Assembly (NCBI GenBank): GCA_040235515.1
Contig: JBECKX010000155.1
Span: 1-35,113, forward strand
Direction of reading: 5' to 3'
Length of the DNA stretch: 35,113 bases
Source of the DNA: Candidatus Zixiibacteriota bacterium
GTDB taxonomy: Bacteria; Zixibacteria; MSB-5A5; CAIYYT01
Positions 1-35,113 of the stretch are shown here, in pieces. Numbering within the stretch: position 1 is the first letter of the stretch; each line of letters starts with the position of its first letter. The translations under genes were made by a program, and so were the position numbers. The notes beneath the pieces were generated by a model. It was not told where the DNA came from. It saw only the letters and a list, made by a program, of their open reading frames with translations, and did no database searches.

Positions 1-442
1 GCTTTGCACGAGCCTCCGCAATATGTTTCGGCAGGAAGCTGGACGTGGCTGATTTGCGAAAAAACGACTCGGCGTGGTAACAACTAAAGGTCAGGAAGCG
101 TGCAGTACCACAATCGTTATGGTGTCAAAGTCCTGGCAACGATGCAATTACCCTTAAAATCCCCACAGCAAGCTGTGGGCGACCCGGCTAAGTAGGTCAA
201 GCCCTCTTGGGGCTTGACGCAAAGCTTTGCACGAGCTTCCGCAATATGTTTCGGCAGGAAGCTGGACGTGGCTGATTTGCTAAAACACGATTCGGCGCGG
301 TAGCAATCAAAGGTCACGAAGCGTACAGTACCACAATCGTCATGGTGTCAAAGTCCTGGCAACGATGCAATCTCCCTTAAGATCCCCCACAGCAAGCTGT
401 GGGCGACCCGGCTAAGTAGGTCACGCCTTCTTGAGGCGTGAC
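1..442. repeat. Tandem direct repeat, ~223-bp unit, two copies visible (1-223, 224-~442); may continue left of the window
   Basis: GCTTTGCACGAGC... starts at 1 and again at 224. Copies are about 90% identical by manual alignment (one 1-bp indel). Each carries the palindrome CCCACAGC-AA-GCTGTGGG (162-179, 386-403) and a GTAG-led hairpin. Confidence 0.95.
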
Positions 443-488
443 ACGCTGTGGCTTCAGGACTGCCAAGCCCCAGGAGGGCTTGACCTAC
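192..488. repeat. Three GTAG-type REP-like palindromes (192-218 +, 416-442 +, 462-488 -)
   Basis: GTAGGTCAAGCCC-TCTTG-GGGCTTGAC, GTAGGTCACGCCT-TCTTG-AGGCGTGAC, and on the reverse strand GTAGGTCAAGCCCTCCTGGGGCTTGGC. A GTAG tetranucleotide followed by a hairpin is the REP architecture. Confidence 0.7.
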
Positions 489-523
489 AAATGAGATGGA
501 TCCCTCCCCCATCAAAGCTCCCC

Positions 524-567
524 AAAAGGCGAACGCCCCTTCCACCTGCGTGGGATGGAAGGGGCGT
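524..567 (-). terminator. Probable intrinsic terminator after the PorV-family gene
   Basis: Perfect 12-bp stem ACGCCCCTTCCA (533-544) / TGGAAGGGGCGT (556-567), followed on the minus strand by TCGCCTTTT; ~70 bp downstream of the stop at 635. Confidence 0.55.
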
Positions 568-634
568 CCTAAAGAGAGATTTTTATGTCTCTACTGAATC
601 GCTTACCTGTAGGTTCACGACCTCAAGATGAAGT

Positions 635-1540
635 CTAGTACCAGAGGAAGCTGAGCGACACGCGGTGATTCTCACCAAGGAAATCCTCGGTTTCGGTCAC
701 GTACGCGTAGTCGATCATGTAACGGCGGTCGATCGTAAGACCGGCGCCTACTGAGAAGTCGCCATCGGCAACGCCACCGCGAAGAGCGGCGAAGTAATTA
801 TCGGCAAACTCGTAATCGTACTCGCTGCCGAAGAAGAACATGACGTTGTCACGGTTCTGGACTTTCTCAATATCAGCCGCAAAGGTGAAACCCTGGACTG
901 CATATGCTGCAATACCGAGACGGAAGGTGACCGGGACATTGTCACGGCCGACCTTGGTACCCAGATCGCGGGCTGTGAAACCAAGATGGAACATATCGCT
1001 CACAGCGTAGTTGGCGCCGAGATCAAATCCGACACCGGTGCTGGAGTATGTGTCAATCTTCTGGTAGGCAACCTTGAAGGTCGCGCCCACGTCGAGCTTT
1101 CCGGCTCTGTTGGCATAGCTGAACAGGAACCCATGGTCGTCGGCGTTGAAGAGTGATCCGGTCGGGCCACCAGAGGTAGCACCGGGGATATCATTCACGC
1201 CGGCGTTGATCCAGGAGAATCCTCCCCAACCGGCAGTACCAAAGTTATATGCCAAAGCGGCGTAAAGGTGCTGGCGATCCAGCGTCATATTATCCGACAT
1301 CATTGCCGTGAGGCTGAATTTATCTACACCAGTTAGACCGGCCGGATTCCAATATCCGGCGGTTGCGTCAGAGGCAACTGCTGTATAAGCGTTACCCATA
1401 CCCAGAGCGCGAGCGCTCACGCCCGAACGAAAGATCGGGAAGGCGTGATTGTCATCGGCAAAGGCCTGACTGCTTACTCCCAAAAGGAGAGTTGAGAGCA
1501 AACCGGCGAAGATCACAATCTTGATCAGGTGATTTCTCAT
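635..1540 (-). CDS. PorV/PorQ (UPF0164)-family outer-membrane beta-barrel protein
   Basis: Signal peptide ending AFA; family motif GVSARALGMGNAYTAVASDATAGYWNPAGL; amphipathic beta strands; C-terminal HRVSLSFLWY. Start moved from 1579 to ATG 1540, which is preceded by AGGAGG. Confidence 0.85.
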   Translation of the reverse strand: MRNHLIKIVIFAGLLSTLLLGVSSQAFADDNHAFPIFRSGVSARALGMGNAYTAVASDATAGYWNPAGLTGVDKFSLTAMMSDNMTLDRQHLYAALAYNFGTAGWGGFSWINAGVNDIPGATSGGPTGSLFNADDHGFLFSYANRAGKLDVGATFKVAYQKIDTYSSTGVGFDLGANYAVSDMFHLGFTARDLGTKVGRDNVPVTFRLGIAAYAVQGFTFAADIEKVQNRDNVMFFFGSEYDYEFADNYFAALRGGVADGDFSVGAGLTIDRRYMIDYAYVTETEDFLGENHRVSLSFLWY

Positions 1541-1589
1541 GTTGAGATCTCCCCTCCTATCATGAAATAGTATTCTCATAGTTTTCAGA

Positions 1590-1617
1590 GGGAGGGCCCT
1601 GTTTCCAGGGCCATCCC
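1590..1617 (-). terminator. GC-rich intercistronic hairpin (mRNA stabiliser or leaky terminator) between the giant gene and the PorV-like gene
   Basis: Minus strand GGGATGGCCCTG-GAAA-CAGGGCCCTCCC with a GNRA tetraloop; no U-tract follows. Confidence 0.55.
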
Positions 1618-1635
1618 AGTATCTTCAAACCTAAC

Positions 1636-4600
1636 TTACTTCTCAACAACTGCGATTTTCACCACAGCCGATGAACCACCGCTACCCTGTGCCTGGATGA
1701 CGGCGAAATAAACTCCATTAGCAACCATCGTTCCGTTGCTCGTGGTTCCACTCCAGCTGAAGGAGCCGGAAGCCGAGCTCTGCGGAGCCAGTGAGGTTAC
1801 GAGGTAACCGGCCTGATCGTAGATCGCGCAGGTTACGGTCGAGACCTTACCCTGACCGACCGAGTAATGAATGGTCATGCTGCCGTCCATTGCAGGGTCA
1901 AACGGGTTGGGACCTGCCCAGCCGGAGACTGAGCCGTCGGCAATCGATCCGCCACCGTTACCGGAGACTTCAACTTCATTGCCTGACATATCGGCGACAC
2001 GGACTTCCCAATCGCCATCCGGATAGTACCAGAGGATACCACCGTCGTTGGTGGACTCGAAGTACCACTCACCCGGGGCGTCGACTTCAGCAGCCGAACC
2101 GACAGGCTCGGAAGTGACTTCGGCACCGTTGGAGTAGATGTGGATTGACTCTTCGTCAAGACCACTACCCTTGTCGGTGATGCGGATACGAATCGGGCTA
2201 CCACTGTCGTCAACATCCACCACAGGGGCCTCGGCATCAACCGGCAGGTACTGGACGAATGGATCGGTCCAGTTGCCCACGCAGTCATACGCGCCGCTGA
2301 AGTAGTAATAGTCGAACGCACTGTAGTATGACGGATCGTTAGCACCGAAGCTGATGTCGATGTTGGTCTCAAAGATGTCACCCAACCAGTCAAAGAAGTC
2401 TGACGTCAGCTGATGCTCGTAGTAACCGTCATAGACTACCGCGATGATCGCTCTGCGGTTTTCGAGGTCGTACGAGGTCGGGATACGAACCGTACGGCCA
2501 TCTTCCTGCAGGTAATCCTGGATCTGAGCCGGGAAGAAGGTCTGGATGAACTCGACGGTCTCATTCGGAGTACCGTTAGTGCCGTCCAGGTTGGCCTTCG
2601 TCACGAAGAAGACGTCAACATAGACTCCACCCCATGCAACACCCGACTGAGTGTCGTCGATCGTGAATTCGATCACCGGGTTGCTGGAAGTGTAGTAGTT
2701 GTCGAAGTTCACATCAGGAGCTTCGCAGTCGACCATGAAGGTGTCTTCAATGTACTGCGGGCGCTTCTGAGTGTCTTCGATGCGCACCTTCATCATGTGC
2801 TCACCGCAATCGAGCGGCAGGTAATACCAGCTATCGAAATCGTTGTAGTACCAGCCGTAGAATTCCACCAGGAGACGGTTGCTCACCGGATCCCATGAAA
2901 CATCCACGAAGTCAGCCTCGCCATCGAGCGTGGTCGACGGGTTAGACTTGGTCGGATGGTTCTTCTCCGTCCGCGTAGCCTCGTAGATGTAGATATCATC
3001 ATGCTCACCTTCGAAGATCGGCACGCCATCCATCCAGATGTCGAGCGTCTCGAAGTCGAGAGCATCGGTGAAGGTTTCATCCAACTGATACCAGAAGATC
3101 GGATAACCGTTGGTGTAGCCGTTGCAATCAGGTGTTACGGAAACGCGAGTGATTAACTGCTCTCCGTCGTACTGAGTGCGCTTGACCACTGCGTACCAGG
3201 CATCGTCATACTCACCGTTGCCGAAGCAGGTCACGGCGAATTCGACCCAGTTCTGACCATCCTGCTGGTAGAAACCGCGGACGGTTGACGGGAAGAAGAC
3301 GTTGTCGGTATGCCAGTTACCCTCACCATCCCACCAGGCAACTCTGAGCTGGTTGGTAGGAGTGGTTTCGTCGGCATCGTATTGCATGTTGACAACAGCG
3401 TACTGCTGGTCGTCCATGCAGATCTGGTAGCACGACACATCACTGATGTAGGTCATCATGCCATTGTTGTCACCAACCGGGGTGTAGAGATAATCCTGGC
3501 TGATGCTCGGGCGAGCCATGCGTGACTTCCACATCGCAATTGCCATGTTTTCGGTGCCGGTATAGTCGGTAGCCTCGGCCGGGATGTCGACGGATACGGA
3601 ACCGTCAGCATACCAAACCGGACCGGCTGTACCGAAGTCACGAGTGACCCAGTAAGTGTCGTAGTGAGCTTCAGCGGAGTACGCCACTTCTCCGGCATCA
3701 TCTGCGTCGAAGAAGAAGATGTGACCCCATCCGAAGCCGCCATCAGTAAGGGCATCGAAGTAGAACGGTCCAGCATACTGCTGCATCGCGCCCTGCTGAG
3801 GCAGAGTGTTGAACTGAATGATATCGAAGCTGAAGTAGTCGTACGGAACGTTGTACGCCACGGCGATACCGTAAGGCATGCCATAGTTGGTTCCGAAGCG
3901 GCCAATTCCTTCGAGGTTATCACAACCGTTCTCGAGATTACGCTCGATCGTTCCCGGACCGAAGTCCTGAGGATTCGAGGTAACCGAGCAGGTTCCGCCT
4001 GAAACGTTGATTCCAAGCACCGGCGCTGCGGAGCCGCCCTCGACGCGCATACGAACATCGTAGTCGCCATCGGCCGGCTGCCACGGGCTGGCATAAACCG
4101 AGTAGTAACGGCTGGTGTATGAGCCATCAGGAAGGAGGAGCTGTTCCGCATCCTCGTAGGTCGCGTCAATAGCGCCACCGATTGTGATCCAGTTGGTACC
4201 GTCAGTCGTGTACTCGAAGATCACATCCTGGTCAGCCCAGGTCATACCGTAAACGAAGCCGTTCCAGCAACCTGCGATCATGCCAACCGGCTGGGCCGGG
4301 TCGACAAACTGGACAGGCACTGAAACCGTGGTCGAGCCACAGGCATTGTCATAGACGGTAAAGTAAACAGTGTACGTTCCGGTGATGTCGAATCCGCTCA
4401 TATCCCACGGCACATCGAAGAAGCCGTTGGCATCCGGAGTGACATCGAGACAGACATCCTGAGTCTCTGAATCAGCGATGCTGATGCACACTGAAGAGAT
4501 ACCGGAATTGAATGTCGGTGAAGTACCGTTGACCGACTGATCATCCATCGCAAAGATTCTGAAGGTGATCAGCGGGGTGTTTATCGGAACCACGATACCA

Positions 4601-7600
4601 GGATCGTTGGAGTTCTCGATATCGTAAACGTCTTCGCCGACTGTCGCAGTGACCAGCTCGACGCGAGGATCGGTATCGTCGTAGTAGAGTCTGATCGGCT
4701 CGCTGAAGCGAGTCACACCGGACTCGTTCGTGACGACGGCACGGAAATCGTACCAGCCATCGCGATCGATCTCGCCATCATCGTCGAGAAGAGCACACCA
4801 CGGCGCCTGATAGTCAGGGCTGTTATCGAAGCTCGTCCAGTCATCGTCGAATGATGACTTGAACTCGAATGTGACATACTCGATCGGGCATCCACCGTTC
4901 GCATCAACCTCGGCGCAGAAGTAATCTCCGCCGCAGAAGAACCCACCATTCTCAGGTGAAGTAAGCGTCACGGTCGGAAGACCGTTGGCTACGGTCACGG
5001 TGACCATCGCCTCTTCCTTCGGGGTGAAGTTATCGCTGGCATCACAGACTGAGGCCGCGATGACATAGTCGCCGTTCGGTACGGAATTCAAGGTCTGCCA
5101 GGTGGCATCCCAATGCCATCCGTAGCCACCACCGGCGGCCTTGTCAAGCACGATAGGCTCAGAGACTTCAGCGATGACTGTGGTGTCAGTACCACCGACA
5201 GGCCAGTAGTACCAAACAACCTTCTTGACCGGCTGATCGTCGAAGATCAACAGTCCAAGATCAACGTCACCAGCGACGCAATCGCCATCATCCGGATCGA
5301 TGATGTAAGCGGAAGCCGGCTGGTTGTCGAGGATGTAGACACCAAGCTCATCCGAGGAGTAGTTTCCGACCTGGTCGTACATGACGGCTTCAAGGTAACA
5401 GCCATCGGAGAAGTCCTGGACATCTTCAAGATTGTAGATTCCAAGCTCGACCGGGTTGAAGGTAATCTCCCAGAAGCTCTGGTAGTCAGTGCTCGAGCCG
5501 ACGAACTGCTCGCAGAAGTAGTAGTCAACCTTGGCTACTTCGCAGGAATCGTCAGCAGGAATCGTCATCAGCTGAACTGTGATGTCCTCGCCCGGAAGGC
5601 TATAGACATAGTAGTTGCCATTCAGATACTCTGAAGGATTGATCCAGGTACGGGTCTCGTCACCATCAGTCTGGAACAGGCTGAAGGCCGGCTGCGGAGC
5701 TTCGCAGTCGTAGTGGACGAGCATACCGGAACCATTGTCCATCGCATCGTCGAATGTATAATCGTCGAAGTTGCCATCACCATCGTAGTCGAACATCCAG
5801 TTGCCGGCGCCGTCACGGACAGCGAGGCGGACGCGATACGTGTGACCGCATTCGAGATCGTCAGCGAATTCCCAGGTATAAACCCAGATCGATGAGTTGT
5901 TGGCTTCATCCATCTGGTAGGAATCATTCTGATCATAGTAGTAGAAGATATCCGGATCGTTGACATCTGACCAGAACAGGTAGACCGGATCGGTGATGTC
6001 GATAGCATCCAGATTGACCAGATTGGCCTGAATAGTGATGAAACCATCATTCTGCTCAGGTCCAAGACGCCACATCGGCTCGCCACCGCAATCCGCAACA
6101 AACTTGGCATCCTTCACCATCATTTCCATGACAGGAAGTGAACCATCGATGCAGATCTTGACGAACGGAGTGGTGTAGGAGTTGTTGACGTCATCGTATA
6201 CGATGGCATAGAGCCACACGAAGCCATCTTCAAATCCTGAGTTATCCCATTCAACGGTTGCCTCGTCGCCTGAGAACGGCTCGACTCCGATAAGCACGCC
6301 ATCAGCGGTGCTACCGGTCATGCTGTAGTAGAACTCAGCACGGACGGCATCGTCCTCATCAAACTGGGCAGGATCGCTCTCAACAGTGATCTCGATCGGA
6401 TCACCGGCCGACAGCATCACCGGCACGCACGAATAACCGAACGGGTCGCTGATCCACGCCATCGGCGCAATCTCATCCGGGACGCAGAGGTCAACTTCGG
6501 TATTACAGTTGTTGCCGCTGCGCTCGTCGGTAATCTCGACATAGAGAACGGCATCTTCACCAGTACCCTGGGTTACCGGCCAATCAAGGGCCGAGAACAT
6601 GAAGGTGTACGGGAGAGAAGTGCTCGTCGCGTAGTCGATACGAGTTCTCACATCATCTTCAAGAACCCAGACATCGACCGTGTAGAAGTCGCCGGCGTCA
6701 GGATCGACGATCGAAACGACCGCTTCGTTCAGGTCGTCGCGGGTGACGTCAAAGCCGCAGGAGGTCTGCGGAGCGAAGGCACCGTTGATCGTCAGAACGT
6801 CGCACACGAGAGCGTTCGGGTTCCAGGTGAACGTGAAGACGCCGCAAGCATCGTCAGCGTCGTCAAGCGAGAGTTCGTTGCCGACTTCGTCGACACCGAT
6901 AACCCAAAGCTCATACTCACCTTCGGTGCTCGCGTCGGTACCGAGGTTGATGGTCTCAGTGAAGGTCTGGCCGTCCTGAGTCATCGCATTGGAGAGTCCA
7001 GGATAGTTGATCCACGGACCCGGCGTACCGTCACCCTTGTCGATCAGACGATAGACGGCGAAAGCCGCATCGATGTCGGCATCAGGTGAAACAGCGGTAA
7101 TCGTCAGCGGGTTGTTCGGACCATACTGGCCACCGGAAGTCGGGAACTCGACGCAAGCGGTCGGAGCCTGAGCATCCGGGATACCCTCGAAGATGGCCTG
7201 GTTGAACTCGAAGTTACCGCAATCGTCCTGAGTACGGATCGAGAAGCGGTAGGTCTTGCCATGAGTCAACGGGCCGGAGTACCAGTAATTGTATGTCGGA
7301 TCGGGGAACTCACCATTGAAGGTGGTACCGAAGACATTGTTGTAATTGATGTCGGAACCGGTTGAGTCGACGTAAACGTAGAAGTTCACGGCGTCACCGG
7401 CATCGGCGTCCTTGTCCCACTTAAGTCTCAGCTCGCCACCCGGCAGCTTCTCGACCATTACAGAATCCTGAATGATCGGCAGCGGACGACGGGTGTCCAG
7501 CGGTACAAAAGCGGTTCCGGCGGTGTTGAGCAGGTCTGAAGTCAGAATACTGTCAACGTTACCGGCATCGTCTTCAACGTAAATCCAGACGTCAAAATCG

Positions 7601-9201
7601 GCGTCGACCGGATCACTGTTGGCGTCCTTCGCCTGAAGCGTCGGAGGATCCTGAGCCGGATCATCGGCATCACCAATGGTGATCTCGTAAGCCCAGATGC
7701 CACTACCTTCGTTGGTGAAAGCAGCATTGGAGGCACCGCCCAAACCGGCGCGGAAGAGGTCACCCCAGACGGCGGCGACATCGTCGTTACCAGAGACGTC
7801 GGCTTCGACACGAACCTGGTCACCCAGGTTAGTACAACCAGACTCGTCGGCATCGTCGAGCGTGATGTACTCGGTGTCGGAGAAGAACGGCGGCTCAAGG
7901 TCGAGGGCCGGCAGGAAGTCGACGGTGTCGACCGCGACGTTACAGCCATTATCGACGGCGGTAACGATCGCCACCTTAGCGGAGTCTGCGCCTTCAGCCA
8001 AATCCTTGGCCATCGCGTCTTCAAGTTCAAAGATCAAACGCCAGACGCCGGCACCGGTCGTTACGTCGGTAAGCTCGGCAGCGAACTCACCTGAGGCGAA
8101 ACGGGAAATGTCGGCAACGACTTCGTCAACTTCAAAGAATCCGCTCGAACCGGTGTAGACCCAGAGAACCAGCTGATCCGTAAGGGCAGCTTCGTCTTCC
8201 GGTCCAACGCTGTTGGAGTAGATCAGGAACTTGACCGAGTCGATCTCGGGCGCGATGTTGTCAATGAACTGCGTGTTAAACGCGACCGTGTTCGTGGTCG
8301 TGTTGCCATAGATATCAGCCGCGGTGGCGGTTACCACGAACGGCGGCACGACATCAAGGGAACCCGCGTCGATGCGAAGCGTGTCAAGCCAACCGAAGCC
8401 GCTCACATACGGAATGTTGTGAGTGGCGCTCAAGCCGAAGGCTGAGAGGTCGGCAGTGACGTCGGTCGAATCGACCTGCTCACTGAACGACGGAATGTAA
8501 AGAATGATCTTATCACCAATGTTGAACACCGTGTTTGCATTGCAGTTGGTGCTGTCAACATGGGTGAAGAAATTCGTCGTGAAGTCCGGACCATCGAGAT
8601 CCAGGCTACCGGTGTAGGTTCCGGTGCAGGCCAGCGGATCCCAGCCGGGATTGTGACCATAACCGGCGGTGCCGGCGGTGCCATCACTGTGAGTGTTGGC
8701 AAGGCTGGCAAGGCCGTTATTGCTGATATCAACACCATCAGGGAGGATTGTAAGCTCCAATCCGGTGCCGTCATAGTCGCCTGCATTAGCCAGAGTGGAA
8801 TCTGTCCAGATATTCACTCTGAAGATAAGTGAGTCACCATCTTCCACAGGGCGGGTCAACCCGGTAAGGTTGAGTTCGACATCCTCAGCAAACGCACCCG
8901 TAATAGCCTGGGTAGCGATTGTGGTCGATGTCGCGCCTCTCTTGTGGACGACGGTGAGTTGGTTGACAGCGAAAGCTGACTCGATACAGCTCTTCAGTCG
9001 AATCGCCACCAACGTGTCACCGTCTGCACCGATTCCCTCAAACGTACCCCGAAGCAGAGTAACGTTTGTGGAGGCAGAGCCGGCGACGACTGGATCCGCA
9101 TCCTCAATGTCAAACGACTGAGCGAATGCGGAAACGGCGACCATCGACAGCATCAAGGTCAGCACAACTGTCAGCACAAACAGATTTCGAATTGAGTTCA
9201 T
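1636..9201 (-). CDS. Giant (~2,520 aa) secreted acidic multi-Ig/Fn3-domain surface protein with C-terminal FlgD-Ig/T9SS-type sorting domain
   Basis: Signal peptide (MNSIRNLFVLTVV...SAFAQ); recurring D-x-x-G-N and D-x-x-x-P Ig-like motifs; Fn3-like segment (LRLKW...YRFSIRTQDDCGN); C-terminus GPNPFDP...IYDQAGYLV...W.G....G..VANGVYF...KIAVVEK. Start at ATG 9201 (AAAGGA upstream); ATG 9267 is an alternative. Confidence 0.85.
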   Translation of the reverse strand: MNSIRNLFVLTVVLTLMLSMVAVSAFAQSFDIEDADPVVAGSASTNVTLLRGTFEGIGADGDTLVAIRLKSCIESAFAVNQLTVVHKRGATSTTIATQAITGAFAEDVELNLTGLTRPVEDGDSLIFRVNIWTDSTLANAGDYDGTGLELTILPDGVDISNNGLASLANTHSDGTAGTAGYGHNPGWDPLACTGTYTGSLDLDGPDFTTNFFTHVDSTNCNANTVFNIGDKIILYIPSFSEQVDSTDVTADLSAFGLSATHNIPYVSGFGWLDTLRIDAGSLDVVPPFVVTATAADIYGNTTTNTVAFNTQFIDNIAPEIDSVKFLIYSNSVGPEDEAALTDQLVLWVYTGSSGFFEVDEVVADISRFASGEFAAELTDVTTGAGVWRLIFELEDAMAKDLAEGADSAKVAIVTAVDNGCNVAVDTVDFLPALDLEPPFFSDTEYITLDDADESGCTNLGDQVRVEADVSGNDDVAAVWGDLFRAGLGGASNAAFTNEGSGIWAYEITIGDADDPAQDPPTLQAKDANSDPVDADFDVWIYVEDDAGNVDSILTSDLLNTAGTAFVPLDTRRPLPIIQDSVMVEKLPGGELRLKWDKDADAGDAVNFYVYVDSTGSDINYNNVFGTTFNGEFPDPTYNYWYSGPLTHGKTYRFSIRTQDDCGNFEFNQAIFEGIPDAQAPTACVEFPTSGGQYGPNNPLTITAVSPDADIDAAFAVYRLIDKGDGTPGPWINYPGLSNAMTQDGQTFTETINLGTDASTEGEYELWVIGVDEVGNELSLDDADDACGVFTFTWNPNALVCDVLTINGAFAPQTSCGFDVTRDDLNEAVVSIVDPDAGDFYTVDVWVLEDDVRTRIDYATSTSLPYTFMFSALDWPVTQGTGEDAVLYVEITDERSGNNCNTEVDLCVPDEIAPMAWISDPFGYSCVPVMLSAGDPIEITVESDPAQFDEDDAVRAEFYYSMTGSTADGVLIGVEPFSGDEATVEWDNSGFEDGFVWLYAIVYDDVNNSYTTPFVKICIDGSLPVMEMMVKDAKFVADCGGEPMWRLGPEQNDGFITIQANLVNLDAIDITDPVYLFWSDVNDPDIFYYYDQNDSYQMDEANNSSIWVYTWEFADDLECGHTYRVRLAVRDGAGNWMFDYDGDGNFDDYTFDDAMDNGSGMLVHYDCEAPQPAFSLFQTDGDETRTWINPSEYLNGNYYVYSLPGEDITVQLMTIPADDSCEVAKVDYYFCEQFVGSSTDYQSFWEITFNPVELGIYNLEDVQDFSDGCYLEAVMYDQVGNYSSDELGVYILDNQPASAYIIDPDDGDCVAGDVDLGLLIFDDQPVKKVVWYYWPVGGTDTTVIAEVSEPIVLDKAAGGGYGWHWDATWQTLNSVPNGDYVIAASVCDASDNFTPKEEAMVTVTVANGLPTVTLTSPENGGFFCGGDYFCAEVDANGGCPIEYVTFEFKSSFDDDWTSFDNSPDYQAPWCALLDDDGEIDRDGWYDFRAVVTNESGVTRFSEPIRLYYDDTDPRVELVTATVGEDVYDIENSNDPGIVVPINTPLITFRIFAMDDQSVNGTSPTFNSGISSVCISIADSETQDVCLDVTPDANGFFDVPWDMSGFDITGTYTVYFTVYDNACGSTTVSVPVQFVDPAQPVGMIAGCWNGFVYGMTWADQDVIFEYTTDGTNWITIGGAIDATYEDAEQLLLPDGSYTSRYYSVYASPWQPADGDYDVRMRVEGGSAAPVLGINVSGGTCSVTSNPQDFGPGTIERNLENGCDNLEGIGRFGTNYGMPYGIAVAYNVPYDYFSFDIIQFNTLPQQGAMQQYAGPFYFDALTDGGFGWGHIFFFDADDAGEVAYSAEAHYDTYWVTRDFGTAGPVWYADGSVSVDIPAEATDYTGTENMAIAMWKSRMARPSISQDYLYTPVGDNNGMMTYISDVSCYQICMDDQQYAVVNMQYDADETTPTNQLRVAWWDGEGNWHTDNVFFPSTVRGFYQQDGQNWVEFAVTCFGNGEYDDAWYAVVKRTQYDGEQLITRVSVTPDCNGYTNGYPIFWYQLDETFTDALDFETLDIWMDGVPIFEGEHDDIYIYEATRTEKNHPTKSNPSTTLDGEADFVDVSWDPVSNRLLVEFYGWYYNDFDSWYYLPLDCGEHMMKVRIEDTQKRPQYIEDTFMVDCEAPDVNFDNYYTSSNPVIEFTIDDTQSGVAWGGVYVDVFFVTKANLDGTNGTPNETVEFIQTFFPAQIQDYLQEDGRTVRIPTSYDLENRRAIIAVVYDGYYEHQLTSDFFDWLGDIFETNIDISFGANDPSYYSAFDYYYFSGAYDCVGNWTDPFVQYLPVDAEAPVVDVDDSGSPIRIRITDKGSGLDEESIHIYSNGAEVTSEPVGSAAEVDAPGEWYFESTNDGGILWYYPDGDWEVRVADMSGNEVEVSGNGGGSIADGSVSGWAGPNPFDPAMDGSMTIHYSVGQGKVSTVTCAIYDQAGYLVTSLAPQSSASGSFSWSGTTSNGTMVANGVYFAVIQAQGSGGSSAVVKIAVVEK

Positions 9202-9743
9202 TCGACAATCCTTTGTTACTCGTTGTCTTTCCTTAAGTGATCTTTCTTTTTCGGCATTGATTTGCATTACGATCAATACCCTCCTTTCCAATCTTTCCCA
9301 CGCAGGTTAAGATCTTCCATGAATTCTCCTCGGTTTAGAAGTCCATAGTTTATGTCTTCATTTCTATTAATTTTCGTTAATGAATTGATCAATAACCGCC
9401 CCCCTTCCCAGTAGCTTCCATTCTAAACAAAATCATCGTATTGCCGCTTTCTTCCCTAAAAGCAAAAGAACTATAGAAATGCCGCTAAGACACTCCAAGT
9501 TCTTAACTCGTTAATGTTGGCTGATAATTCTGACTGTCTCCGTCTACGGCTTTCTGCCTTATTCAACCGTACGAAATAATGGGCACATGGGACTCGTCTC
9601 CCACCGCCCAAACTCTCAAACCGGAACGGCGATAACTCTGCATCAACTTGCCCTGCGGGGCGCAAGTGAAAAAATGCACTAACTGCACTAGAACTCCTAG
9701 CGCTCGTTGTTGCAACAGAATTATCCCCCGAAAATTTCCGGTC

Positions 9744-9772
9744 ATTGTAATTTCTTTGACCAATAGTGTCAA
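9744..9772 (-). promoter_or_regulatory. Sigma70-type promoter of the giant surface-protein operon
   Basis: Minus strand TTGACA (9772-9767), 17-bp spacer, TACAAT (9749-9744); T-rich tract upstream. Confidence 0.75.
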
Positions 9773-9864
9773 GAAAAAACTTTGTTTCACTTCCACTTAC
9801 CGCGTTCTGCCTGTTGGTCGAATCATGGACCTGCAAGGTGTTTTTGGGCTGCCTTTCGAGACCC

Positions 9865-9984
9865 GAATGGAACATCGAAACAAACCCTGAAACAAACCTT
9901 GAAACAGATTCTGAGATTGTTCTCAAGTACTCTCCGGGGACAAACTCAGATACAAACCCTGATTCAAACTTTGATTCGTCAATT
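9865..9984. repeat. Degenerate 12-bp tandem array (consensus about GAAACAAACCCT)
   Basis: In-register units: GAAACAAACCCT 9877, GAAACAAACCTT 9889, GAAACAGATTCT 9901, GGGACAAACTCA 9937, GATACAAACCCT 9949, GATTCAAACTTT 9961, with weaker units between and flanking. Confidence 0.7.
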
Positions 9985-10255
9985 GGACTATCGGCAAACT
10001 GTTTCAGTTTTTTACACCTTGCGGCGATTTTTCTGAAATAGTTGCGGAATTGAAACAACTGCTGAAGAACGTGCGAGCGATCCGATCTCCGGTCGCCTGA
10101 TCGGCCCCGACAACTCGTAGTCAGGCCTGTGCTTTGTTCCGATAGTCCGCTCCTTTCCACGCCACGTTGGGCGTCGAAGTAACGAGAAGTACTCTCAAGA
10201 TTATATTCGAATGTCTGTATGCGAATCGTTTCCATACTACGTGATGAGCCTCGAT

Positions 10256-10458
10256 TTGACGAAGGAAAAGTAGAAAAATCGTGAGCGCCCGAGTTCCTGA
10301 TGGAACCGCGGTGTTCCAGGGGGCTGTCCTTGAGAGAGTCTCCCGACCAATTGTCGCGGTCATGCACCACCCCCTCGGGGGCTAACGGCGCATACCCCGC
10401 CACACTCGCTGTGAGGCGGCCCGCTAGTTCAAGTTGCTCTCTCACTTTCCTCCGCAAT
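10256..10458 (-). ncRNA. ssrS: Probable 6S RNA
   Basis: ~200-nt GC-rich intergenic segment with pairing ends (TTGCGGAGGAAAGTGAG with CTCAC...CTTTTCCTTCGTCAA). It carries motifs I recognise from 6S RNAs in the expected order: TTGAAC, GGTGGTGCATGACCGC, GGGAGACTCT..AAGG, CCCCCTGGAAC...GGTTCCA. Boundaries approximate. Confidence 0.6.
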
Positions 10459-10591
10459 TGTCCAAAAGCATTAGCCTTATGGCTGAGTCAAGTTTGAGAT
10501 TACGCAGGCTTTTGATCAACAAAAACTTTCGAAAAGTTTCGCCAGCGAGTAACCCCCTTTGATGTAATAACTTGTTGACCCACTTTACATT

Positions 10592-11491
10592 CTAGTCGAG
10601 TGCCTCGTAAAGCCGAACATAGCTGTCATAGCGCTCAGGAAAAATAATACCATCTGCAAGTGCTTGCTGTACAGCACATTCCGGCTCATGCGTGTGGGAG
10701 CAGCTGTTGAATTTGCACTCTCCGAGATACGGCAAAAACTCCGGGAAGTATTGTTGCAGTTCGACTTGCTCGATATCCCACAACCCCAATACCTTCAGTC
10801 CCGGCGTGTCTACTACAAAGCCGCCACGCTCCAGCGGATACAATTCGATTGTGGTGGTAGTATGACGCCCCTTGCCGGTCGCCTCGGAAATATCGCCGGT
10901 TCTGAGCTTGAGCCCCGGCTGAACAGCGTTGAGCAGGGAAGACTTGCCCACACCTGAGTGTCCGACGAAGATCGACTCTTTATCCGCCAGGATTGCTCTG
11001 AGCTGCTCGATTCCCGCGCCGGTGTTGGCAGAAGCTACAATTAGCGGAACGTCAATCGAGGCGTAGATTCGAGTGATATACTCCAGATCCACTTTGTGTT
11101 TGAGGTCAGTCTTGTTCAGGACAACCGCGGCTTTAAGACCGCCTTTGTAGGCCGACACTATCAAGCGATCGAGCAAATGTTGTTTGAATTTGGGGTGAGC
11201 CACCGAAGAGACGATCACCATCTGGTCGACGTTGCTGACCAGTATCTGCTCATAGGCCTGTGCGTCATTCCCAACTTTAGGGCGTGAGAACTTGGATGAG
11301 CGCGGGTGGACCCGCTCGATTCCGCCCGGACCGTCGCCCTCGTAGATGAAATCGACGAGATCGCCGACGGCGACCGGGGTTTGATTTGTTATCTCATGTT
11401 TGACTTTCGCGAGCACCTCGCACGGATACTCGCGCCCGTCAGCCAGTACGATAAAAACCTTGCCGTGCCCCCTTATTACCCTACCCGTCAT
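10592..11491 (-). CDS. rsgA: Ribosome small subunit-dependent GTPase A
   Basis: OB fold (VAVGDLV); circularly permuted GTPase NKTD, GHSGVGKSS, GRHTT, DTPG; Zn finger CKFNSCSHTHEPEC. Start placed at ATG 11491 (MTGRVIRG). Confidence 0.95.
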   Translation of the reverse strand: MTGRVIRGHGKVFIVLADGREYPCEVLAKVKHEITNQTPVAVGDLVDFIYEGDGPGGIERVHPRSSKFSRPKVGNDAQAYEQILVSNVDQMVIVSSVAHPKFKQHLLDRLIVSAYKGGLKAAVVLNKTDLKHKVDLEYITRIYASIDVPLIVASANTGAGIEQLRAILADKESIFVGHSGVGKSSLLNAVQPGLKLRTGDISEATGKGRHTTTTIELYPLERGGFVVDTPGLKVLGLWDIEQVELQQYFPEFLPYLGECKFNSCSHTHEPECAVQQALADGIIFPERYDSYVRLYEALD

Positions 11492-11714
11492 AATCGCGGG
11501 AGTAAAAGTCTGAGGTGTCGAAATCAGGGCTGTCTTCGAGTCCCTGTTCCAGCAACTCATCTATCTCCTGTTTCCTCGATTTATGACGATCTTTCTTTCT
11601 GCGCTGAGCCTTCTCCTGGCGCCTCTCTTTGCGACGCCGCTTTTCCTTTTCGTAATCGTAGTCGAGAAATCGCTCAATCTGCTTTCTCTGTCGATCAGAC
11701 AAACCACCTGACAT
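11481..11714 (-). CDS. Small highly charged 77-aa protein overlapping the rsgA start
   Basis: AGGAG Shine-Dalgarno upstream; Arg/Lys-rich middle and acidic tail; stop overlaps the rsgA start (ATGACGGGTAG). Confidence 0.7.
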   Translation of the reverse strand: MSGGLSDRQRKQIERFLDYDYEKEKRRRKERRQEKAQRRKKDRHKSRKQEIDELLEQGLEDSPDFDTSDFYSRDYDG

Positions 11715-11735
11715 TGTCAGTTTTCTCCTGTAAAC

Positions 11736-11764
11736 AAAAAAACGCAGACACCTAAATGCCTGCG
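11736..11764 (-). terminator. Intrinsic terminator within the 5' leader of the rsgA operon (attenuator)
   Basis: Minus strand CGCAGGCA-TTTAGG-TGTCTGCG followed by TTTTTTT, ending ~20 nt before ATG 11714. Confidence 0.85.
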
Positions 11765-11851
11765 GAAGTTAAGTTCCAAACATGTGACGGCCGCGAGCGC
11801 TGGATAATGAGATCATCACAGAAACCATCTCGAGCCGGCATTTAGCTGTAG

Positions 11852-11893
11852 TTATACCTTTACACCCCTCTCTTTCCCTACAATGGCTGTCAT
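11852..11893 (-). CDS. Putative 13-aa leader peptide MTAIVGKERGVKV
   Basis: GAAGGAGAG Shine-Dalgarno then ATG...GTA TAA; lies between the promoter (11948-11976) and the terminator (11736-11764). Confidence 0.6.
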   Translation of the reverse strand: MTAIVGKERGVKV

Positions 11894-11947
11894 TAAGAAC
11901 TCTCCTTCCGTTGCTAAACATAAGTCTGCATCGATGTTACATTGAAC

Positions 11948-11976
11948 AAGCTACTCCTGATTATCGGATGTGTCAA
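11948..11976 (-). promoter_or_regulatory. Sigma70-type promoter for the leader/rsgA transcript
   Basis: TTGACA (11976-11971), 17-bp spacer, TAGCTT (11953-11948). Confidence 0.7.
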
Positions 11977-12021
11977 TAGAAAAGTTGAGCGGAGGGCTGG
12001 TTGAAAACCACGCAATCCCTC

Positions 12022-12663
12022 TTACAGCTTCCGCCCCACCAGTTCCGCCACCCCGTGCCAGTGCGGCTCGCCGTGCATCGTGTCGTAATAATCATATTCC
12101 GCATAATGGATCGGGCGGAGAGGTGAACCCAGCTTGAGCAGTTCGCCGTAGTCGTAGAGCGAGTAAATATTGCCGGAACCATCCCGAAAGACTCCCCGCG
12201 CTATCTCATCCGATTTGCGTTTGCGCGGCTTGTAGGAGGGATCATCGATCGTAAAGGTCTGCGCGACAAACAGCCCCTTTCGTTTCAAGCCCGCAACCGC
12301 GCGCCTGCAAATGTCAGCGGCGTCCTTCTTGTGCATGAATTGAAACAGGTTCATCGCTATGATCATCGAATACCTGTTCTTCGCGATTCTGAACTCCCGC
12401 GCATCCGCCACCGCTGTCTTCACACCCAGATTTCGCTCTGCGGCCAGGCGTTCGCATTTGTTGACGCCTGCGCGGGTCGATTCTACGCCTACTACCTCGA
12501 ATCCCTCGGAAGCGAGATAAAGCAGGTCGCGGCCTTCACCCATCCCCAGATCGAGCGCAACCCCCTCAGGCGCCAGCTCCGCGAACCGTTTTACCAGGTC
12601 AGAGGGTTGTTCCCCCCAGTACAATTCCGACCGGCTGTAGATTTTCTCATAATCCTTGGCCAT
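12022..12663 (-). CDS. Class I SAM-dependent methyltransferase (TehB-like)
   Basis: Motif I ALDLGMGEGRD followed by LASEGFEVVGVE. Confidence 0.85.
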   Translation of the reverse strand: MAKDYEKIYSRSELYWGEQPSDLVKRFAELAPEGVALDLGMGEGRDLLYLASEGFEVVGVESTRAGVNKCERLAAERNLGVKTAVADAREFRIAKNRYSMIIAMNLFQFMHKKDAADICRRAVAGLKRKGLFVAQTFTIDDPSYKPRKRKSDEIARGVFRDGSGNIYSLYDYGELLKLGSPLRPIHYAEYDYYDTMHGEPHWHGVAELVGRKL

Positions 12664-12755
12664 TGGAACAATCTACGCCCCCGGCGCAGCAGAGTCAATC
12701 GCAGCCATGGATATGTGGAAATGTTGTTGGGTAATCCGCTGCAAACGCCTTAGTG

Positions 12756-13805
12756 CTACTGTCCCGGCACCTTGCACAGCTCCGAAAGCTTCTCCAGGTC
12801 GTCGGTCTTCCCGATTAGAACCAGGATATCCCCCTCTTCCATTTTGGTTTCTGCCGGGGGATGCATCTGCAGATCGCCGCTCGGCTTCTTGATGCCGATT
12901 ACGGTAAGCCCGTACTTGTGCCGCAGGTCCACCTCTTTGAGTGTCTTTCCCTCGACCTGGGCTTCGCGGAAGATCTCGACCTCCTCGATACTCAAACCGA
13001 GGTGCGCGCCGAGCGATTCGAGAGTCATGAAATCCACGACATTTGGGCGCAGGGATGCCATCGCCATCCGTTTGCCACCGATTTCGTATGGCAGAATCAC
13101 GCGGTCAGCGCCGGCGCGCAAGAGTTTCTTTTCGCCGGACTTGGTATCGGCGCGGGCGATTATGAAGAGGTTCTTGTTGAACTGACGCGCCGAGAGTGCG
13201 ATAAAGACACTGTCCGCTTCATCGGGGATCGTATCGACCAGCGTGCGGGCATCCTTGATTCCCGCCTCGAGCAGTACCTCATCTTCAATGGCGCTCCCCT
13301 CGACATAGAGTGCACCATCACGCTCAAGCAGCGCCATCATCTCCGGGTCGGACTCGATCACGACGCACGGTTCGCCCGACTTCGAGATCTCCGAGTAGAC
13401 CATCTGTCCGACGCGTCCGTAACCGACGATGATGAAATGGTCCTGCAGTTTCTTGACTTTCTTTTCCATCTTGCGACGTCCCAATATCTCCCTGATCTGT
13501 CCTTCGACAAGCAATTGCCCCAGGGTGCCGATAGTATATGCCAATATTACGGTTGAGAAAACGATTACGAAGATTGTGAATATCTTGCCGCCCTCGGAGA
13601 GCGGATAGACTTCACGGAATCCGACGGTAGCGATCGTGATGACGGTCATGTAGAGGGCATCTACAATTGTGCCACCCTCAAGGACCCGGTAACCCAGCGT
13701 ACTGACGCCGATCGTCAGCAGCAGAATCGTGAGCAGCCAGCGAAGACGGCGCTCAGCCGTATGGTAGTCGCGCAGGCGACCATAATCACGTTTCGGTTCA
13801 GCCAT
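12756..13805 (-). CDS. Two-TM potassium channel with TrkA-N and TrkA-C (RCK) domains
   Basis: Pore signature TIATVGF; Rossmann IVGYGRVG; LLRAGADRVI; C-terminal TrkA-C GKTLKEVDLR. Confidence 0.92.
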   Translation of the reverse strand: MAEPKRDYGRLRDYHTAERRLRWLLTILLLTIGVSTLGYRVLEGGTIVDALYMTVITIATVGFREVYPLSEGGKIFTIFVIVFSTVILAYTIGTLGQLLVEGQIREILGRRKMEKKVKKLQDHFIIVGYGRVGQMVYSEISKSGEPCVVIESDPEMMALLERDGALYVEGSAIEDEVLLEAGIKDARTLVDTIPDEADSVFIALSARQFNKNLFIIARADTKSGEKKLLRAGADRVILPYEIGGKRMAMASLRPNVVDFMTLESLGAHLGLSIEEVEIFREAQVEGKTLKEVDLRHKYGLTVIGIKKPSGDLQMHPPAETKMEEGDILVLIGKTDDLEKLSELCKVPGQ

Positions 13806-13867
13806 TGCCAGGCAATGTATAGGGATTGTTCAACAACTCGCAAGAGTGATGAATCCGCGAGCTGAAT

Positions 13868-14662
13868 CTAGGCCAGATCGACCTGCAGGAACGCCCCGAC
13901 CTCGCGCTTGAACACATCCGGCTTCTCATAGTGAATCATGTGACCGCAATCGGGAATCTCAAACGATGACCCATTGGTCAGGCGCGCGTTGATCAGCTTG
14001 GCAAGCGGCAGGAAGTCCTCGTCTTCACGACCACACAACACCAGCGTGCGCATCGTCAGGTTATCAAGCAACTTCATATCGCTCTCATCCATGTATTTCA
14101 TCGCTTCGGGGTCGGTCCAGGGTTTGCCGGAAAATGCTTTCAGACAAGCCGTGAAGACTTTCCACTCCGGCGATTCCCGGTCAACACGACTGAAGAGGCG
14201 GAAGGTCTCCCACTGAATTCTGGCTTGATCGATATCGATATTGCGCGCCGTGCGGTAAACATTAGGCCAGTCATGATAGTCACGATAGCCGACAACGTGG
14301 GGTGCCGCCAGAACCAGCGACTTCACCACATCGGGTTGATCAAGCGCGTACTTGACGGCAATGGCGCCTCCGAGCGAGTGGGCAACTAAGTGAAGACGTT
14401 TGTGGTCGAGTTCCGTGATCAACGCTTTCAGGTCATTGACGTGATCGCGGAATGAGTACCCGGTGTCGGGCGCAAAACTGTTGCCATGACCGCGCAGGTC
14501 ATAGGTGACTACCGTGTATTTGCGCGCCAGCTTTTCCGGCAAATCAAGCCATGATTTCGAACACAGCGCCAACCCGTGTATCAGGATGACCAGATCACCC
14601 TGCCCCAGCTTTTCGTAATATATTTTCCGCTCTTCCTGCTCCAAATAAGGCATCGCATCCAA
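13868..14662 (-). CDS. Alpha/beta fold hydrolase
   Basis: LIHG, YDLRGHG, nucleophile elbow AHSLGG, C-terminal CGH. Start may be ATG 14653. Confidence 0.9.
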   Translation of the reverse strand: MDAMPYLEQEERKIYYEKLGQGDLVILIHGLALCSKSWLDLPEKLARKYTVVTYDLRGHGNSFAPDTGYSFRDHVNDLKALITELDHKRLHLVAHSLGGAIAVKYALDQPDVVKSLVLAAPHVVGYRDYHDWPNVYRTARNIDIDQARIQWETFRLFSRVDRESPEWKVFTACLKAFSGKPWTDPEAMKYMDESDMKLLDNLTMRTLVLCGREDEDFLPLAKLINARLTNGSSFEIPDCGHMIHYEKPDVFKREVGAFLQVDLA

Positions 14663-14668
14663 TCCTTG

Positions 14669-15835
14669 CTAGTTGCTCGCGTTTATGACTTTTCGTTCCA
14701 GGTGAGATCCGATCCGCGCGACGATTTCGTAGTTGATCGTCTGTGCCCACATCGCCAGGTCCTCGGCGCGAAGTCGCTCCTCACCAGATTTCCCGATTAG
14801 CACCACCTCCGCTTCGAGGCCAACGTCGGGAATGTCGGTAATATCCACCATAAAGATATCCATGCAAATCCTTCCACGTACAGGCGCCCGCATCCCGTTG
14901 ATCAAGACATGACCTTGGTTCGAAATCTGTCGGTCGTAGCCGTCGAAGTAGCCGATCGGTATGATGGCGATTCTCGAATCGGCGGTTGCGCGATAAGTCG
15001 TTCCATAGCCGACATACTCGCCCTTGCGGATATCTTTAATCTGTGAAACGATAGTTTTCCAACTCAAGACCGGTTCGAGCAAGTGATTATCTCCACCCTT
15101 CTGCCGGTAGGAAACATAAGTCTCTTTCGATGGCCAGAGCCCATAGAGGGCTATCCCCGCACGAGCCAGGTCAAAGTGAGTATGCGGAAACAGGAGCGTC
15201 GCCGCGGAAGAGGCCATATGGGTGTATTGAGGCACCAGCCCGACCGATTCCAGTTGAGCGCGCATTTCAACGAAGCGCCTGTGCTGCATCTCGGCGTAGG
15301 AATGATCGGTTGTATCTTCGATGTTGGCGAAGTGTGATGACAGTCCCACCAGACTCAGCCGCTTGCTCGACGTGAACAACTCGATGACCGCGGGGAGCTG
15401 TTCCCGGGTGACGCCCTGGCGATTGGTGCCGGTCTCCAGCTTCAGGTGGCAGCGCGCGGGTCTGGCTTCGGTGGCGACCTCCAGAAGTTGTTTCAATGTC
15501 GCGGCATTGTAGACGACCAGGTCGAATCCGGCGGCCACGGTCTCTTTCAGGTCTGCTAGCGGTACGTAGCCAAGGATTAATGGGGCAGTCTTGATTCCCG
15601 CGTCATGCAGGATAAATGCCTCGGCGAGGTTGTGTACGGCGAGATAGCGGAAGCCATACTCATCGAGCAGTGTTGCAATTTCCCGGTAACCATGGCCATA
15701 GGCATTCGCTTTCACCACCGGCACCAGACCGCAGCCGGCGGCGAGATTGGCCTGCAGTGCTTTGATGTTGTGCCTCAATGCGGCCGCATCGATTTCAACC
15801 CAGCTGAGGGCTTGCAGCTTTCGACCACTATTCAT
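14669..15835 (-). CDS. alr: Alanine racemase
   Basis: PLP-lysine motif VVKANAYGHG; GYGTTY; GRICMD; TINYEI. Confidence 0.96.
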   Translation of the reverse strand: MNSGRKLQALSWVEIDAAALRHNIKALQANLAAGCGLVPVVKANAYGHGYREIATLLDEYGFRYLAVHNLAEAFILHDAGIKTAPLILGYVPLADLKETVAAGFDLVVYNAATLKQLLEVATEARPARCHLKLETGTNRQGVTREQLPAVIELFTSSKRLSLVGLSSHFANIEDTTDHSYAEMQHRRFVEMRAQLESVGLVPQYTHMASSAATLLFPHTHFDLARAGIALYGLWPSKETYVSYRQKGGDNHLLEPVLSWKTIVSQIKDIRKGEYVGYGTTYRATADSRIAIIPIGYFDGYDRQISNQGHVLINGMRAPVRGRICMDIFMVDITDIPDVGLEAEVVLIGKSGEERLRAEDLAMWAQTINYEIVARIGSHLERKVINASN

Positions 15836-15983
15836 AGGCCGTCATAGTAGTCAGCCGCAAATGATTAAGCAACCGGAAAGGGAAGCGCGGGCAGCAGGAG
15901 CAATTGATCGGGCCATCGCCCCTGAGCTGACCGGCAGGAGGAGCGATGCAATCGGGCGTTCCACCGGCTGACTATCTTACACC

Positions 15984-16012
15984 TTGACACTAATCCTTCA
16001 AATCGATACCCT
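15984..16012 (+). promoter_or_regulatory. Putative sigma70 promoter for nadC-birA
   Basis: TTGACA (15984-15989), 17-bp spacer, TACCCT (16007-16012); ATG follows 10 nt later. Confidence 0.5.
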
Positions 16013-16022
16013 GCCCCCACGC

Positions 16023-16886
16023 ATGGAGCTGACTAACGAACAATTGATCGCGATCGTCGAACAGGCGCTCAGGGAAGACCTTGACGACGGCGATGTCACA
16101 ACCAACAGCATAATCGACGAGTATGCCGCCGGAGCCGGTGTCATCACCGCCAAAGCAGCTGGCGTGATCTCGGGGCTCGATATCGCTGCGGTGGTTTTCT
16201 ACAATCTTGACCCCGGGACCGAACTGCTACACCATGTCGTCGAAGGGACCCGGGTAAATCCGGGGGATGAAATCATCAGGCTCAACGGTCGATTGCGAGC
16301 GTTGCTCTCAGGCGAGCGCACGGCGCTCAATTTCCTGATGCGACTCTCGGGCATCGCAACCGCAACTTCGAAATTCGTGGAGAAGCTCGAAGGCACTGAC
16401 TGCCGGATTCTCGATACCCGCAAGACCACTCCCGGATTGAGGTTGCTCGAGAAGCGTGCCGTCGCTGCGGGCGGAGGAGACAATCATCGCATCGGATTGT
16501 ACGATATGATCCTGATCAAGGAAAACCATATCGCGGCGGCGGGTTCGATCGAGAAGGCTGTTGCGGCAGCCATAGATTATAATGCCACAACCGCCATACT
16601 CAATCTCGCGATTGAGGTCGAGACTCGCAACCTCGAGGAGGTCAGACAGGCGGCCCGGCTCAAGATCGACAGGATAATGCTGGACAACTTCACAGTCGCC
16701 GAGGCGGCTGCGGCGGTCAAAGAGATCCGAGCGATCAATCCCGAGCTTGAGATTGAAGCTTCGGGCAATATGACTCTCGATACGGTTCGTGCCTACGCCG
16801 AGACCGGGGTTGATTATATCTCGGTGGGATCGATTACTCATTCTGCGCCGGCACTTGACCTGTCTATGACAATCTCCCCGCTTTAG
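16023..16886 (+). CDS. nadC: Nicotinate-nucleotide pyrophosphorylase (quinolinate phosphoribosyltransferase)
   Basis: ERTALNFL..LSGIAT, DTRKTTPG, HRIGLYDMILIKENH, IMLDNF, EASG. Start set to ATG 16023. Confidence 0.96.
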   Translation: MELTNEQLIAIVEQALREDLDDGDVTTNSIIDEYAAGAGVITAKAAGVISGLDIAAVVFYNLDPGTELLHHVVEGTRVNPGDEIIRLNGRLRALLSGERTALNFLMRLSGIATATSKFVEKLEGTDCRILDTRKTTPGLRLLEKRAVAAGGGDNHRIGLYDMILIKENHIAAAGSIEKAVAAAIDYNATTAILNLAIEVETRNLEEVRQAARLKIDRIMLDNFTVAEAAAAVKEIRAINPELEIEASGNMTLDTVRAYAETGVDYISVGSITHSAPALDLSMTISPL

Positions 16887-16916
16887 AAAGCCTCGATCAG
16901 CCGGTGCCCCCCAGTC

Positions 16917-17909
16917 ATGGCTAAAGATATCACGCAAACCCAGATTGATGTCCTTGATGAGTTGAAGGAGTCGGGCTCATTTGTCGAGATCGCCACTCTG
17001 GCTTCGGAGCTGGAGTTGTCAAAGAGCCAGGTGAAAGCTGCGTTGAACGAACTCGAGAACTGGGGCTATGAGTTCGCGCACAAAGATAAGGGGCGGGTAA
17101 AGTACGTAAAGTCGCCCGACATTCTCTTTCCACACGAAATCAGCTTCGGTCGCGACACGGAGTCGTTCGGGTTCGATATCTACAGCTTTGACCGGGTGGG
17201 CTCGACCAACAATCTCGCGCACAAATACGCCGAACGCGGCGAAGCGGAAGGGACCGTGATCATCGCCGACAGACAAACCGCGGGTAAAGGACGGCTCGGC
17301 AGGAGCTGGCACTCCCCGGCGCGTACAGGCGCCTATATGTCGGTAATCCTGCGTCCGGAGATCGCGCCGGCGTACGCACCCGGCATCTCACTGATCGCTG
17401 CGGTCAGCGTGGCGGAAACACTCAAGAAACTCTATAAGGTCAAATCCGCGATCAAGTGGCCAAATGACGTTTTGATCAACGGCAAGAAAGTGGCCGGGGT
17501 CCTGACTGAACTGGCGGCCGAACTGGATCGAGTGCGCCATGTGGTGGCGGGAATCGGCATCAACATCAATATGACAGAGGATGATTTTCCGCCGGAACTC
17601 CGCGACCGCGCCACCTCCGTCCGCCTCGCTGCCGGCAAGGAAATCAATCGCGTTGAACTGGTGCGCGGGGTATTGACCAACTTCGAGACGCGCTACCACA
17701 AGTTCTGCGAAGCGGGCATCGGTGGACAGATCAAGACGATTCGCAGTTACTCATCGATCCTCGGTAAGCAGATCACCTTCTCGCACCTCGGCAGGCAAGT
17801 CAAGGCTACGGCGAGGGACATCGACGAAACCGGACAACTTGTCGTCGACCTCAACGGCGAAACGATGACGATCGGCTCGGGCGAAATAAGCTTGACCGAT
17901 AACTACTGA
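16917..17909 (+). CDS. birA: Bifunctional biotin--ACC ligase / biotin operon repressor
   Basis: N-terminal winged HTH; QTAGKGRLGRSW; KWPNDV; KKVAGVL; GIGIN. Confidence 0.95.
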   Translation: MAKDITQTQIDVLDELKESGSFVEIATLASELELSKSQVKAALNELENWGYEFAHKDKGRVKYVKSPDILFPHEISFGRDTESFGFDIYSFDRVGSTNNLAHKYAERGEAEGTVIIADRQTAGKGRLGRSWHSPARTGAYMSVILRPEIAPAYAPGISLIAAVSVAETLKKLYKVKSAIKWPNDVLINGKKVAGVLTELAAELDRVRHVVAGIGININMTEDDFPPELRDRATSVRLAAGKEINRVELVRGVLTNFETRYHKFCEAGIGGQIKTIRSYSSILGKQITFSHLGRQVKATARDIDETGQLVVDLNGETMTIGSGEISLTDNY

Positions 17910-17930
17910 TTCGCATTCATAAATTCCAAG

Positions 17931-19394
17931 ATGACTTCCTCACGTTCACGCAGCCGCACGCTGCTATTTTCGTTTGCTGCAATCCTCCTGCTGTTTCTGA
18001 TTGTCGAGTTACTCCTGCGTGCTGTCGTCACGATTTCGGCGGGATACCTGTCGCAGCGGCAGGATCTGACCTACGAATACAAACTGTGGCAGATGCACCT
18101 GTTCGATTCCTTCATGGGAATGCATGAGCCCGATCCGCAGCTCTTCTGGCGGCTGAAGCCGAACTACCAAAGCAGCTTTGTCAGTGTTGACTCCGATGGC
18201 TTCGTCGGTCCTGAAATCGCACCGAAGCAAGCCAATGAATACAGAATTCTCTTTCTCGGAGACTCAACTCCATTTGGCCTCGGACTTCCTGATGCAAACC
18301 AATCATTCGTGCGTCAGCTGGAGGGTCTACTGCAGGCACAACACCCTGAACGCCGGATCACCGTGATCAATGCCTCGGTGGCCGGCTATTCAAGCTGGCA
18401 GTGCCGCAAACTGCTTGAATTGAAAGGCGAGCAACTCCACCCCGACCTCGTGATCACCTACTTCGGTAATAACGATCCCTCGATCAACGGCTATCTGACC
18501 GACAGTGAACTCTACACTCAAACCAGCCGCTCAGGCTGGCTGAACCGGGCGTTGGCTTACTCTTACCTCTATCAACTCTTGAAGGATGTCGTGCTCAAGC
18601 TCAAGCCGGTTGCGCAGAGTGAGGATGCCGACCTGACCGCGAGAGTGCCGCTTGAGCAGGCGGCGCAAAATCTGGACTACATCTCGGATTGGTGTTCCGG
18701 TAACGGCGTCCGACTGCTGATCTGCACAGTCGCCACCCCGGACCTCTGGCCGCCGGGAATACAGTTTAAGATATTCGCCGGCGGACGCGACCAGTCAGGA
18801 CGACTGGTGATGGCCGCTGAGATGCAGCAGGACCTGGAAGCGTCATGGGCGCTCTGCCTCGATACATTGTTGTTGCCGGGTCAGAGCGATGAATGGACCA
18901 GACGAGTCTATCAGACGGCATACCGCGACCTGGGTGATCCCGCGCGCGTGGCGAAGCTATATCAGGATCAGTTGCAGCAGTCGCCCGGTGATCCCCGTTT
19001 GCTGAACAACTTAGCCGTCGCACTCTGGTACGCCGGCGAGTTTCCCGACTCACTGCTCGCGCTGGCAACAGCGATCTCCCCGACCAACCCGGTTCCCTTC
19101 TACAATCGTGGAGTGGTGAACTACCGCCGTGATCGTGAACAGGCCGAGCTCTATCTCGACTCCGCCAGAGAACTTGACGACTACTCGCTCAGGATCAAGT
19201 CGGGGTACAACGACCTTTACCGGTCATTCTCAGAAACGCGCTCGCTGGCTTTGGCGGATGTCGAATCACTGCTGCGGGGACGAGTGGAAGCCACGTTTTT
19301 TGTGGATCATTGTCACCCCTCAAAGCTTGGTCATGACCTGATTGCACGTTACCTGGCGGGGGTGGTGGCGGAGCAGCTAATGGCTACTAAATAG
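17931..19394 (+). CDS. Membrane-anchored SGNH/GDSL hydrolase with TPR-like insertion
   Basis: N-terminal TM; block I FLGDS, block II NASVAGYSS, block III FGNND, block V DHCHP; TPR-like PRLLNNLAVAL and PVPFYNRGVV. Confidence 0.8.
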   Translation: MTSSRSRSRTLLFSFAAILLLFLIVELLLRAVVTISAGYLSQRQDLTYEYKLWQMHLFDSFMGMHEPDPQLFWRLKPNYQSSFVSVDSDGFVGPEIAPKQANEYRILFLGDSTPFGLGLPDANQSFVRQLEGLLQAQHPERRITVINASVAGYSSWQCRKLLELKGEQLHPDLVITYFGNNDPSINGYLTDSELYTQTSRSGWLNRALAYSYLYQLLKDVVLKLKPVAQSEDADLTARVPLEQAAQNLDYISDWCSGNGVRLLICTVATPDLWPPGIQFKIFAGGRDQSGRLVMAAEMQQDLEASWALCLDTLLLPGQSDEWTRRVYQTAYRDLGDPARVAKLYQDQLQQSPGDPRLLNNLAVALWYAGEFPDSLLALATAISPTNPVPFYNRGVVNYRRDREQAELYLDSARELDDYSLRIKSGYNDLYRSFSETRSLALADVESLLRGRVEATFFVDHCHPSKLGHDLIARYLAGVVAEQLMATK

Positions 19395-19507
19395 TCTATC
19401 TTTGGCTCTGTAGCGTCGCTGGCAAGCTGTTGCGCTCTATGGAGATCGACTGATCGTCCGCTGCGCGCGAAACGTTCTTTTCGGGTAGTTTGCGGAGAAA
19501 ATAACTG

Positions 19508-19536
19508 TTGACATAGATCAGCGATTGTATTAAAGT
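19508..19536 (+). promoter_or_regulatory. Sigma70-type promoter of the beta-barrel gene
   Basis: TTGACA (19508-19513), 17-bp spacer, TAAAGT (19531-19536). Confidence 0.65.
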
Positions 19537-19661
19537 TGCGCTTCAGTTTTCAGGCATAGGATTGCGGCAATGCCGAAAATGAGACGGTTAGCCAATTCAT
19601 GATCTATTATAGGGATCGCTTCGTTGGGATAATGGGAGTTTTTGTGAATCAAGGAGAAGCT

Positions 19662-20780
19662 ATGAAAAGGATCTGCATCCTGCTGCTCACAGTAAGTGCC
19701 ATTCTTGTAATCACTCCGTTAGCGGCATTTGCCGACGGCGAGACAACAGTCGGAGCTGAGATTCATGCCGAGCACATGTTACATCTGAACGACCAGGGGT
19801 GGGGAAAGAATTTCCACGAATTCACTATTAAGCGCGGCTGGTTGTGGGTCAACCACTCCTTCAACGATCGCTATGAAGCGCATCTGACAATCGAGTCGGA
19901 TGAGAACGGTGCCAATGAACTGAACAGCACCGGCTGGACCATGCGCCTCCGTCACGCTTACCTGCAGGTTAACGATCTGATCAGCCATATCAACCTCCAG
20001 GCGGGTATGGTGGATAACTACTACATCATGCGTGTAGAGGAAGTCTGGGGATACCGCTACGTCGACGAGGTTTCACTGCACAAGCTTGGTTACATTCCTG
20101 AAGCCGATCTCGGTATCAGCTTCATCGGCATGTGTCCCGGCGATTGGGGTCGTCTTGTCCTCCAGGTACTCAACGGCGCATCCTACACCGATCGTGAGCT
20201 TAACAAGTACAAAGACTTCGCGTTCACCGCTGAGATTCGTCCGTTCCATAAGAGCCCCGACTTCTCAGAGGTCGCGATCCTCGGTCAGTACTACTATGGC
20301 TGGCCTAACATCAGCGACGGCAGCGGCATGCTCAGCTTCTCGGAGAACACCAAGAAGACCCGCATGAACGGTGCCGCGATCTTCCAGTATCGCAGCTGGG
20401 TGCGCGCCTTCGTCGAAGTCTTCATGACTCAGGATGACAACGACTGGACCAACGACACCAGCGATGAGTTTGTTCAGGAAGCCTACGGTTATTCCGTATT
20501 CGGAAAAGTCAACATCGCCACCTCGGATACCTGGCTCGCCAGAGTGAAGGTATTCGGCAAATATGAGTGGATCGATCGCAACCGCAACGCTGAAGGTCTG
20601 CAGGCGGACGAAGATGATGCCCGCTATCTGATCGCCGGCGCTTCGTACGAGCCGGTTGACGGTTACGAGCTCGCTCTCTCAGTGCGTCGCGACACCGAGA
20701 ATGTGATCATCGATAACAGTTTCGTCAACGAGCGCGAGCGCAACTTCTTCCTGATCAGCCTGCGCGCCCTGGTGAACTAG
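19662..20780 (+). CDS. Putative outer-membrane beta-barrel/porin
   Basis: AAGGAG then ATG 19662; signal peptide ending AFA; alternating beta-strand pattern; RLRHAYL and NG....E.NKYKD motifs seen in porin-like proteins. Confidence 0.65.
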   Translation: MKRICILLLTVSAILVITPLAAFADGETTVGAEIHAEHMLHLNDQGWGKNFHEFTIKRGWLWVNHSFNDRYEAHLTIESDENGANELNSTGWTMRLRHAYLQVNDLISHINLQAGMVDNYYIMRVEEVWGYRYVDEVSLHKLGYIPEADLGISFIGMCPGDWGRLVLQVLNGASYTDRELNKYKDFAFTAEIRPFHKSPDFSEVAILGQYYYGWPNISDGSGMLSFSENTKKTRMNGAAIFQYRSWVRAFVEVFMTQDDNDWTNDTSDEFVQEAYGYSVFGKVNIATSDTWLARVKVFGKYEWIDRNRNAEGLQADEDDARYLIAGASYEPVDGYELALSVRRDTENVIIDNSFVNERERNFFLISLRALVN

Positions 20781-20810
20781 TCGCATACGCTATCATAGTT
20801 TCGAAATTCC

Positions 20811-20845
20811 AGCCCGGTTCTTTTTGGAGAGCCGGGCTTTTTCTT
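20811..20845 (+). terminator. Intrinsic terminator
   Basis: AGCCCGGTTCT...AGAGCCGGGCT followed by a T-tract, 30 bp after the stop. Confidence 0.85.
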
Positions 20846-20992
20846 ATGCCATCTCCTTTGTAGAGATCGGTGCGAGGAAGCAGCCCCTGCAAACGGCTTG
20901 ATCGAAACTGGTTCAAAGAGTACTTTGAGCAGACACATTGAAGCTCTTGGAAGCCGTTAGTCAGACAACTTCGATCGAGGGAGACAAACGCG

Positions 20993-23900
20993 ATGCAGAT
21001 AGGTCACAACCCCAGAGAAGAAAAAAACCGCGTGTCAATCCCCGGAGCGCTTGCAGCTCTGGTGGCACTGCTGATTTTCTACTCACTACCTGGCTCCGCC
21101 CCCCTCTTTGCTCTGGATGTGAAGTATGCCCGCTATCCGGCTCTTTCTCCCGACGGAAAGACGATAGCCTTTTCATTCCGCGGCGACCTCTGGCTGGTCC
21201 CGGCCTCTGGAGGTGAAGCGAAACGACTGACCGTGCATGAAGCCGAGGATATCATGCCCCAGTTCTCTCCCGATGGCACTCGGATAGCGTTCAGTTCAAG
21301 ACGGTTTAACAATTACGATATCTATACGATCCCGGTCGCCGGTGGCACGCCGACCAGACTTACATTTGACACCGAGGATGACTACGCATCCTGCTGGACT
21401 CCGGGCAGCGATTCGGTGCTCTTCATGTCGACCCGCGAAAGTCGCGGAGATGTGTTCAAGGTGGCAGCAGCTGGCGGCACACCGGTCAAACTCACCGGTG
21501 ACTACTATGAGCGTGAGTTTGGCGCCAAGCTCTCTGCGAGCGGTCGTTACATGACATTCATTACCGGTTCAGGTTTTGTACGCTGGTGGCGGCGTGATCT
21601 GAGAACTGGTGGAAACAGCGACGTCTTCGTGTGGGATAGATCAAAGCGAGATTTCGACGCGCTGCGACTTACCGATGAGCCCACCCACGAAATCTGGCCT
21701 ATCATCAATGAGACGGCCGACGAAGTTTACTTCGTCGCCAATCATGATGATACCTGGGCGCAGGTACATAGAGTTGGGTTGCAGGGTGGCGAATCGGTGA
21801 AACTGACGAACTTCGCCGATGACGGCGTGCAATGGCTGAACTCAAATCCCGACGGCTCGATACTGGTCTTTGAGCAGGGATTCAAGATCTGGACGCTTGA
21901 CCCGTCCGTCCCGGGCGCTCAGCCGCAAGCTGTCAAGATTTCGATAACCACCGACGAGAAGGGTAACAGCGTCGAACGCAAATCGCTTGGATCCGAAGTG
22001 CAGTGGTTCTCGCTCTCTCCCGATGACAAGAAAATCGCGGCGGTGATGCAAGGTGATATCTACGTCCTGGCGAGTGATGAACCCTCCACCGCGCGTCGCG
22101 TTACCACCACACAGGCACGCGAGGTCTTCCCCGAATGGGCGCCGGACTCGAAAGCGATCTACTACTCGTCGGAGCGCAACGGCAACTACGATATCTTCAA
22201 GTACGACTTCACCACCAACTCTGAAACGCAGCTGACCGACACACCGGAGTCTGAGCGCAAGCCATTACCCTCACCAGATGGAAAGTACCTGGCGTATTTT
22301 CGTGGTGTCGGTGAGATCATCCGGCGCGACTTGAACTCAGGTACGGAGACAATCTGGGCAACAGGAAATTTCGCCGACTTCGGTCTCGACTCGTCTGATC
22401 CCTATGACTGGTCCCCTGATTCGCGCTACCTGGCTTTCATGATGACGAACCCGTCGCACGACATCGATATCTTCGCGGTCGATCTGAACGGCAAAATCGA
22501 GAATGTCTCCCAGTTCATCAACTGGAACGGCAATCCACACTTCTCGGCAGATGGCAAGAAGCTCTACTTCAGCTCATGGACACGCTGGACTCAGCAGACA
22601 TACGAGGTCGATCTCATTCCTGAGCCGATTGAGTTCGATGAGGCTGAGATCGATAGCCTTTTCCTGCAAGCGAAGAAGGATGATAAGGAGAAGAAGAAGG
22701 CAAAGGAAACCGATGAGGCAGACAAACCCGCGCCGGTGCGTATCGATACATTCCGTATCGCCGAGCGTCGCAAAAAGGCATTTTCAATAGACGCCGCGAA
22801 CTACTACCCGGTACTTACCCCGGATGGCAGTAAATATCTCTTTGTCTCGCCGCTGCTGGGTAAGCCTGAGATTTGGTCGATCGATGCTGAGGAGAAGAAA
22901 GACCTCGAGCAGTTGACCCACAGCGAGAAGGGGAAAGACTATCTCCAGGTAAGCTCCGATTCCAAGTGGCTCTACTATCTTGAGAGTGGAGCGATCAGAA
23001 AGCTCAAAATCGAAAACGGTAAGAGCGAGAAACTCTCATTCGATGCAGAGATGCTGGTTGATCGCGTTTCACTGAACAAGCAGAAGTTCTATGAGGGTTG
23101 GCGGATGCTATCGGAATACTTCTACGACCCGACCTTCCGCGGTACAAACTGGCAAGCAGCCCGCGATAAGTATGCACCCCTGCTCGATCAGGTTCGTACT
23201 GAGTTGGAATTCAGCGACGTGATGATGGAGATGATGGGTGAACTGCGCGGCTCACACCTACACTACTACGATCAAGCGCCGGGGACCGGCGGTGATGACC
23301 AGACCGGTCGCCTCGGGATTGAATTCGACCAGCAGGTACTTGAGCGTGACGGCCAATTCAAAATTGCCAGGGTACTGCCTGGCTCACCCGCAGCCAGAGC
23401 CGGCATCAAGGCCGACCAGTATATCACCGCCATCAATGGTGTCGAGCTAAACGGCAGCGTCAATCTGGCGAGCCTCCTGGCGGGAACAATCGGTGACAGA
23501 GTAATGGTGAATGTCAGCAATTCGCCGGCGGGCGTCGGTGCCGCGCTCGCCGTTAAGCCCGTCAATCACAATAGCTGGACCCTGCTGAAATATGAGGATT
23601 GGGTAGAGAATAACCGGCGAGTCGTTGATTCCCTCTCGAATGGCAGGATCGCTTATCTCCATATACGCGCGATGAATCAGACTGCTCTCGACCGCTTCGA
23701 AGAAGAACTTGTCTCTCTGGCAGAGGGGAAGGACGCACTGCTGGTGGATGTGCGTGAGAATGGCGGAGGGTGGATTGCCGTTCACCTGCTCGGAATGCTT
23801 GAACGCCAACCGTATGCTATGCGCACCTTCCGCGATTTTCCGCCAACCTCCGAGAACAAACATCGCGCGAAGGCGTGGGAAGAACCAATGGCATTGCTGA

Positions 23901-24202
23901 TCAACGGCTATTCCGGCTCAAACTCCGAGATCTTCGCGGAAGGATTTCGCCAGTTGAAACTGGGCCCGATCATCGGAACGCCCACCGGTGGTGGAGTGAT
24001 CGGTACCTCGGCGTATGAATTGCTGGATGGCTCCCGTATCCGTCGACCCTCCTGGGGAGCCTACACGGTCGACATGGAAGATACCGACATTTATCCCCGT
24101 CAGCCGGACCTGTTCGTGGATCGTTTGCCAAATGACTACATGAATGGTCGCGACCCGCAGCTTGAACGTGCAGTGGAGGAACTGCTGAAACAGATTGAGT
24201 AG
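20993..24202 (+). CDS. Tricorn-like S41 peptidase (PD40 beta-propellers, PDZ, protease domain)
   Basis: Multiple SPDG/PD40 repeats; PDZ VLPGSPAARAGI; IAYLHI, DVRENGGG, catalytic region INGYSGSNSEIF, GTPTGGGV. Exact start uncertain. Confidence 0.92.
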   Translation: MQIGHNPREEKNRVSIPGALAALVALLIFYSLPGSAPLFALDVKYARYPALSPDGKTIAFSFRGDLWLVPASGGEAKRLTVHEAEDIMPQFSPDGTRIAFSSRRFNNYDIYTIPVAGGTPTRLTFDTEDDYASCWTPGSDSVLFMSTRESRGDVFKVAAAGGTPVKLTGDYYEREFGAKLSASGRYMTFITGSGFVRWWRRDLRTGGNSDVFVWDRSKRDFDALRLTDEPTHEIWPIINETADEVYFVANHDDTWAQVHRVGLQGGESVKLTNFADDGVQWLNSNPDGSILVFEQGFKIWTLDPSVPGAQPQAVKISITTDEKGNSVERKSLGSEVQWFSLSPDDKKIAAVMQGDIYVLASDEPSTARRVTTTQAREVFPEWAPDSKAIYYSSERNGNYDIFKYDFTTNSETQLTDTPESERKPLPSPDGKYLAYFRGVGEIIRRDLNSGTETIWATGNFADFGLDSSDPYDWSPDSRYLAFMMTNPSHDIDIFAVDLNGKIENVSQFINWNGNPHFSADGKKLYFSSWTRWTQQTYEVDLIPEPIEFDEAEIDSLFLQAKKDDKEKKKAKETDEADKPAPVRIDTFRIAERRKKAFSIDAANYYPVLTPDGSKYLFVSPLLGKPEIWSIDAEEKKDLEQLTHSEKGKDYLQVSSDSKWLYYLESGAIRKLKIENGKSEKLSFDAEMLVDRVSLNKQKFYEGWRMLSEYFYDPTFRGTNWQAARDKYAPLLDQVRTELEFSDVMMEMMGELRGSHLHYYDQAPGTGGDDQTGRLGIEFDQQVLERDGQFKIARVLPGSPAARAGIKADQYITAINGVELNGSVNLASLLAGTIGDRVMVNVSNSPAGVGAALAVKPVNHNSWTLLKYEDWVENNRRVVDSLSNGRIAYLHIRAMNQTALDRFEEELVSLAEGKDALLVDVRENGGGWIAVHLLGMLERQPYAMRTFRDFPPTSENKHRAKAWEEPMALLINGYSGSNSEIFAEGFRQLKLGPIIGTPTGGGVIGTSAYELLDGSRIRRPSWGAYTVDMEDTDIYPRQPDLFVDRLPNDYMNGRDPQLERAVEELLKQIE

Positions 24203-24318
24203 CGGCCAACGGCTTGCGTCGAGGAAACCAAATCGCAGCGGTGCAACACGGTAACGGGTGGCCGTCGAATGAATGGGCTTGATGATGCCTGCCCTCACCC
24301 GCAATACAAAAACTTGCG

Positions 24319-24855
24319 ATGCAAACCTACCTCATCTTCATCCGCGGCGTAATGCCGACCGGTAAGAACAAGGTACCGATGGCGCTGTTGCGGAATGAAC
24401 TCAGCGCGGCGGGCTTAGCGGATGTACGCACATATATCCAGAGCGGCAATGTTATTGCCGCTTCCGACCACAGCGCCGCCGATATTGAGCGTCTCGTGCA
24501 CGATGTTATCCTCGAGAGTTTCGGCGGCGACCTGGCGATTATCGCAAAAACACCGGCACAGGTTCGCAGTCTCCTCAGCAAAAACCCGCTGCCGCAGGAA
24601 GACACTTCCCGCCTCTATTTTACACTGTTGGCTGCAAAACCGAATGCAGCCCTGTTGCGGGAATTTCTTACGCTCGATTTCGGACCTGACCGGGTTGAGA
24701 TTGTGGGGGATGTTGTCTATACCCTCTATGCCACCAGAATGAGCGACTCGAAGTTCAATAACAACTTCTACGAGCGCAGGCTGAAAACCAGCGCGACCAC
24801 CCGCAATTACAATACCATGACGAAACTGCTCGAGATTTCCTCCAGATCCGCCTGA
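24319..24855 (+). CDS. DUF1697 family protein
   Basis: RGV...GKNKVPMA, VRTYIQSGNV and ATTRNYNT match the family pattern. Confidence 0.85.
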   Translation: MQTYLIFIRGVMPTGKNKVPMALLRNELSAAGLADVRTYIQSGNVIAASDHSAADIERLVHDVILESFGGDLAIIAKTPAQVRSLLSKNPLPQEDTSRLYFTLLAAKPNAALLREFLTLDFGPDRVEIVGDVVYTLYATRMSDSKFNNNFYERRLKTSATTRNYNTMTKLLEISSRSA

Positions 24856-25032
24856 AAACCTGTTTCTGAAGGCGTTCTCCCGCCGCCATCCTGCTCGTTT
24901 TTCTATGGAAAATGCCGATAGAATTAGTTGGCGGTACTGCGCTCCGCGTGTCGTCTCTCCGGAGCAGGGCCCGCCTGTGTGAATGCTGACCAGCGGCGAG
25001 AAGTTCTATAAGGGGATAACCGAAGAGGTCAT

Positions 25033-27522
25033 ATGCAACCGGAATCTGCCCGCCTGATAAATGGCGAGTATCTATTTCGCGATCTTGTTGACATTGACCG
25101 GTTGTGGAGGATGCTCGAGAAATTCAATCGCTCCACCGGAATTGTAGCAGGAATCGTCACCAACCCACACGGCGAACAACTGATCGCCGGCCGACAAAAC
25201 GTTTGCTCCATGCTCCAACCTGACCAGTCTCTTCCACTGGGTCACTGCAACGATGTAGTTGCGGAGCTTATTGCATCCCTGGAAGAAACTCGGCAGACCA
25301 CCATACAGCAATGCAGGGCGGGGATAATGGTCGGGGCGGCCCCGATTATCGTCCGCGGAACTCTTGTCGCAAGTGTAATCGCCGGGCGCATCAAACCGCA
25401 AATCGATCTCTCTGCCGGCGTTAGGAATCACACAAAGCCAGCGGCTTCAGGAAGCGATGCCACTAGATCGGGATCGAGCAGTGGTGGAGGCGTGGTCGAT
25501 CCGGAATTTCGCGAGGCGCTCAATTTCCTGAGCGAACTCGTGGTTATGATGGCTGAAGACGGACTTCGGGAGATATCCCTCAGGAATTCAAAGGAAGAAC
25601 TGCGGACGAGTCAGGAGAAGATATCCGTAGCAATGAAAATGGCTCGCGCCGGCCACTGGGAGTACGACGTCGCGAGCGATACATTCACCTTCAATGACAA
25701 TTTCTACCGGATATTTCGCACCTCGATCGATGAAATCGGATCGTACAATATGTCCTCGGCGGAGTATGCCAAGCGCTTCTGCCATCCAGATGATATCGAC
25801 CTGGTCGCAAACGAAGTGCGTGCGGCGATCGAATCGGATGATCCCAACTATAGTCGCCAAATCGAACACCGTGTTTTGTTCGCTGATGGGGAGATCGGGT
25901 ATGTCACGGTGCGCTTCTTCATCAACAAGGATAGCGAAGGTCGCACGGTGCGGACCTATGGAGTCAATCAGGATATCACCACTCGCAAGACTGCCGAGAA
26001 GGCCCTGCAGGAAAATGAAGAGAGATTGCGAGTGATACTTGAGAAGTTTCCGCTTGGTGTGGCGATAATCGGCACAGACCGAACGATTCGCTGGGCCAAC
26101 CGGGAGGCTTGCCGGATTGCCGGAAAATCGAACACGGAGGAACTACGCGGCAGGCAATGTTGTGACTACTTGTGTTCCTACCAGAAAGATTCCTGTCCGA
26201 TTTCGGGGCAGTACCGTGCATTTGACAATGGCGAGCGAATTCTCCATCGCGGCAATGGAGAAGAGATCGTGGTGCTGAGAACCGCCATTGAATCGGAGCT
26301 TGGCGGCGAAACGATCCTCGTCGAAACCCTCGTCGACATCACCGAGACCAAGAAACTGCAGGATCAGCAATCACGAGCCGAACGCCTCGAAATGGCGGGG
26401 ACGGTCGCCGGACAGGTAGCACACGATTTCAACAACCTGCTCGGACCGCTGATGGCTTACCCTGATCTGATTCGCGAGGAACTGCCCGAGAATCATCCTG
26501 CAATTGAATTGCTGGACCAGATCGAGGTAGCGGCGGAACGCATCTCCGAGATAAATCAGGATCTACTCGCGATGGGACGCAGGGGGCATTTCACCAAGAA
26601 TGTTCTCTGCCTCAACGATATCGTCAATCGCGCACTCGGGGACCTGAATTCCCTCCTGGCTGACCGGGAGGTGGAAACCGACCTCTATACCAATCTCAAC
26701 TTCGTTCTCGGAAACAGCGCCCAACTCGGAAGAATGATCAACAACCTGCTCAACAATGCCATAGACGCCGTGCAAACCGCCGGTACGATATCGGTTCGCA
26801 CCGAGAATTGTTACATGCGAGACGCCTCGGTACTCAGCGGCAGAATCCCCGATGGTGAATACGTCAGGCTCACGGTAGAAGATACCGGTTCGGGAATCCC
26901 CGAGGAGTTTACGCGACAAATCTTCGACCCGTTCTTTACGACAAAGACTGCCGATAAGAAGCGCGGTTCGGGTCTGGGGATGAGCATCGTTCAGGCGGTC
27001 ATTGAAGATCATGGAGGTTTCATTGATCTGAAATCGGAACTTGGCAAGGGCACCGCATTCTACGTCTACCTCCCTATCACGGGCGCCCCAAAAGAGCGCA
27101 AGGAGGATGACAAATCACCCGATGGTTGCGAGACGATCCTGATCGTGGATGATGACAAAGTCCAGCGTGAAGTGGCGACGCGACTCCTACGTAAGCTCGG
27201 CTACAATGTCGAGAGCGTGGAGTGTGGTGAGGATGCGGTCGAGTTGCTCAGGGACCATCCCAGGGATCTTGTTATCCTTGATATGGTCATGCCGGATGGA
27301 ATCGACGGCACCGAAACTTATCGCAGGATCGCGGAATTCTCCCCTACTCAGAAGGCAATCATTGTCTCCGGATTCGCCGAGAGCGATCGAGTCACGGACG
27401 CGCTCAAGATGGGCGTGGGGGCATTCGTGAAGAAGCCGGTCACCAAGAGCGTCATCGCTGCCGCCGTTCGTGCCGAGTTGGACCGCGACATCACCAAGGG
27501 CGAAGTAGAAAGACCGGCCTAG
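25033..27522 (+). CDS. Hybrid sensor histidine kinase (PocR - PAS/PAC - PAS - HisKA - HATPase - REC)
   Basis: PocR-like CRAGIMVGAAPIIVRG; PAS HPDD...DIT; H-box VAHDFNNLL; NAIDA, DTGSGI, FDPFFTTK, GSGLG; receiver ILIVDDD...LDMVMP...KKP. Confidence 0.92.
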   Translation: MQPESARLINGEYLFRDLVDIDRLWRMLEKFNRSTGIVAGIVTNPHGEQLIAGRQNVCSMLQPDQSLPLGHCNDVVAELIASLEETRQTTIQQCRAGIMVGAAPIIVRGTLVASVIAGRIKPQIDLSAGVRNHTKPAASGSDATRSGSSSGGGVVDPEFREALNFLSELVVMMAEDGLREISLRNSKEELRTSQEKISVAMKMARAGHWEYDVASDTFTFNDNFYRIFRTSIDEIGSYNMSSAEYAKRFCHPDDIDLVANEVRAAIESDDPNYSRQIEHRVLFADGEIGYVTVRFFINKDSEGRTVRTYGVNQDITTRKTAEKALQENEERLRVILEKFPLGVAIIGTDRTIRWANREACRIAGKSNTEELRGRQCCDYLCSYQKDSCPISGQYRAFDNGERILHRGNGEEIVVLRTAIESELGGETILVETLVDITETKKLQDQQSRAERLEMAGTVAGQVAHDFNNLLGPLMAYPDLIREELPENHPAIELLDQIEVAAERISEINQDLLAMGRRGHFTKNVLCLNDIVNRALGDLNSLLADREVETDLYTNLNFVLGNSAQLGRMINNLLNNAIDAVQTAGTISVRTENCYMRDASVLSGRIPDGEYVRLTVEDTGSGIPEEFTRQIFDPFFTTKTADKKRGSGLGMSIVQAVIEDHGGFIDLKSELGKGTAFYVYLPITGAPKERKEDDKSPDGCETILIVDDDKVQREVATRLLRKLGYNVESVECGEDAVELLRDHPRDLVILDMVMPDGIDGTETYRRIAEFSPTQKAIIVSGFAESDRVTDALKMGVGAFVKKPVTKSVIAAAVRAELDRDITKGEVERPA

Positions 27523-27602
27523 TTGCAACTGTAGCCGGGCATCTATTCATCGGTATTGCACTCCACAGCATGCTGCGGGGTAGGTTGGTTGCGCCCGAAG
27601 AT

Positions 27603-27662
27603 ACACACCCCGTCCTCAATTCTCGCAGAGCTCGAATTGAGTCCACCCCTCTCAAGAGGGGA
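27603..27662. repeat. Double-hairpin REP/MITE-like element at the left island boundary
   Basis: CTCAATTC (27615-27622) pairs with GAATTGAG (27634-27641); CCCCTC-TCAA-GAGGGG (27646-27661). Only one copy in the window. Confidence 0.4.
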
Positions 27663-27750
27663 TTTTGTTACCGCGCAGCGGATGTAAATGGTACCCCACC
27701 TAACAGGTGGCTTGAGGGGGCAGCTCCTACGCACTTTATGTCTTGCACCA

Positions 27751-28611
27751 CTACTTGTGAATTCCCTTCAGGGGGCGAGAGGCAGCTACCAAGTCATAAA
27801 GTGTATCACACGCTGCTTCGAATCGTGTTCTTAGCTGTTTCTCTCGAGCGACGAGGTGGGAGCGCGAATCTATCTTGTGCCCTGAGTCGTTTCGGTGTGG
27901 TGTCAAACCAGAAATCCTGTTAAGCAATTGCTTTGTCATGAGAGGACACTTTGACTTAGTTGTGTCCATATGGCTACGCAAGAAATCGACAACAGAATCC
28001 CAAGAGGCTTTGTGAATGTTCAGACTCGTTTTCCCCGCATTAAGAAATCCGAGCTTGTCGCATTTCGTGTAGATCCGCCTGCATAGGTCCTCAATAAGAT
28101 CATACACCTTAGAGCATCCTTTTGATGGATCGCCATTTTGAAATGTAGAAACTGCTTCCGACAACTCAGTCCTGTACCGCTTGGGAAATTTGTCAAATTC
28201 TGGCGTTCTGAGAGCAAGGAGTGATAAGGGAAGCGCTAGTTGAGAAACAAACACCTTGCCTCTCTCCGATACCTCGAGAATCCCAACCCCTCGCTCCTTC
28301 GCCGCGCGAAGGTCTTCCTTGTATTGTGAATACTTCAGACCTTCTGGAATCGCAATATAGAGTTTAGCCGGGATATGGTCGGTAATACCCTTTATGACTA
28401 TTGGGTCTGTGACACGTGGATAGACAACCTCTTCGATCATGATCCAATAGGCGTAGAAATACTGGTCTGTTCCTGTAATAGCGAAAGTGAAGTCAACTTC
28501 AGGAATGTGTGTTTCTGGGCGCAGCTTCGAAATGCCCCATTTCTTGTCTAGAAACTTGGCTACGTAATCTCCCATCTCATGAAGTCGTTTGTCTAGTATT
28601 TGGAACTTCAT
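27751..28611 (-). CDS. Hypothetical protein: degenerate restriction-endonuclease-like N-terminus plus HEPN/Abi-C-like C-terminus
   Basis: KLYIAIPE...AKERGVGILEV resembles the end of a PD-(D/E)XK fold; helical LSEAVSTFQNGD...IEDLCRRI followed by the R-x4-H motif RNDSGH. Start overlaps the upstream stop (ATGA, 28611-28608). Confidence 0.6.
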   Translation of the reverse strand: MKFQILDKRLHEMGDYVAKFLDKKWGISKLRPETHIPEVDFTFAITGTDQYFYAYWIMIEEVVYPRVTDPIVIKGITDHIPAKLYIAIPEGLKYSQYKEDLRAAKERGVGILEVSERGKVFVSQLALPLSLLALRTPEFDKFPKRYRTELSEAVSTFQNGDPSKGCSKVYDLIEDLCRRIYTKCDKLGFLNAGKTSLNIHKASWDSVVDFLRSHMDTTKSKCPLMTKQLLNRISGLTPHRNDSGHKIDSRSHLVAREKQLRTRFEAACDTLYDLVAASRPLKGIHK

Positions 28612-29561
28612 TGCACTTCATCCAAGAGGCGACCGATTGCATTCCAAAGTTTCGTTAGCCTACGTTTGAGGTCATCATCTATAAGACGGGATTCTATGTC
28701 TTCCAACTGTTCCAAGAGGGAGTCGATTTTAGTTTGAACATCACGCTCAAGGTAGGCCTCTGAAACTGAGTCCTCATAGGCCTGCTCCACTGTGTAGTTG
28801 TTACTTGTAAAAAGTTTGTCGAGGACGGTTTCTGCCTTGGTAGCGTCAGCTTCAACTCTCTTCGCCCTCGCGATTCTCGCAACCTGCCGAAACTGTATTC
28901 TGCTCTTAATCACTCCCCGCTTATACTTGTCGATGAGCACCTGCCGTATCTTGTCCTTGCGATTGATCAGATTTGGCATTGCACGCTCGACTGTCTTAAG
29001 AGCTCGCTCCATTTCGATGAAGAAATCTTCAGTTAATTTCTGCTGCGGCTTGGGTTTATTCAGCTCCTTGAGTATTGTGTCCTTATACTGCTGCGGCAGA
29101 GCCATGAGCAGTTTGCAGCGCCTTATCACACCTCGTGACAAGCCCGTTTCATTGGCCAGTTCCCTTTCGTTTGGATCTTGCCCCAGCCTTTCCCTAAGCA
29201 GCTCAACAATTCTAGGTAACTTCAAAGCAATGGTAAGGAGATCCCATTGCTCTCTGAGTGCATGAATATTGAACATAAGCAGCAAGTTGGTGAGCGCATC
29301 AGGCTTGGATTGAACCAGAGCAGGGATCGTTGCCTTGCCGAGCTTTCGCGAGCAAGTCCAGCGTCGTTCGCCATCTATCAGAACGTATTTTTTGCCCTCC
29401 CTGTAGACAGAAATGGGCACCTGTACCCCGTAGCGCCTAATACTCTCTAACAACTCATCCAGTTCTTCAGGCCTGAAGATTAGGCGGGGATTCTCTGGGT
29501 TTCGCTGAATTTGGTTTGTAGGTATCTGCTCTAATGTCGAATTGGCTGCATCAATTAGCAT
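28608..29561 (-). CDS. ParB/RepB/Spo0J-family protein (ParB/Srx N-terminal domain plus HTH)
   Basis: NPENPR..F....LDELLESIRRYGVQVPI, LIDGERRW arginine patch, HTH ERELANETGLSRGVIRR; GAGGTG Shine-Dalgarno. Confidence 0.88.
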   Translation of the reverse strand: MLIDAANSTLEQIPTNQIQRNPENPRLIFRPEELDELLESIRRYGVQVPISVYREGKKYVLIDGERRWTCSRKLGKATIPALVQSKPDALTNLLLMFNIHALREQWDLLTIALKLPRIVELLRERLGQDPNERELANETGLSRGVIRRCKLLMALPQQYKDTILKELNKPKPQQKLTEDFFIEMERALKTVERAMPNLINRKDKIRQVLIDKYKRGVIKSRIQFRQVARIARAKRVEADATKAETVLDKLFTSNNYTVEQAYEDSVSEAYLERDVQTKIDSLLEQLEDIESRLIDDDLKRRLTKLWNAIGRLLDEVQ

Positions 29562-29570
29562 TCTTACACC

Positions 29571-30368
29571 TCAACCCTTGAGGTTTGAAATGAGTACTTC
29601 ATAAGAACCCCTTCTCGAAGATGCGAATCCTGCGATATTCCGCCGAGTTCGCACGCGCGCTATCCTCCATCGTGAGAATGTCTCAATTAACTCCCTTTCG
29701 TATAGATAGGAGAGTACGAACGTCACTCCGCGTTTATCAAGCTCATATAGGCTACTTGCTAATCTGCCCAGATCAGTCTTGCCAAACTCTCTCCCGGAGT
29801 ACTCCCGAAACACTCTTCGCTTTTCCACGAAATACGGCGGATCTAAGTATACGAAGTCGCCCTTCTCTGCATACTGGATCGTATACTCAAAGTCAGCCTC
29901 TATCAACATAGCCTTAGCCAGACGTTCCGATGCGTCAAGTAGGGCGTCTACATCTATCTTCTTCTTGTTCTTCGATCTGCCACAAGGGACGTTGAATGTC
30001 CCGTCCCTATTGGTTCGGTATAAGCCATTGAAGCAGTAGAAATTTAGGTAGAGGAATCTCGCCGCTCTGTCAGCTTCAGTCAATGTAAGAGGATTCAAGG
30101 CACGAATCTTGTAGTAATCTCGCGGACCCCGGTCAATCAATTCTATGGCACTTATGACTCGACCCACGTCTATCTGCAGCATCCTAAGCGTGTGGACGAG
30201 CTCCCCATTAAGGTCGCCGAGAATTGCATCTTGAGGTTCGAGATCAAAGAACAAACATGCAGATCCACAGAACGGCTCAATATATCGCCTGAAGCCCGAA
30301 CTCCAATACTGCCTGAGAGTGGGGAGTAGTTGTCTCTTGCTGCCTGCCCATCGCATGACTGGTCTCAT
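29571..30368 (-). CDS. Dam-family (D12 class) N6-adenine DNA methyltransferase
   Basis: RWAGSK, YIEPFCGSA (motif I), FNGLYRTN..G.FNVP (target-recognition hairpin), FVYLDPPY (motif IV), EVLISN. Confidence 0.95.
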   Translation of the reverse strand: MRPVMRWAGSKRQLLPTLRQYWSSGFRRYIEPFCGSACLFFDLEPQDAILGDLNGELVHTLRMLQIDVGRVISAIELIDRGPRDYYKIRALNPLTLTEADRAARFLYLNFYCFNGLYRTNRDGTFNVPCGRSKNKKKIDVDALLDASERLAKAMLIEADFEYTIQYAEKGDFVYLDPPYFVEKRRVFREYSGREFGKTDLGRLASSLYELDKRGVTFVLSYLYERELIETFSRWRIARVRTRRNIAGFASSRRGSYEVLISNLKG

Positions 30369-30470
30369 ATCGCCGAAGTTTCTCCAAGAGCGCCGACTAC
30401 AACTTCAACAAAGAGTCCCTTTACTAAGTCTGTAGTGTGGTGCGGCCGTCTTCGATACCTTTGGGTGTGC

Positions 30471-30498
30471 AAGTTATTCTACTCAAGTCCTCTGTCAA
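30471..30498 (-). promoter_or_regulatory. Putative sigma70 promoter for the methyltransferase operon
   Basis: TTGACA (30498-30493), 16-bp spacer, TAACTT (30476-30471). Confidence 0.55.
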
Positions 30499-30516
30499 GA
30501 AGATTTCTCCGCCCCC

Positions 30517-31659
30517 CTACTCCCGCATCAGCGGTGTCTGGTAGATGCGGTAGGTTTTGTACACTTTGCCACCGATCCCCTCGATCGGGCGGCGCATCAT
30601 GTCGTTGTCCTCAAGGACCCAGCTTAATTCGCCACGATTGTAGCCGTTGGCGACACCGTTGTTGAGCAGGTCGTAGTAGAAGATGCTGTCCAACCCCCGC
30701 TTTTGATACTTCTTGATCACACCCAGCGTGATCACGCGCGCCTGGTTGATGTTCTTCCTGATTTTCATATTCCAGAGCAGCTTGAAGATGCCGATCGGCA
30801 GCAATCTTCCATTCATCTTGCGAAACACCTGGTTGACATCAGGCAGTGCCAGCGCAAACCCGGCCGGTTCGCCATCGATCTCCCCGAAGAGCGCCAGATC
30901 GGGATCAAGGATCATTTTCATATCTTTGGCGATGTGCGTGAACTCATCATTATTGAGCGGCACGAATCCCCAGTTGTTCTCCCACGCCTGGTTGTAAACC
31001 TTGATCACCCGCTGGATTTCGGCGTCAAAATCGCGCATGCTGATCTTGCGCACCGTCATTCCGGAGCGTTCGCGCAGACGGTTGACGATCCGTCCGAGCC
31101 GCTCGTCGGTGGCGGCTTCGCCGTCGATGATATACGCCAGCAGGTCCTTCGCCTTCTTCATGCCGAACTTCTCGAGGAAATCCTGATAGTATGGCGGGTT
31201 GTAGGTCATCATCACCATCGGCGGTTGATCGAAGGCGTCGATCAGCAGCCCCACCTCGTGATTGGTGGAGAAGTTCATCGGCCCGCGCATTACCTCCATC
31301 CCCTTCGCCTTGAGGGTGATCATCGCCACCTTGAGCATCTTGTGGGCGACGGCGTAATCCTCGATGCACTCGAAGAAACCGAACGATCCCAACTTCTCCT
31401 GGTGAAACTCGTTGTGCGCGCGGTTGATGCAGGTCGCGATGCGGCCAACCACCTCACCCTTGTGGCGCGCCAGAAACAGGTGGGTCTCCGCGACGCGATA
31501 GAAGGGGTTCTTCTGTTTATTGAAGAAATCTTTGCGATCAATGATCAGCGGCGGTACCCAGTTCGGGTTGCCTTTATAGATTTTCCAGGGGAATTTTATG
31601 AACTGGTGAAGCTCGCCGGAGCTCTTAACTTCGATTACTTCTACGTCATCAGCTTGCAT
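30517..31659 (-). CDS. GNAT-family N-acyltransferase, probable bacterial ceramide synthase (bCerS)
   Basis: FIKFPWKIY...WVPPL, GRI, FGFFE, GPMNF, YNPPYY, AWENNWGFVP, ELSWVLEDN, YKTYRIY; directly downstream of spt. Confidence 0.8.
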   Translation of the reverse strand: MQADDVEVIEVKSSGELHQFIKFPWKIYKGNPNWVPPLIIDRKDFFNKQKNPFYRVAETHLFLARHKGEVVGRIATCINRAHNEFHQEKLGSFGFFECIEDYAVAHKMLKVAMITLKAKGMEVMRGPMNFSTNHEVGLLIDAFDQPPMVMMTYNPPYYQDFLEKFGMKKAKDLLAYIIDGEAATDERLGRIVNRLRERSGMTVRKISMRDFDAEIQRVIKVYNQAWENNWGFVPLNNDEFTHIAKDMKMILDPDLALFGEIDGEPAGFALALPDVNQVFRKMNGRLLPIGIFKLLWNMKIRKNINQARVITLGVIKKYQKRGLDSIFYYDLLNNGVANGYNRGELSWVLEDNDMMRRPIEGIGGKVYKTYRIYQTPLMRE

Positions 31660-31697
31660 GACTCCCTCACCCGCTCAAGCTTTCAGGTTGCGTCTGC

Positions 31698-32891
31698 TTA
31701 AGCAACTGCGGAGAGCACTCCGGTCTTTTTGCCGATCTTCTCGAACGTCTCGAGTACATAGTCGAGCTGGTCATCGGTATGGTTGGCCGTGTAGCTCGTG
31801 CGAATCAGAGAATTGCCCGGTTCCACCGCCGGTGGGATAGCAGCGTTGGCAAAGATGTTGGCCTCGGTCAGCATTTTCCAGAACATGAAGCACTCTTCCA
31901 TATCGCCGATCCGGATCGGGACAATCGGGGTCTGCGTGGTGCCAATATCGAAGCCGAGACTCTTGAGACCCTCATGCATCTTGCGGGTGATCTGCCACAA
32001 ACGCTCGCGGCGTTCCGGTTCGCTCTTCATAATATCGAGTACCGCCAGAACCGTAGCGGCGGCCGAGGGCGGGATTGCGGCGGAGAAGATCATCGTCCGC
32101 GAGAAATGCTTAACATACTCCATTACGTTCGAGTCACCCACGACGTAACCGCCGATCGAAGCGAACGATTTCGAGAATGTACCCATCGAGATATCAACAT
32201 CGTCGGTCATCCCGAAATACTCGGCGGTGCCGGCTCCTGTCGGACCGAGATAGCCGACCGCGTGGGCATCATCGATCATCACGCGCGAGTTATATTTCTT
32301 TGCGAGTTCAACCATCTTCGGCAGGTCGACAATGTCACCCTCCATCGAAAAGACGCCATCGGCGACAATCATCTTGGGCGCATCCTGCGGGACCGACTGA
32401 AGTACGCGCTCCAGGTCGTCCATGCTGTTGTGGTTGTACTTGATAATCTTGCCGTAGGAGAGCCGCGCGCCATCGACAATACAGGCGTGATCGGCGCGAT
32501 CCATGAACAGGTAATCACCCTTCTGCACCAGGCAGGAGATGGTGCCGAGGTTGGTCTGGAAGCCGGTCGAGTAGACGAGACAAGCCTCCTTGCCCATGTA
32601 TTCCGCGAGCCTGTGTTCCAATTCGATATGGAGATCGAGGGTGCCGTTGAGGAAGCGAGAACCGGTGCAGCCGGTGCCGTACTTCCTGGTGGCATTGACC
32701 GTTGCTTCGACAACCTTCGGGTGGGTCGTGAGTCCAAGATAGTTATTCGACCCGATCATCAGCATCTTCCGCCCTTCAATCATAACTTCGGTTTCGGAAG
32801 CGGAGGAAATCGGACGGAAATAGGGATAGAACCCCTTCTCCTTAACCTCGAGCGATCGGGTGAAGGCTTTACACTTGTCGAACAGATCCAT
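31698..32891 (-). CDS. spt: Serine palmitoyltransferase (alpha-oxoamine synthase family)
   Basis: GFYPYFR N-terminus typical of FCB SPTs; GSNNYLGL, GSRFLNGT, DDAH, PLP-lysine GTFSKS; adjacent to a bCerS-like gene. Confidence 0.8.
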   Translation of the reverse strand: MDLFDKCKAFTRSLEVKEKGFYPYFRPISSASETEVMIEGRKMLMIGSNNYLGLTTHPKVVEATVNATRKYGTGCTGSRFLNGTLDLHIELEHRLAEYMGKEACLVYSTGFQTNLGTISCLVQKGDYLFMDRADHACIVDGARLSYGKIIKYNHNSMDDLERVLQSVPQDAPKMIVADGVFSMEGDIVDLPKMVELAKKYNSRVMIDDAHAVGYLGPTGAGTAEYFGMTDDVDISMGTFSKSFASIGGYVVGDSNVMEYVKHFSRTMIFSAAIPPSAAATVLAVLDIMKSEPERRERLWQITRKMHEGLKSLGFDIGTTQTPIVPIRIGDMEECFMFWKMLTEANIFANAAIPPAVEPGNSLIRTSYTANHTDDQLDYVLETFEKIGKKTGVLSAVA

Positions 32892-32980
32892 AATTAACTT
32901 GCGCTCTACTCCACGCCTGATAGATTAGCGGGCATGTATCTGCAATTGCTATTGCACAGGTGTTTGCTCTTGGGCGCGAA

Positions 32981-33009
32981 ACAATAACGAATGGGTATAT
33001 CAAAGTCAA
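32981..33009 (-). promoter_or_regulatory. Putative sigma70 promoter for spt-bCerS
   Basis: TTGACT (33009-33004), 17-bp spacer, TATTGT (32986-32981); overlaps the start of the divergent SDR gene. Confidence 0.5.
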
Positions 33010-34019
33010 GCCAATTTATCCCGTCTCTGACACGGCGTCCGAAGGCGCTAGTCACGGGTGGGAGCGGCTTTGTGGGTTCGCATCTCGCGGAGCGCTTGAG
33101 TGAAATCGGCTGCGATCTCTACCTGCTCTTAAGGGAGAGTTCAAAGCTCGACAATATCAATCATTTATCGTTCACACCGGTCATCGATGACCTCCGTGAC
33201 GGCTCGAAACTTGCCGAGGTCCTTCCCGATATCGACTATATCTTCCACTCTGCCGGCTTGATCAAAGCCCGCTCGCGCGAAGAGTTTATGGAGGTCAACG
33301 CCGGCGGAACGGAGCGGCTCGCCAATCTGGCATTGCAGCACTGCCGCGAGTTGAAGCGATTCGTTTATATCTCCACGCAGGCGGCTGCCGGACCGACCCG
33401 GGAGGGTGAAGCCAGGAGCGAAGTTGATACACCGCAGCCGATTTCCCATTACGGGGAGAGCAAACTTGCGGGTGAGACGGCGCTGTTGGCCCTAAAAGAT
33501 CGGCTGCCGTTTTCGATCATTCGTCCATCGGCGGTCTACGGCGAACGTGACCAGGAGATGTTGCAGATATTCCAGTCGGTCAAGGCCGGCATCCTGCTCA
33601 AATTCGGACGGCAGGAGAGCTATATCAGCATCGCATACATCGGAGATATCGTCGAGGGAACCATTCGGGCCGCCTTCATGACCGAGGGAATCGGCGAGAC
33701 TTTCTTCATAAATACCGTCGATAAACTCTCCCAGTGGCAGGCGCAGTATCTGATGGCTGATGCGATGAAGGTCGAGATCCGTCCAATCGTGATTCCCTTC
33801 TGGCTGCTGAACCGGCTCGCAGGTATGGTGGAGAGCTTCGAAAACAGCCAGGGACGGGCATCGATGATCAGCCGCGACAAAATGAAAGAACTGCGTTGCC
33901 GCTTCTGGGTTTGCTCCTCGGAGAAAGCGCGCAGCTTGCTCCGGTTCGAGCCGCTGCTGCCAATCGAAGAGAGTCTGCAGAAAACCTATCAGTGGTACCT
34001 TGACCACCGGATGTTGTAA
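32991..34019 (+). CDS. NAD-dependent epimerase/dehydratase (extended SDR); candidate ceramide or 3-ketosphinganine reductase
   Basis: TGGSGFVG, HSAG, YGESK (YxxxK), IRPSAVYG; divergent from spt. Substrate inferred only from context. Confidence 0.8.
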   Translation: MGISKSSQFIPSLTRRPKALVTGGSGFVGSHLAERLSEIGCDLYLLLRESSKLDNINHLSFTPVIDDLRDGSKLAEVLPDIDYIFHSAGLIKARSREEFMEVNAGGTERLANLALQHCRELKRFVYISTQAAAGPTREGEARSEVDTPQPISHYGESKLAGETALLALKDRLPFSIIRPSAVYGERDQEMLQIFQSVKAGILLKFGRQESYISIAYIGDIVEGTIRAAFMTEGIGETFFINTVDKLSQWQAQYLMADAMKVEIRPIVIPFWLLNRLAGMVESFENSQGRASMISRDKMKELRCRFWVCSSEKARSLLRFEPLLPIEESLQKTYQWYLDHRML

Positions 34020-34057
34020 TCAATGAACTACGAGAATTCAACTTTGAGCATGCAACA

Positions 34058-34459
34058 ATGAACCCGCAAAAACTGCTTCTTACCGCCGGTGTTGCCGCCG
34101 GCATCCTGCTGATCCTGGAGTTGATCCGGGTCAGGATCATGCGGCGAATGGTCAGGCATCTCGAGATCGCAGAAGAAATTGAGATTCAGTTCTTCCAGCC
34201 GCTGCTCGTGAACCTGGTTTTTGTCGTGATGCTGCCCGCGATCGTCTATTCCGCGCTCTATCCGATCCTGCCCTTCACCAGCTATCGCTCCGGGTTTTTC
34301 ATAGCCCTTTTCGTCTTTGCGGTAGGTGTGCTCCCGAATCAGGTGAGAGCCTACAATCAATTCAGGCTATCCTCGGCGATAACGGCATTTGAAATGTTCT
34401 GGAGCCTCCTCACTCTGCTTGCTTCGATCGGGACAATTACATACCTATACCACTATTAG
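34058..34459 (+). CDS. Small multi-pass membrane protein of unknown function
   Basis: About four hydrophobic segments; co-oriented between the SDR and the aminotransferase. Confidence 0.7.
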   Translation: MNPQKLLLTAGVAAGILLILELIRVRIMRRMVRHLEIAEEIEIQFFQPLLVNLVFVVMLPAIVYSALYPILPFTSYRSGFFIALFVFAVGVLPNQVRAYNQFRLSSAITAFEMFWSLLTLLASIGTITYLYHY

Positions 34460-34497
34460 ATCAGTAACCGGGTGTGGCTATCAGGAGGTAGCACTCT

Positions 34498-35113
34498 ATG
34501 ATCGACAGCAGAGTTCGCGACGATTTCTACGGGCTCGATTCGGGCAAGATTTTCTTCAATAACGCATCCTACGGTCCGCTGCTTAAGGATGTCAAAGCGC
34601 GGATGGATGAGTATTTTGAAATGATCAAAAATCTCAAGGTGGGGGACCTCGAATCTTATGAAAAACGTCAGCTTTGCCGCGAGTATGCTGCCAGGCTGAT
34701 CGGTGCCTCGCTTGACGAAGTTGAGTTTGCGATCAATACATCCTACGGTATCAATCTGGCCGTACTCGGGCTCGAGTATGAAGCGGGCGACGAAATCGTA
34801 ATGCCTGATAACGAGTTCCCGTCAGTACCTTATCCCTTCAAAGTCCTCGAGTCGCAGGGCGTCAAGATCAGGTACGTTCCCTCGGTCAACCGCAATTTCA
34901 GTTTCGATAACATGGTTGAACTGGTGAACCAAAACACCAGAGTGCTGGCGATCAGTTTCGTACAGTTCTTTAATGGTTTCCGAAATGATATCAAGCGGCT
35001 GGGCGAATTCTGCAAGGAACGCGATATCTTCTTTGTGGTGGACGCCATCCAGGGCCTTGGCGTCTGTCCGCTTGATGTCAAGGAGTGCCACATCGACCTC
35101 CTTGCCAGTGGTG
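34498..35113 (+). CDS. Class V PLP-dependent aminotransferase / cysteine desulfurase-like protein (5' part, runs off the window)
   Basis: Not in the ORF track; translated manually. AGGAGG then ATG 34498; FFNNASYGP, INTSYGIN, NEFPS, VDAIQGLG; frame open to the window end. Confidence 0.9.
   Translation, partial: MIDSRVRDDFYGLDSGKIFFNNASYGPLLKDVKARMDEYFEMIKNLKVGDLESYEKRQLCREYAARLIGASLDEVEFAINTSYGINLAVLGLEYEAGDEIVMPDNEFPSVPYPFKVLESQGVKIRYVPSVNRNFSFDNMVELVNQNTRVLAISFVQFFNGFRNDIKRLGEFCKERDIFFVVDAIQGLGVCPLDVKECHIDLLASG

Follow-up and report, generated by a model that had tools for sequence, protein, structure and literature searches.

What does an orphan ParB-type gene do in an operon that also encodes a DNA methylase and a predicted RNase? 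We address this question for three genes in a 35,113-nucleotide stretch (the window) of contig JBECKX010000155.1 from a Candidatus Zixiibacteriota bacterium. They had been flagged as a candidate anti-phage system composed of a Dam-family methyltransferase, a ParB-like CTPase and an effector with REase-like and HEPN domains. Our analysis indicates that this three-gene cassette is a widespread, unnamed and probably anti-phage suicide system.

Organization of the cassette

The three linked minus-strand genes are arranged as originally described, with a 9-bp gap followed by an ATGA overlap in the ORF coordinates (Table 1). The motifs singled out at that time were also located: DPPY (methylase residues 176-179), GERR (ParB residues 64-67) and RNDSGH (effector residues 240-245). 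The plus-strand flank is a PocR/PAS hybrid histidine kinase gene, and the minus-strand flank consists of a GNAT-like gene and a serine palmitoyltransferase (SPT)-like gene. The proposed insertion between a kinase and a ceramide operon is thus borne out on the kinase side, whereas the SPT-like gene scores 562 bits, below the cut-off of 640 for the SPT model, which leaves the 'ceramide operon' putative. There is no ParA in the window.

Table 1. Positions of the cassette's features in the window
Feature	Positions	Strand	Description
Leader	30369..30516	minus	148 bp, GNAT stop to methylase start; unique in genome
Methylase gene	29571..30368	minus	Dam/DpnM-like D12-class N6-adenine DNA methyltransferase, 265 aa
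ParB gene	28608..29561	minus	Orphan ParB/Spo0J-type protein, 317 aa
Effector gene (gene 3)	27751..28611	minus	286 aa, degenerate REase fold + HEPN
PD-(D/E)xK-fold domain	28228..28593	minus	Effector residues 7-128, N-terminal, degenerate active site
HEPN domain	27754..28191	minus	Effector residues 141-286, C-terminal
REP-like hairpin repeat closing the cassette	27601..27668	minus	Dispersed host repeat, not cassette-specific

The cassette had been credited with its own promoter, which we did not recover: no sigma-70-like site is listed in the gap behind the GNAT gene, and the four sites of the region are close to the shuffle mean of 3.5. Since the cassette shares the orientation of the upstream GNAT gene and no terminator is listed between them, read-through is as plausible as a dedicated promoter. 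Among the sequencing runs searched, no RNA run is listed as carrying the cassette. Comparison of 68 + 24 upstream regions revealed no conserved motif, operator or parS-like site, and GATC is neither over- nor under-represented (observed/expected 1.03 in cassettes, 0.99 in flanks). A contig of sequencing run X1 spans the GNAT-methylase junction (30182-30814); because this run may be the source sample, the contig argues against a mis-join only.

The methylase and the ParB protein

The methylase belongs to the Dam family, as had been called. It scores 209.7 bits against TIGR00571 (cut-off 114.85) and matches PF02086 (E 8.6e-43), its best PDB match is DpnM (2dpm, E 1.2e-40), and its FxGxG-like SAM-binding motif FCGS and DPPY motif (nt 29832-29843) are fully or almost fully conserved across 23 aligned members. 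The target-recognition loop resembles that of DpnM. In PADLOC it matches PD-Lambda-5_B at E 6.4e-7, versus 3e-66 for MTase_II, and the MTase_II/oMTase models fit far better.

The ParB protein exceeds the cut-offs of both PF02195 and TIGR00180 and consists of an NTP-binding domain, an HTH (about residues 130-155) and a helical C-terminus. Its AF2 model (pLDDT 91) retrieves ParB/Noc in Foldseek (E about 1e-9) and 5k5d as a VIA structural match (Z 11.7, rmsd 4.3, 216 aligned), while profile comparison by hhalign covers 148 columns of Spo0J (Prob 97.5) versus 65 of PD-λ-5A. Box I (NPxNPR) and Box II (DGERRW, a GxxRxxA-like motif; GERR at nt 29361-29372) are invariant in 40/40 members. The canonical Box III Glu-Asn (IENLQR), in contrast, is replaced by an MFxIHxxRxxW-type motif in 12/12 members across effector classes, and the invariant His100 (nt 29262-29264) appears to align with the Box III Glu of two canonical ParBs. 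Of the earlier label 'ParB-like CTPase/HTH', ParB and HTH are therefore upheld by PF02195 and Foldseek, whereas the CTPase part is unsupported because Box III is rebuilt; for orphan ParB clamps, nucleotide preference is not predictable from sequence (10.1101/2025.10.10.680097). We propose that this ParB acts as a sensor or restraint. At E<=1e-30 its family comprises 3,239 clusters, the named ones labelled as partition proteins, and would represent a large mis-annotated family.

A degenerate nuclease fold joined to a HEPN domain

The gene 3 family has no match in Pfam, NCBIfam or PADLOC, searching PDB sequences with a profile of the effector yielded designed-protein noise only, and Foldseek returned nothing at E<=0.001 for the effector's AF2 model (pLDDT 95). 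VIA structural matches nonetheless agree with the domain calls of the original prediction. Over residues 7-128 they include four PD-(D/E)xK-fold entries (Z 9.2-9.9), among them 2ph7 (Z 9.9, rmsd 2.6, 103 aligned), the XisH-like 2okf (Z 9.6, rmsd 3.1, 111 aligned) and 2vld (Z 9.4, rmsd 2.6, 101 aligned). In a register set by the alignment and predicted strands, PD has become PT across the family (T 92%) and ExK has become (E/D)-V-S; the residues common at the K position (S 44%, T 13%, A 9%) do not include Lys. E33 is conserved in 97% of the family; position 58 is likewise acidic in 97%, and the window copy has Met there. By this alignment, the catalytic REase motif is lost family-wide.

The C-terminal half has the helical fold, RxxxxH motif and upstream Glu of the HEPN superfamily and is a predicted RNase. 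Its motif, E174 with R240-N-x-x-x-H245 (nt 27877-27894), is invariant at E174, R240 and H245 in 125/125 effectors and in 120/120 locus-derived copies. The VIA matches include many HEPN entries, among them 2hsb (Z 8.9, rmsd 3.7, 118 aligned), whose Z is moderate by the standard of helical bundles, and further HEPN toxins (HepT, RnlA, Csm6) at Z 7.1-7.7.

Conservation of the operon and exchange of its parts

The three-gene synteny expected from the original prediction is conserved among homologs. In 66/75 ParB-anchored genome loci, gene 3 is the next gene downstream of ParB, at a distance of <=12 bp in 62 of them; 62 of the 66 also carry an adenine methylase upstream (37 Dam-type, 25 of a second D12 family). 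Effector-anchored metagenome loci carry ParB directly upstream in 66/80 cases; ten of the remaining 14 stop at a contig edge and four are gene fragments. Median identity over the 66 genome loci is 60% for ParB, 50% for Dam and 33% for gene 3, a ranking that resembles a chassis (ParB, Dam) and an effector (gene 3).

ParB and effector make up the invariant core, while the methylase comes from either of two families and is missing in one well-supported lineage (L003, L006, L011 and L093; SH-aLRT 99 in a quick ParB tree, in which L152 is a long branch). Both core genes are intact in this clade and in L145, which also lacks the methylase. One methylase-free genome has another D12 methylase (E 1e-44); none was found in the genome of L145. 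ParB is internally broken in four genome loci (L105, L149, L151, L154), all without an intact effector, among loci picked by ParB motifs.

The third gene is swappable too, and the joining of the methylase-ParB pair to other effectors (PRTase, PLD-like, TIR-like) is new. In four loci (L032, L233, L234, L238), Dam and a ParB paralogue are accompanied by a PRTase-CE protein (PF24390, E<=1.1e-30; PADLOC retron PRTase_III-A, E 1e-32 to 4e-17). With the same methylase and ParB pair, the nuclease-like domain is fused in one locus to a PLD-like tail and in another to a TIR-like tail, assignments that rest on weak alignments (hhalign Prob 48 and 18).

As to a defence-island location, raised earlier as a check, PADLOC matches are enriched among near neighbours (22/132 within 1.5 kb versus 8/140 beyond 4.5 kb, p 0.006), but with generic matches removed by hand the difference is borderline (13/132 versus 5/140, p 0.05), and kin loci are not independent. 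Most loci, the window included, have no recognised defence neighbour.

Foreign origin and spread

Patchy occurrence and low GC support the cassette being foreign and horizontally mobile. It is present in 4/201 genomes of the host phylum and in 0/30 relatives. Its GC content is 47.6% versus a genome mean of 55.0%, a value as low in 0.16% of 3,103 genome windows, and its GC3 is 0.49-0.54 versus 0.63-0.79 in four flanking genes. The GC contrast noted earlier therefore holds for the cassette but not for the flanks, which are at 54-55% instead of the 58-65% given. In a same-genus genome (G001), the orthologous GNAT gene has no cassette behind it and similarity ends at 30510; the region downstream of GNAT varies among the relatives examined. 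No terminal direct or inverted repeats were found flanking the cassette. The shared hairpin, which contains a terminator-like match (27646-27661), was considered as a displaced terminator marking the insertion point and rejected: its core pattern occurs in 23 copies dispersed in the host genome (G000), so it cannot define that point.

The ParB-anchored genome loci cover ten named phyla, and the effector has 373 representatives at E<=0.001. There are no effector relatives in IMG/VR, the 32 ParB-anchored viral loci include a single family member (L156), and PLSDB plasmids and GenBank phages contain none, one of these searches having returned generic ParB only. Cultured carriers of the cassette exist: Pseudoxanthomonas sacheonensis BE107 and Chryseobacterium sp. 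Leaf180 have the Dam-type methylase, and Sphingomonas sp. UNC305MFCol5.2 has the second type.

Comparison with known systems

The three-gene architecture was not described in a literature search that covered sources other than the 2014 ParB/Srx and 2023 NAR surveys, either of which could list the operon; the 2023 survey of nucleotide-targeting effectors is said to cover ParB and PRTase-CE systems. The claim that this is not a named system holds in that no PADLOC system was matched, but the domain inventory has precedents in PD-λ-5 and PD-T4-2. PD-λ-5 ('ParB/HEPN, methyltransferase'; Vassallo et al. 2022, PMC9519451 Table S1) is the closest validated system and has been presented as a compact RM+Abi system that protects broadly (PMC9519451). 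It has the same inventory of ParB-type, HEPN and DNA methyltransferase domains, in non-orthologous proteins, and its ParB region likewise has an invariant His then Trp after Box II. Whereas its ParB and HEPN are fused (about 470 aa), the cassette has separate genes and a dead REase domain before HEPN. Profile similarity is confined to the 65 N-terminal ParB columns, with nil for the effector (Prob 2.4), and its methylase, also of the D12 class, appears to be of another subfamily. PD-Lambda-5_A gave no match for the window proteins, one match among 40 ParB members (E 0.012) and none among 125 effectors.

PD-T4-2 ('DUF262, HEPN', validated; PMC9519451 Table S1) and MAE_28990 likewise pair ParB-superfamily and HEPN genes, and a methylase has been noted close by. 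The ParB adjacent to MAE_28990 is, however, of the GmrSD_N/DUF262 type (3/3 scanned) and has no score against the cassette ParB family (PF02195), and MAE_28990 HEPNs stand alone without a REase-fold domain; PF18737 matches 0/125 effectors at E<=0.1 and PF18735 matches 1/125 at E 0.0012. AbiR of Lactococcus, according to a review (PMC13064643), has a ParB-like subunit and depends on a methylase, in whose absence it is toxic; the structural match of that subunit, 5K5D, is also the longest VIA match of the cassette ParB. The partners differ: AbiR has a sigma70-like protein together with a nuclease/SNF2 helicase, lacks a HEPN and borrows its methylase from a neighbouring RM system; neither partner type occurs in the cassette or in neighbour clusters common to >=3 loci.

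In a type III-A3 retron, a PRTase-like effector is proven to be abortive (PMC12746101). Type III-A retrons such as Retron-Eco11 share with the sister cassettes this PRTase effector family and the principle that one constant sensor serves exchangeable effectors, but the cassettes have no reverse transcriptase or ncRNA and their sensor is the methylase-ParB pair. REase_AHJR-like + HEPN-M (HepT-like) proteins (PF18743, about 215 aa) have the same REase-fold plus HEPN architecture and, of the named Atlas clusters, lie closest (score 0.82-0.84, no more than a lead), although 0/125 effectors match PF18743 at E<=0.1. Finally, the orphan ParB clamps Noc, KorB, VirB and PadC (10.1101/2025.10.10.680097) also combine a CTPase fold, an HTH and a helical C-terminus without ParA; unlike them, the cassette ParB has the rebuilt Box III and is coupled to a methylase and a toxin.

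Function of the cassette

Judged from sequence, a defence or conflict function is very probable. Within it, we lean slightly towards a horizontally mobile abortive-infection (conflict) system that is linked to methylation and built as chassis and effector. For the particular wiring, in which a methylase mark and a ParB clamp would restrain the HEPN effector, we see roughly even chances. The methylase would mark host DNA with m6A, and ParB, as an NTP-gated DNA clamp, would work with this mark to keep the effector off, probably through direct binding in which the dead REase domain serves as an adaptor. Unmethylated phage DNA that builds up, or a phage that blocks methylation or shifts NTP pools, could then change the state of ParB, upon which HEPN domains may dimerise, cut RNA and arrest the infected cell.

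A ParB-effector complex prediction scored 0.45 versus 0.00 for the best control, with runs agreeing in >=94% of contacts and partner pLDDT >=88. The scoring mark was reached by 116/157 solved and 2/215 mismatched pairs, and at 0.60 or under by 18/157 solved pairs and both mismatches; the complex model suggested earlier thus stands above its controls and weakly supports the pairing. The methylase and ParB would be linked through the DNA mark more readily than through protein contact, since the same ParB-effector pair is served by methylases from two distant families. Self-methylation need not occur in cis, because the methylase-free clade and L145 keep ParB and effector intact. The proposal that methylation marks self accordingly does not depend strictly on a methylase in cis. 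A further locus, L074, has an intact HEPN half fused to the Dam N-terminal half without ParB, which goes against ParB as an obligatory antitoxin, though mis-assembly of its 1.2-kb contig is possible.

Much of this layout could also belong to a selfish addiction module, in which a ParB-like antitoxin or repressor would be paired with the HEPN toxin, the methylase would tune expression and phage defence would be incidental. The antitoxin-first gene order with translational coupling, the frequent solitary insertion between housekeeping genes (110/132 near neighbours without a PADLOC match) and the clade that dispenses with the methylase all fit. We consider it unlikely, as the methylase stays beside ParB across four effector classes and is replaced by a second family, no family member was found in PLSDB plasmids or GenBank phages, and no gene of the cassette is more conserved than ParB, whereas antitoxins are typically labile. 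ParB might instead act as the main effector, as an NTPase or nuclease that depletes nucleotides in the way proposed for conflict ParBs of the DndB type, with HEPN or PRTase as a back-up suicide effector. Nucleotide degradation by conflict ParB-superfamily proteins has been proposed (PMC10853773), the rebuilt Box III with its invariant His hints at altered chemistry, and ParB is the constant gene; this reading is made improbable by the canonical ParB architecture (HTH, helical C-terminus), nearer to Spo0J than to PD-λ-5A, and by the separate effector gene behind ParB in every complete family locus observed.

The presence of a REase fold, the conservation of E33 and the acidic residue 58, and a methylase in the same operon would suit an atypical type II restriction-modification system, its REase domain cutting unmethylated DNA, with HEPN as a PrrC-like back-up and ParB as regulator. 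With the PD aspartate replaced by Thr in 92%, the catalytic Lys missing, Met58 in the window copy, intact methylase-free copies and a third gene that can be a PRTase without a nuclease domain, we give it little credence. Partitioning or plain epigenetic regulation, by an orphan ParB, an orphan Dam and an unrelated passenger gene, draws on database homologues annotated as 'ParB chromosome partitioning protein' and on the TIGR00180 score. It is largely refuted, and highly improbable, given no ParA in 155 loci, the host's own canonical parAB on contig C206 and the strict linkage to a predicted RNase with invariant catalytic residues.

Returning to the methylation-linked abortive-infection reading, a bolder and rather doubtful extension would make the methylase and His-variant ParB clamp a general immune sensor that licenses interchangeable suicide effectors. 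The NTP-gated clamp would read DNA methylation state, the effectors would be HEPN RNase, retron-type PRTase, PLD-like and TIR-like proteins, several of them docked through the dead restriction-enzyme domain, and the sensor would be a counterpart to the RT-msDNA core in retrons. In the validated systems PD-λ-5, AbiR and PD-T4-2, a ParB-superfamily protein is joined by a methylase, a HEPN or both, and no mechanism for them was found in the literature searched. If the extension is true, a ParB nucleotide switch has been repurposed as a self/non-self reader, and a general sensor may account for the action of PD-λ-5 and AbiR. The cassette splits these functions into three small, well-folded proteins and offers natural variants (two methylase families, a methylase-free lineage and four effector classes); together with the cultured carriers, these make a ParB nucleotide switch that reads methylation and gates a toxin directly testable.

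Conservation of the three-gene cassette

As judged from sequence, the methylase, ParB and effector genes form a real, widespread and unnamed cassette of candidate defence type. The three minus-strand ORFs were as originally predicted, with a 9-bp gap followed by an ATGA overlap, and their synteny is conserved. In a ParB-anchored search, the effector lies directly downstream of ParB in 66 of 75 genome loci (62 of these at 12 bp or less), and in an effector-anchored search, from which 80 of 95 metagenome loci were kept, ParB lies directly upstream of the effector in 66, although near-duplicates among the loci mean that such counts overstate independence. The other nine genome loci comprise five contig-end cuts, three decayed copies (L105, L151, L154) and one with another effector (L152); the remaining 14 metagenome loci comprise 10 that stop at a contig edge and four fragments. 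Ten bacterial phyla are named in the tree labels of the ParB-effector loci, and median identity to the window copy (66 loci) is 60% for ParB, 50% for Dam and 33% for the effector.

Coordinates of the cassette, related loci and neighboring features
Feature	Location	Strand	Remark
Gene 1, methylase, 265 aa	window 29571-30368	-	ORF
Gene 2, ParB-type protein, 317 aa	window 28608-29561	-	ORF
Gene 3, effector, 286 aa	window 27751-28611	-	ORF
Sister cassette, Dam + ParB paralogue + PRTase-CE	L032:1912-7640; L233:325-3035; L234:581-3381; L238:628-3530		retron III-A-like effector
ParB family member, then REase-like + PLD-like protein	L232:2-2487		Dam-type methylase converging from opposite strand
DpnI-like methyl-directed REase, N4/N6 methylase, ParB member, REase-like + DUF4062/TIR protein	L152:6468-9813		nanoarchaeote
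Dam N-terminal half + HEPN half	L074:3-728		in-frame fusion, 1.2-kb contig
HAD hydrolase + membrane-protein pair	L037:4205-6091; L069:488-2021; L109:9935-11463		L109: PADLOC 'Hydrolase' hit
Small unannotated proteins	L064:9443-9988; L152:5694-6191		no Pfam hit
Small membrane protein + reverse-transcriptase gene	L006:8932-10934		possible retron-like pair
REP-like hairpin repeat	window 27601-27668		conserved ends, variable inner hairpin
Serine palmitoyltransferase-like gene, 380-aa GNAT-like gene, divergent NAD-dependent epimerase	window 30517-34019
PorV-like gene	window 635-1579
2551-aa acidic secreted protein	window 1636-9291

Domain architecture of the cassette proteins

The sequence of gene 1 bears out the Dam-family call, predicting an adenine methylase of Dam/DpnM-like type whose motifs are intact. 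The upstream methylase is Dam-type in 37 of the 66 ParB-effector loci and a different, ~400-aa D12 enzyme (PF02086) in 25; four have neither, and of these one abuts the end of its contig and another lies behind a conventional RM pair. Loci with the second methylase type make up one clade of a quick ParB tree (SH-aLRT 98; 25/27 rows, the other two being one Dam-type and one methylase-free), and four methylase-free members form another (SH-aLRT 99). One methylase-free genome has a D12 methylase elsewhere (E 1e-44), and none was shown in a second genome searched for this enzyme. That such a lineage exists means that any methyl mark is either supplied in trans or unneeded for self-tolerance.

Gene 2 has a nucleotide domain, an HTH and a helical tail in canonical ParB order, in agreement with the original prediction, and can be aligned with the host’s own Spo0J-type ParB across 148 columns. 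ParA is absent near the cassette (0/155 loci), the host’s normal parAB being located elsewhere in the genome. Boxes I and II are invariant (40/40 family sequences) and Box III is rebuilt, with MFNIHALREQW in place of IENLQRDDL. The Glu of canonical ParB Box III is catalytic; the invariant His of the rebuilt box matches its position, in a register that comes from alignment only.

Gene 3 matched no Pfam, NCBIfam or PADLOC model, and 125 family members gave only scattered single weak hits to the same collections. Its AF2 model (pLDDT 95) has two domains. In this predicted structure, residues 7-128 resemble PD-(D/E)xK folds (2ph7, Z 9.9, rmsd 2.6, 103 aligned; 2okf, Z 9.6, rmsd 3.1, 111 aligned); for residues 141-286 the resemblance is to HEPN domains (2hsb, Z 8.9, rmsd 3.7, 118 aligned). 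The model therefore supports both folds of the REase-like/HEPN call, but the REase catalytic motif is degenerate family-wide: PD has become PT in 92%, S, T or A stands at the Lys position, and in the window copy acidic position 58 is Met as well. E174, R240 and H245 of the HEPN domain are invariant (125/125 members). The lost nuclease motif and this invariant triad thus point to a dead REase fold joined to a probably active RNase.

Effector exchange on a methylase-ParB chassis

The most interesting part of the finding is that the cassette is an effector-swapping chassis. A looser search for ParB across 401 genomes yielded nine hits in eight genomes, three of the hits being near threshold; the one of these inspected (L235) is a canonical ParB. 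In divergent ParB family members the third gene is changed and the Dam gene retained in front of ParB. Four loci encode PRTase-CE (PF24390; PADLOC retron PRTase_III-A) in this position. The N-terminal domain of the L232 third gene is weakly related to gene 3 (hhalign Prob 48, 98 columns) and precedes an HDRY tail that we take to be PLD-like; in L152, a weaker N-terminal match (Prob 18) is joined to DUF4062/TIR. The Box III His motif is common to the ParBs of all effector-swap loci. Because Dam is kept while the third gene changes, we infer that the functional partner of the methylase is ParB and not the effector. This link is more likely a DNA mark than protein contact, since two distant methylase families serve one ParB-effector pair and the HTH recognition helix is conserved in the ParB family. 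In L032, the PRTase-CE cassette stands back-to-back with a ParB + REase-HEPN pair and an Mrr gene, a single Dam being common to both.

Relation to known systems and proposed mechanism

No named system matched in a comparison with PADLOC models, and the three-gene architecture is undescribed in the literature searched. Among validated systems, PD-λ-5 is listed as ‘ParB/HEPN, methyltransferase’ and PD-T4-2 as ‘DUF262, HEPN’ (PMC9519451), the AbiR system includes a ParB-like subunit and becomes toxic when its methylase is missing (PMC13064643), and a PRTase-like effector is validated in Retron-Eco11 (PMC12746101). The portion seen of a ParB-fold survey does not mention HEPN and calls nucleotide preference unpredictable (10.1101/2025.10.10.680097). 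Eight PD-λ-5A homologues aligned with the cassette ParB over 65 columns only and showed no alignment to the effector. By analogy, the cassette would work like PD-λ-5 and AbiR, yet it is a member of neither; it is a new variant among methylase-linked ParB/HEPN systems.

In the most likely mechanism, of which we infer every step, the methylase would mark host DNA and the ParB clamp would keep the RNase inactive. Unmethylated phage DNA, a methylation block or a nucleotide shift would flip ParB, and HEPN dimers could then cut RNA and abort infection. Internal breaks in ParB occur in four genome loci, none of which has an intact effector; the reverse case, intact ParB with a broken effector, occurs in two loci (L129, L131). 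The L074 fusion, either a deletion or an assembly chimera, counts against restraint of the effector by ParB, as it retains a HEPN half with ParB missing. The modeled ParB-effector complex lends weak support to the predicted association: it scored 0.45 against 0.00 for the best control, with contact agreement of at least 94% and partner pLDDT of at least 88. The scoring mark was reached by 116/157 solved and 2/215 mismatched pairs, but at scores of 0.60 or below by just 18 solved pairs and both mismatches.

Origin and genomic neighborhood

The cassette is a recent arrival in the host genome. The effector is found in 0/30 relatives, the ParB family in 4/201 host-phylum genomes (host included), and a same-genus genome (99% complete) departs from the window sequence immediately 3' of the GNAT stop; together with low GC, this leads us to that conclusion. 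GC is 47.6% inside the cassette, which upholds the predicted dip, versus 55.0% in the genome, and only 0.16% of 3,103 same-size genome windows are as GC-poor. GC3 is 0.49-0.54 in cassette genes versus 0.63-0.79 in four flanking genes. The flanks measured 54-55% GC, below the 58-65% first estimated, and the proposed promoter was unsupported, with no site listed in the leader and four hits in the region against a shuffle mean of 3.5.

Defence-island location held in part. Among genome loci, PADLOC scans at E<=1e-12 covered 135/186 near neighbors (<=1.5 kb), reduced to 132 by dropping three fragments of the cassette’s own methylase, and 140/181 far ones (>4.5 kb). Hits were found for 22/132 near versus 8/140 far (p 0.006), and for 13/132 versus 5/140 (p 0.05) after hand removal of generic ABC, RT, helicase and kinase hits. 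This association is real and modest, but most copies, including that in the window, are solitary. A HAD hydrolase and membrane-protein pair recurs beside the cassette, and small proteins in two defence islands share similar ‘YRYxVExLxDGxxIYLxRPT’ segments. In L006, a membrane-protein and reverse-transcriptase pair, also found in L007 and L056, directly follows a methylase-free ParB-HEPN pair.

The REP-like repeat has 23 copies in the host genome and others in the same-genus genome. One contig from run X1, possibly the source sample, departs from the window at 27601, which suggests a repeat-caused junction or a strain variant. The GNAT-like gene, which had no Pfam hit, is present in 31/31 genomes searched and belongs to what is presumably a bacterial sphingolipid/ceramide cluster; content just 3' of it varies among the relatives examined. 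At the other end of the window, the 2551-aa protein is followed by the PorV-like gene and has a C-terminal tail that we take to be FlgD/T9SS-like.
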